Source: Octopus sinensis (Eukaryota). Taken from it: a stretch of 64,000 bases of DNA. The translations under genes were made by a program, and so were the position numbers. The stretch spans positions 1 through 64,000 of the forward strand of contig NW_021833079.1 of assembly GCF_006345805.1 (NCBI RefSeq), given 5' to 3'. Below the pieces are notes generated by a model that searched no databases, was not told where the DNA came from, and worked only from the letters and a program-made list of their open reading frames with translations. This document shows, in pieces, positions 1 through 64,000 of this stretch. Every line of letters begins with the position of its first letter. Position 1 is the stretch's first letter.

Positions 1-17
1 AATTCAGCAATAAATGT

Positions 18-1295
18 TCAAGTATTCATATAATCATATATTCGATCGTAATAATCCTCCTTGATTGAACGCCCCGCCATATTCACATCCACTCCAATTT
101 TCTCAGTACGTCTTGGTACATTTAAAAGCTGTGCCACATTCTTCAAAAAATCAGGATTACATGAAATATCCAAATTATCGAACAAATCAATGCTCTCACT
201 GAGCCACATGATATTCTGAGTCGCAGTAGGAGACGAATTTCCATCAATATAAAGAGAAAATAAAGAATTGAGTTGAAAACAAGCAAATTTTGCCTTTGTC
301 CCGTCCACGAGAATACATTGAGTGACCATTGGGTAAGGAATGTCCAGTCCCTCAAAAGGAAAAAAATTCATGTAATGAGCAGAACTCAGTGCCTGAGCAA
401 AATTAAGTAAAAGTCCGCGGTGTCCCCAATTTCCGTTTACGTGGTGAAGTGCAAGAAGAGGTGCCATAAATGGATCCCCAATTCTAAACCCAGGCAAAAT
501 TTCGGGGATTATTGATTTTCTACATATTCCATATCTTCCTGGGGGGATGGACAACGTGGGGAAAATAGATTCTTTGCATAAATCGTCATTGATTTGAAGA
601 TTTGGGAATATTTCTCGCCTCGATCTGATTTGGCGGTGACATATTTCGTCGATGTAAAACCGACAGAGTCCAGAATTCCGTCTTCCAGAACAATTTCCGC
701 TGACTGGACGAGTAAAATGGGTTCTAATATCAACTGAGTCGTCAAATTGCCACAAATCGTCAAATTTTGAATTTTTTATTGCACATCCGGTAAAATAGTC
801 AAATATAGCTCTAAAAATTACGGCAGAAAGGTCAATTGCAGAAGGAAGACTTCTAAGAGACTTTACATTATAAAAATTCATGAGGAATTCTAATTTTGAA
901 TTTACGGAATTATTCAAATTGGTCAACTCATTTGTGGAAATATCAACGGAGGTGACGTTTGTCGGAAGACCTTTAACAATGTGAGTTCTTGTCAGATTTT
1001 GGAGAACTTCCAAACTGTATTTTTGATGGGATTTTGCATTAAGAATCCAAAAAACTTGTTTTTCATTTCCAGAATAATATTTTAAACGCTTTTCAAGATT
1101 TGGCCTATTTTTTAAATTTTTTCCAAATCTGTGCAAATTCCAAGCTTCGTAATCGGGGAGTTGACCCCATTCACCTGCATTAAAAATAAAGTTATTACCT
1201 GGTGGAAAGCGTAGTACAACTGGCGGATACAGAGATTGAACCTCTGTAATCAAAGAACAAAATGTTCTTTTATAAAACTTGCACATGAAAAACAT
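18..1295 (-). CDS. MRPS30: Mitochondrial ribosomal protein mL65/S30 (PDCD9 family), apparently intronless
   Basis: 425-aa ORF; C-terminal segment PYPMVTQCILVDGTKAKFACFQLNSL...NIMW resembles the MRPS30 family; start may be the second or third Met. Confidence 0.75.
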   Translation of the reverse strand: MFFMCKFYKRTFCSLITEVQSLYPPVVLRFPPGNNFIFNAGEWGQLPDYEAWNLHRFGKNLKNRPNLEKRLKYYSGNEKQVFWILNAKSHQKYSLEVLQNLTRTHIVKGLPTNVTSVDISTNELTNLNNSVNSKLEFLMNFYNVKSLRSLPSAIDLSAVIFRAIFDYFTGCAIKNSKFDDLWQFDDSVDIRTHFTRPVSGNCSGRRNSGLCRFYIDEICHRQIRSRREIFPNLQINDDLCKESIFPTLSIPPGRYGICRKSIIPEILPGFRIGDPFMAPLLALHHVNGNWGHRGLLLNFAQALSSAHYMNFFPFEGLDIPYPMVTQCILVDGTKAKFACFQLNSLFSLYIDGNSSPTATQNIMWLSESIDLFDNLDISCNPDFLKNVAQLLNVPRRTEKIGVDVNMAGRSIKEDYYDRIYDYMNT

Positions 1296-1452
1296 TAAAT
1301 TAAATTTATTTAAAATAAGATAATAAAAATGCTATAAAGTATAAATGCAAATAAAACAAAAAAACCAAATCAAAAAGACGGAAATTTATTAAATAAATGA
1401 ATAATAGAATAACCGTTAATAAGCCATAAATAATAAATAACAATTGCTTGAA

Positions 1453-2790
1453 TCAATTTTTTCCATTTTCATCGATAAATCGTTCTTTGATATATAAAAT
1501 GCAATTCTCAAATTCTTCCAACACAGCTTCCTCAACCAATTCCGGATCACAACACTCAATACGGGCCAGTAAACAGTTCTTAAGCCCATCAATCACGGCA
1601 TCCGTGAATATATCGTTAAAAACACTCGCATTCCATATTCTATCTGAAGGAACCATAAGACAGGAAGAAGCCACGTCATTCTTCAACACCTGAGCCCTCA
1701 GATTAAGATGAGGGAAATCCAATGGATTGATTGAATGCCTTCTTAATAGTTTAAATTCCGAATTCCTGCAGTCATCACAACCACAGAAGGCAGTACAGGA
1801 GACTCCATTCTAATCTTATATCCACCCAAATACCAACCGCATAACATTCGCAGTGATTCCTTAGACAACTCGACCGAGAACACGAACATCCTTTTTTTCC
1901 AATAACTTGCTCTTTCTGAAGTGTCATTTTAGGTTTGAAGGCCGTAGGATTTCGGGCAAGAAGAGTCTGAATTGCATGAGACCGTTCTTCGTCGAATTTC
2001 TCGTTATTGTGACATCCAACACAATTACAGTTTAGACAGTACATTCCATTGGAATAACATTCACAATATCTATACTTAATAATAGCTCATTACAGTTTAA
2101 GACATTGAGATTTTGTACAGTTGCAAGGTTTTCTGATACGTTCATGTGCTCTACTGGATAAATAAACACGTTTTTTACAGAATATTCGCCGAATATTCGA
2201 TCCGTTGATTAAATGAAATATTAAAAGTGTCATTTTTAGACTGAGCCTGTAAAAACCTAAATTAAATCGAATTAACTTTAATTATAGACTGAGAATTGTT
2301 GAGAATTGTCGGAACTGGTTTATTATTGATCGAATTCGAAGTAATTTGGGAATTAGGCGTGGTTTTTGGATGTGTTTTGGCAGGTTTTGTCGAAATTTTG
2401 ACGATTCGATGCTTAGAGGGCACACTTGGTATAACAAAACCATCATCAAGCTTCACTAAAGTATTTTTCTACAAAATATCTAGGCTACAGAGACTGGGAA
2501 AAAACCATTTGGGATGATTCTTGCTCAGCAAGTCTTTCAACTCGAAATGGTGGGATTCTTGCGGTCATAAAATCACTGATAGAAGTTTTTAGAGATGTCT
2601 GAGAGTTCGAATTTAATTTTGAGGTTTCTTTGTGTTTAAACGGGTCGTCAACTGCTTGAATAGTGTTCTTAGGTTGACCTTTTCCTAACGTCTTTATATT
2701 GACAGGGCCACGAGACTGGAAGGAATGATTTGTCCCAAATATGTTAATAGCAGGCTTTATATCCAACATTTTTTTAGATTTTTCAGACAT
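1453..2790 (-). CDS. LIN54: LIN54/tesmin-like CRC (two CXC domains) DREAM-complex subunit; 5 introns (37, 30 or 33, 25, 24, 28 nt)
   Basis: Spliced translation gives [30 protein letters not shown]...RNPTAFKPK...KGCSCSRSSCLRNHCECYANGVSCTAFCGCDDCRN. Confidence 0.9.
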
Positions 2791-3376
2791 TATTTCTATT
2801 TTTCATTACAATTTCACTAGAAATTCATAATTCAATAATTTATAATTAAAGGGAATAATTAAATACATTAACAACCTGAACAAAATGAAATAATGTTCAA
2901 AACCAGGCAGTGTATTTAATTATTTCTTTTGTTAATAAATAATTTTATATATAAATATAATTTAAATAAACAATATAATTTTTCAATAAAAATTATTAAC
3001 AGTAACTTTTAAGTTTAAAAGCCAATGACAAGAAATTTTATAATTATCCAGTTTTTACAAGATTTTATTTTCCTCTGCTTCCTCATTGAGCTGGAAACTA
3101 ATTTTTAATATTCATCTGAACATCAGGGAATCTTAAAGTAATTTTACTTAAAATATGTAGCAGAAAATCAATATAATCTATTTAATTTTCTGTCACTTAA
3201 TTAATTTATGCAGTAAATTGTTTCCGCATTGCTCAATTTAAAGTTTTTCTAAAAATGTATTTTATTTTTAAGAGACCCATAAACGAAATTGAATACTTTT
3301 TATATATTTTTATTCCCATGTAAAAAGATTAAGGGACTATATCTGCTAGACTAAGAAATGTTCATATTTTTAGATA

Positions 3377-3925
3377 CAATGGGTCAAATTAGTCTTGAGT
3401 CTCTTGTTCAATAAATAAAATTTTAGTTTCTATAGCATAACTCTATAACATAACTGCAAAAAGACTCAAAAATGGCTAGAATTAATACCATTGAATTGGC
3501 AGGTCACTCCCCAGATCTAAATCCATTGAAAATCTTTAGAAAGAATTAAAAGCCAGAGTATGGGCACATAATCCAAAAAAAATTACGGAATTAAAATTAT
3601 TTTGTTTTGAAGAATGGAATATAATTCCCGTAGAAACTTGTCAAAAGCTTGTGAGCAATTACAAAAATCGTTTAAATGAAGTTTTGGAGAATAAAAAATA
3701 TTTTACAAAGTATTAAGGGATTTGTCCCAAGACTAATTATCATTTAATTTTATGATTGTTTGTTTAAAATGTCAAAGTTTTCTTAAAATAAATCGATTTT
3801 GGATTATTTTTAGATGTTTTATTATCTTGTTTAATTTTTTTAGCTTTTGGAATAAACAGGCACGTTAAAGGAAAGAAAATTTTATTAAAAATAAAAAAGT
3901 GTTTCGAGACTAATTTGATCCACTG
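3377..3925 (+). mobile_element. Tc1-family deletion derivative (~550 bp)
   Basis: Imperfect TIRs caatgggtcaaattagtcttgag / (rc) cagtggatcaaattagtctcgaa, TA on both flanks; internal GHSPDLNPL...ELKLFCFEEWNIIPVETCQKLVSNYKNRL...TKY transposase C-terminus. Confidence 0.85.
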
Positions 3926-4779
3926 TACGACTATGGGTAAAAAAGTGCCAATAACCGGTTAGATTATCTCAAATGCTTATGCGCTATCATTTGTTTTACT
4001 TTTCTTCAAAAATCAATATATTAATGAACATTTGTGAAATAAAAACAAAATAATTGTGGTTTTGTGAAATCAATTTTTTCTGAGATAATATTAAAATAGG
4101 ATAGTTTCACTGATATTATTTGTAATAACTTCAATAATCTTTTTATGGTTCTTTTTTTAATATTTGAACCATTTTTATGTATTAACACGGCCAACCGAAA
4201 ATTGATTCTATTTAACGAAACAAGAAAACCGATTAATATAATCGTAAGACAAGGTTCAATTTAGTTAAGAAACTTTATCGAATCCAAAACACATGATATA
4301 ATGTCAATGAATCCAGAGTAGATTTTCTATTCAACTGACAGTTGATTTTATCTAAAAATGAATTTTATTTTCATTATTGATCATTTCGTGTTCTGATTGA
4401 TTTTTTTAGAATGTATCCTGCTGATAAAATTTTCAATTATCTATAATGTATTGAGAAGAAAGTAAATTAGCTTTATTTTGATTTATTGTTCTTTAAATTG
4501 TATATAGCTTGTTTTTAAAAGATTTAATATTGTTTCAGCAGAAATTTTTTTGAATTAATTCATAAAAGTGGTTGTAGGTACCATGCGGATTTAAATAATT
4601 AAATTATCAAATAATTTAATAAATATTTCAAATGTTGCAACCTAGTGAGCTATTCCAGTTTTTAAATGCTTGGATTTGCATCCAATTCGTCTGTTATTTA
4701 TACAGGTTATTAGGGTGTAATTTAGAGAAAAAAATAATCAAAAAAAACTATTTAATTATTTGTGCGTAAAGTTTTTTTC

Positions 4780-5863
4780 GAGGAAGAAAGGCTACTATGG
4801 CATCTAGCAGTTCGTCAAATGCGTTGTTCAACTCGCTTACTTGTTTTCTCTAGAGAAATTCTAAAAAATTTGTTTTAATTGTTTCTACCAGCAAAGTATA
4901 ATCCCATAAAGTTGGACGAGGTCTCTGTACTTTATTGCGCCTTTTGCACTTCCCCACATTCTCTCTACAGCTTGAGTATGTGCGTGTGTCGTGGAATCGA
5001 TAAAATTTTACCTAAAGAAAGAAAGTATTTAAACAAGTACTTATGATTCACTCAAATATGCGCGCAACGATGGGCATTTTCTGTTAAATATCCTATATTT
5101 TTTTAATAGAAAAAATACATAAAAAATTGAAATCAGAAACTAATAGAGCTATATGGGACCTGGGGGTCAGTCCGACGAAGACGCACTGCGAATCGAGGGG
5201 CAGTTCCAGCGTAGAATAGAGACTGAGACGCGCTGGAAGAGCCAGCTAGCCTCCCTCCGGTCATGCGTCTTCAAGGCAATTTTATGGCGGAGCATACGCA
5301 ACAACCTCTCGGCCTCCTTACCGACCACGCCAGTGGTCTCAAAAGCAAAAGCATTGACCTGTCAGGTACCATCTCCAAAAAGCATTATTTAGTTCCACGG
5401 CACACTCTCCCAAACATCTATTGTTGAAGGAGAATTCGGCTTTAATCATTTTTTTCGCTTTTGAAAACATGGTCTCATATACTTCTACGACTTTCCCTAT
5501 TCCACTTAGACATATACTATTAACTTAGTTAAAACCAATTATTAATTTAAGAGCATTGAGAAGGTATTCAGCACATACCTCTCTGAGCGAGATAGCCCAG
5601 TTGACAATTGTCTGTTCGGTCCAATTCAATTGACGTCTGCACAAAGGTATTATGTTCTTTTCGAAACTCCATAGATAGATAAAACGGATACTAAATGCTA
5701 AAGATATTCTGGAACCTTCAAACCACGTTCCTTGAATACTAATTTTGATAATTCAATTATTTCAATCCGTATGGTGCCTATAACCACTTTTATGAATTAA
5801 TTAAAAAAATTTCATTAATTTAATTCAACACTAAAAAGTGGATGTAGCTAACCTACGAATACC
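4780..5863 (-). mobile_element. Degenerate Merlin (IS1595/ISXO2-like) transposon remnant, interrupted by a CRE-like fragment
   Basis: Remnant frames GTWFEGSRI, TIVNWAISLREVCAEYL, CFLEMVPDRS, TQAVERMWGSAK; terminus ggtattcgtaggttagctacatccactttttag resembles the TIR of the Merlin at 37859-39093. Confidence 0.75.
5150..5372 (-). mobile_element. CRE-like (RLE) non-LTR retrotransposon 3' fragment
   Basis: FAFETTGVVGKEAERLLRMLRHKIALKTHDRREASWLFQRVSVSILRWNCPSI*; close reverse-complement match to 23325-23465. Confidence 0.75.
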
Positions 5864-6153
5864 CTATATTTTTTCGCAGCTAATCATAATATTTTTTCGC
5901 TTATAAAAAAACTTTCATTCTTTAAAGAATGAAGTAAGGTGGATTTTCTATGGAATATCGAATTCAACTAAAAAAATAATAATTTGATGTATTGCTATTT
6001 GTTTTTATAATTTTTTTAGTTTCAGCACTGTACCCTTGCTCAGTATAATATAAATTCTTAATTATGTTTCTCCAGTAAAACAACATGTTAATAACCAATT
6101 TATGGAAAAATATTTAGTCCGATAAACCCTAATTATTGATAATTTCCTGGTTA

Positions 6154-6673
6154 TTAATTCCTATAACTTCCAGTGCCATAATCTGCTCCTCCGGCAAGTC
6201 GAATGGCAGTGAGCATATCCTCCTCTTTTAATTCATTTTTGTAAGAAACGGTTTTTGCAATTGCGTATGGCTAGATTTTTATTCATACAATTTAAACTTC
6301 CAAATAAGGTGACAGCTCTGTTCTGTGACCTATTACTTTTCCTTTATTTTTGATTCCAGCCGAAGGTCCAATCCATGTGATAAAGGCAAATTTTAACCTC
6401 TTGCTCAATTCGTCCCCAATGATGAAGCACGCATAGCAATATTGTATCTTTTTATCTAATATAATTTAAAATCGCAATACCGTCAAGGCAGTCCAACATA
6501 TCCTTATAGGAGGACCCGGAATTGCTTATAGTAAGTGATTCATCTGAATCGTAGTCGAGAATCAACCTAATAGAGGTTTGACATTATCAAGTAAAACTTT
6601 ACCATTTAATATCATTTTTATGATCCATGATTTCTTCTTTCTTCTCTTTTAGGGATGAATCGACGACCACCAT
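6154..6673 (-). CDS. COTL1: Coactosin-like ADF-H protein; 3 introns (36, 25, 27 nt); absent from the ORF track
   Basis: Spliced: MVVVDSS...KWLILDY...GDELSKRLKFAFITWIG...IRLAGGADYGTGSYRN*; GDxxSKRxKFAxITWIG and AGGAxY are coactosin motifs. Confidence 0.85.
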
Positions 6674-6859
6674 TTTAAATGTCGTTCAATTCCATCATTT
6701 TATGCTTAATTTATCGCGTTGAATTGCTAATTTTAGAATTAATGAATATTAATTCATTTTTATAGATTTTACCCTAAATTAATTCGAACCCAAAAATTTT
6801 AAAGCTAAAATCAAACTCCGTTCTTAATAAACTCTTACAAGATTTTAATCCCTAAAAAT

Positions 6860-7400
6860 TGTGCTGATGGGAAGCTCGTTTTGGCCCGAGTTTGCCGGAT
6901 TCTGCACTTATTAAGCGTTAGTAGGACGAAATCTTTTGTTAGTCAATGCACGAAAATTTGTTTTCTGTCTAATCAACACCGACTCGCTTGCCTCTGTGCA
7001 GGTTGCTGTCAAGGCAGTAATGCTTAGCCAAAAGCTCTTCCTTTCACTTCCATCGGGAATCTGGTAGACAAGGATTTTTTTGAACATCCCAATTTTTCTG
7101 TGTCGGGCTGAAGATCCACATTACCATACGAGCAAGGAAAATTTTTTCTACTTGCTCAGACACATTCTCACGCAGAAATCTCGCTCAGTGCTGTCGATTC
7201 TGGCAATGCGCTAAGGCAGTCGAGGATCGCAAGATGCTCAATTTCGGCCACGTTTAAAACTCGTTGTTTTTTACTCAAATCGCTTTGAAATCCTCCGGCA
7301 TCACCGACCCAATACGCTAGGCTTCTTTCGCTCGCTTAGTCCTTGATATCCGTTTGATGCTCGTCGATTCAGTTCTTTCTTGACATTTAGTCAGCGAGAG
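6860..7400. repeat. Unclassified dispersed repeat related to 30590-30830
   Basis: Shared blocks tgctcagacacattctc, ggatcgcaa, cggccac.tt.aaactcgttgtttt, aaatcctcc between 7150-7350 and 30595-30770. Confidence 0.6.
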
Positions 7401-7584
7401 GTGCTGAATTGCACTTTCTCGAAGGTCTACAGTGCCAGAGAAGAGGAGGAAGAAGAGAAAGAGGTGCATGCATCCTCAGTTCACTTCAAAGACTTTTTGA
7501 CTGAGTTAGGTAATTGATTAGTTAATTAGTTTTTTTTATTAATAAATTTTGTTATAATTGTTATCTAGAACATTCTTGTTGTTG

Positions 7585-8132
7585 ATGTCTGATCTTACCG
7601 TTTACGAATTAGAAAAAATCGTTGCTAAGGGAGTAAGCACTGACGGGGAAACCATTTATTGTGTAAAATGGAAAAATTTTGACGAGTAAGTTCTACTTTT
7701 AATTCTTAGTGATCAAAATACTTGGGAACCTGCCGCTAACTTAAGTAAACATTCTATAACGTTGTTCAACAAATCAAATAAAAAAAAGAGATCAAAGAGA
7801 CCAAGATTGACTACTACAAAATCGCATGCCAAAAAAAGAAAAACAACATCTAGCCAAGAGTCTGTTTCTGATATGTCTTTGCCGACTAATCACGATGCCG
7901 ATACTCAGACATCGATTTTATATAAAGGAAATATAATTGAAAATGTTATTGGAGCCAGGAAAACTGAGGAAGGATTAGATTATCTTATTAAATGGCATTT
8001 TTTATGCTTATTTGTAGGAAGGATAATTCAGAACCAGAGTTCGTCTCGTCGTTGGTTGCTAGAGATTTGTGGCCTAATGAAATTTTTGATTTTATGCTCC
8101 AACATATCTCATGGGCTGAAGATTCCGAATAA
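7585..8132 (+). CDS. HP1: HP1-like chromo + chromoshadow protein; introns 24 nt (GT-AG) and 23 nt (GC-AG, 7995-8017)
   Basis: YELEKIVAK...YCVKWKNFDDDQNTWEP chromodomain; basic hinge; IENVIGA...YLIKWKDNSEPEFV...WPNEIFDFMLQHISW chromoshadow domain. Confidence 0.85.
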
Positions 8133-8628
8133 CTTTACTTTCTTCCTTTGTAAGAATTTTCTTTTGTGTCATTTTTACCTTGAAATTAACTTATCAAATT
8201 AAATTTCCTATTTACTCTTGTAAAGCCATTTGTGTCTTCTTGTGATTCTATAGAGCCCTGGTACCTCAAAGCTTACTCATTTTTGCCTTTGACAATTTCT
8301 TAATCAGAGTCTGAGTCATGACTAAAGAAATTTGTTATATTTTTTAGGTTAGTTTACATTTATGAAGAAAGAGTTTAGAAAGTTAGAGTACTTTTTAAAT
8401 TTTGTTTCAATAGCAGTAATTTGAATATGCATAAAGTTTAGTCTAAAATCTGGCCAGCTCCATCGTTTTGTTTGTTTCGGAACTGTATTAATAATTTCTA
8501 TATTTTTTCTATGTTACGTTGAAAGACTTTAATTCTACGATATTTTATAACCTGAGGATCATGAAACTAAATACATTTTCTTTGAGGTCAGTTACTTTTA
8601 TAATTAAATTTCTCAAAATTTTATTTCC

Positions 8629-11561
8629 ATGACAATGAGCTTTTTAGAGCAAAAACAACTTGATCAAGATTTAATTCGATATTTTAAAAATAACAGCCTT
8701 CCAGAGATTTACGAGGTTTGTTATTATAAATTTAAACAACCAGGCTATTCTTACGGGACTAGTCGTTGTTCAACCGAAAGATCACATTAAATTTATAATA
8801 AACTGCATTAATATCTTACGTAAAACTGATATTTCAAAATCCCGGCATGAAAAAATATTTTTATATTCTTTAGATACATGTTTGTGGAAGATAGTCTCAA
8901 GCCAAAAATTTCAAAAATGATTCGAATCGAGGTCGCTTCCATTTTTTTCCCAGACAATGAATACGAGGTATCTATGTTTCCTAAATGATCCAAAGCCTTC
9001 CGATGAGTCTAAAAGAATTGCCTGTGCATATTACATGACTAAAATAACACAAAAATATTTCAAGTAGTTTTTTTGATTTGATTCCAAGTAAGTTGATGCA
9101 AAATCATATTCGAGAATCTTACAAGAAAAAAATTAGAACAATCATGAAGAAAAGAGTTGACGAAATGGTTCGGAAAAAGTGTTTACTTTTTTATTTCAAA
9201 ACAATAAAGGTCAGGTTTATTTTTATAAATTAGGACAAATATCTCGAAATCAAGGGACGGAGAATAAGTAAATATTAAATATATATTTCAGTGTCTTTAT
9301 CCATCATGAAAAAGGTTGTAACTCAATCTGTTGGTCGTCTTATGATTACTTTATGGCGCCAACAAGTTCAGGAGACCAAAAATACCCGCGAATATTTTGA
9401 GGTTTTACGATTATCCAATTTTTAATAGAAACTCGAAATTTCCGATATTTTAAATACAGGAAGTTGTTCTCAAGATTTGGTATCTGGGGACGATGAGATC
9501 TCAATGCTTCCCATATCTTTGAGCACTGCTGTAAATTATGTTGTAAGCCTCAATTTTTGGTTAGATCTTTTCTTATTTGGACTTTCGCTCTCTTCTTCGT
9601 TGTGAATCAGTTTCCCGTTCTTGGAACGCACTTATACAGTCAAATACTTTATTGAGCAGAGTTGATTTGTTCAATTAATATTTTAGATAAATTTTAGCGG
9701 ATTTGACCATTTGTTAATATAATATGTTATAAATAATTATTTAGGCAAACCGATTCTTTCGTGTGTAAACAACTTAGACGGGCTCGTCCATTTTTACTTT
9801 CTTTGAATTTAAAAAATTCTTTTATAAAAAGAGCAACTTTTCTAGAAATTGGATTTTGTCTAAACATCATAGACCTCAACGTGTCCAGTTGTCGGAATAT
9901 CACTGTTTTCATAATTGGTAATTTACATGTTTATAGAACACTGAAATTATCAATATTGTCAAATCATGCACAAATCTTACCTATTTAAACATTTCCTATA
10001 CAAATTTATCAGATGCTGCACTTAAGGCGATTTCAAAGTATTTTTATTCATAGAATCTTTTTAGAGAATGTAAAAGATTAAAGTTTCTGAACATAGCATG
10101 TTGCGCTGAAATAACCGAAAAAGGAATCTATTTTCTTTCGAGGGGAGTTATGAGCAAATTTTTGACGTATCTTGATATTTCTGGATGCGGGCAGGTTAAG
10201 GTGAATGAAATACAGTATAGATCACTTACAAAGGTTTCTATGAATTAGCCAATGGATGCGTAAATGTAAAAACTTTAATAATAAATCAAGTTCCGGGAAT
10301 TACTGACGAGTGTTTAAATGTATTGTTTAAATTAATATTTAAGTGCATTGGAGAAAAAATGGTACAAATCGAACACATTTCTCTCATCGGGGCTAGTCGT
10401 CTGACTGATCAAGCATTTCAATATTTGTGTGGAAATCTCAGAAACCTCAAAAAAATAGAAATTGGACGTAATTTTTTGTTCTTTTTTAAACATTAGATAA
10501 CAGTTTCATAACTAATGAAATGTTAAAATTGACTCATTTGAATATCAAATCTCTATCTTCCTTAAATTTAGTTGGCTGTTTTTCCCTGGATGACAAAGGA
10601 ATGAAAATTCTCAGTTTTCTCCCAAATTTAAGAATTCTTAATCTTTCAAATTGCATTCGGTTTTTTTAACTTTGTATAAATTCAAGAATTTCTGATACCG
10701 GTGTTAGAAACATAAGCGAAGGACCTCATGGATCTCTCCTGACCGATTTGAATCTCACCAACTGCTATTTAATTGGAAATACGGCAATTCAGTCCATATC
10801 TCGAAGGTTCCATATAATTAATTTTAATCCAGGTGCTTGGGACTTGAGAATCTAATTCTATGTTATTGTGACCAAATAGGCTCACAAGGATTAGAATTAC
10901 TATCAAATCTTAATCAATTAGTGACGTTGGATCTTTCTGGGTGTTCCTGCACTGATCAGGCAAATCATATATTATATTTACTGACTAGACACTTTCGGCA
11001 CTCAATTCCAACCGAATGCTTTCATCACTTACTTTATCTGATTGTTCGTCTATTACGGATTATGGGCTACAGAAATTAACGTATCAATATTTTCAGTTAG
11101 AACATCTTAGTCTTGCGAACTGCTCAGTCTTTATTTGTTTTTTCATTTTTTTAGAAAATAACGGATGCAGGAATCAAAATATTATCTCTTAATTGTAAAT
11201 ATTTAAAGACTCTAAAACTATCTGGTTGTTTTGGGGTAGGTAAATTATTTTATTTACCTTATAGCTTACTGATATGACTATAAAATGTATATCGACTGTT
11301 TGTTCTCATTTGACAAAACTAGACTTATCTGGATGCCATTTGCTTAGGTATGAAATGTACAAAATCAAAATATTAGTAACCGAGCCCTCAAACTGCTGAT
11401 GTTCGGCTGCAAACAATTAGAACATCTACGATTACTTGGATGTACTGCAATTACCCCGTTTTTACAAATTACTTAATTTTAGGAAAAATGCAAAAGCTAT
11501 CACTAACGTGATTAAAACTGTGGAATATTCTCTTTATAATCAAAATGATAATACTTTTTAA
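8629..11561 (+). CDS. FBXL13: F-box/LRR protein 13 (dynein regulatory complex subunit 6); about 22 introns of 24-34 nt, two of them GC-AG
   Basis: N-terminal LPEIYEAILTGLVVVQPKDHIKFI docking-like domain, F-box (ISMLPISLSTAIFSYLDFRSLLRCESVSRSW), then cysteine-containing LRRs; continuous frame after splicing. Confidence 0.85.
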
Positions 11562-12585
11562 ATAGTTTTGATTAATATTTCATGGATGATAAACTAATTA
11601 AATGCCGATATTCATTTCTAATACGATATAAAAAATATTTATAAAATTTAATAAATTTGATATTAAAACAGAAAAATAAAAAACTCCTGAACAGATTTTT
11701 TCAAGAAAACCATTATGGAACTAAAATTTTACTGATATTTATCAGCGACCAGTGTATTCTTTGCCGTAGTGAATATAAAATCCTGCGATAAAGAAAGACT
11801 TTGAAGATCGTCAAACGCTTATGCATCTTTCAATAGAGCTATGTGTGATGAAATGATATCATGTAGTTAGATTTACTTTAAAAAAGTAAAACATCAATCA
11901 ATTTAAACAATTATCTAAATCCAATTATATGATTTCAATTCACCACATAACTATATTATCACATAGCTTTGTAGAGCCAGGAAACTATCACAGTGTTCAT
12001 TAACGATTATCCGGATGTTGAATCATTTGGTTACTTATACTTTTCTAAGATTTTTGTAGAAACAATTGCCAGAACGCAAAAAGTTAGCGGTAAAATTATT
12101 GATAGGATAAAAAAATTTGAATTCAACCGCAATCACAGATTGTGATAGCGAGAACCACAAATATTATTCTTCAAATTATATTAAGTTTAAATTGGAATAG
12201 AGAACCCTCTTTATCGCATCTGGAGTCTCTCGGGTCATTAGAGAGTGCGATCCAGATGGGACTAAGAATGTCACTCATGCATCTAATTTTTGAAAACTTT
12301 TCAAATTTCTGTAAACTTAACCAGCTAACTTAAAATGAAAATAGCAATTCTTTTTTTCTTTTTGAATGACAGTTACCATAGCAATATAGTAATTTGAAGA
12401 AATTCGATTCTATTGAACTTTAAGATTTTTTAATAGTTATTGCTTTATCCATTTCGTATAAAAATTTTCGAAAAAATATGTCAATTTTATTCTACGTAAT
12501 TTGACATTCGTTCGGAGAAAAAATAAATTCCAATAACGCCGGTAATAAATAGTTAATTTTTTAATTTTGCAAGCGTCTGTTTTGA

Positions 12586-13828
12586 ATGACATTAAGACTT
12601 GAAATAAAAGAATCAAGAGGGACTCTGAGATACAACGATAACTTTCAGGTAACTTCTGAATGTGAGAGAGTTAATAATGCCATGAAAGGCAGAGGTACAT
12701 TTATAGAATGGCTAATAACGTTTAGGCACAGATGAGAGTACTCTTAGTGAGTTTCTGAGCAATACATCAAATTATCAAAAGCAACTTGTTGCCAGCCAAT
12801 ATAGCAAGCTATATAATAAAGTATCATGTGATACAAAATCCTCTATAAGGACTTGAGTGAACAAATCAAAAGTGAATTGAGTGGAGATTTTAGAAGACTT
12901 GCTTTGGCTCTAATGAGGTCGGATAACGAAAATTCCCAAGAGAATATTGTTTTAGCCACAAAAGTTAAAATCTTGGTTTAAGAAGAATGTAGGGAATTGG
13001 AACTAATGAAACACTTTTGATTGCCGTTCTGCTAACTAGAACGAATGCAGAAAGAGCAGAACTTATAAGGACATTTAATTCTAGTCAATTTAATAACATT
13101 CATTTTTAGGATCTAAAAAAACATTACAAGCTCTTATCAAATCAGAAACAAGTGGAATTTTGCGGACCTTCCTCACTGGATTAGTTGAAGTATGATCATA
13201 GTTATAATTCAAAATAGAAAGACAGGGATGAGTTATCCGATTCAGATAATCAAAATTATATCTATAGCAATAACGCTGAGCAGTTAGTTGACAGAGAACT
13301 TGCAAGGCAGCAAGCAGAGAGCCTCAATGAACTTTTCAACACAAAAGGCAAGATTAAGGACACCAGCTTATTTAATGAAATCTTTGTCGATCAAAACCGA
13401 TATCAGGCTGCGGCTTGCATTCAGGAATATCGAGCTGTATTCAAAAATTTTTGAAATTCTTAAGTTATCGAACAATGATTTTTTAAAGTCAGTCAATAAT
13501 AAAGTTAACAGTGATGCTCAGAAACTATTGGAACTTGTTTGTAAGTTAAACAAAAATTAAATTCTAGACTCGTGGACTATCCATCCAGTAGGATTCTACA
13601 GTTCTCTTCTACAGAAATCTTTTCAAGGGACCGGGACCGACGAAGATTTGTTGAATTTTGTAATTGTCAGTCGACGCGAGGTGACGGAATTGTAGTTTTG
13701 ACATATAGAGGGATTTATTGAATATTTCTGAGGAATATGAGAGATTGACTGGAAAAGCACTTTCTAATTCGATTCAAAGCGAGTCTTCTGGCGACTATCG
13801 CAAATTACTAATGAGCCTTATCTGTTAA
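12586..13828 (+). CDS. Annexin, four repeats; 8 introns of 26-31 nt
   Basis: AMKGRGTDE...SELSGDF; GIGTNE...SETSG; GTGTDE...SESSGDYRKLLMSLIC*. Confidence 0.9.
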
Positions 13829-15139
13829 TCTTTAATCTAACTAACAGTAACTTTATTAATTCCTAAAATGGTTTTTGGTGCAATAATTATTTTATTAAAA
13901 GTTCAGTTTATTGCTTTTTCACATGTTAACATTTAATCAATTTTTTGATTAATTTGATGTACTTTTTATTTTTAGTTGGATTAATACAGACCTGATTTAT
14001 AGTTTAAGGGTTCTGGGGTTAGGGAGATTAAAAATAAAAACGACCTTTATTAATAAAAAGAAAATAATTAATTGCCTAATTTAGTACTGACCCTTTGAAG
14101 TGGAGAGGGTGTGGACTAATGCACCTCCTTCCCTTTTTTCTCCTTTTCTTTAAAAGTAGAAATAAATTTATGTACAATAATATTAGATATCTTACAAAAA
14201 ACAAATGAATGTTCATACTTAAAAAATAGATTATTTTATTAGGGACAATGGGATTGCAAACCATTCCGATTGTTTTTCATGCTGAATTCTGAATTACGGA
14301 AACCCCGAAGTCTTAAAATAGATAAATTGTAAAGAAACTTTAAAAAATATGATAATGCGTATAAGTTTAAATACAATGCATATACTTTTGCTATATCAAC
14401 GTAAATTGCTCTGCTGGATAAAGTTCAGGATTTTTTTTGAATATGGAAACCAATCTTAGTAACAATCGTTCTAGCTTGAAAAATCTCCCCAAAAATCCAA
14501 AATTCTAAAAAATAATCAAAATTGTGAGAATTCAAAAAGATAAAAAATCAAAGTACTTAAAAAATAGATGTCTTGTAAACTTTGGCAAAGAAACAGGAGA
14601 GCTCGCTTTTTCTTATTGGGTGTAGTTTTATTAATCAAAAAGGTCTATGCTGACAAATTTATAACTAAAATTTCTTTACTATTTTGTTAAAAAGCGAGGC
14701 GACAAATCACAATATAGTCTTGGTTTATTTCAATCCGTATTTACCTTAGAGCGTGCCATATATTTAAATCTTTTTCCATTTTTGGTGATTTTGCCCCTCT
14801 TCGTATAACATGTCAACATTTTCTTTAACTTTAAAACGTTTTGCGATCCTTCGAAGGTTTTCAAGAAGGACCACCAGCAGTTTAGTCCTTGCTTCTAAAA
14901 TAAAGTGGTTCTCAATGGCCGCGTTTATAGATGTGACCAAACAGCTTACGAATGTCGAAAAATCGTATTTCACCTATAATATGAAAAGAGATGTATCTTA
15001 AATTATTCAATAATTTTGAAATTGAAAAAATATTAATCACAGCTGAACTTGTCTAAACCGGACCCTAACGATATTGTGAAAATCGTCCGGTTTATGAAGG
15101 TGACTACGTAACTGGCAGCTGGTTGATTTTGAATCTCCA

Positions 15140-15275
15140 GGATGATGAGATTTTCTAATAACAAAAAGTTCAAGTTTTTGGTCTATAGCACTGCAGGAAA
15201 ACATGACTGTCAAACGCTTCTTGGAGAGCTTATCACCAGACTTATTGGCCCTTTTGACCGAAAGAGTTTTGTCAA
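15140..15275 (-). mobile_element. pogo/Tigger DDE transposase fragment
   Basis: KSGDKLSKKRLTVMFSCSAIDQKLELFVIRKSHHP resembles the DDE_1 region. Confidence 0.6.
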
Positions 15276-16635
15276 GTGAATTTAAATTGAAAAAGAATTA
15301 AAAATTGAGACCGGAAAAAACGGGCAGTATAGGGAGAGATCCAGTTGATCAGAGGCAGATTTACAATTTACGCTGTATAAGGTGAGATACAAAAACGCAA
15401 ATACATTGATAAAAATTGGAATTGTCGATCAAGATTTATTCAATTAAGTGAAGGTTCGAAAAATAACATAAATACGATTTGCCTGCGATTGAGTTCTTGT
15501 AATGCACAAATAAATGATATAAATAATACCTTCGGGACTGAGATGTGATAGAATAGTCAAAGTTGTAAAAATATCACTAGGACAAAGTTAAACTGAAAAA
15601 TTTCCGTGCTTATATTTAAAGCATCGTTACCTAAAAACACTGGCAGTATGCAAGAAGATAACAAATATGAGGTAAACATTCTTGACAACTTGCAGAAGAA
15701 AACTGATAAAATGAAACCAATAAGAGTAAACGGATTAAGAATTAAATAAAATCAATTTAAAATAGTCTCGTAAAAGTTTTCTGCTGGAATTTGATAGCAA
15801 TGTATCTTATGATATAAAATTTATCTGACCAGCTGGTGTTCTCATAAGCAATCAAATGATTTGTTTAGTAGGCCTATTTATCATTTGAATAATTTATATA
15901 AATATTTTTTTATTGCTAAATCACGAAACATTATTTCTGAGGCATTTTTAAGGCGCGTGTGAGATTAAATTAAAAATCAAAATATTTAAAAAATATCATT
16001 CTAACGTTAAATTAAAATGATAAAAACGACAAACAGATAAGATACGACATCAACGAATAAAGAACATTGCTGAAAAAATTAATTCTATAAAAAAACTTAA
16101 AAATGGATCTTTTTAAATGTAAAATTCGTTTTAACAACTTAAAATAAATTAATTTTAGTGCAGTCATTATTCACTATGCTGGTCAGCTGTATCTTCTGCA
16201 AACAGCATAAAAATAAAAACACTAATTCATTTTTAATAAACTATTCTCAAGTTTATTTGAAATAAGTATATACAATTTATTATTTTATGTGGACTATTAG
16301 ACTCATTCATTGATTAAGAAGATTAAATTAAAACTTTTTAATCTTTATTTGTCAAGCAACGATTATTGAATTTAATTTAAAAAGGTCATTGGAATGAATC
16401 AAAATAATACTTTGAGTTTCTTTAGTACTAATGATTAAATATATGCCCCAATTGGAACATAAATCAATAAAAAATTCACATTGCTCTTGTAGCATTTTGT
16501 GACAATTACATGTCAAAACATTGGAACGATTTGCACTGTTAATAATAAAATCAAATACAAATTAGATTAATTTATATTTTTTAAATTTATTTAAAAATTA
16601 ATATTTTTGATTTTGTTGCTAACCTCAGTTTAACT

Positions 16636-18295
16636 ATGGTTGCTCGAAAGGAAACTAAACATTTTGTTAATAGCGAAATGGTTTTTTAATCAAATATATC
16701 CACAGACAATCAGTGACTACTACGAAAAGGAGGACTATCAGTACGGGCCAGAAGATGAATGCAGAGAAGTCCCTCTTTGGTATTCGGTCCACAGCTATTG
16801 CGTATTCGTCATAATTTACCTACTCGGACACCTACGCGATTTTTTAGAAAAATATGGTCTAACCAAGCACAAAAAAATAGAAAAGGAGATTCCTGTATTT
16901 AGTCGATAAATGTACATAAAAAGGGTTTCAGATCACTTTTGAGAAATTTCGAAAGTTTCTACATACGAAATATTTATTTACGAGCAAGAAGCTGCTTTGA
17001 GAGAGTTATCCGCGGACCTCCTGGAGTTGTGTGTAATATGGCGGAGAGATATAGCGACGATGGAAACATTTCTTTTAAATTTACTGGAAAAATTCTTAAA
17101 AATTTAATAAACATGGGATCCTACAATTATTTGGACTTTGCCCAACCGGAATCGACTTCTCCTACATTTGAAGCAGTGGCAGAAAGCATAAAGAAATATG
17201 GAATAGGAACGTGTTCTTCGTTTTCGGAATTGGGAGATTTCGATGCCCATGAAGAACTGAATACAACAGTGGCAGCATTTTTGGGGACCGAGGCTGCAAT
17301 TTCTTTTCCAATGGGATTTGCCACGAATGCACTAAACATTCCCTGTTTGGTAGGAAAGGTTGAATTTCTGGGTTCATTTTAGGGAGATCTCATCATATCC
17401 GACCAACTCAATCACATGTCCCTCATTTTGGGATCTCGTCTCTCGAAGGCGACTATAAAAATCTTCAAAACCAATGACATGGATGATCTTGAACGACTTC
17501 TCCGTAGTTCCATAATACACGGACAGCCACGAACACATCGTCCCTATAACAAAATACTGATTATTGTGGAGGGGATTTACAGGTTTTCCCTTTTTATTTA
17601 TTGGCCATAAGTATGGAGGGTACAATTCTCAAACTACCGCGATTGATTAGTCTAAAGAAGCAGTACAAGGCATATTTATTTATCGACGAGGCTCACAGCA
17701 TTGGTTCCCTTGGGCCTCGTGGAGGTGGAGTATGTGATTATTGGAATGTGGATCCCAGAGAAGTCGATATCCTCATGGGTACATTCACAAAGAGTTTTGG
17801 TGGATGTGGTGGATATCTTGCTGGGTCACACTCATTTATAAACTATATTCGGAATAATTCGTGTTTTATGGACAGTACCACTATGCCACCTCCAGTAGCA
17901 ACTCAGATCTCCAAGGCAATTCAGATTATACAGACGCCGTCTGGAATTGAGAGATTAAAGTCTTTAAAACGGAATCTCAGCTATTTCCGGAGAAGACTAA
18001 AGGAAATGGGATTTCTTGTTTACGGACACAGGGATTCTCCTGTCGTTCCCGTTGTGTTTTCGTCTCTGGCAAAAATTGATTTGATTGGCAAGTATAGCTT
18101 GGATTCTGGATTGGCTTTGACTTTGGTTGGTTCTCCAGCCACTTCACTGATGGGGGCAAGAATTAGATTTTGTATATCTTCTGGACATACGCGGGAAATG
18201 CTTGATAAGGTTTATGAATACACTAATATCAATAGACTCTGAGGGTAATGGACGAAATGGGAGACTTTTACTCCTTCAAGATGAGCTAGTTTAAC
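16636..18295 (+). CDS. SPTLC2: Serine palmitoyltransferase subunit 2 (LCB2); 5 introns of 24-29 nt
   Basis: [53 protein letters not shown] (PLP lysine), ARIRFCIS. Confidence 0.95.
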
Positions 18296-18629
18296 ATTTA
18301 TTTAATTACTCTTTCTTTTTGCTCATTTTCATTTAAAATTTTTTACCATTTCACTATTAATCTCATTTAAAAACTTATATTTTGTGATATTTGGTATATA
18401 AGATAGTGAAACCTGTGTTTTTGTTAACACGTAGCTGTTTAAAAATGGATAATCAAAGTTAAGTTATTGATTTTCCTGTTAGTGGTTTAGAATGACGTAG
18501 TTACGATTATAATTACTTTTGTTTTAAATAAGAAATATTTGGACTTGGGTCTTTACTTAAATAGGAAGAGTCCCCCCTTAATTGCCATTGCTTGGCGGTT
18601 TTGTTGTATCTTACAATATGACATAAAGA

Positions 18630-19252
18630 TTACGGATTCTCTGAAATTGAACACTCGATTCGATGACATTTTCCATCATTTCTTGGCATTTTCCATTGGT
18701 ACTCCTGATATTTTGCTCTGTTTTCGGATAGATATGACGGGGACTTGAGTTCGCTGATTTCTTTTTGCCATCGCAGCTTAAGCGAATCTAAAATTCCAAA
18801 TTTCATTCCATTTCCTTTTATTTTTGCCCAAAATTCAAACCTTCTGCAGGATAATCTGATTTTTCAGGAATCCAACTCATTGAATTTGTATTCCATTTTC
18901 TCTTTGGAGGAATTCGACTATTTTGAGATCTTCCGTTGTAATACTCTTCATACCAAGTGATATAAGGAGTATTAGGAGATTCTTGGTTGCCAAATTCAAA
19001 AAACTATTTCGATTAAAATAAAAATTATTAAAATACATTTCTATTAGTATTTTCCAACGGTCTTTTTACGCAGTTTCTTTTTAAAACGTTTGGAGAAAGA
19101 ATATTAAAGTCTTGGTCATATGTTGTATTACTTTTGTAATCATTTTTTATCCACTGATATATGATAGAGATTTATACCTGCAGTCTTTCTTCATACCAAT
19201 TTCCAATAAGAGCATTTTTTGTGTAACGATTTTTGTTAGAATCTAAAAACAT
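18630..19252 (-). CDS. CFAP107: CFAP107/C1orf158-like ciliary microtubule inner protein; 3 introns (24, 33, 26 nt); absent from the ORF track
   Basis: YTKNALIGNWYEER and RKWNTNSMSWIPEKSDYP match the family pattern GNWxEER ... R.W....L.W.PEKSD.P. Confidence 0.7.
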
Positions 19253-19621
19253 TTGGTATCCATAGAAAATATTTTATTAATTTTTTTTATAAATAACCAT
19301 TAATGATATTAAATTAATTAAGATCGATTAATTGAAGGGAAGCCCAGCAGCCTGGCGGATTGCCAAACTGTTTCCCCGGATAACGGCGATCGAGAACCGT
19401 TGCAATAACTAGTTTTAAATAATATTTATTAAAAAAAATTCAATTGTGTAATTCTAACTTATCAAATTGTTATCCCTGAAAATGTAATGACAGAGTTGAT
19501 AAAATTATTTTATATTAAATGTTTTCATAAAATATTGTTTTAAATAATATTAACATTATATTAAAAATTTATTTTTTACCTGAGAATTTATTAGATATTT
19601 ATATTTTAAATCTGCGGTTGT

Positions 19622-20969
19622 ATGAATAATATTGGTAAATATTTAACTCTGGGGGTCGCTTCTACTCTAGCATTCAGTTTATATCCAATTAAACACAATC
19701 CTACTAATTCTGAATCAACGAATGAAAAAATTTCTACAAAGTTAATCAATCGCGACTCTTACTCTGACATAATTTCAAAGTCCAAAGATTACTTACAATA
19801 TACTAAAGTCGTAAAATGTTGATTCTCTAGTTTTTTAGTTAAAATATGGACTTCCTTGTATAGCTATTTCCGTTTCCGTGAATGGTTCTATTGTTTGGGC
19901 AGAAGGTATTTTTATTTTTGAAGTGAGCAATTAGGGCTAGGATACTCTGATATCGAAAACCTAGTCGAGTGTAAACCAGAAACAGTTTTTAGAATTGGGA
20001 GCATCAGTAAACCCTTGACTGCTGCAATTGTCGGGAAATTAATACAGGAAGGACTTTTATCTTTAGACGATCCTATTTCGAAGTACAATATTGACTGGCC
20101 CGCTAAATTCATTGACGGAAATGAAGTAAAATATGTTCAAATTATATAACTGTGTTCTATTACGTGTCGACACCTCATGTCGCACTCGAGTGGAATCCGC
20201 CACTACAATAATCCAACTTCTGAAATTGACGAATTTCACATCAAACAGTGTTACAAGGACGTGAAAAGTGCACTTACCCTATTTAAGGATGATCCTTTAC
20301 TTTTTATTCCAGGTTGATTTTGAAATGATTTTGGTCCTGTATAGGAACGAGAACCCATTACAGTACTTTTGCTTGGACATTGGTATCAGGGATATGTGAG
20401 TCTGTAACAAAAAAATCGTTTCCATCACTTCTTAGAGAACTTTTTGATTCTCTTTCAATGAACGACACTTTTCTCGATAAAAACGACACAATAATTTTCC
20501 ACAGAACTCGGTTGTAATTGAAATTAGTACTATTACATATAGATATTACAAATTTAATTCTTGTAATGAAATCGTGAACTCACCATACGCTGAATCGACT
20601 CATAAATATGCGGGAGGTGGAATTTTGTCATCAGTTTTGGACATAAACGTGTTTGCCAATGCTATGCTGGAGAGTTATGAAGCTAATTCAAATAGTTATC
20701 TATCTGCTACCATTGTTTCTGAACTGTGGTCCCCACATTATAAATCAAAGAAAGACTATTTTGGACTTGGATGGTTTATTTCTGATCATCCACGTGCCCC
20801 AAAGTATATTTACCACACAGGATGTTCAGTTGGAGGCAGTTCTGTGGTACTAATACAACCTACGGATAAAAATTCACAAATTCGTGGAGTTGTATGTATA
20901 ATGACTAACGTTGATGGAATCAATTTACTTAGCAGTGCAAAAAGAATTGCTTCTGACTTTTTTAAATGA
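19622..20969 (+). CDS. LACTB: Serine beta-lactamase-like protein LACTB; 5 introns, one requiring a GT-TG junction (20126-20152)
   Basis: RIGSISKPLT (SxxK), HLMSHSSGIRHY, LFKDDPL, HYSTFAW, YAGGGILSSV, YHTG. Confidence 0.9.
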
Positions 20970-21399
20970 AATTTTTTATTCATTATTTCATATTGGTGAT
21001 ATTTTTATTAAACGCGATTGTTTTATACTATACTTATAGATAGAATTCTTTTTAGGTCGTATTTTTAACTACACTTAATTATAACTCATTCTGGTCAGTA
21101 AAATAAGATTTTAATCAATGTTTTTATTTCACCTGTAAAATTACACTGAGATTATAAAGTCTGAACTAGCAAAAATAACAGTAAATTAAAAATCGAATCA
21201 TTTTTGTACAAATCAATTTTTGATAAACACTTTTATATTCTTTCTATATCGCCCATTCAAGTATAATTGGCTATAGAAAGTCTGTTGTCCAACAGATCGG
21301 TAAGCAATTTCTTTTGATGATTGGAACCAAAATTGTTTTGCAAGCAAGCACGTCTTTGTTTTACAAATAAGCAACATTGTGACTTTTCTACTAGTCTCA

Positions 21400-21690
21400 A
21401 AATAGAACAAAATAAAATCAACACTAATAGAAAATAAGAGCATTCCAACTTCTTAATTTCGATAATTCGCACCCTCATATCTTTGCCCCGATCCCAGTCA
21501 AGACGTCGGGAGTCCTTGGTCCCAGAACTAAAAAATTCCTTATTAAACTGGGGGACCTGGCAAGCAGAAAGAGAAATGATTATCGGGAACGGACATGGCT
21601 TTCCAACGCATATCAATAGCCATCTTGCGTGGGAATTGCTATTCCATCTTATCTCCTGCTGCTACTTAAATATTAAAAACTAAATAATAT
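21400..21690 (+). mobile_element. CRE-like RLE retrotransposon 3' fragment
   Basis: FAPIPVKTSGVLGPRTKKFL...RERTWLFQRISIAILRGNCYSI. Confidence 0.75.
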
Positions 21691-21914
21691 TTTACATTTC
21701 AAAAAAAAATTCGATAATTATGGGATAACTACCACTCGTTAACAACGAAAACAGAAACCATTTGGCAAACGTCGAGAACAATGTAACGTTTTAAACAGAT
21801 GTCTTTCTACTTCTATAAAAAGAGCACCGAATAAATAATCCAAAAAATGCTAATTATCTCAACTTTGAAAATACAAGTTAGTGTAATAATTAGGGCAATT
21901 TAAGTGTTTATTTA

Positions 21915-22255
21915 TTTTATTTATTTAACCGCCAAGACCACAATAAAAATCAAACAAAAGTCACGTGACCCCGATGCACTCGACCAGGGACCTCATCTTC
22001 GCTCAGTGATCTTTCCACGAGCCCACACAAGATCGCACCGGGCAGCAGGCCGTTTTTAACGGGGCATTTGCAAACAGACTGAGCTTTAGCTTGATCAGGT
22101 CTTCCAGAGGAGCCGAACCGGAGTGTTTGTTATCGTGCGACCAATGATCGGTTAATCTGAGGGCCCTTTGTTGGACCTTCTCGATTCGCCTTTTGTTGGA
22201 CCACGATAACCGCGGAACCCATGATCCGCAGGCGTAGGCAATAGATGGTTCAAAG
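21915..22255 (-). mobile_element. 3' end of a LINE (CR1/Jockey-type RT C-terminus) with AT-rich tail
   Basis: IAYACGSWVPRLSWSNKRRIEKVQQRALRL; diverged second copy at 45110-45290. Confidence 0.7.
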
Positions 22256-23150
22256 CAGTGGTTCTCAAGAATTTTGAGCCAGGGGCCGCAAAAATCAAAT
22301 TTTTTATTTATAGGGGCCGCACATTTCTTTGTCAACTTAATGAAGATAAGATATTTGTTATTTCAGGTTGAACTGAAGAAAATACATATGATTTTTGTTT
22401 TACTGTATACATGGAATTTAGAGTTGCGTCCTATCGCCGCGCATTTGTTATATCAATGAATGAAAGAATTTATAAACTACTTTGTCATATTTTCAAAATC
22501 TGGTACGATATTAGATGTCGAAATCCGCAACATCTGATCTAGATGGATATCCGTGAGTTCATTGTGGTATTATTTCCTAATTTTAGTATCGTTACTTAGA
22601 GGTAACTTGTGTGCAATATCGAAAACAGCGGGCGAACAACATTCCGATGCAAATATTTCGATTGCCGTTTTATATAATTCGCCATCAGAATAAGGCTTCA
22701 TATTTTTAGCCAATAGGTAACTAATTTTGTATGATGCCAGGTTAATATTAGACGAATATGTCCCACTTTTGAAAGTGGATGATCGCTTTAAATAATCTTC
22801 TTTCATTTGTTTTAGTTTTTTCGTCCGAGAAACACCAGTGAATTTTTCATAAAGAATAGAGTGGGAACGGTAGTGCCGTTCGATTGTATACGTTTTTAAA
22901 GTTACAATAATAGAATTGCATATTAGGCAAAAAGCCTTTCCATTGACCTCAATAATGAAATATTTTTCTTCCCAGATGAGTTTAGAAATCCTATTTTCCT
23001 TGGGAATTTTTCGAAAACGTTTAGAATTCGACATCACAACAACAAATAAAAAAACCTGACAAAAAATAAAATATTTATAGAAACATAAACCCCTCAATTA
23101 AATCCTAGGGGCCAGGAAATCTTTCAGGAATAGGTTGAATAGGGCCCTTT
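22256..23150 (-). mobile_element. hAT (Charlie/Buster, GTF2IRD2-like) internal-deletion derivative
   Basis: Terminus cagtggttctcaa at 22256; transposase N-terminus (CLIC...RHY, LAKNMKPYSDGE, LPLSNDT) joined to C-terminus (LTDIHLDQMLRISTSNIVPDF). Confidence 0.8.
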
Positions 23151-23324
23151 TAATTTTACATTCTACTTTTGTTCAATGCTAATTTGAATTATAGATTTAC
23201 TCATGTGGCGCCGAGTCATCAGACAAAAATTAATATTTAGCTAAAAATAAATAATAAAAATATCGATGGTACGTGCGACAAAAATGATATACAATTTATT
23301 AAAATACAATTTATTTCAGCGATA

Positions 23325-23465
23325 CAATTGCCTTGAAGACCCATGACCGGATGGAGGCTAGCTGGTTCTTCAAACACGACCCGGTCTCTATTCTACGCGG
23401 AAACTGCCTCTCGATCCGCAGTGCGTCTTCGTCGGACTGACTCCCAGGTCCGATGTAGCTCTACT
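23325..23465 (+). mobile_element. CRE-like 3' fragment, same subfamily as 5150-5372
   Basis: Close reverse-complement match to 5150-5285. Confidence 0.75.
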
Positions 23466-23559
23466 AATTTCTTTTTTCATTTCATTAAGAAGAAGGTTGG
23501 CATTTGAAGTTTGTAAAAAAATTTATCAAAATAATGAGATCGATTTTCATGAGATCGAT

Positions 23560-25430
23560 TATGTCTAAATTATCATATTGATTATGTCTATACGTAAAAT
23601 AAAAATCAATTATTCTATAAAAAGAAGGAAGGATAATCATGCGTATTTTTTAGAGACTGAATGCTGGACAAAGTCTTTGCGCAGTTTTCATTTATTTATT
23701 GGAGTTTTATGTATTTTAAATTCCATCACATATGCACATTATATCCGTTATTTTTTTGCTAGTGTTAAGATTAAAATTATTCAATTCATGACTTTAATAA
23801 ATTCAAGGGTAATAGTTCTTTTATAATAATAAAATAAATCATATCAAGAATATGCATCATGATTTTTAAAGTCAAATTTTCATTTATCATATAATTAAAA
23901 AAATGTATACATTCAAAAATGTATCTAAATCACAATTATCCTATAAAAGGAAAAAGGGATAATTACGTGATTTTTTATTTGACCTATAAAGTAGGGGGGC
24001 TAAGACTGCAACCTGCTCGTGGTGCCTCTTGCATACCAATTAATTAAATTGGTTACTAATGGCAGTAAATATTCATACGTTCATCAAATCTTGCGGCGGG
24101 GCATTAATAATATATTTTAAATTCCATCACATATAAAATTGTTTAATTTATGACTTCAATAAATTCAAGCTTAATAGTTTTTTACAATAATATAATAAAT
24201 CATATCGAGAATATGCATCATGATTTCTAAAATCAGATTTTCATTTATCATATGATTAAAAAAATGTATACATTCAAAAATGTATCTAAATCACAATTAT
24301 CCTAGTAAAGGAAAAAGGGATAATTACGTGATTTTTTATTTGACCTATAAAATAGGGGGGCTAAGACTGTAACCTGCTCGTGGTGCCTCTTGCATACCAA
24401 TTAATTAAATTGGTTACTAATGGCAGTCAATATTCATACGTTCATCAATCTTGCGGCGGGGCATTAATATATATTTTAAATTCCATCACATATAAAATTG
24501 TTTAATTTATGACTTCAATAAATTCAAGCTTAATAGTTTTTTACAATAATATAATAAATCATATCGAGAATATGCATCATGATTTTTAAAGTCAGATTTT
24601 CATTTATCATATGATTAAAAAAATGTATACATTCAAAAATGTATCTAAATCACAATTATCCTAGTAAAGGAAAAAGGGATAATTACGTGATTTTTTATTT
24701 GACGTATATTAATAGGGAGGCTAAGACTGCAACCTGCTCGTGGTGCCTCCTGCAAACCAATCAATTAAATTGGTTACTAATGGCAGTCAATATTCATACG
24801 TTCATCAAATCTTGCGGCGGGGCATTAATAATATATTTTAAATTCCATCACATATAAAATTGTTTAATTTATGACTTCAATAAATTCAAGCTTAATAGTT
24901 TTTTACAATAATATAATAAATCATATCGAGAATATGCATCATGATTTCTAAAGTCAGATTTTCATTTATCATATGATTAAAAAAATGTATACATTCAAAA
25001 ATGTATCTAAATCACAATTATCCTATAAAAAGGAAAAAAGGGATAATTATGTGATTTTTTATTTGACGTATATTAATAGGGAGGCTAAGACTGCAACCTG
25101 CTCGTGGTGCCTCCTGCAAACCAATCAATTAAATTGGTTACTAGTGGCAGTCATTATTCATACGTTCATCAAAATAGTTTTGCAAAATTTATTTGACCAT
25201 TAATGAGTGGGTGGGCTAAAAATTGCAACCTGGTCGTGGTATTCCCTGCAAACCAATTATTTCAATTAGTTACTAATAACATTCATCATTTATACAAATA
25301 TAGCTGTCAAAAAAATTGCTGCGTATCTGCGACAATTCTAGTTTATTTCTTTATTAGAGTTTTATGTATTTTAAATTCAATCACATACACACATCATATC
25401 GGTTATTGTCTTTGCTTGTTTTAGATCAAT
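23560..25430. repeat. Tandem array of ~360-bp units: about 4 well-conserved units plus degenerate flanking units
   Basis: Anchor ctaagact recurs at 24000, 24361, 24721 and 25085 (periods 361, 360, 364); degenerate copies near 23600-23750 and 25205-25430. Confidence 0.95.
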
Positions 25431-25852
25431 GTATTTTTTTAATCTTATATAAAATATTTATGAAAATATCTTTAAATATGAAGATCGTTAAATATTTACC
25501 AAGTTGCAAGGCTGTGATGGTTTGTATAATTTCTTTCTAAAAAAGAACTTCATAAGTCAATTTTCGAACTGATCCGTGGAGTACCCCAGGTCAGAAATTT
25601 TTATGAATAGCATACGTAAAGTGCTGGTAATTATTATTCTAAAAGAATAAAGCCTCGTACGGAACTATTTATATCAGTTTTCTATGGCGTTTTCATTAAG
25701 GAAGATCGACTTCTGACATTTTTTAGAGCAATAGATGACAATGTTCCACTATCCAAAGGTTCAGGAATGCGAAAAAAATGGAATTGATATGTCAAGAGCT
25801 ATTGATTTTATCAAGAATAGTTTAAAAATTTTAGAGATAAAAACGACAGGTA

Positions 25853-27500
25853 CAGTCCGACCTCTAAATGGGGCACTAAGTGCCTCAAATCAGAGGTTTC
25901 CCCAAAAAAGAGGTTTTTCAAAAAGCTCAATAAATAAAGAAAAAAAACATTATTTTTTAAAATAATCAGTTAATTTTTCTCCATATTTATATTTATTTTT
26001 AATTCCTAATGACACTTTCTTTCTGAATTCATAAAAATCATGAAGAAAATCTGGAATCAAATCAAAGATGTTTGTCTCTAAGTTTTCCATCAAACTTAAA
26101 ATTTGTGATATTGATGGTTCGCAGCTTATATTCTCATAGATATTGGATCATTATCTTCTATTTCATCAAAACATTCATCAATAACATTATTAAATATTTC
26201 TTCAGATGATTCATTTATGCAACTCGAGTCTGATGGAGATTGTCGAAAAACCTTTTGCCAGCAGTTATAAATAATATCCGCAGATACATTATTCCAAGCA
26301 TCTGAGATTATTGTTACCACTTGCCGCAAATTTAATTTGTATAAAAAATCAATTAGACAATTCAAATAATTATCCTTGAAATTTTTAATGATTCCAGCAT
26401 CCAATGGTTGAAGTATTGGTGTCGTATTTTTTGGTAAAAATAAAAAATCAACGTTGCTAAATGTCGATATTTTGTGGCAAGCAGCGTTATCTAATAACAT
26501 TAAGATTTTTCTTTTTTGAATAATCATTTTTTCATTAATTTTTTTGAGCCAGGATATAAAAATGTCTCTTGTCATCCACGCATTTTTGGACGAAGAGTAT
26601 AAAATTCCATAAATTTCGGGAGAAAATTTTTTGAAACATCTAGGATTTCTATATTTTCCGATTATTAATGGTTCAAATTTTTCTCCAGTGTAACTACAGC
26701 ATAGATGAAGAGTAACTTTATCTTTACTCCTTTTAAAGCCCCGTGCCGAATCACCAGTTTTCACGAATGATTTACGTGGGGTAAGTTTGATAAAAAGAGA
26801 AGTTTCGTCACAATTAAAAATGTTCTCCTTTCCATATTGTTCAACTTTGATATTTAATTCTGATAAAAAATTCAAAATTATCGCATGATCAGCAGATGCG
26901 GATTCGCCTGACAATGTTCGGAATTTTAATTCATGCCTCTGCTTGAATTTTCTAACCATCCATTTGAAGCTTTAAACTTGTTTAAGCCCATTCTCGAAAA
27001 AACAGTTAGGGAAATTTTTTTTAAAAGAGTTCCAGAAACTGGAACATTCTGATCCCTTAGACGCTGAAAAATATCAAGGACTTTTTCATCAAATCCGTTT
27101 TTATTTTCACTTAATGATGAGGAAAGAAATCCTTTTTTGATAAATGGAAGAATATTCTTTTTTATACGAAAAATAGTTCCCTTGCTAGTATTGTACATTA
27201 TGGATAATCTCCTCTCAGAATGTTCTTTCTTTAAAAGATGATCAGCAATCTTCAACTTGGTTTCATAATTCAAAGGCATTACACAAGAAATTTAAAATGA
27301 AACGTGTCTTAAAATATTTATTTTTTAAATTGGTATAATTAATTTTATTTAATAAAAAATCAATGACCCAAATAGGAATGTTAAAATTAATTGATTTTTG
27401 ATAATTTGGTTAAAAAAATTTATAATGCCCCAAAACAGAGTTTTCCCCAAAAAAGAGGTGCCCCACCCCTGGAGGTGCGCCCCAATTAGAGGTCGGATTG
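25853..27500 (-). mobile_element. pogo/Tigger transposon, 1648 bp; transposase broken by a 1-nt deletion near 26950
   Basis: TIR cagtccgacctctaaatggggc / (rc) caatccgacctctaattggggc; TA on both flanks; CENP-B HTH plus FNCDET, LLDNAACH, QPLDAGII. Confidence 0.95.
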
Positions 27501-27594
27501 TATTGACAATCGAAAAATTAATGTGAAAATTATTAGAAAATAGAAAGATAACATCATTTTGTTAATTGAATGATGTCAGAAATACCAAAAATAA

Positions 27595-29281
27595 CTAAAA
27601 TTGCGCTTTCCAATTTTTGAAAGCGACAGATGCAGCAACTGCAGCTCCTTTTCCACTCCCGTCCGTAGATAAGCATGTTTTAAACTAAAATTAAATTGAT
27701 TTAAGTATCGAATATTTGTATATAAGAAAATATTTAGTTAAACTATTAATAACCTTTTTATTAGTTAATTGAGACAGTGCTAACTCCATAGTTTTTGAGA
27801 AATACTCATGAAAGCGGTAAAGCGATCCATCTACACCAATAATAACAAAATCAGAGTCCGCACGTTCAATAAGTACAGCAAGACCTTAATATTTCTTATA
27901 GACCACAACTTACCACAGGCAACCAATCTAGCCGCTCTCTCACTGACAACTTGACAAACAAATTTGAGTAGAGTCAGATACGGCAGACATGGGTCAGTGA
28001 CCCCAAACTCACAGAAAACCTTACGTGCGTTTGACATATCTTCATCAGGGTCACTTTTTTAATATCATTACGACAATACTTTACTATTTCTGAAACATAC
28101 TTGGTAATAAAAGACTGAGCCTCGTCTATTTTTGATGAAAAGTTACAGGAAATGCATCCCTCTTGTCTCAATTTGAGTAAAATCTGTCGGACCATCTCTC
28201 CCATATAGAAACCAGAAATCATTTTCTCGTATCTTTGTATTGAAATATAAAAAACACATTTGTTGTCCTCTATTTACTGAATTTGAGTCAATGAGCCTGT
28301 CAAACTCACTCAATACAAAATCTAATTCTCCATTTACTCCAAAAGCTCCCCATTCCGTGTTTATTATCATCTAATATATTGTTAATACTACCAATACCAT
28401 GTCGGTATTTTTAATTTCAGATCTATCAGCCATTTCAACGTTTTCTAGTTTTTCTATATATGAAGCATTAGTCCCCGTTCCTAGAAATTCCGAAAAAACA
28501 AAAACCAATGATAAGTCCGATTCTTGTTTCGGGATTTTCCAAGGCACATGCGAGTAATGTTCCCACTGTATCATTGACTACAGCAAAACATTTAACATTC
28601 AGATCCTAAAATATGTTTTAAAATTAGAAAACCCTTTTTTCGATAGAACAATGGAGTAGTTCGACCACATTCTGACCGACCACACCTTCGCAATTAAAAT
28701 CCTTGGTCCATCTTATTAAAACAGCGTTATTGAGTCCAGACTGTTTGCAAGGAAAAGAAAAAGTAAATCCCAACGGAATTGGAGAATTATTTGACTTTTT
28801 GCTGACGTCAATGCCATTAACAGTGAAGAAACTTTCCATACATGTTGCTATGTGGTCAAAAAGCTAAGAAAATGATAATATCTCAATTCTCACAGTGTCC
28901 GCAGTTCCATATCTGGCAGAATAAGGAATTTCAAAGACTTGGTTGAGCATTTTAACTTCTGTGCCGTTCAAATCTATTAACAAAACACGAAAGTTCGTCC
29001 CCCCTAAATCAAGAGCGACAAATTTTCCAAGTTCTACAAAATAGTGTTTTTTAAAAAAACCATTTGTAGGTAGATTTGTTACATATGATGGAAACATTTT
29101 TATTGAAGCAGTCATGTTTGTTTTTGATGAAAGTCCAGCTTCCATTGCCATTTCCATGCCATCTCGAACTTGAACGTATTGTTCATGAGTTAGGCATAGT
29201 GGTTTGACCACATCGTTTATCTGAATACTAACACACCCTTACTTTGGAAATGATTTCTTTTGAGAATAATTGAGCATCCAT
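27595..29281 (-). CDS. HK: Hexokinase (single domain); 10 introns (22-30 nt and one of 69 nt)
   Basis: [89 protein letters not shown]. Confidence 0.95.
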
Positions 29282-30849
29282 TATATTAAATTGAATTTAT
29301 TGAATTTATTTTAAATTCGGTTTACCAGAAAGTACAAAACTACTTTCAAAGTAATATGTTTTATATCAAATTACAATTAAAATATATTTAATTAATTTTA
29401 ATTTAATTTATATTATTTCATAGTTAATGATTTATTAAGTCAAGTAGAAGGTTCCATGCATCCAATATGCACCCGGATTGACGAGTGATACCGTCGCGGA
29501 ACCGGATGTCCTCATCGGCCGCACAACAAAAAGTGGGGGGGGGGCAAGATGGACTAGAAGAGACACATGACTTTATTTAGATTAGTTAGTTCCTTGGTTA
29601 CATGTTTTTTTTCTTCTTGATTTTTCTATAAAAAAATGTGTGGCCAGCCTGGGCGAAATGGACGATATGTCGTTTACATTCGCGGCAGGGCTATTTACGA
29701 TTTTTTACGAAGTAGCATTAAATTTGATTAATACTTGTTTGAGATAACTATACTTAAAATTGAATCGAGATGGTTTGTGAGCAGATATCTCTTCTGATAG
29801 TACGCTCTAACTCTTTCTTGATCACGTTAGCCTCTAAATTAAAGTTACTCATAAACTTTAATGAGACAATTCAAGAATAATTTTTACATTAAAGTAATTC
29901 TATCAAATTTATAAATTGATTGTTCAATTTGATCTTGTCAGAAAACGTCATATAGAATGATAAATTTATTAGACAAGTTTAGTCACCATAATAGTTCCTA
30001 GATATTGTTATCCTCTAAATAATGTGCACTTTTTTGGGTGTGAAACAGTTTTGCCAATCTGACTTTAATCTGATGTGGCAGATGATCAGTGATGCTTTGT
30101 GTGAACTAGGAAATTATGCATTATAAAGAATCTCAAGCATTTGACCTCAATAGATTTAAGATAAATATTTTGAGAGGAATCCAGTGACAGAAATAATATT
30201 GTTTCAGTCGATGTATATTTGGAAAAGGATATCTGAACACTCGGACGTACGATGCTCATGAAAAACTGGTTACATTTTACTTTGAACAAATCTTGATATT
30301 TTAATTTTTGATTAACTTCAAAGATACTTAACAAAAGATATTAAAATTAATTATTTTTGTAGTCTCGTCATGGGTCGTGTCCATAATTTCCTTTGACATA
30401 TTTTATCTATTAAATAAAAATTCTTGCTTTACCTCACCTCGATTATTTGATAAATGTTGATTATTCCAGATTGAAGATTCGAATTTATCCAGCCACAACT
30501 AAGGGTTTGTTCTACAGTATTTTAAAAAGTCAAACCTATCTCTAATGTGTTATGATAGGTTTCCATACAAGCAGAGGAAATACCTTATTTGATATTTGGA
30601 CCTGCTCAGACACATTCTCGTAAGAAAATTTCGATCCTGGGCACGCGTCAAGCCAAGCGGGGGATCGCAAAATTATTAAATACGGCCACATTTCAAACTC
30701 GTTGTTTTCTACTCCAACCGTTTAAAATCCTCCAGGATCTTCCGCCTCAAGACGCTTCGCTTTTTTCGCTCGGTCGACGGATTTCAAGGATAAGACACGA
30801 CTCAAGGGAGTCATCTTGGCTCTTGGAACGTCTGTCGATCGATTTTTAA

Positions 30850-32045
30850 CGAGTATCCAAACACTTACCAACTTCCCAAACCCAGCATGGTTTTAAACCA
30901 TTGCACCCAAAAACTACTAATTTAAAAACACTTTCCCAATTCGTCCTGAACGTCTTCAATGAAAAGAGACCGCTAAAACGAACAGTCCTATTTTTTGTCG
31001 ACATCTCTAAGGCCTTTGACAGCGTCTCTAAATGTAGTCTCAGCAACAAAATTGACATGACCGACCTAAGCTTAAACTACAAATCCTGTCTTGGAAACTT
31101 CTTATAGGGCTTGAGTTACGTCTCCCTCACAGACCATTTTTCTAAGCAACTTTTTTCCAAGCGAGGTATCTCGAGGTTCCGTGCTGTCTTCAACCATGTT
31201 CAACCTTTATTTGCACGACTTTCCAGCCAAAGACCCAAAAAACTTCTTACGCAGACATTATTATTGACTCAAATGCGAAAACTACAAAGCCGTTTCCTTC
31301 AACATTCAGCAAACACTATACCTCGGTGAGAATTGGCTTATCGAAAAAAGGCTCGAAGCTTTATTCTCCCTTGGTCACCCTATTATCTTTGGGCAGAAAC
31401 AATCAAACACACATCCCAAGCTATCTCTCTTTGATTCTGACCCTCCGCTATCCAAGCACCCCACTGTTCTCGGATTTACCTTCGATCCAACCATGTTCTT
31501 CAACAAACATTTTTCAAACATCTCGGACAAGGCAAACAGGCATATAAACATTTTAAAAACGATAAGTGGTCGCATCACTGGTGCCCAGAACCACTCCTCA
31601 AATGAGTTTACAAATGATACCTCCCCCCAGTTCTATGTTACGCAAGTCTCAGCTGAGCTCCTTGTCTATCTACAAGGTCCACTGTAGGACTTCAATCAGT
31701 AAAAAACAAGACAATACGCATTAGATCAACACCCATCACCTGTACTGTGAAACCAATTTTCTCCTGATAGAAAAACATCTTAATATGAAAAGAACACAAA
31801 TCCTATTTACTTGCATAAATCCTACCATTTTTGCACTGGTCTAAAATGCTATCTCTCCTTTATGTAACCTCTGCTGTGTTGACGACCACTCAGCCAATCA
31901 CCTTTTCCGCTGTCCCGATCATCTTCCTATCCGTAAAAAATTTTTGTTCACTCCCAGAAATCCTTTGGGAGCAACCTGTGAAAACGTTGTTGTTTCTGCT
32001 AGCCGCTGGTCTCAGACCCTGACCGCGGTTATGCAACAACAAACT
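30850..32045 (+). mobile_element. Degenerate Jockey/I-like LINE 3' half ending in (caa)n
   Basis: FVDISKAFDSV, LGFTFDPTMFFNKH...ANRHINILK; 3' end ...gaccgcggttatgcaacaacaaac. Confidence 0.75.
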
Positions 32046-32099
32046 AGTCTAAAATGCTGAAAATTCCTCTATAACTCTAAGTTAACCAACATTCAAAAA

Positions 32100-34200
32100 A
32101 ATAACTTTTTTTAATTCATTAAGTACATGGTTGCGCTTGTGCCGGGCTTTACTTCAGGTTATTCTTTCTATCATTTTCTTAACTAACTGCCTCCAAGAAC
32201 CACGGTTCTTTGCGGTTTCTCTAAAGATATCCAGATCATCTCTATTTTTTAACTTTCGTCTTAAATTGGTCAGGTCCTTGTGTAGGACCTCTGGCAAAGT
32301 CAAACGAGGTCTTCTACGGAAAGAGTTGTTCACTTCTAGGCAGAAATAGTTCCCCGTTGCTATGTTGGCAAGTGTCATTCGCTCTTCCGAGGGATGAGAC
32401 GAAATAGACTCCATCTTGATTCAATTGTATCCAGGCTCAATGGTCTTGCATTACATATTTTTATAAATTCTAATTTGTTATTTTCTTTGGGTAGTTGATG
32501 CCAGGCAACAATCGGAGTTGTTTACGATGGAAGAAATCTAGTTTTTCCATTAAAGTTTGCGAGACTCCCTAGGTTTTGCAGCATTGTACATTAGGAGCGG
32601 TTTTACGAAGGCATTGTATAGTCTTACACACAAATGTGTGCTGATTTGTTTACGATAAATCCAGAGTGCTCCCATTCTTCTAAAGGCCGCGACGGTCAAC
32701 ATTTTTTTGTTAGTGATATCTTCAGGATTTCCAATCAGGGACCAAAATTTTGTTTACGTATCTTTATTTTTCATCAGTTCGTGTTAATTCGTGACGTATG
32801 ATTGTTGTTTCACTCTTCTCAGCATTAATTTTGATGAACCATTTTTCTAGCTTTCTGGCATTCTTGTCCATATGTAGTTTAATGTTTTTTCGTCTCGGAA
32901 TATATTTTACCATCTGCATAAATCATTTCAGTTTGAGCTAAGCTAAAGTCTTTGAGTGCCGTCTCCAGATATGTCACAAAAGGTACCGGTGACAGGGAAT
33001 CCCACTGCGGTACCCCAAAAGTTGTCTTGAATGGGACAGATTTTACATTACCAAGACGTCAACAACGTAGTTCCGAGTAATATAAGGATCATTCTGACAC
33101 TGTCCTCGTCAACCAAATTCTCTAAGATATTGGAGAAGTGGTACATCTGAATCCGTCCTTGATGACTTGATTATCTTAATCTCTTCATTGCGCGCTATTG
33201 GTCTTGAAGTCAATTATCATAAATCTGAAATTATAAACATCAATTACGACAAACCATTTTTCCGATATTCTTCGTTCCTTCAACTCGCTTCTATCCAGAA
33301 TCCAAGTCATCATGCCATCGAATCTCAAGGAAACAATATGTGATGTCCCTTTTGATGACCTTGGCTGGAAGCAAGCAATCCTTCCGGTTAGAGTTCTCTT
33401 CGGCTGTCAAATGCTGGTCCGCTAATTCCTTCGAAGTACCTAATGATTTAGGACGCAAACAGCGATAATAGGACGTAAGTTTTTGCTCCTCAAGTGTAAA
33501 TTTGATCAACCAGGCTTATCTGCTTGCGGGATCTCAAAAGTATTCAGGAGCCTGGCTGATAGCTATCCCAATGGCGTCAGTCGGGACATTACTGGATTAA
33601 AAATGCCTCCGCATCGCAGTTTCTCTGGGCCTAGGATTAAACATCTGCCGTGAGCATCAATGCCGCTCCGGTCAGACGAATGACACCCTAGGATTATCTT
33701 GCCGTTATAGCGCTGGGTGTTTCCCTCGCCACTTTGAGCTTAATGATGTGGTGAGCCGCTCCATGGCATCTGCGTGTATTCCCTAATGTGCTGGAACCAG
33801 TCGAGTTGGATCGCAAAGATGGAAAGCGCCCAGATGGCATGACAACATTCTCATTCGATCACGGAACATGTCTCATTTGGAACACGACATGCTCCAACAC
33901 ATTCTCGGCATATAATCTAATCTCGCCAGTAGCTGTCTCGGCTCGGCGGCAAGACACGTAAATCTCGCATAAAAAGAAATTTTTGTCCCGGGAAAAAACC
34001 ACATATTTTCACCAATAGCCGTTGAAACATCAAGAGTCATCGGCCCAGAATCGCTCTCTTTCTATGTCGATTGGGGACGAAGATTATAGGGGAAAAATCT
34101 AAACCAGACTCATAATCTTTTCCAAAAAGTCTCCTTTCCGATCGCCTGGGGAACTATCAGGCCACCTTATGCGCCGGCAATTTTTAATTAAAAAATTGAG
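32100..34200 (-). mobile_element. Degenerate RTE-clade retrotransposon
   Basis: DSLSPVPFVTYLE...IYAD RT core near 32900-33010; RLYNAFVKPLLMYN and RWSLFRHI C-terminal motifs; many stops and frameshifts. Confidence 0.7.
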
Positions 34201-34485
34201 AATGTAGAATTGAATAAATAACGGTTTCTCCTCATGAATAGACATAATTTAATTCTATTCTTTTAAAATAAAAGTAAGCCAATTCATGAAGTTAAGTCAT
34301 AACGTGATACTTCTAATCCAACCAAGACCAAGAACAGCCGAAACACTTTTTTAAAATCAAGGCTGAACCACACGTGCTAACAATTACCACAATGTTTTAA
34401 CACGACGAAACTCTTTAAAAACTCATTTTTTCAGATAAAAATAATAAAACACTATCATTGCTGATAGAAATACATTTTGGCACAA

Positions 34486-37331
<2,846 letters not shown>

Positions 37332-37858
37332 TTTATATAAACTAAATTGATTAATAAAAATTAAAATTAAAAATAGCAATTAAATTTTAGATATAATTCT
37401 ATGTACAAAAATTAGTTGCGAATGTAATAAAAAAGCCGATATTAATAACTAAATAAACAATGTAGTCTGAAACAAAGAAGCGCACAACAAAAATTATCAG
37501 CTTGAGAATACGCAATTTATTTATGAGATTATTATTAAAAACAATTTAATTAAAAACTAACAATTAAATCTCTTATAAATTATTTTGTATATTTTAATAT
37601 TAAAAATTAAAGAAATTTCGATTTAATTAAACAAACGGCTAATGATTACAGTGCGACCTCGTATTGGGGAAATTTTTCCCCAATTTTGAGGTTTTCCCCC
37701 AAAAAAAGGTTTTCATTAAATTTAGGTCTCGCCTGTTCGATATCTCTCTTAATAATATAACCGAGACGGATAACTACAATTTTTATTTTTTAATAAAAAA
37801 ATCAGTTAATTTAATCGAGTGTTTTGTTTTTTTTCACATCGAACTCATAATATTTGCT

Positions 37859-39093
37859 GGTACATATGTAGTAGTTGGCGGCCACTTTTTAGCGAATTTA
37901 AAAAAACTATATTTTTTTTGGTGAATAATTACCTTTTTAAATAATATTACTATAAAAAAATTAATTATTTTTATACAAAATTATTAATTATTTTTATTTT
38001 AGTTTTGATTCTGGGGGACAATGTAAGGCAATGCACTCCATGATTGTTTCAAATTCTTTCTTTTTGGCTGTCTGTCGCCAAATGAACTCCGTAAAATAAC
38101 TATTAAGGTGTTGTCTGACTGTTCCCCTTTGTTTTCTATTACGCCATTTGGCGCTACTCCACATTCTAAGGAATAATTATATAATTAGGAAACCTTTCAA
38201 TATGTTGGGTGTGTGCACCCGTAGTTGGATCAACAAAACAATATCTGTGATTCACTTGCAGGTGCTGATATCCTGCATCCTGAAGATCTTTTGTTGAATA
38301 ACCCTTCCAGCAGTCTGATATGAGAATGGTGCCTTCTTCTACATTCTCAAGAATAGCCTTCGTAAGGGTCTTCATTGTTCTGTCAGGTATTGCTTCTAAG
38401 AAGCATGGTTCGTTTCTCTGCAGATTCCGCCGAAAACCCATTGCTCAGGCAACATTCTGCCTCTGTTGTATTTCCTTTTTGAAAAATGACTTTCGTCAAT
38501 TTCCACAATCATTCCTTCACCGCCTATTATATTATAAATTTACGCACACCTATTTTGGATCTCTGACGAGATGTCAATGATAGCATGCAAATTTCACGCA
38601 TGTAGATTGACCAGTCCACGGTTGTATGTGAAGCCCAACCAAGATTTTCCATGCATATCTCCATAGAAGATATATTTTTTGCCCACAGGTAGACAAACCG
38701 GATTATCTTCGAATGGTACTTTGGTTCCTGCTAACCACGTTCCTGTTGAGTTTTAATGATATAAATACCAGTTTTTAGACTCGATTTACTTCGACAGCCC
38801 CTTCTGTAGCAATTCCAAGCCGGAGAGCTGCCAATGTTTAAAGTCATTTGGTGTCCGTTGCGACACACTTTTTTTTTGGGATGATTCCTCTGGATTGCAT
38901 GAAATTGATAGCTTCTGACATATTTGTGGGTAGATTGAATAGATTGACCTCACTTCTCATTTAAATTAAAGTAGCGTGGGATTTTATTATTTTTATATTG
39001 TATTATTTTTAATTATATATTTTTTTTAACTAAAAAAAATATAGTTTTTTTAAAATTCGCTAAAAAGTGGCCGCCAACTACTACATATGTACC
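37859..39093 (-). mobile_element. Full-length Merlin transposon (1235 bp); transposase 38960-37994 with three microintrons and two 1-nt frameshifts
   Basis: 41-bp perfect TIR ggtacatatgtagtagttggcggccactttttagcgaattt (about 60 bp with one indel); perfect 8-bp TSD tatttgct; [34 protein letters not shown]. Confidence 0.95.
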
Positions 39094-40056
39094 TATTTGC
39101 TTTGAATCTGAATAGATCAAGTACATTTTCCGGAGTCTCTTGCTTAATAACATTTAGCAGCATTGTGAATGCGCATTCCGCATTGTTTATAACTTGTTGA
39201 TCATCCAAATGTTCCATAAATGTTCGCTGCAGTCCTCTTCATCACTACTGTTATCATCCTAGAAACTCTCCAAAATCGTATTTTCCACAATATCGGAATT
39301 AATCAGACTTTCTTCGATGTCCTCTTTTTCCCGACAGTCATATTCCAAAGCTTTTTCAAAGCAATGTTGTATTGAAGTGTCTGTAATCTCGTCCCATGCC
39401 AATTTCGAACATGAAATAGCATCCAATATTGTGATTCCCTTTATTGCTTCATCTATTTGCCCTGCAGGATTTTTTATCATAGATAATTGTTTTCATAATC
39501 CAGTTATTAAAATGATTCTTAAATGCCTTTATTATCCCTTGGTCACATGGCTGAATTAAGGAACTTGTATTTTTGGAAAAAATATTACGTCGACGTTTGA
39601 AAGTTGAGAGAAACAGCATGACAAGTTGCATTGTCAATAACAATGCTATTTTCCTTCTTTTCTCTCTCATTTCCTCGTTAAATCGAGATAACCAATTTTC
39701 AAAAATATTTTTTGTCATCCAGGCTTTGCACGAAGCATCATATTCAATGCCAATTTCTCTCAGATTCACACCTTTTATACTCTTGGTGACTTCGTACGCC
39801 CATTATAAGCGGTTTATATTTTTCTCCTGTGTAACTGCAACACAAAAGAAGTGTCATACGTTCTTTTCTTATTTTATGTCCGCTGTGTGACTCATTTTTT
39901 TCAACAAAACTCCTTTTGGAAACAGCTTTATAAAATAATGCAGTTTATCACAGTTGAAAATGTTTTCTCCCCCATAGTTTTCAAGCAAATCATTGAAAGT
40001 TGATTGGAAGTTTTCCGCACCTTCTTTATCAGCTGATCGTGATTCGCCATGTAATA

Positions 40057-40658
40057 TGTCGCGAGCGCAGCGAGCACGCGAGCGCGACGCGCACATTGAC
40101 AGCTAACAAGCCTGTTCATCAACAAATATATTTATTAAATTATTTAAAATTTTAACATGATTTAAAATTAAAATTGAAATAACTTAAGTTTCCATTGAAT
40201 CCCATAAAATAATTATAAGTAGACCTTAATAGAAAAAGTAAAATCAATGAATACTGAACGCTAATTTTGTTTAGGTTGTGAGGGGGGTAATAATTTGACA
40301 AATCTCATTGCTATTTTTTCGTTTTAATCTCTAAAATTAGGTCTTCTAATCAAAAATGAACTGTGCAGACAGGCTTGCTCCTTCAGAAGATTCTTGTTTT
40401 GACATTTTTATAAATTATGAAGCATTTAGATTTTTCTCATTATTCTAAAATCAATTATAAATTTAAAATATTTTTTTATTTATGAAATCGGTTTTAAAGC
40501 TCATTCTGCTTTGGCATCGATTTTAATTTTTGTTATCGAATATATTTAATCCCAAATACAAGCCTGGGTATTTGTCAATTTATAGATTTTTGTGATTGAT
40601 CGGATCTAGAAATTGAGTGGTTGCTCGCTGCGCTCGCGTGCTCGCTGCGCTCGCGACA
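40057..40658. mobile_element. 602-bp non-autonomous TIR element (MITE) with TGT...ACA ends
   Basis: 29-bp perfect TIR tgtcgcgagcgcagcgagcacgcgagcgc; taata duplicated on both sides; removing it restores pogo codons IKFRI|LHGES. Confidence 0.9.
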
Positions 40659-41479
40659 TAATATTCTGAATTTTATTTCGAATTGTTTCTTAAATCTGTA
40701 AAGCCATCCATAGAAGCAGTGAAATCATGATTTGAATTTCTATACGCAATTTTACGTGCAATAAGCTTTAAGGTTGGCCCATTAATTGGAAAACCTTTCG
40801 ACCTGAGATTACGAAAAATCTCGTAAACTTGGGCATTCAATTCGTATCCAATTGTCCCTTCGAATGTTGAGAAACCTTGAGCTAAGATTCCTTCCCTTTT
40901 CTTTTTTAGTCGGTATAGCATTCCTTTAGAGATGTTAAATTCTTCACAAATCATTTTGTCCTTATGACTGTATATCCTTGCAAATTCTGATCTTTTCACT
41001 TTGATTTAGTTTTCTAGGTATTGGCTTTCTAAAATTTATAAAATAACTTTAAAAATTGATAATTTCAGTTTTTTACCAGGTTAATTAGCTAACTAACTAA
41101 GTTACCAGGTTAAATAAATTTTAAAATTATTGATTACAAATTTGGAAAAACAGGTTACAATAAATAAATAATAATAAATCAAAAATTATACAAATATATT
41201 AATGAATCGTTTATGATAATATAAAATTTTTCCCCGGTAGGGGGTTTATTTCATTAAAAATCATCGTATTTTATAGGGATGGCAAAAATATTTCCCCAAA
41301 ACCAAGGTTTTCCCCAAAAAAGAGGGTTTCCCCGCTACTTGGTTTTCCCCAATTCGAAGTCGCACTGTATAACATAAAAAATAAAATTACCTTTAATAAG
41401 AAAAAAACCACTGGTAAAATTAATTAAAAATAACATCTCCCGGCGAAAGGATCTCCTTATTGTTGATTTTTGAATCCTC

Positions 41480-41645
41480 AGCTCTGGATAAGGCTAGACA
41501 AGGGTCGCCACATACAAAACTATGAGACTGGCATATTTCCAAACCAAGCCTCAGATAGACTCCGATACTTAGAGACTAGTTGTCTAGCAGAAGTCGGGTG
41601 GAGGACAAAGCCTTGCCTTGAAGACTCTCCAAAACCTTTTCACAC
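41480..41645 (-). mobile_element. CRE-like fragment (zinc-knuckle region)
   Basis: LLLDN*SLSIGVYLRLGLEICQSHSFVCG resembles VLDRDSLRLGICNRLELPVCRPHPCRCG at 59200-59280. Confidence 0.55.
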
Positions 41646-41671
41646 TTTACAAGGTCCTGGTTCCTCTAAAC

Positions 41672-42760
41672 TAGTGGTTCTCAACTTGGGGTCCGCGAGA
41701 AACTTCTGAATTTTTTATTTAAATTTTATTTTTTAATAATAATTAAATTTTTTTTGAGAAAATGAACAAAGAAACAAAAGCCAATCAAGGACTACCCACA
41801 GAGAGAATTGAGAAACTGTTCCCCTTAAGGACAGCAATTGAGACACGCTCAAAGAACCGTTTGAGCTCGCGGAGGTCGTTTCTAATTCTTCGAGGTGATG
41901 GCCTTTCTGGGTGAGGAAACGAAGAGTTGATGGTTCTAGCGTTCCTGGGGTTTTGACTGACACTGGTTCGAAGATGAATCTGTTAGAGAGGGATCCGTAT
42001 TTTTCGGTTTTGCAAACCTCCGCTTTCGTCGCCGCTGTGCCAGCTTCGATCAAGGACGCAAGAAGGCATGGTGACGTAAAAGTGTCAGAGCATGTCCCAG
42101 GCGATCACTTTACTGGAAGAGCGAAACGCTGTCTGGCCTCTTGCCATCTTCTCTGTTGAGACCAAAGGGCTCCAGCCGGCACGGGATGCTGATTGTCTCT
42201 AGTAGGCGTTTTAGTATTCTGTTTGGCGTGCTTGGGGATTCTCCTAAGGCTTTTAGAGCAAGAGAGCGGGTGTAGACCTTTGCGGTTAAGCAAGTTATTG
42301 ATATGAATTCGTCTCATGTTACTAAGATATGTAAATATAATCTTGATTATATCAAATATATGTTTACTTGTATTGAAAAAGATGAAGGCTAAAATGTGTT
42401 GTTTATATGAAAATTTTGTCAAACAATAGTATACAACAGACAACCCTTGTATGACCCTTGCATACATGTCATCCCCACCTGATCTATAAAAATAAATTTT
42501 GTTTAATTCTTTGCATCAAAAAATGAAGAATCAAGTATTGAATCGTTTCATACAAACTCTGTCGACAATTCTATGCTTTTAGCATGATTTCATTACGTAT
42601 AGCTAAAGAAAAGAAACCTCACAATTTTGCCGAAAAACCGATTCTTCCTTGTAAAGACTTAGTGCGTACTCTTATTGACACTCATGGTGAAAATATGATT
42701 TCGGTATACCACTGTCGAATAATACTGTTCAACATTTAAAACCCCAACCAACCCAGACTG
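41672..42760 (+). mobile_element. hAT/Buster remnant interrupted by a CRE-like insertion
   Basis: Terminus tagtggttctcaacttggggtc; remnant IAKEKKPHNFAEKPILPCKDLV...LSNNTVQ at 42590-42740. Confidence 0.65.
41750..42180 (-). mobile_element. CRE-like RLE 3' fragment with A-rich tail
   Basis: AATKAEVCKTEKYGSLSNRFIFEPVSVKT.G...FERVSIAVLRGNSFSI. Confidence 0.75.
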
Positions 42761-43686
42761 TTTAGAACAAGAGAAGGGAACAGAGTTAGTGAACTTTAGA
42801 GAAGCATTCATGGATGTGAGGTAGCATGGTAAATAAAAGTCATCACAACTGGGAAAATCAATTCTCCAGAATGGAAACTTCGCCTGTAGAACGAGTTCAA
42901 AATCAATTTTAGCAAACAAGATAATCAATAGCTTTTTATAATTAATTAAGTAATCTGAGTGAAAAAGGGACTGGATTCCACAAACCTCACTCCCCTGTTT
43001 TTTTATTTTCCCTTTTTTTGTAAACTTTAAAAAACTGCAGTCGCTTCCAGCTTGATTAAATATTTAGTATAAATTAGTTTTTAACTAGAGCGTCTGCTTT
43101 CAGTCGATTTTCCTTTTCTTCGACCCCTAGCCAATGTCTTCGGCGGGCACACTTATCCATTTTATAGGGAAGGCTACTTTTGTGGTTTTTCTCGAGTCCG
43201 ACTCACTCGGAAAGCTTTTTCCGTCGCTGGCTTTGCAACCCAAACTTATTTTCGAGATGACCACAGAGTGGATGTAAGCTCGTATGAGTTTCTTCGAGAC
43301 CAATTAGTCGCAGTGATGTTTATAAAATTTACTCACAGCACTGTTACACGTTAGTATCAGTGGTAATATTGTTACGTGTGCGTAGTGGATTACTCCCAGT
43401 TCACTAGGAAGCAAATCTTACTTATGGAGCTTTTTCAACTCGACTTGCTTTAGGTTTTTTTAATACATACAAATACTTAGGATAAACATGACTTAATCCA
43501 AAAATAAGTTGAGTTATCATTTTTCCTTTATTATAAATTTAATTGTTTAAAGTTATATTTATTATAAGTTATTATGTTTAAAATTTAATTATTTTTTTAA
43601 ATCAAATTATTCGGTCGTGAATATTTTTGTGGTAATAAATAGTTTATTAATGGTTATTAGCTACAGTGGTTTGATGATCAAATATT

Positions 43687-44864
43687 ATGCTAAGATTTCT
43701 TCATATATTTCATAAAGTCAGATTATCAAGAAATATAAGACCGATTCCAATAGAACATGTGCATTTGAATTATGAAAACCAAAAAATACATGATCCAGAA
43801 ATTCGTGCGTTTTTGCACCAAATAAATAAAAACAACAATTATTCAATTCCAAATCATATTCCAATAACTTATAGTGGTACAAATGATATAAAAATACTGA
43901 CAAAAATACTATTAAAATTAGGTAAATCTCGATTAACAAGTATTTTTACTATTATTCATATTTTGGCCTCGTCGTCCTGACCCAAATGGTTGGATATCTT
44001 GTGGCCTGTGACGCCATCAATTTATCAACACTTGCGCTTACATCCCTGGGTACCTTTCTCACATCTTCTTCTGCTGCTTCGCTAAACCAAGTAATATTCC
44101 TAGAAAATAGCCCGTCATTTAGCTCTTGGAAATACCTTTTGACTCTCAAATGAATCGAACTAAGGACAGAGTTCTTGTTCAGTCTAATATTTCGTATTTT
44201 TTGGTCATTTCTAGAACATTTAGACCAGAGGGGACGCTAGCATTTGCTCTGGCGACTGGAATTAGTGGAATTGTTATTCTCTCAACTCTTGTTAGTTCGG
44301 CGACTGCTATGTTGGCTTTTGGAAATCTAATTCTTTATTCATTCATATATACGCCGATGAAGAGATACAGTGTGGCTAATACATTTGTTGGCTCATTCGT
44401 GGGAGCAATTCCTCCAATAATTGGATGGCATGCTGCTACAGGGAGTTTTGATTCTGGTTTAGACTTTTGGGGTGATTTTAGGTTGCTTTGTGCTTGGGGC
44501 AATTTTATACTTTTGGCAACTTCCTCATTTTAATTCTCTGAGTTGGAATTATAAGGAAGATTATTCTTTGGGTGGGTATAGACTGATGTCTTTTCTGTAT
44601 CCCGATAAGTGCAGGGCCACATCTTTGAGGCACAGTTGCTATTTGGCAATTACATGTCTTGTTGCACCGATTATGGCTTGTGGTAATGCCTATTTTTCTG
44701 TTTTGAGCTGCCCTTTGAATGTTTATTTAATTTATTTGTCTCATCGGTTTTATAAAAATCCAACTCGGGGGACTTCAAGAAAACTATTTTTCTTTTCGTT
44801 GGGTCATTTGCCGTTATTATTGTTGGTTCTTACGCTAACAAAATACATTCATTTTGGGATGTAG
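43687..44864 (+). CDS. COX10: Protoheme IX farnesyltransferase (heme O synthase); 4 introns, the first requiring GT-TG (43940-43965)
   Basis: KSRLT|SLVVLT, SAASLNQ, FDSQMNRTKDRVL, YTPMKR, VGAIPPIIGW, WQLPHFNSL, YSLGGYRLM, RKLFFFSL. Confidence 0.92.
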
Positions 44865-45109
44865 TGAATTAACAGATTTTGAGTTTTTTAATAATTTATA
44901 TACTTTAATTACTTTTCTTATGCTGTGATTGAGTTTCAAAACAAAGATATATCTGAAAAACCGAATATTAAATTAATAAAAACTGATTTGTGGTATTTTC
45001 CAAAAAATTAAAAATATCTAATTAAAGAACGAGATTATTAGTTATATAAACCAGGATTACATTCGTATTTTGTTCAACACCAATACCACTTTAAAAAAGG
45101 ACAAATTAA

Positions 45110-45290
45110 TCATGTGATCCCGATGCACATAATCCCAGCAATTTCATCTTCACCCGGTAATCTTTCCACGAGTTCACATACGACCGCACCAGGTGGCTAG
45201 TCAGTTTTGCAGCGACGTAGACCGGCATTCTGGAGTTCAGATTAATCGAGTTGTTTAGAGGATTCCAACCGGGGCGTCTGTTTCATACAT
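45110..45290 (-). mobile_element. Diverged LINE 3' fragment related to 21960-22130
   Basis: Shared .a.gtga.cccgatgcac, tcatcttc.c.c.gt.atctttccacgag, gaccgcacc/gatcgcacc. Confidence 0.65.
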
Positions 45291-45414
45291 TGGTATTAAA
45301 TTCTTCTTACTGATTAGAAATTTTTCTATAAAAATATCAAAATATTTTTTTAATCTGATTAACCATTTAAATTAGAAAACAGACATTAAAAGAAAAAAAT
45401 CAGGAAATTTGAGC

Positions 45415-46993
45415 CTAATCACAGGGATGTAGTTTGAAAGTGAAGTACGTGGGTTCACTTACAATTTTTCTAACATTCATTTTTATTTTTGATGGTGTAA
45501 CAATACGATCTGAATAGTCCTCACTGATTAAGAAATTCTGCAAATGTCCAGTAATTTCTTCACTTGCATCATTTTTTTCACTTTTTGATAAAACTGATTC
45601 TATTTTAATATTGTAATGTTCAAACAAACGAATTTTTTCAAAATGAATTGTTGCCAAATGAAATATAATTGTAGTTAACTGTTTTGTTTGAATTCCGCAC
45701 ATATTGCAATTGTATACCTTTTTAAAGTTATACGTAGTTATATTGTATAGTTTTGCAGTCGCATAAATTGTTTCTTAATTATTATTTGAGTGTAAATGTA
45801 TATTTACTTTTTTGGACTCCGTTCATGTTTATTATATAATTTCCATTATCCATGTCTTTACTCTTGTTGATCATTTTTATCGTGTCAAACTCAACAGACT
45901 GGCACTCCAAATTATTATTCGGACTATTTACTATTTCTTGATTGAAAATATTCTCCTTTGATATTCCATGGCGGTTTTTCATATGTTTTTTTAAAAAATA
46001 TTTATTGCATACCTCTTTTCCGCATTCTTCGCACTGTACTCTCATTGAAAAATTAATTTCACTATTTGTTTTCTTTTGTGGCTTCATTAAATCTGTGAAA
46101 ATGTTTTCTGTTTTAACCACAGGTTCTATGAAAATATTTTTGTCACAATAAGTATTCTGCTCAAGTGACTCGTTTGTATCAGATTTGTTTATTTCCTAAA
46201 TTAGTTTAGTAAAAAATTGATTTAATTATATTTAATGAATTAACTTAAAAATAGATTTTTAATTAAGAAATACATTTTTAGTTTGAGTCGTCTTCCAAGA
46301 AAAATCATTGTCAATATCTAAATATTTATTACATTATTAAATCATTGTAGAATCGCTATTTTGTGCTATATAAATTGTAAATTATACTATAAACAATTAA
46401 AAAACCAATTAATTATTTAAAAAACTGCTGCGATTTTCTTGTTGACTTGAACAAGTAGCTGCATGCAAATTACCTCTATTCTCACTGTCATTTTTTAAAC
46501 CATGTTTATTTCTGCAATGTTCGCGAAAAAAATATTTATTACAGTATTGTCGATCACATATTTTGCAATATGCGTCTGTATTAATAGTTTTTTCGTACTT
46601 GAAATTTGTATTTGGTGAAAAATTTGAAAAATTAGGAATTGGTAAAACAAATGGAAAATATAATGGATAAGGTATAGGCGAATTATGCAAAAACTGATTG
46701 AAATTTGTAATTGTTTCAGTAGTAACTGATTCAGGAATTTCCATTGATTTTAAATTTGAATTTTTCACCTTTTCAGTTAGAGAATCAGTTTCAGTGGAAA
46801 GGCATTGTTCATTGTTTTTATTATTTTCTAGAACTTCACTGTCTTGTAAAAAAGTATCAGACATTATATTAAAACTATAAAAATTGTCTGTCGTTCTGTT
46901 AATATGTTTCTTAAACAAAATATTACCGATATTATGAAATAAATAGTTCGTCAATATAAAATCACTTGAAACTATCTTACTTAAATATGTCAA
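45415..46993 (-). CDS. C2H2 zinc-finger protein (CxxC..CNKYF..H...H type); middle exon structure unresolved
   Basis: CKICDRQYCNKYFFREHCRNKH; CEECGKEVCNKYFLKKHMKNRH; CNMCG...HLATIH. Confidence 0.75.
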
Positions 46994-47929
46994 TTTTATA
47001 AATGATTAATAAACTACTAAATATATTAACTTCAATAAACAATCGTTATAAGCAGAAAATCAATGTGATTTTATGAGTTACTGTGTCGAAGGTAAATGGA
47101 ACGTTATCGATAAAAGTTGGTCGAACCAAAAGAATCAACAAAAAACATTTATATAGTTTCAATATTTTAGAAAGGTTTTTTTAAATGAAAAAATGTAAAA
47201 AAACCGATCGAGATATACCTACAGCACATGCCCACTGTTGGACTGTGACGAATTATTAAAAAAATAATTTTTTAAACCGCGTGTCTCATTTGTAACATGA
47301 GTAAGTGACTATCTTAGGATCCAAAAAGAAAAATTATAAATTATTTTATTAATAACTTTTTTCTAAGTTTAAGGCGTTTTCCAGAAATGTTTATACCACG
47401 TTTCAAAAGATTAATTTCGCGAAGTAAAATTAACGATCTTAAATTAAACAAAAAGAAGATTCTTAGAATCAATCCAATTTATGTGAGAAATTGTGGTTTT
47501 CCGAAACATAGATATTCATTAATTGATTCTGAAATGAGTACCCGAATAAATTGTATGGAGTCTATTCAAGTTTGCTTCAATGATGATATAATTTTATCGA
47601 AAGCAACTAAAATTGCTGCGTTAAACGAATTTTTAAATGAATTGTTAAAAATTGTGTAATTTTTTTTAAAAAGTCGCCAAAATGGTGAGCAATCAAGGGA
47701 AAACTGTATTACTTTATAGGTTGACTTAACAAAGGATATAAAGGTAACTAATAGGGAAAAAATTAAAGGAAACTATATAAAAATTGTTCATTTCTTCGAC
47801 TTTTTAACTTAAATTCGCAAAACAATTTGTATTTGTTGTTACAAATTAAAATTAATGAATTTGTAGAGATTATTCTCACTATATCAATCTGAAAAATAAA
47901 CCAAGTCCAGTTGGAATAATAAATCAGAA

Positions 47930-48280
47930 TTATAAACTATTATAAAGCACTTTCTGCATAGCCGAAACACGTAATCCAACGTGCAAATCATACAGTATTA
48001 CAAAAGCAAGCGAAAAAATTAATGATGTAATTAATCCTAATTGAAGAGTGAGGTCCGAATTGAGGAATGGGATTTCTTGTTTTTGAAATATCCTTTTATT
48101 GAAATGCGGCTGTCGCAGACTGGGAAAATCATGACGTCCCATCTGAAAACTAACTATTTTTTGGAATTCTCGTGTGATGAGACGTCTATGACGGAGTCAT
48201 TTGTCAAATCCGAACGGAGCTTCCGGCATAGACAGGCTCTAGGATTCAAACCCTGGACCAGGATAGTAGGCGACAGATAC
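47930..48280 (-). CDS. Possible small membrane protein, unassigned
   Basis: ORF with a hydrophobic stretch LGLITSLIFSLAFVILY and a plausible upstream exon; no recognised family. Confidence 0.25.
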
Positions 48281-49369
48281 ATTAACGATTTAATTAATTT
48301 TTAAATATTTAGCTTTTAAACTCTTTTTAAATCATTACACTGATTTTATTTGTAACAATAAAAAAAAATTGCTCATATTAATTAGTGAACAGATTGACTT
48401 AGAAAAGTAATTTAAATTTTCCGAATATTTTTTAAAAAATTTTCAATACAACGTGATTCCTACAGTTAAAAAATAATTGTCTGAGTTGTCAAATTAAATT
48501 AAAATTTCCTATCAAGATTAAAAAATTTGATATTGTGTCTCAGCATGTATTGTCTTATAGTAGTATCTGAAGTGGTAGTCTGCTGAGGAAATTAATTTAT
48601 ATTTTTTCTTTTTCTCAGATTAGGTTCTCAAGACATAAGGAAAGAAATCTTCGAATTTCTTGATTTTAAATGGTCAAGTTTGTAGGATTTGAAATGAATT
48701 GGTTTTTGATATTTTTGATTCTAAATTAATTTACTGTGAAAGGCGGTAGTAGTTGATGCTCTTTGGATAAGTTGTTATCATAAATTTTTAAATGTCAGGA
48801 TGGCTTATCTAATTCTCTAAAGATAGATCTGTTTATTTTTAGCTTTCTGTAATATCTCATTCGAGATGTAGAAAGAAATAATAATTAGTGTTGTGGGTAA
48901 TTTTTATTTTTAAGTTTTTTAAAAGGACGATTCAGGTTTTTAAAGAATATTCAAAAATATTTATTATTGATGGAGAAAGAAATTAAATCTACTAACAGCC
49001 TTTTTAAATAAATATTTTTCTTCTTTCTTCTAAAATTGATATTATCCAAAAATCAAAATTATTCGAAATCGTTAATATGACTTTTATTGTCGCCTAAAAA
49101 AGCCAAACAAATCACTATAAAGTCTAACTTCTTTTAGGGGCATCTAGTACTCTAAAAACATGGGTTTCTAAAAATTTTATAAGGGTTGCATTAAAATTTT
49201 TTTATAAGGGTTGCACTAAAAACCTCAAAAATATATTTGTAATCTATTTCAGTATGTCAATGGACTAGAATCTAAAAATCGAGATGTCGGAGAATTCCAA
49301 ATCAAAATAAAACTCAAAATGGAATAAACGAAAATCGTATCTAATTTTTTTATATAATATAGTTTAGAC

Positions 49370-51400
49370 CAGCGGTTCTCAACCTGGGGTCGAAAATCAG
49401 CCCAGATCAATCGTAATGGGGTCGAAAATAAATTTAATAATTTTTTCATTTTAAATTAAGTTAGTTTATTTTTAAAGTGGTAAACCTTTGTTTTTTAAAG
49501 TTTTTAAAATTACAATGCTAGTATTTGTTCTTGTATGAATCGTCCGTCTACATTAAAAAATCGTCAATATAAAAATGAATTTTTGGCATTTGGATTTATA
49601 AAAAATTCCTTTGATAATAGACCATACTGCTTACTGTGTAATAAGTCATTATCAAATGATGAAATGAAACCGTCCAAATTGTTTAATTATCTTAGGAGAA
49701 AACATTCGGATAAAAAAGATAGACCATTTGAGTACTTTGTATTCTCTTTGCAAACAAAAAACGATTGACACTGTTTTTACAAATATTAATGAAAGAAACA
49801 ATTGTTATTATTTAAAATTATATATAGGAAGACTAATTGCATCCTATAAAATTGCAATGATTATTGCCAAAAATGAGAGTTCCCACGTTTTTGGTGAAAA
49901 TCTCATCAAACCATTTATATCAGTGATTCTATTAGATCTGATGGGTTTAAATCCTGACGAAATTTTAAAATCTGTTGAAACTAATACTACTGGATTTTCT
50001 ATTTTTTCTGTAGTCAAATTATTTTTGGATGAGAAAAAGATTCCATATGAAAATTTGGTTGCTTGCTCCACCGATGGTGCAATGTTTATGGTTGGGAAGT
50101 ATAAAGGATTTGCAGCATATTTGAAAAATTGTCCTAATGTGATTCATATACATTGCGTTCTACATAGATACCATTTGATTTCAAAAGCTCTTTCACCAAT
50201 TCTACATGAAACGTTAAATATAGTTATAAAACCATCAACAAAATTAAAGTAAACAGCATGTATGATTGTCTTTATAGAAAATTTTGCTATGAGGATAAAG
50301 AAACATTATGTCCGTCTTGTGCCTCACACTGAGGTTATAGTTTCCAATTTTATAGGTGCGATGGTTATCAGATAAAAATGCATTAGAACGATTTTTAATA
50401 TTATTTGACACAATCGTGAATTTTCTAGCTTCTAAGGGTAACAAAAATGTAGCAGATTTAATTGTATCGAAAAGGAAAGAAATTGTTTATTTGACGTGGA
50501 TTTTTGGAAAATTTAATGAAATTTCATTAAAACTTCAGGGAAAGTATGTGACTTTAATAGATTGTAAAAGAATTATTCAAATATTTGTCGAAAAAATAAA
50601 GTTATATAAATATAACTTGAAAAAGAAATTATTATAATATTCCCGAATTCCAATCAATTTTTCAAACATTTGATGATGAAGATATTAACTTTTTGCAACA
50701 TTTATTCAGTATAGAAAAGATTTGATTCCACGATTCCAAAATATTCTTGAATTATAAATTCCATTCTGGATGATTAATCCTTTTTTGTCGAAGCCAGAAG
50801 AAAAAGAAAATATTCAAGAGAAATTAATCACTTAAAATTCAATCCAGAATTAAAACTATATTATGATGATCCACAAACGTCAATTATTTTTTCCAAAATA
50901 TCAAAGTGAAAGAGACTTATCCAAAATTGTGGAACGAAATAGCACAATTGCTACTCTATTTTCCAACATCATACTGTGTTGAATGTGGATTTACCATTCT
51001 ACATCGAATTGTAAATAAAGAAAGAAACAGGTTGGATGTGTCCATTGGAGGATATATTCGTTTAAAAATAACATAAATAGAGTCAGATATCGAATCTTTG
51101 GTCAAAAAACATCAGTCACGAGGGTTCCATTGGTATTTAATTTTTATTTATTATAGATTTATGCTAAAATTCTGACTTAACATCGAGTTTTTTCATTGAG
51201 TTTTGTTTGATTTGATTATTAATAATGAATTCATTTTAGATAGTTAGTTAACTAATTTTACTTAGTATTGTCTGTTGTATATAAAAATATCACTTAACAT
51301 TGTCTGTTGAATATAAAAATATTATCTAATATTGTCTGTTGTATACAAAAATATTATTTAATATTGTCTGTTGATGATGTTTAGAATTAATAAAATAAAT
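49370..51400 (+). mobile_element. hAT/Buster (ZBED5/SCAND3-like) transposon; transposase degraded, right end not found
   Basis: Terminus cagcggttctcaacctggggtc after gtttagac (nnnTAnnn); YCLLC...MKPSKL, STDGA, HCVLHR, EVRWLS, FPTSYCVECGF. Confidence 0.88.
51267..51375. repeat. About 32-bp tandem repeat (attgtctgttg.atataaaaatat), about 3.4 copies, probably subterminal repeats of the hAT element
   Basis: attgtctgttg occurs four times at about 32-nt spacing. Confidence 0.8.
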
Positions 51401-51619
51401 TATTTCTCATTTTAATTTACAAAAATAAGCAGAAAATAGATGTGTATAAATTTAAATATTCATTTGTACTGGAAAATTAAAACAGATAGATAGGATTTGA
51501 AAGTTATAATACATCAGTTGCACTAAGAAGTTAGAAATGCGTTCATTAGATGTTGTAAATATAACAAAAATTATATTCATATAGTTAAGATGCTCAAAGT
51601 GAATTTATATTCCTTATTC

Positions 51620-51690
51620 AAAGGATCTTGCTGGCTGTTTTACGCGGGAATTGTCTTTCAATCCTGCGAGCTAGATAAAAAAAATTTAAC
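51620..51690 (+). mobile_element. Very short CRE-like 3' end
   Basis: ggatcttgctggctgttttacgcgggaattgtctttcaatcctgcgagc is nearly identical to 59736-59785; A-rich tail. Confidence 0.7.
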
Positions 51691-52037
51691 AATTTCCATT
51701 AAATAAATTATATATGTTAAGATGCTACTGAATAAAAATTTTAATTATTGCAGAGAAATCTAGAGCTTTTAAATATTTAATATTTTGAAAAAATAAAAAT
51801 TTGACGATTTTTATCAACGTTTTTGACTAGATATTAATGTTTGTGAGTAACAAATTATAGTTAAAAATGTGAGTAACAAATTATAGTTAAAATCTGTATT
51901 CTATTTAAGTCTCAACAATCCATTATTCATAAATATTCAATTCATGAAATTCTTCGATTAAACTCAGAATTCAACGAAAGTAGCAAACTAACCTCAATTT
52001 TTCCAAAAACTATAAATCAATTTTTATTCCAAAATCA

Positions 52038-52654
52038 TTAAAGAACAGAACAACAATGATTGCGTTTATCAGACTTTTCGATACGTTTATTTGCCCTGAT
52101 TAACCTCACAAGTTCAATAAATGCCTAAATCACATTCAACAAGCCAGATCAACCCTATCGACATTCTGAGCTGTTTTTGCTGAAGTTTCAAAAACAGGAA
52201 CATTGAGAGTATCTGGAATCTTCCATGATGATTTAAGGTCACATTTATTCCCGACTATAACAACTGGCATAGTTTTAGGACTGTGATATTGCTGGATTCG
52301 GGAGTAAAGAGATTGAGCCCATTCAAAGGTCTGTGGTTCTGCCAATGAGTAGACCAGTAGAAATCCATCTCCCTTCCTCATGTACATCTCATAGACACTA
52401 TAAAATTGTTCGGTCCCGGCAGTGTCGAGGATCTCGAGGCAGCATTCTCGATTGTCAATTACTATAATAGATTTATTTAAATATAATTATTTACTTTTTT
52501 TCCTGCAATAAGAATCTTCTATTGTCGGGTCGTATTTATGAACAAATATTTCTTGTGTAAATCGAATGGTCTGTAAAAGTTTAAACATAATTACGACCAG
52601 TGCACTTTTCCCAACACCTCCACTTCCCATGACCACAATATTATGCTCTTCCAT
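52038..52654 (-). CDS. RAP: Rap-subfamily small GTPase; 3 introns (27, 33, 29 nt)
   Basis: [27 protein letters not shown] (Thr61, Rap signature), GNKCDL, ETSAK, C-terminal CCSVL CAAX box. Confidence 0.88.
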
Positions 52655-53029
52655 TATAATCTTGAATAAGCTCACAGAAAACCAACCTTACACTTCTATT
52701 ACTTCATAATCCCGCTACTCCTTTAGAAATCACAGGTGGTATGTCGTAAAACAATAGACTGGTATTAATCAATAAATTCTATTGTTTTATTATTCAATTA
52801 CGACGTCGTTAAAGTGGTATATTCTACATTCTTTGTTACAGTAAGATTCTTTTGAATAGACTAATTTATGACACATTCTTAACATAATTAAATATATATT
52901 TTTATTTAATAAAATACAGTAAATGTATCATTATTTGATTAATGATTCCTAAGCCAAAAATAAAATGAATTTTGATATTAATAATTATTTAGTTTTCGTA
53001 AATTCTAGTATTTTGTTAATTAACCTCCT

Positions 53030-53530
53030 CTTCTTAGGGCCTACGTTCACTGCACGAATGGGCAGTTTTTGGATAGTTGCAGTAGCTGTATTTATTCTCT
53101 CCATTATTAAAAACGATTTTCGGTCTTGCAGTAGGCACAGACTTGCTTCAATCAAAGAGGAATTGTTTCCAGTGATCAGTCATCCACAAGATTCATTAAC
53201 ATCAACTTCAGTATTTTTCAGACATTGCAACAAAACAGAGTGCATTGGCTTTGTTTCGATTTTTTCCATAACCGGGTTCCATCACTATTTTCAGAAATTT
53301 TCCGTTGAGCATTCGGGTTAAAGGGTCTATTAACAACACAAATATCAGAGGTGAAAGAGAATCTCCGTGTAGTATACCTCTATTTATTTTAACTTTTCCC
53401 TATGTTCTGTTTCCCAAATTCATACTGATTTTCGACTACAGTCATTTAGTTCTTTCCGACTTTATTCTTGCCAAGAGCATAAAATATTCAATCAAGTTTA
53501 GTCTTTATTTTTATTTATTGATTAAAGACC
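53030..53530 (-). mobile_element. R4/Dong-like RT fragment
   Basis: KINRGILHGDSLSPLIFVLLIDPLTRMLN. Confidence 0.65.
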
Positions 53531-53995
53531 AAACACGGGCAAAGCCAGTTAATTGTGTTATTCCCGTGATCGCCGATCCAAACGAGGGAGATCCTTCTGA
53601 AAGGTTCGATCCTGGCCGCATGATCGGCCTGAGACGACGATGTCCCAGGGACGAAATAAAAATTTAGTCTTTAAACGAAATAAAAATTTATAAGATATAA
53701 TTAAATTAATGATTTTTTAATATAATTAAATTTGCAACTAAGTTAGATCAGATTTTTAATAACAGACTATTAATTTTTCTAAATTCTTTAAATAAATAGA
53801 GAATCCAAACAGAACTAAAAGAACCAAATTTAACTAGGACTACACTATTTAATTAAGGTTTTTACTCCTTATTGTTAGAAGTTATTTTCCTCATTTTAGA
53901 AGGAGAATTTACTACTACTCGCTCGCTCTCTAACTCTCCGCCGGACAAAGTTTTTATATGTCTCATAGCTTCAATTGACGTGTCCCGATAGCATG

Positions 53996-55280
53996 TCAGT
54001 TCCACAAGTTGGTCGGTAGCAGAGGTGTTTCTTCACCAGATACCCCCATCCCATGCTTTGGCTTAATTAACATACTTTCAAGAGTTCTTTTCAGTAAAAA
54101 ATTGGATGTAACTTTTGTTGTTTTTTCAATGGTTATTTTATCCATGTAATATGTAAAGCATTTCGAGACAACTCCGTCCCACTTCAAACCCACCGGAATA
54201 GTTTTCACCTGCATCATAAAGTATTGACAGTTCATCTGCCAATACGTCATATCATATTCATGGAATTTCTCGATTTCGACTTCTTGGAGGCTGTTTTGTG
54301 ATGTAATGCTCACCTCAATTAAAATAATTGTTTGCTTTATTTTATCAAAGCCACAAATATCAGGCTTTTTATATTGGACTCTTGTCTCTGTAATAATTGA
54401 CATATTAGCTCGGATTTCAACATTTTCCGTCGATATTATAGACTGAACCGAGTGAGCCTCTGTCTTTCTTCCACTCTTAATACTGTAGGCTGGGACCAAT
54501 ACTCCTTATTTAGGTACTGGCGATACTGTCTCCTCGTACCAAGTTGATTGTCGGGAATTAACCCAAATGCATCTACAGATAGTTTTCCATTAGCACATTT
54601 GGTAACTAACTTATAAAATGTCGGCATACATGTTAGTTATAGGGCCAAAATCTTTCAAGTGTCACAATCATTTTTTAGGGATTATGTATGTTATTCCATT
54701 ATAAAACAAGCTTTCGAGCATGTAATCCCCATTGATTATTTCAACATATAAAAATCCGTGGAAAGATTTGAATCTTTTAACAAAGAAATTATATACTCCG
54801 CCCACCCAGATGCCTTCCAATTAGGGAAATATTTAATGACTTCCATTATGTAACTATTCGTGAAATCTGGCAGCATATCTTCACCTTCGGTTGTTCTTTC
54901 ACCAACCAATTCGTGCCTTTTGCTCTAAACTTTTTACCCAAAACGACATAGATTTCTGATTGTCAAAAGCATATAACGTCTCTTCATTGTTGCCTGACAA
55001 ATTTCTGTAGAATCGTCTCTTGTTTAGTTCGAAGTAAACATTATCATTACGGAAGTTCTTCCTTGAGTTATACACAGATATTTGTTTTTTTTCAATTCTG
55101 ACTAGGTCATGCAGCGAAGATTAAATTTTCGAAAGTTTTCCTTTTTTGTCTTTTTATATTCGTAACAACATAGAACATGCACCACATTTTGTTTTTTACT
55201 TCAAGACATACCTTGCCTTTGTAACATTTACAAGTTCCAGTTCTGCAGATAATTTTGAAATCTTGACCACATTTTTAGTC
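53996..55280 (-). mobile_element. R4/Dong/NeSL-like RLE retrotransposon 3' part, degenerate
   Basis: HSVQSIISTENVEIR...KPDI...ILIEVSITSQNSLQEVEIEKFHEYD...KWDGVVSK...LLKRTLES. Confidence 0.75.
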
Positions 55281-55282
55281 CG

Positions 55283-58200
55283 CTAAGTTTCTTTCTTTTT
55301 GATGTTGTGGACACACTTATTTGGTGATAAATCTTTTTTATTTTTTTTCCAGTACAAGAGTCTTTTCCCAAGGTTCAACTTTGTTTTTATAAGAAACAAG
55401 CATGCTCTCAAGGGTTTTTTTATAGTAAGTAATTGAATGTATGCATGTATTCTCTTACTGATATTAAGCAAACGTGCATATTGTAGAAATTTTTGGATTG
55501 AGTCCATCCCATTTTAGCACAATTGACGGAGCCGACCCCGAGTGAGTGGCAGGCACCGAAAGCGAAGAACCTGAGGAAGAAGGCAATGCCGACACTTCCA
55601 TCTCCACTTGATGCGTCGGATATCTTGCCAACTCCAGCCGAGCCAATACAGAAAAAGCCCCCTTTACGAAAACGGGCGGCGCTCAGGCACGAGGGCAGCC
55701 GCGTTCCAAATCAAGTGTGAGCGTGATAACGCTTATCAATGCCCGGTCTCTCATGAGACGGGCAACGGAGCTGAGGTCCCTTCTGACCTTGGCAAAGACA
55801 GATGTCCTAATTGTGAACGAAACCAAAATGAAAGGGCCTCGGCAGATCAAATTTGAAGGCTATAGATCCCTCCACATTCCATGGAGGTCGGGGGCGATTG
55901 CGGGAACGGGATCCTCGCTTTACTACAAAGCCGACATTGTTGTAAAGAACTTGAGGATCCTTGAAGAGAACCGATGCGAACTGATCGCACTAGAACTCCT
56001 AACTTCCATTGGATGGATAACAATCGGTGGAATGTACTCGAAGGACCTCAGAACTACCCTGAAGTGATCAGGAAGTTCTTTGAGGATAATGAGATGGCCA
56101 TTCTTGCGGGAGATCTCAACGCCAAAAATACCGCTTATGGATGCGAGACCTCTAACCAAGATGGTCGGGCTTTACTGAGGATCGCAAGGAAATATGACCT
56201 TAATGTCTGGACTTCTGAGGAACTTAATCATTTCTGCTTCAGTGGAGGTGATCGCCTCGGACTATTTCTTTCTTCCGCGTCTGTGAGCCTTTTTGCGACA
56301 GGCCCCGGATAGAAATGCGGACTGGGAGTGACCATCTGCCCCAATCAATGTTGTTGCGGAACATCTACGGAGTTGGTATCAGATCTCTTCACGGGATACG
56401 ACTTGTCCCCTGTGCAATGGCCCATGTTCGCCATATTCATGGGTGCAGCTTTGGAACCTCTCTCCCACATGCATCTGTCCACGAGTGAAAGTATTGATCA
56501 TCTTGATATGGCCATACGAAAGCATGTGGTGGCCTTTCTGGACAGATTCGCTTCTAAAAAACATATGAAATCCCAGGGATCTTGCGCGAAGAGGTCCGAA
56601 ACTAGACTATCTGAGCTAGTCAGAGACAAGGCGCGACTGGAAAGCAAAAGAAGGAGGTGTTTTGAATCGGAGGACTCTGGAAGTCTAAAGGCCCGAATCA
56701 ACACCCTGAAGAGTCGGATCGACGAGCTGACTAAAGCTAACACAGATGAGGCATGGAAGAGAGAATGCTTAAAACTCAACAAGAAAAATCCTAAATTCTG
56801 GAAACTATACAAAATAATGAACGGGACGGAAGCGAAAGGAGAAGAAATCATTCTTAAATCGGTGGATGGAGGCTTTGTTCCTACTGAGGAAGTCCCGGAG
56901 GTCTTCCGCCAGCAGCTAGCAGGGATTCAGGAGGTGGACCCTTCGTCTATCCTGCCTCTGAAAATATTCGAGGAGTCGACCCGAAATTCCCGCTCAAAAC
57001 TTGTTTTGGATGGACCCTTGTGCAGAGAAATAACCACGGAAGAGACGTTCGAAGCAATCAGAGGTTGCAAGAACAACGCTCCTGGATTTGACTTCATCCC
57101 TATGGAGGTATTCAAGAAGGCACCCGGATGCTTGCTTCGTATTCTGGTGAAACTATTCAATGCCAGTTGGGACAATGGTCACGTCCCACCTAGCTGGAAC
57201 GAACAATCGTCCGAATGATCCCAAAACCTGGAAAACCAAATACGCAGGCAGGAAGTTATAGGCCAATTAGCCTTATCTGCACAACGTCGAGGATAATGGA
57301 AAGAATTATTTTCAATCGTTTATCGGCTTACGTGGAACAAAATAATATACTCGCGGAGGAACAGTGGGGTTTTAGACCTGGTCGATCAACCGGTCACTGT
57401 TTCTCGCTTCTTGAGGAAGAACTGACTCGGGCCAAACAACATAAAGCCTGCCTAACGGCGGTCTGCCTGGACGTCTGCAAGGCCTTTGACAGTGTCTGGC
57501 ACTTGGGGTTGTTAGATAAAGTAGCGGAGTTGGGTGCTGGGCGAAAAACTGTCGGATGGCTTAAGGACTTCTTGTGCGAGAGAAAATCGTTCATTCGTTG
57601 TGGAAATTTGCTATCGAAGGCCGTGAATCTGAGGAGAGGTGTTCCTCAGGGATCGGTTCTCAGCCCCTTGCTCTTTAATATATTTCTGGCCGACGTCCCG
57701 AAACCACATTTTCCTACGAGCAGACTAATTATCTACGCAGACGATATCTTGGTTACGGATGTCTCGACGTGGGGACCCCGACACAGAAGAAGGCTGTCCT
57801 GGAGCAGACTAGAACCGTACTTGGAGGAACTTGAAATCTGGTGCAATGGTAAGGCTTGAATCTCGCTCTGGACAAAAGTACCATTTGTTGGATTTCAATG
57901 GGTCGTGACAAAAAACCGACTTTCGAGGATTATGGGAACCTGATTATATCGAAGAACCTACGTTACCTGGAGTAACTATAGACCCCACCGGGTCATACAA
58001 ACCCCATGTGCATGCAAAGCGGAAACAAGGAGCGAAAATCCTAAAAGGACTGAGGCGTTTTTGTCTGAGCGCAGAAACGTTTCTACACATCTACCAGACT
58101 TGTGTTCAGCCACTAATAATCTATGGCTCGGAGGGCTAGTACCAAACTGATGAAAGGGACCTTCTAATCGCCAAACTCGAAAAAACCAGACGATTTGCCA

Positions 58201-58700
58201 TCAAACTGGCATTCGGCCTGGAGCTCAGCAGTCCGCTGGAAGACCTGCATGAGCGGAGTGTTGACACGATTGACGCGATCCTGGCAAAAACTCGAACTCG
58301 CTGAGGGAGATAAGACAGTCTCCTGGGGCAAAACCGAAGTTGAGACCTTCGTGGCTCTCGTTATCAAGCCCCCTAAGCTCTAATTCCTCGGCCACTTTTC
58401 TTTTGGACCTATTGTAATAAATAAACCATATTCATACTATTTTTACTCTTTCATGATAACTTATTCTTGCTCTTTCGATAAAACATCATATTTTTTCATT
58501 TTTTCAATCTCCACTTTCTTTAAATTTTGGGAAGATTTTATCTCAGCTTCAACGGAAAAAATTTGATTTCTTATTTGTATAAAACAAACAAATCGGGTTT
58601 GTTATGTTCCAAGACGAAGTCATTCTTTATAAATATGATTTCAACCTTCTCATTCGTCAATACAGATTCTACCAAATGAGTATTGAGTTTCTTGTCATTC
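55283..58700 (-). mobile_element. Second RLE-element copy, split by the plus-strand LINE (pieces 58420-58700 and 55283-55520)
   Basis: THLVESVLTNEKVEI...HNKPDLFVL...EKMKKYDVL...RVKIV resumes as IVLKWDGL...NISKRIHAYIQ on the far side of the LINE. Confidence 0.6.
55523..58420 (+). mobile_element. APE + RT LINE (Jockey/CR1/I-type), several frameshifts, taataaataaa tail
   Basis: ITLINARSL, VNETK, ILAGDLNAK; PKPGK...SYRPISL, EQWGFRPGRST, LDVCKAFDSVWH, GVPQGSVLSPLLFN, YADD. Confidence 0.9.
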
Positions 58701-59074
58701 CTGAGTAAAAAATCTGGTCCAGTAAATAAAATGAAAAAATTTGGCACTCACCGAAAGTTTTTTATTAATTAAAACTGATTCGTCAAGTGGATTGTGCTTC
58801 AAGTATTTTTCAATAGTGACCAGATGGGTTTTTCCAGCATTTCTTCCTAACGAATCGAGAAGCTTCTGTTGCAAACACTATTTCGGTTTTTTAAGTCCAC
58901 AAGGAATCCAAAAAGCATACTTTCACTTCGAAAGGAAATTGAAGTCAATCCTCTTCTAAAATTGTTAAGGGAGAGGTACAATCTCTGTTTGTTTGCCGGT
59001 CGCATATGTATCTTGTATTTCATTAATTTTCTCCGGATTGTATCGTCAACTATAATTAAAGACAAATTTTTTTG

Positions 59075-59800
59075 CCGTCGATCTTCAGCTGACTTGGAAC
59101 CACTCCTCGACCAACACAGATTGCCCTGTTTCCGTTCTTCCTGTCAGCCATACTCAGACTCCTGGCTTAATGTACTCCCTCCTTCGCCTTTGTATACTGT
59201 TCTCGATAGGGATTCACTCCGTTTGGGTATCTGCAATCGCCTTGAACTCCCTGTCTGCAGACCTCACCCCTGTCGTTGTGGGGATAAAGTTGACGCCTTT
59301 GGGCTACATCCTCTGTCTTGTCGAATGAGTGCCGGCCGATTTCCTCGGCACCCTGAAATTAACAATCTAATTCACAAAGCTCTGGAAAGAGCTGGTTTCC
59401 TTTCAATTCTGCAACCGACAGGTTTCGACCTTGAAGATGCAAAATGTCCCGACGGTCATACGCTTTTCGCTTTTGAATCCGGGAAGCAGCTTGTTTGGGA
59501 CGTTACCTGTGCCGAATCTTTTGCCAAGGAAGCCTTGAATTCCACTGCTTGTAGACCTGGCTCGTCAGCCGACAAGGCCGAATCCAGGAAACTGACTAAA
59601 TACGAGGATTTGTGCGATCTCTTTTGCTTTCGGCAATTGCCGTTGAGACTTCCTGTGTTTTCGGGGCAAAGAAACTTGGCCGTCTGTGCACCCATCGCTT
59701 CAGAGATCCCAGTGAATTTATATTCCTTATTCAGAGGATCTTGCTGGATGTTTTACGCGGGAATTGTCTCTCAATCCCGCGAGCCGGTACTTAATAACTA
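59075..59800 (+). mobile_element. CRE-like retrotransposon 3' fragment with CCHC knuckle and RLE domain
   Basis: CRCG..VDAFGLHPLSC...GRFPRH..IN, PDG.T...WDVT, KLTKYEDL, QRILLDVLRGN. Confidence 0.85.
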
Positions 59801-60533
59801 GCTTATTCCGTTTTTATTTTTTTTTATTTAATGATTTGGTAATTAAAGAATTTTGAGGACTAATTTCAAAAGTTAGATTTCAAATAAAAATACCACTAGT
59901 TTAAAAGAACGTCAATATTTTCCTCCGCCTGTCTACATACGGCTGAGACATTTACTATTCGCTTGTAGAATAATTATTACTCTTTGTACAATATCCCAAT
60001 TTCTTGTCGTGATGAAAAAAACTGAAGTATTGTCATTAGTTATCCTCTTTTATTTCTATTAAAATGGATTGTTTAAATGGTAATTTATTAAGGGGAAAAG
60101 TTAACGTTATCTATTGAGAATAGACACGTTTAGATAATATTAAGAGAGTGGAGAGGAATATAATATTTATCTGGGGATAAAAATAATAAATCTTGATAAT
60201 TTTAAGTGAATTCTGACAATATTTGAAGATTATTTTCTTTAAAGATGTTACGGTTAGTTTATTATTTGATTAGTTCAAGAGTAGTCAAAATTAGTTTTCC
60301 TTAGAATTGTGATAATTTGTACTTAAATACAAGATTTTGATAGACTTTTTCCACGATTCGTGAACTTAAACTAATTTTTAGCAATACATATGTTTATATA
60401 CAATGATCGACTCAATATCCGTGATCAACTTGACTAGAGGGTAATAATTTTACAATTTCTCATAAAAATTAGTAATGAGTTGTATTTTTTAATAAATATA
60501 AGATATAAAACATTATTAAGAAACAAAAAAATA

Positions 60534-61623
60534 TCACTTATATAATAATGCCTCCTTATCCACAAATTCTTTGATAGAATTATCTTTTAAAATCACCTTC
60601 CATATTTCCCCAACAAAATGGTACCTAAAAATAACCCCAAAACTTCTGACCAATTTAACTCTGAAAGATCACTCTTAATTAAATGTGGTCTCTCAATTTC
60701 TGCAAGTTGTCTCCTTAATCTATCAACTCTTTGATCAAATTGGCTCATCCCAGCTAAATAAAACTAAAATTCAATTAATTTGCCTTCAATACGAGGCAAT
60801 AAAACAATATTTGCTCTATCACCACCCAGTGACCCTCGATGCCTGAAATAAGTATTTTTTGAAAAGGAAGTCATCAAAGTCTCCAACTTATTAAAAAACC
60901 GATTATCATATAAAACGTCCTCTTCCAATTTGTTAAATATATGGACTAAATTGATAACCATTGCTATAACTCAAATGAGGTTTATAATCAGCAATTTTTG
61001 ACTGTTCTATCAAGTCATTCGAGAAGATTGGAACAGGTCTAAAAAGTTGCGCAACCTCCATTCGTCTAAAATCCCGAATTATATAAAACCTCAATAAATC
61101 TTGGTCAAAAATGTCACTGTGAACGACCAAAATTACATGACAGACTGTAAGGATAAGCATTAGAAGCCTATAGCTATTGACTTCTACCAGTTCGGGAGTT
61201 GTAATCTTATAGTCTTCCCATTTTCCGTCCTTGTAAATGAGCTCGTCAAGAACTGAAATCGAAAAAAGCGGCTAGGCTATCAAATCTATGGACTACAGGC
61301 GTATCAATAAGCAGAAAGATATCTTCTGTTTTAAGGACCTCCACTCTTGAAGTTTCGTGTCTAGCATTTTCAATATTTGCAAAATTTTGTTGCTGAAAAT
61401 TTTTATTTTTTTCAAGATTCGGAGCAAATTTGGATAGAATAGTCGACTTTCCAACACTTTCGAGTCCTACAGCTCCAATAACGATAAAATTTGTATTTTT
61501 GTCGTCCAAGATCTAGTTTTAGTACTTTATATTAGTCACATTATCTGCTAGAGGGTAGAATGTCATATCGGAGTCTATAAGTTTAAACAAACTGAATTTA
61601 ATGGAGGGACACAATGATCTCAT
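60534..61623 (-). CDS. SMG9: SMG9 NMD factor; 6 introns including a GC-AG intron (60754-60783)
   Basis: FIVIGAVGLESVGKSTILS, RHETSRV, FLLIDTP, LILTVCHVILVV, LSELNWYHFVGEIW. Confidence 0.85.
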
Positions 61624-63629
61624 TTCTACAATGACATCATGTTTTTACCATCAATTAATTTATTTAATGGTTTTTTGAGTATTTTGAGTTTTATCTAGAA
61701 AAATTAATTTTTAAAGTTTATGCAAACATCACCAGGACTAATCATTTATTCCATACTCTTTGTGTAATTTTTAAAAAATACCTTTATTTAATAATTAAAA
61801 GATTTTTAAAATTAATATTAACAGAAAGTCGAAAGACCCGTGGACAAACCGAACTCTCATTGAGAGATTCACGAGATATATAGTAAGAAGTAATGCTGAG
61901 AATCTTTATCGGACAAAAAAACTTTAAAAAATAAAATGAATTTTATTCTTAAAGGAGTCAAATAAAATACAGCTCTTTCTGGAAGCTGAGAGTTGTTTAA
62001 AAGATAAGATAGGTTTATTTTCACAAAAAAGATATCGGACATAAAGTTAAGGGCCAGTAGGAGGCCTTACTCACAAAGTTGTTCACCGCTATTTCCTTCT
62101 CCTCTCTAGAAACTTTCGGAACTGGTTTTCGACAAGGTCATTAATCATAGGAAAAGTTTCCTGAAAGCTTGGTATTTGATCTCGTAGGTCACCTTGAGCG
62201 CTAGTCACTTTGTTTTTTCCAGTAGTTTAATAATTCTTGCCTTAGAAGGGGACAAGATCCACCCTTCTAGCCCATACGTCAGCACAGGAAGAATGGCTAC
62301 TCGGAAAATGAATAGTACCGTCTCAGGAGGTAAGCGAAATTTAATAAGGGATATGATCATTTGTGACTTGAAACAAAACTAAACTTGAAACATTCACATG
62401 TACTTGATCGAAGATGAGAATAGTGAAACAACTAACGTCCATATATCACAAATTACAAAAATTGACTAACGATTTTGCTTGAATTTTTTTCATCTAAATT
62501 TTTTCAAATCTAGTTTTGTGTTTAAGATTTGATTAGGATTTGAGTTAAGGTTATGGGTGGGGAAAGCGCGCATAGGGTTAGTGTTAAAAGTAGGAGAAGC
62601 TTGCATATGAAATCTAGAATTTTTTGAGCTTTTCTAATGTAAAGTTTTTTAATCGATTTTGAACAATTTTAAATCGTTATTTTCCAACGGTTAACAGAGA
62701 TTGGTTTAATCATCTCGAGGAGGAGTCACGGCAGTCGTGAAACGAGCTGGCTTTTTCAGCGGATATCGTTCGCGATATTACGTGGAAATTGCCTGTCCAT
62801 CCGCTCGGCGACTCATCTAAATTAGTTAACTTCTCTATTTTACTTGTTACTTAAAAAAAATCTCTATATTTAAAAAAACGGTTAACATGATATAGATTTC
62901 TCGATAATCAATAAAAAAAACTTTTATGTTACTGGCAGTTAGTTTTTTGATAATTCAACGTGTACCAAAATTATTAAAAATAAGGTTTAAAGTAAAACTT
63001 GGAAAAAATTAGTATGGCAAAATTGCTAAAAAATGAGATTTTGAAAGTCTATTTAACCGCGTGTGAAAGTGTACTATTCGAGGAGAAAACAAGTGGGTCA
63101 TTTGGACCACTCTTTCGTTCGATTTTGTCCACTAAACACTACGTTGCGTAGGAAAAACAGACTTATTTTTTTTATTAACAACTTCTATTTAAAAAAATAT
63201 TAATTTATTTGCAGCCAAAAAGTATTAAAAATCTAAATCCGCTAAATAACATTGTAGGCCTCTAATAGAGATTTGTGATGACTAGTGATAAATAATCGAC
63301 TGAAAAGTAGCCTTTAGTTAGTTTTCTTGTAATTTCTCTAAAAATTTGTTATTGACCGAAAAGTTAGATACAAAATAAACTTCTATTTGAAAATGCAGAC
63401 ATATTGAAATCACCAATGTTCTAATTAGATTTTGCTAAAAGTTTAAATACCCAAAATTCAAATTCATTTTACTTAAAAATGATTTTATCGGTATTAACTC
63501 AGACTTTCGCTACATATGGTACAAGCTTTTTATGTAATTGTCTAAATCTGTAGTTAAAGTCATCTTTGAAGAATATGTTGCCAATACTCTTATATTTTAA
63601 AAGTTAAAATTTGTTGAATATATACTACA

Positions 63630-64000
63630 ATGTTTGTTTACCACATATTGTTATATTTAACATTTTTCTATCAAAATGGTAATTGATAAAATATACTTTT
63701 AGCCTCAGGTAGTGGTTCCAGAATGTTATGTAATAAAATAAAGTGTTATTTTAATCCCTCTAAAAATATGAATAAAAAGCAAGCTATTGAATTTTGCCAA
63801 AAATATAATATGAGCTTGCCACATATAAGAACCATTGAAGAAAATAGTTTTCTTCACAGTAAATATATTTTTGTTAGTTTAAGATTCGTTTGTGGTAAAA
63901 TACAACATTGACATGTGGATCGATTCAAAATCAAATGTTCATTTCTTCTTTATTTAAAATAGATGGAATATTCTAATTGGAAAGATGTTAGAGACAAAGA
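63630..64000 (+). CDS. Secreted C-type lectin domain protein, truncated by the window end
   Basis: Signal-like MFVYHILLYLTFF, then KCYF...AIEFCQKYNMSLPHIRTIEENSF...MWID...YSNW; three microintrons. Confidence 0.75.

Follow-up and report, generated by a model that had tools for sequence, protein, structure and literature searches.

A predicted 27-nt intron in a LACTB-like gene that ends in CTG, one base from a canonical acceptor

TG acceptors and ultra-short introns

The use of TG as a 3' splice site has been verified in 36 human genes, where such acceptors act as alternative sites only and are invariably paired with an AG no more than 28 nt away (PMC2374985). At some of these sites TG is the dominant choice, with a usage of 0.99 in PCGF2 and 0.85 in CACNA1A, and human mutations that convert an AG acceptor to TG activate other AGs, not the TG (PMC2374985). 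A first-pass annotation of the locus described here had characterised TG acceptors as rare and usually alternative sites, which agrees with this literature (PMC2374985).

Ultra-short introns have been described in dicyemids and myxobolid myxozoans, with median lengths of 22–27 nt (PMC13644364, PMC6543705, PMC6736024), and AG is the only conserved 3' signal in Dicyema japonicum and in non-myxobolid myxozoans (PMC13644364). The D. japonicum assembly drew on pooled animals whose heterozygosity was 1.24%; Illumina and PacBio RS II assemblies were merged for it and then haplo-merged (PMC6736024). Acceptors may also be made on the RNA, as in ADAR2 pre-mRNA, and the editing of GT-AA to GT-AG is a known route (mentioned in PMC7072748).

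In this paper we discuss a 27-nt intron of a LACTB-like gene in a 64,000-nt stretch of DNA, the whole of which was analysed and is referred to below as the window. Like the human TG–AG tandem sites of GNAS, PCGF2 and CACNA1A (PMC2374985), this intron has a GT donor, a terminal TG and a pyrimidine at −3 and looks otherwise ordinary; unlike them, with their AG partner at 28 nt or less, it has its nearest AG 38 nt downstream, where the frame is lost. The tandem sites prefer a pyrimidine at −3 and a purine at +1, and here the C at −3 fits this preference whereas the T at +1 does not. A second likeness is to AG>TG acceptor mutations, known as disease alleles and loss-of-function polymorphisms, which also present a single change at −2 in a conserved intron of an otherwise intact gene and have the same predicted outcome, namely retention or cryptic AG use with a premature stop, although in the LACTB case the variant state sits in a reference assembly. 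In its length, its GTA/GTT type of donor, its A+T richness and a position conserved with other animals the intron resembles the ultra-short introns of dicyemids and myxobolids, from which it departs in having no AG, the one conserved 3' signal of that class. GC-AG introns, one of which occurs in the window at 7995–8017, likewise depart from GT-AG, but they are a well-established functional class that alters the donor and retains the AG, whereas the LACTB intron loses it.

Architecture of the LACTB-like gene

The gene occupies 19622–20969 on the forward strand and was modelled with six exons, which encode 400 codons after removal of the 27 nt and end in TGA. Its product matches the Pfam Beta-lactamase domain (PF00144, E = 4.7e-50), and its top matches in the PDB are the human LACTB structures 7v21, 7ulw and 7v1y (E ~1e-65). 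The motifs SISK, YST and HTG are all present, so that the protein combines a beta-lactamase/PBP fold carrying SxxK, Y-x-[NT] and H/K-T-G with LACTB as its closest solved structure and with the 16-residue spacer of animal-type members, as discussed below.

Exon 1 (19622–19810) begins with ATG and encodes a hydrophobic N-terminus, and is separated by intron 1 (19811–19838) from exon 2 (19839–19905), which aligns with human LACTB. Intron 2 (19906–19934) is in phase 1 and matches a vertebrate LACTB intron in both position and phase (between SEG and LGY). Exon 3 (19935–20125), also placed by alignment to human LACTB, carries the catalytic SISK at 20000–20011 and ends in WPAKFIDGNE. It is followed by intron 3 (20126–20152), the feature of interest, and by exon 4 (20153–20312), which starts CSITCRHLMSHSSGIRHY and contains the SHSSGIRHY motif at 20180–20206. 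Intron 4 (20313–20344, phase 1) lies at a position shared with vertebrate LACTB, after KPG; exon 5 (20345–20513) contains YST at 20359–20367; intron 5 (20514–20542) is at most one codon away from a vertebrate intron position; and exon 6 (20543–20969) contains HTG at 20814–20822 and the TGA stop at 20967–20969. The four introns other than intron 3 are all of the GT..TAG type and measure 28, 29, 32 and 29 nt in order.

Upstream of the gene, at 19335–19400 on the forward strand, the very A+T-rich intergenic DNA contains a G+C-rich island of about 65 nt (ggaagcccagcagcctggcggattgcc...gagaaccgttgc). A search of this island against Rfam gave no match, even at E ≤ 1, and no Rfam match was found in the window as a whole.

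The third intron and its boundaries

Intron 3 has the sequence gtaaaatatgttcaaattatataactg, is in phase 0, and is in frame with both flanking exons. It opens with the donor GTAAAA, contains an in-frame TAA at 20147–20149 and finishes in aaCTG, with a T at 20151, the −2 position of the acceptor, where an A would give a canonical CAG. The donor is of a common local type (53 of 62 tallied introns begin GTA or GTT), and A and T make up 81% of the intron, compared with 60% of the flanking exons and 73% of the 62 tallied introns. In length and composition it belongs with the ultra-short U2-type class (27 nt, against a local range of 22–69 nt with a median of 28); in place of the terminal AG of that class it has CTG.

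There is no AG anywhere in 20127–20188. Between 20100 and 20215 on the forward strand the dinucleotide occurs just twice, at 20125–20126, where it overlaps the donor, and at 20189–20190, inside exon 4, this second one being the first AG 3' of the donor. An AG-free run of 62 nt has a probability of about 0.05 in this window, which is mildly unusual and on its own carries no information. If the intron is retained the reading frame continues as DGNEVKYVQII and ends at the TAA, and if the 65 nt from 20126 to 20190 are removed the frame shifts, CSITCRHLMSHS is deleted and the product ends as DGNEWNPPLQ before a stop. The predicted transcript junctions are GGAAATGAA joined to TGTTCTATT for use of the TG and GGAAATGAA joined to TGGAATCC for the 65-nt excision. 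The first-pass annotation had given the same interval, length, in-frame TAA and absence of AG, and had noted that the next AG shifts the frame and removes a conserved motif, all of which is borne out by the sequence.

Context scores at the 3' side do not by themselves separate ends at 24, 27 and 30 nt, and the boundaries were examined by comparison with relatives. When the 27 nt are removed the junction aligns without gaps to human LACTB (7v21), as wpakfidgnecsitcrhlmshssgirhy against fpekeyegekvsvttrllishlsgirhy. A gapless vertebrate alignment had also been claimed in the first-pass annotation; the alignment holds, while the W that was given there for the vertebrate protein is an F in human. 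A census was then made of the spacer, defined as the residues between the [FWY]P.K motif and H.SGIRHY, by searching 1.84 billion representative proteins exhaustively with HMMER and taking the best 60 matches, 52 of them scorable. The spacer is exactly 16 residues long in 45 of these 52 closest relatives and 11–13 residues long in the bacterial-type ones. Removal of 27 nt yields a 16-residue spacer in the window gene (FIDGNECSITCRHLMS), and spacers of 15 or 17 residues, as would follow from excision of 30 or 24 nt, were found in none of the 52. None of the relatives has an insertion at the site of intron 3.

The position of the intron is also shared with vertebrates. A vertebrate LACTB locus (NCBI GCA_963921235.1) carries a GT..AG intron of 12.6 kb, in phase 0, between FPEKEYEGEK and VTITV, with the boundaries GAGAAA/GTAAGA and CAATAG/GTAACG, and this intron falls between K193 and V194. 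Intron 3 of the window gene lies between E149 and C150, also in phase 0, which is the same codon boundary. Because a vertebrate intron occupies the same boundary and phase, the spacer is kept and the alignment is gapless, the intron can be regarded as old and conserved. We take the 27-nt boundaries to be correct on three independent grounds, the gapless alignment, the spacer length and the orthologous intron position, and the first-pass reading of the stretch as an intron with these ends is upheld by the latter two. Ends at 24 nt (GT..AA) and 30 nt (GT..GT) are ruled out by the spacer census together with the orthologous position, and among the in-frame ends only the 27-nt one combines a terminal G with the conserved 16-residue spacing. 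The comparisons thus identify 20126–20152 as what we consider a genuine and evolutionarily old spliceosomal intron of a LACTB orthologue, with CTG as its putative acceptor, one base removed from CAG by an A>T change at 20151.

No protein, transcript or contig from the same species was found in protein searches, in an exact-protein look-up or in a scan of metagenome contigs for the junction with a gap of 0–30 nt.

Canonical and non-standard alternatives

A dynamic-programming splicer limited to canonical introns crosses the region solely by way of two spurious introns, 20083–20126 and 20166–20190, and this path deletes the segments WPAKFIDGNE and CRHLMSHSSG, in which some residues are identical in all 26 of the 26 homologues aligned. 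No canonical GT-AG solution retains the conserved sequence. A ciliate-type code in which TAA specifies glutamine was likewise rejected, as TAA and TAG end other genes: TAA terminates the annexin, PKN-like, HP1-like and Ras/Rap-like models, TAG terminates the COX10-like model, and TGA also terminates models in the window. No in-frame stop was found in the seven gene models checked (~3,060 codons). A third candidate, an AT-AC or U12 intron of 30 nt at 20121–20150, starts ATGAAG, has no ATATCC donor and leaves a 15-residue spacer that is absent from relatives; the U12 branch site (TCCTTAAC, 10–15 nt from the 3' end) is missing, and a TATAAC instead sits at the very 3' end. RNA structure around the acceptor was not significant (fold z = −0.9).

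Introns and genes across the window

Gene models were built with our own splicer and checked against Pfam and the PDB, giving 12 genes including LACTB, most with near-full coverage of their Pfam domains. They comprise a PKN-like kinase (Pkinase 1–263 of 263), a hexokinase with both domains almost full length, a serine palmitoyltransferase-like aminotransferase, a COX10-like UbiA prenyltransferase (haem O synthase; 43929–44864, forward strand), an annexin whose best matches are spiralian, a LIN54/tesmin-like protein, an F-box/LRR protein, an HP1/CBX-like protein, a Ras/Rap-like GTPase, an SMG9-like protein with no Pfam match and an intronless MRPS30/PDCD9-like ORF (18–1295, reverse strand). Since the last of these and the COX10-like gene are present, mitochondrial translation and haem A synthesis are retained. 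This makes the myxozoan Henneguya salminicola (median intron 27 nt, 29% G+C) an unlikely source, as that species has no mitochondrial genome. The other candidates among animals with a median intron of ~27 nt are dicyemids (PMC6543705, PMC6736024), and with the spiralian matches of the annexin a dicyemid is the most likely source. The ~4,500 modelled codons of the 12 genes contain no frameshift and no premature stop, so that local base accuracy looks high.

The window contains 67 modelled introns, of which 65 are GT-AG (22–69 nt, median 28), one is GC-AG and one is the GT-TG intron of LACTB. The latter is the sole intron with a non-AG acceptor; the other 66 all end in AG and so follow the AG rule. 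With non-canonical ends permitted at a penalty of 7 bits, a search chose such an intron inside a conserved gene only in LACTB. Among the 62 tallied introns the acceptor is TAG in 42, CAG in 10 (16%), AAG in nine and GAG in one. The commonest lengths are 29 nt (11 introns), 28 nt (nine), 25 and 26 nt (eight each) and 27 nt (seven), and 27 nt, which had been called the modal length, is within the main length class while the mode is 29 and the median 28. Internal AGs are skipped in 37 of the 65 introns, commonly within about 20–24 nt of the 5' end and, in introns of 40 nt or less, as far as 31 nt from it. Use of the first AG thus does not suffice to explain the 3' site, and a constraint from minimum length or the branch point is suggested.

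Several other introns deserve mention in their own right. The GC-AG intron at 7995–8017 (forward strand, 23 nt, gcattttttatgcttatttgtag) is in the HP1/CBX-like gene and is supported by homology, no GT donor being available; its product, GLDYLIKW/KDNSEPEF at the junction, aligns without gaps to the chromoshadow domain of human CBX5 (PDB 8uxq). A GT-AG intron of 24 nt in the Ras/Rap-like GTPase gene (52571–52594, reverse strand) has a length divisible by three and reads through without a stop (VIMFKLLQ), and its retention would escape an ORF scan; the gene finder read through it. The last intron of the hexokinase gene (27685–27753, reverse strand) is, at 69 nt, the longest in the window, and is also a multiple of three, with in-frame stops.

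For such a compact gene structure the window is rich in repeats. A LINE-like element at ~55500–59800 (forward strand) has an RVT_1 domain, fragmented ORFs and a G+C content of 41–47%, against 33% for the window, and its nearest proteins are just 30–40% identical. There is in addition a pogo/Tigger-type DDE_1 transposase ORF with two ORFs that look transposase-derived, one of which has a weak match to a Spin-doc zinc finger; these three lie at 26126–26959 (reverse strand), 22570–23097 (reverse strand) and 49728–50252 (forward strand).

Possible explanations for the CTG acceptor

A one-base lesion of the acceptor, functional splicing at TG and an assembly error all predict identical DNA. Our preference, to which we give a probability of roughly 0.4 and which rests on priors, is that the sequenced DNA truly carries a one-base lesion at the CTG acceptor, either a variant or a young null allele. 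The host, an animal whose introns are ultra-short, is most likely a dicyemid, and in it the acceptor would have changed from CAG to CTG through A>T at 20151. The lesion may be a segregating variant that was caught in a haploid reference, or it may be a very recent loss-of-function or hypomorphic mutation. CTG would not be a signal that the spliceosome is built for, and most transcripts of this copy would be expected to retain the intron, with the stop after DGNEVKYVQII, or to splice to the AG at 20190, with the WNPPLQ ending, while joining at the TG would occur in a minority of transcripts at best. Both the nature of the lesion and these transcript outcomes are what we infer. They agree with the AG rule kept by the other introns of the window, with AG being the conserved 3' signal in D. 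japonicum (PMC13644364), and with the human AG>TG mutants, which use other AGs (PMC2374985), the nearest here lying out of frame and 38 nt beyond the TG. Capture of a rare allele is also plausible if D. japonicum is the source, given pooled animals, 1.24% heterozygosity and haplo-merging (PMC6736024), although the source organism, and hence the assembly history, is itself something we infer. The rest of the gene counts against a lesion, as it is flawless through 400 codons, the SISK, YST and HTG motifs and four good introns, and any inactivation must for this reason be very recent or allelic. Productive use of TG is moreover chemically possible, as the values of 0.99 and 0.85 for PCGF2 and CACNA1A show.

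That last point leads to a reading which we hold to be rather unlikely, in which the TG is a functional sole acceptor. Intron 3 would then be a constitutive GT-TG intron, with GAA joined to TGT efficiently enough to supply LACTB, and its 3' end would be determined chiefly by how far it lies from the branch point or the 5' end, with the terminal G kept. An otherwise intact gene with all its catalytic motifs speaks for this, and the 27-nt end is unique among in-frame ends in having both a terminal G and the 16-residue spacing. The C at −3 is shared with 16% of local acceptors, the skipping of internal AGs in 37 of 65 introns points to a length or branch constraint, and TG use does reach 0.85–0.99 at some human sites (PMC2374985). 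Against this, a sole TG acceptor has no known precedent and in human AG>TG mutants the TG is not used (PMC2374985), there is no AG partner within 28 nt, the case is one among 67 introns in the window, and in D. japonicum no 3' signal other than AG is conserved (PMC13644364). The first-pass annotation had gone further in seeing the TG as apparently obligatory. Neither its use nor an obligatory role finds support; three readings predict the same DNA, and the published behaviour of AG>TG changes argues against sole use of the TG. The stronger form of the proposal we regard as slightly more doubtful still: in an animal with introns reduced to about 27 nt, the 3' site would be fixed by geometry, through the terminal G and the spacing from the branch point or 5' end, the −2 adenine would be dispensable, and the intron would be the first in a conserved protein-coding gene to be spliced constitutively as GT-TG with no other acceptor.

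An error in the assembly or consensus, with CAG as the true DNA at 20150–20152 and an ordinary GT-AG intron, is in our view improbable. A lone T>A at 20151 would restore an acceptor of the type found in 10 of 62 local introns, and both candidate sources leave room for error: the D. japonicum assembly, if that is the source, merged Illumina and PacBio RS II assemblies (PMC6736024), and that of Henneguya, the alternative candidate, was assembled from PacBio reads with Racon-only polishing. The clean ~4,500 codons of the 12 genes speak against an error, however, as does the fact that long-read errors are mainly indels and not A/T substitutions.

All other readings together take up a very small share of the probability. 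Creation of the acceptor on the RNA, with a 24-nt intron ending in AA (20148–20149) and A-to-I editing so that AI is read as AG, would follow the GT-AA to GT-AG route mentioned in PMC7072748, and the 24-nt end does have the favoured T at −3 and was the end picked by an ORF-based search; we nevertheless think it highly improbable, because removal of 24 nt gives the 17-residue spacer seen in 0 of 52 scored relatives and lies off the conserved intron position, and no significant structure surrounds the site (z = −0.9). That the stretch is not this intron at all, and is instead a coding insertion of nine residues with the TAA read as sense or read through, or the 30-nt AT-AC intron, is scarcely credible and is refuted as far as sequence alone allows. 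The stretch does have a length divisible by three and stays in frame, and ATGAAG...ATAAC can be drawn as AT..AC, but all three stop codons terminate models and none occurs in frame in the seven checked, relatives have no insertion here while orthologues carry an intron at the site, the A+T content is far from that of the exons, and the AT-AC version has neither the U12 donor nor the right spacer.

Conclusions

The locus is a lead, not a discovery. Should the CTG stem from a variant or from an error, it would amount to an ordinary splice-site lesion and be relevant only to annotation, since gene predictors restricted to GT-AG will fail on this LACTB gene or model it wrongly. Were the TG really the sole acceptor, it would break a rule kept even by the TG sites known so far, all of which are accompanied by a partner AG, and it would offer a natural test case for how the 3' end is defined in minimal introns.

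Follow-up and report, generated by a model that had tools for sequence, protein, structure and literature searches.

The window, the whole 64,000-nucleotide stretch analysed here (VCDQ01007963.1:1-64000 of the Octopus sinensis assembly GCA_006345805.1), contains a structurally complete DNA transposon of the Merlin/IS1595 type, 1,235 bp long and lying on the minus strand (37859-39093; Table 1). Its terminal inverted repeats (TIRs) are ~105 bp long each and 86% identical over 106 nt (blastn of the element against the window). The outermost 41 nt are identical between the two arms and start GGTACATATG, with a terminal 5'-GG; Merlin elements are defined by TIRs of 24-462 bp with terminal 5'-GG (PMC8101967). 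Within the window, the 20-mer GTAGTAGTTGGCGGCCACTT of the TIR is present only at the two element ends. A perfect target site duplication (TSD) of 8 bp, within the 8 or 9 bp expected of Merlin, flanks the element and is the trace of a past insertion. The target was a decayed pogo/Tc5-like transposon, represented by ORF fragments with pogo DDE motifs. When the Merlin flanks are joined, the C-terminal frame of the pogo-like element runs on across the junction (...LDLFRFKANIMSSM, followed by a stop). Merlin jumped into this older element, duplicating 8 bp of the target.

Table 1. Features of the window, in window coordinates; a slash marks a junction in the translated sequence.
Feature	Position	Strand	Details
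TSD copy 1	37851-37858		TATTTGCT on + strand; same 8-mer on both flanks
TIR, 3' end of Merlin as transcribed	37859-37961	-	outer end GGTACATATGTAGTAGTTGGCGGCCAC...
Exon 4 (predicted)	37994-38165	-	RMWSSAKWRNRK...PPESKLK, then TAA stop; translation and alignment to relatives
Intron 3 (predicted)	38166-38193	-	28 nt, GT..AG, phase 2, HIE/R, GC 0.21, GTTTCCTAATTATATAATTATTCCTTAG
Exon 3 (predicted)	38194-38523	-	ends ...HTQHIE; holds D138 and D199
Intron 2 (predicted)	38524-38549	-	26 nt, GT..AG, phase 1, KI/GG, GC 0.23, GTGTGCGTAAATTTATAATATAATAG
Exon 2 (predicted)	38550-38742	-	GTWLAGTKVPFE...SRQRSKI
Intron 1 (predicted)	38743-38768	-	26 nt, GT..AG, phase 1, KT/GTW, GC 0.23, GTATTTATATCATTAAAACTCAACAG
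Exon 1 (predicted)	38769-38960	-	MRSEVNLF...IIPKKK, then zinc-finger part CRNGHQM...SLKT; N-termini of relatives align
TIR, 5' end of Merlin as transcribed	38989-39093	-	blastn arm and terminal identity
TSD copy 2	39094-39101		TATTTGCT
Decayed pogo/Tc5-like transposon, target of the Merlin insertion	39102-41005	-	HTH_Tnp_Tc5 match at 40676-41005
Second Merlin copy, decayed, without exon 1	4543-5812	-	tblastn; 69-nt inverted ends, 90% identity
pogo/Tc5-like transposase	26129-27291	-	DDE_1 at 1e-35; ~400 codons, one frameshift, no intron
Ras/Rap-like gene, introns			27, 33, 29 nt; GT..AG; homology-guided mapping
Serine palmitoyltransferase (SPT)-like gene, introns			24, 29 nt; GT..AG; homology-guided mapping
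PKN-like kinase gene, introns			27, 25, 25, 24, 26, 27, 30 nt; GT..AG; homology-guided mapping

Between the TIRs lies a transposase gene that runs from an ATG at 38960 to a TAA stop at 37994-37996. Its predicted spliced and frame-corrected product is 295 aa long, with stop codons at 0/295 positions across the four exons. This product matches the Pfam domain DDE_Tnp_IS1595 (PF12762) at 1.1e-16 (61.6 bits, cut-off 27) over profile positions 6-152 of 153, has 820 homologues carrying the same domain (best 6e-105) and is ~50% identical to ~290-aa Merlin transposases over 97-98% of its length. The catalytic signature is kept (D138 in VEIDES, D199 in ISDCW, E238 in HIE and K245 in SAKW), with K245 seven residues after E238, as in the IS1595-type DDE + K/R signature. 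In an alignment of 16 sequences (the 295-aa product and 15 homologues), D138, D199 and K245 occupy invariant columns; the E238 column shows Glu in most relatives, with exceptions in P0005 (K) and P0097 (gap). Nearer the N-terminus, a putative zinc finger is outlined by C32, H36 and C50, which are invariant in the alignment, and by C55, which is nearly so; there was no match to Pfam Zn_Tnp_IS1595 at E <= 0.01. The product retains 50 of the 53 columns that are invariant among its relatives, the exceptions being K/R, I/V and L/I exchanges, and is no worse in this respect than intact relatives, which show 0-3 such differences when each is left out in turn.

According to the summary of Feschotte (2004) in PMC8101967, the Merlin superfamily is characterized by a ~290-aa transposase, a ~1.2-kb element, a zinc finger, 5'-GG TIRs and an 8-bp TSD. 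The element in the window shares the DDE_Tnp_IS1595 domain, the transposase length, the 5'-GG TIRs, the 8-bp TSD and the ~1.2-kb size, and may share the zinc finger. With the domain, the catalytic residues, the GG-initiated TIRs and the 8-bp TSD all present, the locus is, judged by these sequence features, a member of the Merlin superfamily.

The transposase frame is interrupted by three short insertions. The earlier note had read them as GT-AG introns of 26, 26 and 28 nt; all three are located exactly at the coordinates it gave, on the minus strand, with the junction peptides it named (KT/GTWL, KI/GG and HIE/RMWSSAKW). It had also held that their removal restores conserved IS1595/ISXO2-type homology, which is what the gap-free junctions and the PF12762 match of 1.1e-16 indicate: once the insertions are taken out, the 16-sequence alignment runs without gaps across KT/GTW, KI/GGEG and HIE/RMW. 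Intron 3 directly follows the codon of the catalytic Glu. No insertion has a length divisible by three, and each one, when read through, brings a stop inside or just past it: retention of intron 1 gives KTGIYIIKTQQERG and a stop, of intron 2 KIGVRKFII and two stops, and of intron 3 IERFPNYIIIP and a stop. As any retained intron shifts the frame or hits a stop within a few codons, no transposase would be made without splicing.

The composition and the ends of the insertions also fit introns. Their GC fraction is 0.21-0.23 (mean 0.22), compared with 0.41 in the exons. The joint frequency of GT and AG at fixed ends is 0.0023 in this window, and the chance of three such insertions is ~1e-7, even with a few sliding positions allowed per site. 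The GT..AG ends of all three, together with a frame and a homology restored to the codon, argue that the insertions are not due to chance, and the transposase gene looks like one of four exons and three predicted U2-type GT-AG microintrons. Exons 2-4 lie in different DNA frames and are conserved only if read as spliced, an indirect sign that the spliced product has been under selection ever since the introns were gained. In a collection of 5.8 billion proteins there was no near-identical full-length protein of the kind that a spliced transcript would give, the best being 52% identical.

The description of the insertions as host-type in size holds as well, since 26, 26 and 28 nt lie in the middle of the 24-33 nt band of the host introns in the same window (n = 12). 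These 12 introns come from three genes (Table 1), have a median length of 27 nt and a mean GC of 0.30, and are all GT..AG. They were mapped by homology, because an ORF-bridging scan for host intron lengths was too noisy, GT..AG not rising above control dinucleotides. The host 5' splice sites begin with GTT in 7 of the 12 introns and with GTA in 2; the published 5' splice-site logo of Dicyema japonicum is described as 'GTa', and, small as the sample is (n = 12), the GTT-rich sites seen here may indicate a different dicyemid species. Intron 1 of the Ras-like gene (52571-52597, minus strand) is 27 nt long, a multiple of three, and has no in-frame stop; its retention would place nine extra residues in the P-loop region and cause no truncation.

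Such lengths bear on the identity of the host. Ordinary animal introns are rarely shorter than ~50 nt; among animals, introns below 30 bp have been reported only for myxobolid myxozoans and D. japonicum, which is the only non-myxozoan animal listed with them (PMC13644364). D. japonicum inhabits the renal sac of O. sinensis and has an AT-rich genome, with a GC content of 36.7%, 49% repeats and a mean intron length of 38 bp (PMC6736024). The protein of the SPT-like exon (P0121) is encoded on two contigs of GCA_006345805.1. Its best foreign matches reach 54-57% identity only; those with names come from molluscs, flatworms and a brachiopod, and none is a near-identical sequence from a cephalopod. 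Given the 24-33-nt introns, the lack of a near-identical cephalopod match to the SPT-like protein and the life of D. japonicum in O. sinensis, the host is, on gene structure and context, most likely a dicyemid mesozoan whose DNA was carried into the octopus assembly. A sister contig of 151 kb (VCDQ01001888.1) is, at its positions 121318-141947, collinear with window positions 7613-28242 at 98-99.9% identity; over these 20.6 kb there are 86 mismatches and 20 indels. Its probable source is the other haplotype or another individual of the parasite population. The predicted Merlin introns resemble dicyemid host microintrons (PMC6736024, PMC13644364) in length class, in GT..AG ends with little further consensus and in AT-richness, and differ from them in lying in a mobile element that has intron-free relatives.

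We regard the following as the best explanation, and a likely one: a 1,235-bp Merlin has inserted into a pogo-like element, its transposase gene is split by three host-type microintrons, and its host is a dicyemid. In its proposed working, the host spliceosome would excise the three introns from the transposase pre-mRNA, and the spliced mRNA would be translated into a ~295-aa protein that carries a putative Cys/His zinc finger at its N-terminus and a DDE(K) core (D138, D199, E238 and K245). This transposase would attach to the GG-initiated TIRs and mobilize the element. The introns would have been added to an ancestrally intron-free Merlin gene, and both the time and the place of their gain are what we infer from the comparisons that follow.

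The closest relatives lack introns at the three sites: the frame is uninterrupted over them in 116, 120 and 120 of the best 120 relatives, and the genes from Strongyloides ratti (873 nt for 290 aa) and Macrosiphum euphorbiae (864 nt for 287 aa) carry no intron in their DNA, each being 3 x aa + 3 nt long. The Oratosquilla model has one annotated intron of 62 nt at another site (NYLREV/CAE), and in the Trichonephila model 79 nt of coding sequence are left out, which looks like an annotation work-around. All the relatives examined lack introns at the three codon positions. Bacterial IS1595, ISXO2 and IS1016 elements share with the window element the Pfam domain, the 8-bp TSD and the DDE + K/R signature with K seven residues after Glu; the window element differs from them in residing in an animal nuclear genome, whereas bacterial IS1595-family elements, to our knowledge, cannot carry spliceosomal introns. 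Merlin is thought to derive from elements of that bacterial family (PMC8101967). As far as these sequence data reach, the intron-free state is ancestral for the clade, with the qualification that a protein collection built largely from ORF calls under-represents interrupted genes. Because the closest relatives read through all three sites, the introns appear to be additions to an ancestrally intron-free gene; as such they would be datable additions and not shortened ancestral introns. The split of the gene by three 26-28-nt introns also sets the element apart from its closest relatives, the best 120 of which are nearly all uninterrupted there. A 2021 survey of Merlin across eukaryotes makes no mention of dicyemids, introns or exons.

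The collections searched yielded no further copy of the same family. By protein, exon 3 together with the read-through tail of intron 3 had no match exceeding 66% identity; by exact look-up, six ORFs of the element had no match. In a search for the allelic site on the sister contig, eleven neighbouring ORFs had no database record. Gene calls are very sparse on this assembly (one per 20 kb on the sister contig), and such missing matches say little about copy number. The TIR 20-mer matched one sequence in metagenome_contigs, a bacterial contig rich in GC, and this match was rejected as due to chance. The closest relative (P0001) was considered as an intronless version of the same family and rejected: it lies on a 1,048-nt contig with unrelated TIRs and so belongs to a different family.

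The window itself holds a second, decayed Merlin copy (Table 1), which has stops and frameshifts and a GC-rich repeat inserted at ~5160-5345. Its homology starts exactly at GTWFEG (5731), right after an acceptor-like ...TCAAG, at the place where an acceptor of intron 1 would be expected. A 31-nt GT..AG segment at 5505-5535 occupies the KI/G codon and the phase of intron 2, one extra base being needed for the frame. HTQAVERMWGSAK reads without a break: the HTQxVE/RMW site has no insertion, and intron 3 is absent. Further GT..AG segments are found at 5012-5040 (29 nt, VNHK/Y), 17 codons upstream of the intron-3 site, and, as a candidate that is out of frame by 1 nt, at 4861-4888 (28 nt, YLL/EF). 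Two intron positions thus appear, from these alignments, to be common to both Merlin copies and the third not, with one or two others in the second copy. The second copy is no more similar to the first than to intronless relatives, ranking 25 of 121 by score. Since the two copies group as sisters in 14 of 100 bootstraps (neighbour-joining, 198 columns), the common positions are not simply readable as shared descent; they may stem from common ancestry, from independent gain at preferred sites or from exchange among resident elements. The difference in the third intron points to intron turnover within resident Merlins.

The same comparison bears on a different history, in which the introns predate dicyemid residence: they would belong to a Merlin sublineage of an older host and would merely have been shortened after arrival. 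The positions before GTW and at KI/G are apparently occupied in a second copy that stands no closer to the first than it does to intronless relatives, as an older origin would allow, and intron-bearing relatives are under-represented where a protein database favours uninterrupted ORFs. We nevertheless consider this history unlikely. The relatives examined are all free of introns at the three sites, those of S. ratti and Macrosiphum have none anywhere, the 62-nt Oratosquilla intron lies elsewhere and the gap in Trichonephila looks like a product of its annotation; the third intron, which differs between the two copies in the window, argues for turnover in resident elements. We retain the reading that microintrons were added to an ancestrally intron-free Merlin gene.

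Other repeats of the window give the setting of these two copies. Microintrons in all DNA transposons of the genome were considered and rejected: the pogo-like copy at 26.1-27.3 kb is intron-free over ~400 codons, and microintrons are therefore not general in the DNA transposons of this genome. A GC-rich short repeat of ~150-190 nt, which may be a SINE-like element, occurs at 5140-5350, inside the decayed Merlin, and at 23316-23466 (87% identical). A tandem array at 23772-25173 consists of 3.9 copies of a 361-nt unit with 96% matches. A LINE-type reverse transcriptase (RVT_1 at 6e-33) is encoded at 55600-58000 (plus strand), where the GC fraction of the window is highest (0.47, compared with ~0.32 overall). 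Screening against Rfam gave no hits anywhere in the window.

The first Merlin copy carries three 1-nt frame disruptions. One, at ~38707 (PFE/IIRF), falls in exon 2; a second, at ~38406 (CRETN/CFLEA), is a 1-nt deletion in exon 3; the third, a 1-nt deletion in the A9 run at 38869-38877 in exon 1, shifts the reading from the MRSEV...GIIPKKK frame into the zinc-finger frame CRNGHQM. The earlier note had counted two frameshifts; both of its sites were right, and the one in the A9 run had been missed. With three frame-breaking indels, the copy as assembled cannot make a transposase. Indels apart, its coding sequence shows no decay, and three indels with essentially no substitutions could mean that the pseudogene is very young or that the indels are errors of a long-read assembly. 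PacBio reads underlie this assembly, the mapped host exons (~2.7 kb) have no frameshifts, and the sister contigs are ~1 indel per kb apart. To move, this copy would require a helper or, should the indels be assembly errors, their correction.

The three frameshifts would suit the notion that the insertions are junk in a dead copy and that their GT..AG ends and the restored frame are coincidental. This is very improbable: all three insertions have GT..AG ends (3/3, at a joint frequency of 0.0023 each), fall in the host band of 24-33 nt, are AT-rich relative to the exons and are cleanly excised to the codon, and the lack of substitution decay in the exons does not fit a copy old enough to have gathered three insertions of 26-28 nt. 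It is scarcely credible that the locus has ceased to be a transposon and that the host has domesticated this Merlin as a gene of its own, with introns of the ordinary host kind. Good conservation of the coding sequence and the host-type introns would fit, yet the GG-initiated TIRs are intact, the 8-bp TSD is perfect, and the gene is nested inside another transposon and bears three frame-breaking indels.

Intron-bearing transposase genes as such are already known, among them those of the P element, Ac and Minos. As in these and in the CACTA families, the transposase would be made only after host splicing, which here is predicted; their introns are of ordinary length for their hosts, whereas those of the window element belong to the class below 30 nt. 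In CACTA families, exon numbers vary and intron gain and loss among related families is documented (PMC4158355), and the Merlins described here likewise vary in exon/intron structure between related families. What is new is a Merlin lineage in an (inferred) dicyemid with a transposase gene split by microintrons. That a resident gene drifts towards the intron style of its host is expected, and the finding leaves the view of how Merlin works unchanged and adds no new mechanism. It also matters for the mining of the octopus assembly that a contig of at least 136 kb, with its sister contig, is filed as Octopus sinensis and is apparently dicyemid.

In a genome whose introns are nearly all shorter than ~35 nt, a gene to which introns were added bears on how microintrons originate, whether inserted small or shrunk. 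Because ordinary animal introns are rarely shorter than ~50 nt, it is reasonable to suppose that the introns may bind the element to hosts able to splice microintrons and so impede its horizontal escape; that an element needs a spliceosome accepting 26-nt introns is a testable idea about the host restriction of DNA transposons. More tentatively, and as a proposal we would not yet bet on, we suggest that dicyemid Merlins gain and lose microintrons in place (two positions apparently common to the two copies and at least two not), so that their introns would be datable and "born small" and, at 26-28 nt too short for the spliceosomes of ordinary animals, would lock the transposase to microintron-splicing hosts. 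If true, in-place gain and loss would provide a record of intron creation in the bilaterian lineage with the shortest introns, and the microintron lock would be an intrinsic barrier to horizontal escape, the cephalopod host included.

What the first reader, a model, noticed from the sequence alone, without database searches (positions are those of the whole stretch)
43940..43965. Second, independent GT...TG microintron in COX10
LLKLGKSRLT joins the conserved SLVVLTQMVGY only by removing the 26 nt gtatttttactattattcatattttg (a|gc gives Ser). There is no AG in the interval, unspliced reading hits TGA at 43978, and the only nearby GT-AG option removes KSRLT and shifts the frame. Two obligatory TG acceptors among roughly 90 introns, both at 26-27 nt and in otherwise intact conserved genes, suggest a spliceosome that selects 3' splice sites largely by distance from the donor, with relaxed AG recognition. 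The mechanism is inference.
Basis: partly seen in the sequence, partly recalled or inferred. Interest (0 to 1): 0.85.

Follow-up and report, generated by a model that had tools for sequence, protein, structure and literature searches.

The report
Tiny COX10 intron ending in TG
In a parasite (dicyemid) scaffold hidden in an octopus genome assembly, a 26-base intron in the conserved COX10 gene ends in TG instead of the near-universal AG; it sits at an ancient intron position, so it is either a rare sole TG splice acceptor or a one-base assembly error, and no RNA data could be reached to decide.

Summary
Removing exactly 43940-43965 (GT...TG, 26 nt) joins LGKSRLT to SLVVLTQMVGY without a gap. No GT-AG or GC-AG solution exists, and there is no AG from 43941 to 44089. 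The interval lies at the same position and phase as an ordinary U2-type GT-AG intron in nemertean and limpet COX10, as do the other three introns, so it is a real, ancestral intron. A second case (20126-20152, 27 nt, LACTB-like gene) is also confirmed, against about 87 short GT-AG introns.

The window is the first 64 kb of VCDQ01007963.1 from the Octopus sinensis assembly. It is almost certainly a dicyemid contaminant.

Two results favour a genuine TG acceptor. COX10 exon 2 contains no AG at all (4.5 expected, P about 0.003). The 13.7 kb of gene exons need no frameshift repair.

"First AG at least 23 nt from the donor" predicts 80 of 86 acceptors, but AG still beats upstream TGs in 11-12 introns.

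No transcript or second assembly could be reached, so a missing A or a T-for-A miscall remains a live rival. My estimates: real TG acceptor about 0.6, assembly error about 0.2, defective allele about 0.1.

The parts
43687..43939 (+). COX10 exon 1: ATG to ...LLKLGKSRLT plus the first base of codon 85
   Evidence: ORF. The TIGR01473 heme o synthase model aligns from residue 74, 11 residues before the junction. L78, K80, L83 and T84 are invariant in alignment A1.
43940..43965 (+). COX10 intron 1: 26 nt, GT...TG, phase 1 (equivalent boundaries 43941-43966, TA..GG)
   Evidence: Same position and phase as the GT-AG introns of Lineus (358 nt) and Patella (557 nt) COX10. 15% G+C between exons of 20% and 50%. 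With the last two bases ignored, it scores at the 94th percentile of intron-likeness; 0.27% of random GT 26-mers score as well.
43966..44090 (+). COX10 exon 2: 125 nt, SLVVLTQMVGY...SLNQ, with no AG dinucleotide at all
   Evidence: 0 AG where synonymous resampling expects 4.5 (P = 0.0025-0.004). It is the most AG-depleted of 62 exons. The orthologous 125-nt exons hold 3 and 7 AG.
44091..44122 (+). COX10 intron 2: 32 nt, GT-AG, phase 0
   Evidence: Position and phase conserved with Lineus and Patella.
44123..44193 (+). COX10 exon 3
44194..44223 (+). COX10 intron 3: 30 nt, GT-AG, phase 2, in frame and stop-free
   Evidence: Re-modelled from the conserved phase-2 position in the Ser codon of (L)SP. 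Same choice as the RefSeq model P0121. Coordinates.
44224..44456 (+). COX10 exon 4
44457..44481 (+). COX10 intron 4: 25 nt, GT-AG, phase 1
   Evidence: Position and phase conserved.
44482..44864 (+). COX10 exon 5 with stop TAG; the full product is 354 aa
   Evidence: UbiA Pfam domain 4.8e-46. TIGR01473 scores 256.8 bits against a cut-off of 210.3.
20126..20152 (+). Second non-AG intron: 27 nt, GT...TG, phase 0, internal in-frame TAA, in a LACTB-like gene (CDS 19622-20969)
   Evidence: No AG from 20127 to 20188. Removing 27 nt gives a gap-free alignment to human LACTB 7v21 across the junction and to two further homologs, P0126 and P0136. End points at 24 nt (AA) or 30 nt (GT) would each add a one-residue indel.

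Best explanation
The 26 bases are a genuine U2-type spliceosomal intron inherited from the spiralian ancestor. It has shrunk to the dicyemid minimum, and its 3' end is TG in the genome.

It is most likely removed at that TG. In these 24-29-nt introns the branch adenosine sits about 7-10 nt from the 3' end. Exon ligation therefore picks its site within a very narrow window that opens about 22-24 nt from the donor. Normally the first AG in that window wins. Where no AG is in reach, a TG can dock instead, because it keeps the terminal G that pairs with the 5' splice-site G.

Such branch-proximal sites fall in the regime where, in yeast, second-step proofreading is relaxed. A first step that does not need U2AF35 to read AG would explain why a sole TG works here when it never does in human.

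Shown: the anatomy, the conserved intron position, the lack of any AG, the positional rule, and the AG-free downstream exon. Inferred: that splicing really occurs at TG, and the molecular reason.
For: - Removing 43940-43965 is the only solution with a GT donor that restores the invariant K-x-R-L-T-x-L-V-V motif without a gap.
- All four COX10 introns match Lineus longissimus and Patella caerulea COX10 in position and phase (1, 0, 2, 1). The orthologous introns there are ordinary GT-AG U2 introns.
- The heme o synthase model TIGR01473 aligns from residue 74, across the junction at residue 85.
- The interval is strongly intron-like: 94th percentile with the last two bases ignored, and 0.27% of random GT 26-mers do as well.
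- A second non-AG intron also ends in TG at 27 nt. That end point is the one giving a gapless alignment to human LACTB.
- Exon 2 has 0 AG against 4.5 expected from its own protein and the window's codon usage (P = 0.0025-0.004). It ranks first of 62 exons, and its orthologs hold 3 and 7 AG. This is what selection against competing AGs downstream of a weak acceptor would produce, and what an assembly error would not.
- 13.7 kb of gene exons with 307 homopolymer runs of 4 or more need no frameshift repair, which argues for a low indel error rate.
- 'First AG at least 23 nt from the donor' predicts 80 of 86 acceptors. Positions -7 to -10 are A-rich.
- TG is the commonest non-AG acceptor in fly (23 of 60,223 introns; PMC4528330) and is a validated alternative acceptor in 36 human genes (PMC2374985).
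- In yeast, branch-proximal non-YAG sites, including 'BG', escape Prp22 proofreading (PMC11651659).
Against: - No transcript, read or second assembly of this organism could be reached.
- The scaffold comes from a PacBio-based octopus assembly in which the parasite is a contaminant.
- One missing A, or a T called for A, at each of the two sites would restore ordinary TAG acceptors.
- In human, TG acceptors are never the sole acceptor and need an AG nearby (PMC2374985). In fly, 22 of 23 have a canonical alternative (PMC4528330).
- 11-12 canonical introns in the window skip a TG for a later AG.
- The LACTB case shows no striking AG depletion: the next AG is 36 nt away, against a median of 18.
- There are only two cases.
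- I framed the AG-depletion test after seeing the AG-free stretch.
Confidence: 0.6

Rival explanations
1. Assembly or consensus error. The true genome has an ordinary TAG acceptor at both sites. The contig either lost one A (ttttAg to ttttg; aactAg to aactg) or carries T for A. The introns are then plain GT-AG of 26-28 nt.
For: - The mRNA would be identical under either correction (logic).
- 60 of 87 introns have T at -3, so deleting the A of TAG would usually leave TG.
- The scaffold is a contaminant in a PacBio-based assembly (method as cited in PMC10125929).
- There is no independent sequence to check against.
Against: - 13.7 kb of exons with 307 homopolymer runs of 4 or more show no frameshift. 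That puts an upper bound near 2e-4 indels per base, or about 0.02 expected errors at the 89 '-2' positions, yet two are seen.
- Neither site is a homopolymer of A.
- An error does not explain why exon 2 lacks any AG (P about 0.003).
- No error is seen at any donor or at any terminal G.
Confidence: 0.2
2. The TG is real in this genome but is a splice-site-destroying mutation. It would be a null or heterozygous allele captured by the assembly, or the start of pseudogenisation, and the transcript is not productively spliced.
For: - D. japonicum heterozygosity is 1.24% (PMC6736024).
- Dicyemids multiply clonally inside a host, so recessive lesions could persist. This point is inference.
Against: - Both genes are otherwise intact, full-length and conserved: TIGR01473 scores above its cut-off, and the alignment to human LACTB runs over residues 50-398.
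- Two independent lesions would both have to be A to T, out of six possible acceptor-breaking substitutions.
- No comparable lesion is seen at any donor.
- The AG-free exon 2 implies long-standing constraint, not a recent hit.
Confidence: 0.12
3. Exon 1 is not part of the gene. Translation starts at Met-91 (MVGYL..., 43986), as in the RefSeq model, so no intron needs to be removed here.
For: NCBI's automatic model P0121 starts at that Met.
Against: - P0121 also reads through intron 4 into a stop, so it is not a reliable model.
- It lacks the invariant L-x-K-x-R-L-T-x-L-V-V segment, which is encoded in frame just upstream and belongs to the family model.
- The intron position is conserved in other spiralians.
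Confidence: 0.03
4. A non-U2 intron: either U12-type, where the 3' end is chosen by distance and tolerates non-AG ends, or an IRE1/HAC1-type 26-nt unconventional intron.
For: - U12 introns tolerate varied 3' dinucleotides (PMC1557818, Table 2).
- The fly unconventional Xbp1 intron is about the same size (23 nt), with CA-TG borders (PMC4528330).
Against: - The 5' end GTATTTTT lacks the U12 /RTATCCTT box, and there is no TCCTTAAC branch box.
- The orthologous introns are U2-type with polypyrimidine tracts.
- Neither border has the CNG|NNG loop motif of IRE1 sites (read directly).
- COX10 is not a stress-response mRNA.
Confidence: 0.02

Closest known systems
GT-TG introns of human and Drosophila (TG as an alternative 3' splice site; Szafranski et al. 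2007, PMC2374985; FlyBase 'rule-benders', PMC4528330)
   Same: U2-type introns with a normal GT donor and a TG acceptor. TG is the most frequent non-AG acceptor in fly, and the terminal G is kept.
   Different: - There, TG is nearly always an alternative to an AG a few bases away. It is never the sole acceptor in human, and 22 of 23 fly cases have a canonical alternative. The frequency is about 0.02-0.04%.
- Here there is no AG for 24 nt upstream and 124 nt downstream, so TG would be the only acceptor.
- Here 2 of about 89 introns are affected, and the intron is 26 nt long.
Dicyemid ultra-short introns (Dicyema japonicum and Dicyema sp.; PMC2222250, PMC6543705, PMC6736024, PMC13644364)
   Same: Length 24-29 nt, a reduced 'GTa' donor, no polypyrimidine tract, weak A-rich patch upstream of the 3' end, and intron positions conserved with other animals.
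   Different: Published descriptions and annotations (AUGUSTUS or BRAKER based) report AG acceptors only. A non-AG acceptor class is not described in the papers I could read.
Branch-point-proximal, non-YAG 3' splice sites activated in yeast prp18 or fyv6 mutants (PMC11651659)
   Same: Acceptors close to the branch point (under about 21 nt) that do not need Prp22 and escape its proofreading. 'BG' ends are among them.
   Different: In yeast these are cryptic sites seen in mutants. Here the site would be the normal, productive one in a wild-type animal.
SPF45-dependent, U2AF-independent splicing of human short introns (bioRxiv 10.1101/784868, also held as PMC8363638)
   Same: Short introns with truncated polypyrimidine tracts are spliced without U2AF. 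This would remove the first-step need for AG.
   Different: I know this paper from its title and abstract only. Those human introns are about 56 nt. No dicyemid factor was examined here.

Membership tests
U2-type spliceosomal intron (GT-AG class) | GT at the 5' end | tested here: met
   GTA at 43940-43942. 40 of 87 window introns start with GTA.
U2-type spliceosomal intron (GT-AG class) | AG at the 3' end | tested here: not met
   TG at 43964-43965. No AG from 43941 to 44089.
U2-type spliceosomal intron (GT-AG class) | Branch adenosine at the usual distance from the 3' end | tested here: inconclusive
   Window introns are A-rich at -7 to -10. This intron has A at -8 and -6, but no branch mapping is possible.
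U2-type spliceosomal intron (GT-AG class) | Orthologous to an intron at the same position and phase in related species | tested here: met
   A phase-1 intron follows ...RLT in Lineus and Patella COX10. The other three introns match too.
U2-type spliceosomal intron (GT-AG class) | Removed from the mRNA in vivo | not testable with these tools
   No dicyemid transcript was found in the protein collection or the contig scans.
GT-TG alternative-acceptor introns (human/fly type) | TG used as acceptor in a U2-type context | tested here: inconclusive
   The sequence fits. Usage is not shown.
GT-TG alternative-acceptor introns (human/fly type) | A canonical AG acceptor in tandem within a few bases | tested here: not met
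   Nearest AGs are at 43939/40 (the donor border) and 44090/91, which is 124 nt downstream.
U12-type intron | 5' box /RTATCCTT and branch box TCCTTAAC | tested here: not met
   The 5' end is GTATTTTTAC and there is no branch box. Orthologous introns are U2-type.
IRE1/HAC1-type unconventional intron | CNG|NNG loops at both cleavage sites | tested here: not met
   The borders are caa|gta and ttg|gcc. This was judged by reading the sequence; no folding was run.
Dicyemid ultra-short intron | Length about 22-30 nt, AT-rich, GTa donor, in a dicyemid genome | tested here: met
   26 nt and 15% G+C; the window mode is 24-29 nt. Dicyemid origin is inferred from three facts: the scaffold comes from an Octopus sinensis assembly, introns this short are known in animals only from dicyemids and myxobolids (PMC13644364), and O. 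sinensis hosts D. japonicum (PMC6736024). No named dicyemid sequence was matched.
COX10 / heme O synthase (protoheme IX farnesyltransferase) | Scores above the curated cut-off of the equivalog model over its full length | tested here: met
   TIGR01473 scores 256.8 bits against a cut-off of 210.3, over model positions 2-280 of 281. UbiA Pfam 4.8e-46. About 53% identity to mollusc COX10.

The most novel reading that the evidence does not exclude
Dicyemid spliceosomes define the 3' end of their 24-29-nt introns mainly by geometry, through a window opening about 23 nt from the donor and 7-10 nt past the branch point, and without an AG-dependent first step. TG can then serve as the sole, constitutive acceptor in a percent-level fraction of introns genome-wide. 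Selection has purged competing AGs from the exons downstream of such sites. Standard GT-AG-only annotation has hidden this class.
Probability: 0.45. Interest if true: 0.72.

Novelty: new variant of a known kind. Interest (0 to 1): 0.55.

Why it matters
If real, these would be the first constitutive TG acceptors with no AG partner. Human and fly surveys found TG essentially only next to an AG. The human authors concluded that AG is indispensable for the first step of splicing.

A natural system that dispenses with that AG would let one ask which part of 3' splice-site recognition is geometric and which is base-specific. It would also show which factors (U2AF35, SLU7, PRP18, PRP22, PRP8) changed when introns shrank to the physical minimum.

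There are two practical points:
- GT-AG-only gene finders would truncate or break about 2% of intron-containing junctions in dicyemid genomes.
- RefSeq currently carries a truncated, mis-spliced parasite COX10 labelled as an octopus protein.

Tried and rejected
1. Transcript or second-assembly evidence. Two protein searches centred on the junctions returned only the RefSeq model P0121 and distant homologs. Exact look-ups of the exon-1 ORF and of the intronless 425-aa ORF found nothing. Two metagenome scans, with a spliced/unspliced junction pattern and with an exon-2 pattern, found nothing.

2. P0124 and its contigs L002-L005 (Logan SRR24390608 and others). This is an AT-rich organism's COX10 with no intron at this site. 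I could not tell whether it is a dicyemid and dropped it.

3. My first spliced-ORF finder, with a flat intron penalty, could bridge almost any gap with any dinucleotide and was uninformative about TG specificity. A second version with a trained intron model gave usable gene models, but it fused neighbouring genes through spurious 60-80-nt introns. The census therefore uses only introns of 45 nt or less inside 14 recognised genes.

4. An apparent GT..TG at 36778-36807 (- strand) is really part of a 69-nt GT-AG intron in the PKN gene.

5. My first model of COX10 intron 3 (33 nt) was wrong. Intron-position conservation corrected it to 30 nt.

6. U12-type and IRE1-type readings were rejected on sequence.

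7. Rfam and tRNA scans of the window found nothing, so no snRNA gene is available here.

8. The supplement of PMC13644364 is not held as text.

Full report
**What the window is.**
The window is AT-rich, about 33% G+C. Its genes are animal genes interrupted by introns of 24-29 nt. The COX10 translation matches mollusc and other spiralian COX10 at about 53% identity. A search with the N-terminal 146 residues returned one 100%-identical protein, P0121. RefSeq calls it 'protoheme IX farnesyltransferase, mitochondrial-like [Octopus sinensis]'. Its contig is VCDQ01007963.1 (136,813 bp, assembly GCA_006345805.1), and the window coordinates equal the record coordinates.

Among animals, introns this short are reported only from dicyemids and myxobolid myxozoans (PMC13644364). 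Dicyema japonicum lives in the renal sac of O. sinensis (PMC6736024). I therefore take the scaffold to be a dicyemid contaminant. This is an inference, since no named dicyemid sequence was available to match.

**The observation.**
The 26 bases at 43940-43965 are gtatttttactattattcatattttg. Unspliced, the exon-1 frame runs into TGA at 43978-43980. Removing exactly these 26 bases gives ...LLKLGKSRLT-S-LVVLTQMVGY....

An exhaustive enumeration shows three things:
- No GT-AG or GC-AG pair keeps both conserved halves.
- The nearby GT-AG (43922-43940, 19 nt) is out of frame.
- Only GT..TG, or its one-base slide TA..GG, gives this mRNA.

There is no AG between the two border-straddling AGs at 43939/40 and 44090/91. 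In an alignment with 12 animal COX10 proteins the junction is gap-free. L78, K80, L83 and T84 on the exon-1 side and L86, V87, V88, T90 and G94 on the exon-2 side are invariant. The curated heme o synthase model TIGR01473 scores 256.8 bits against a cut-off of 210.3. It aligns from residue 74, eleven residues before the junction.

**It is a real, ancestral intron.**
I fetched the COX10 loci of the nemertean Lineus longissimus and the limpet Patella caerulea and located their splice junctions exactly. Both have a phase-1 intron immediately after ...S-K-x-R-L-T. This is the same position and phase as the 26-nt interval.

The other three dicyemid introns also coincide with theirs:
- phase 0 after NQ;
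- phase 2 in the Ser codon of (L)SP;
- phase 1 in the Gly codon after D-x.

This comparison corrected my first model of intron 3 to 44194-44223, 30 nt. The final CDS encodes 354 residues. The orthologous introns are ordinary U2-type GT-AG introns with polypyrimidine tracts, not U12-type.

With its last two bases ignored, the 26-mer scores at the 94th percentile of the window's introns on a donor, composition, 3'-context and length model. Only 0.27% of random GT-starting 26-mers do as well.

**The second case and the census.**
The LACTB-like gene (CDS 19622-20969, 399 residues) needs an in-frame interval with an internal TAA to be removed after ...KFIDGNE. There is no AG from 20127 to 20188. 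Removing 27 nt (20126-20152, GT..TG) gives a gapless alignment to human LACTB (7v21) across the junction and to two further homologs, P0126 and P0136. End points at 24 nt (AA) or 30 nt (GT) would each cost a one-residue indel, so TG is favoured but not proven.

A trained spliced-ORF finder yields about 87 short GT-AG introns in 14 recognisable genes. The gene families are:
- Pfam hits: Tesmin/TSO1-like CXC domain, cofilin/ADF, chromo domain, leucine-rich repeats, annexin, class I/II aminotransferase, hexokinase, a protein kinase with an HR1 repeat, Ras, a weak below-threshold Smg8/Smg9 match, and CFAP107.
- Other searches: LACTB and COX10.
- The fourteenth, a putative zinc-finger gene at 45463-46933 (- strand), had no Pfam hit.

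The intron length mode is 24-29 nt, and T is at -3 in 60 of 87. So 2 of about 89 introns lack AG, and both read TG.

**How acceptors are chosen here.**
42 of 87 introns contain an internal AG, some only 3-8 nt upstream of the one used. The rule 'first AG whose G is at least 23 nt from the donor' predicts 80 of 86 acceptors. Positions -7 to -10 are A-rich and G-poor, which fits a branch point there. PMC13644364 reports a similar weak A-rich patch upstream of the 3' AG in D. japonicum introns.

In 11-12 introns a TG inside the permitted window is passed over for a later AG. AG recognition is therefore intact, and TG looks like a fall-back. In both TG introns the TG is the first TG in the window (G at 26 and 27), and the first AG is far away (G at 152 and 65).

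**Real TG or artefact?**
I could reach no independent reads or transcripts. Two indirect results favour a genuine, long-standing TG.

First, COX10 exon 2 (125 nt) has no AG at all.
- Resampling synonymous codons for its own protein with the window's codon usage expects 4.5 AG and gives P(0) = 0.0025-0.004.
- It is the most AG-depleted of 62 exons of 90 nt or more.
- The orthologous 125-nt exons of Lineus and Patella hold 3 and 7 AG.

Selection against competing AGs downstream of a weak acceptor would produce this pattern. A miscalled base would not. I note that I framed the test after seeing the AG-free stretch.

Second, 13.7 kb of gene exons containing 307 homopolymer runs of 4 or more require no frameshift repair. 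This bounds the indel error rate near 2e-4 per base. About 0.02 errors would then be expected at the 89 '-2' positions, against two observed.

Against this, deleting the A of a TAG acceptor would leave TG at both sites, and the scaffold is a contaminant in a PacBio-based assembly. I put the real TG acceptor at about 0.6, assembly error at about 0.2, a defective allele at about 0.1, and the rest at about 0.05 to 0.1.

**Comparison with what is known.**
TG is the best-documented non-AG acceptor. [quoted passage not shown] The authors inferred that AG is needed at step I and that TG can be chosen at step II (PMC2374985). In Drosophila, GT-TG is the commonest non-canonical pair, 23 of 60,223 introns, and 22 of the 23 have a similar canonical alternative (PMC4528330).

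In yeast, branch-proximal sites under about 21 nt have a relaxed need for Prp22. When PRP18 or FYV6 is deleted, non-YAG ends, including 'BG', are used (PMC11651659). Every dicyemid intron necessarily falls in that proximal regime. The abstract of bioRxiv 10.1101/784868 (also PMC8363638) reports that a subset of short human introns is spliced with SPF45 and without U2AF.

The dicyemid cases would differ in being sole acceptors with no AG in reach, in 26-27-nt introns, at about 2% frequency. That makes them a new variant of a known kind, if confirmed.

**Verdict.**
The interval is a bona fide ancestral intron whose assembled 3' end is TG. The decisive data already exist publicly (D. japonicum RNA-seq, TSA and genome) but were out of reach of these tools.

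Noticed in passing
window 1-64000 (= VCDQ01007963.1:1-64000): The scaffold sits in the Octopus sinensis assembly but has 24-29-nt introns and about 33% G+C. It is almost certainly a dicyemid parasite contaminant. RefSeq protein P0121, labelled as octopus COX10, starts at Met-91 and reads through intron 4 into a stop, so it is a truncated, mis-spliced parasite gene.
   Followed up: partly
43966-44090 (+): COX10 exon 2 contains no AG dinucleotide (4.5 expected, P about 0.003). It is the most AG-depleted of 62 exons in the window, and the orthologous exons of two other spiralians have 3 and 7.
   Followed up: yes
all 86 short introns of the census: 'First AG whose G is at least 23 nt from the donor' predicts 80 of 86 acceptors. 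AGs only 3-8 nt upstream of the used site are skipped, and positions -7 to -10 are A-rich.
   Followed up: partly
about 35570-35596 (-), 52571-52594 (-), 44194-44223 (+): In-frame, stop-free introns of 27, 24 and 30 nt in the PKN-like kinase, Ras and COX10 genes. A plain ORF reader would translate straight through them. The kinase one carries a yeast-like TACTAAG box.
   Followed up: partly
55500-59800 (both strands), 30500-34000 (+), 26126-27279 (-), 38003-38834 (-), 39452-40102 (-): Transposable elements make up much of the window: a G+C-rich (about 47%) LINE with endonuclease and reverse transcriptase domains, reverse-transcriptase-like fragments (by eye only), a pogo-like DDE_1 transposase, a second DDE-like fragment (by eye only), and an ISXO2/IS1595-like DDE transposase. 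This agrees with the 49% repeat content reported for D. japonicum.
   Followed up: partly
18-1295 (-) and 18531-19243 (-): An intronless 425-aa ORF with a mitochondrial ribosomal protein S30 (PDCD9) domain, and a CFAP107 (cilia and flagella associated protein) homolog with four 24-33-nt introns. Neither has an exact counterpart on record in the protein collection.
   Followed up: no
L002:3154-4527 (Logan SRR24390608): An AT-rich unidentified eukaryote has a COX10 sharing DSQMNRTKDRVLV with the window protein, but it has no intron at the RLT|x position and a gap of roughly 370 nt further on. The organism was not determined.
   Followed up: no
16637 (+): The gene model with the aminotransferase domain (serine palmitoyltransferase-like by eye) begins without a Met, so its first exon was not found. 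One or more upstream exons, possibly joined by an atypical intron, remain unmodelled.
   Followed up: no
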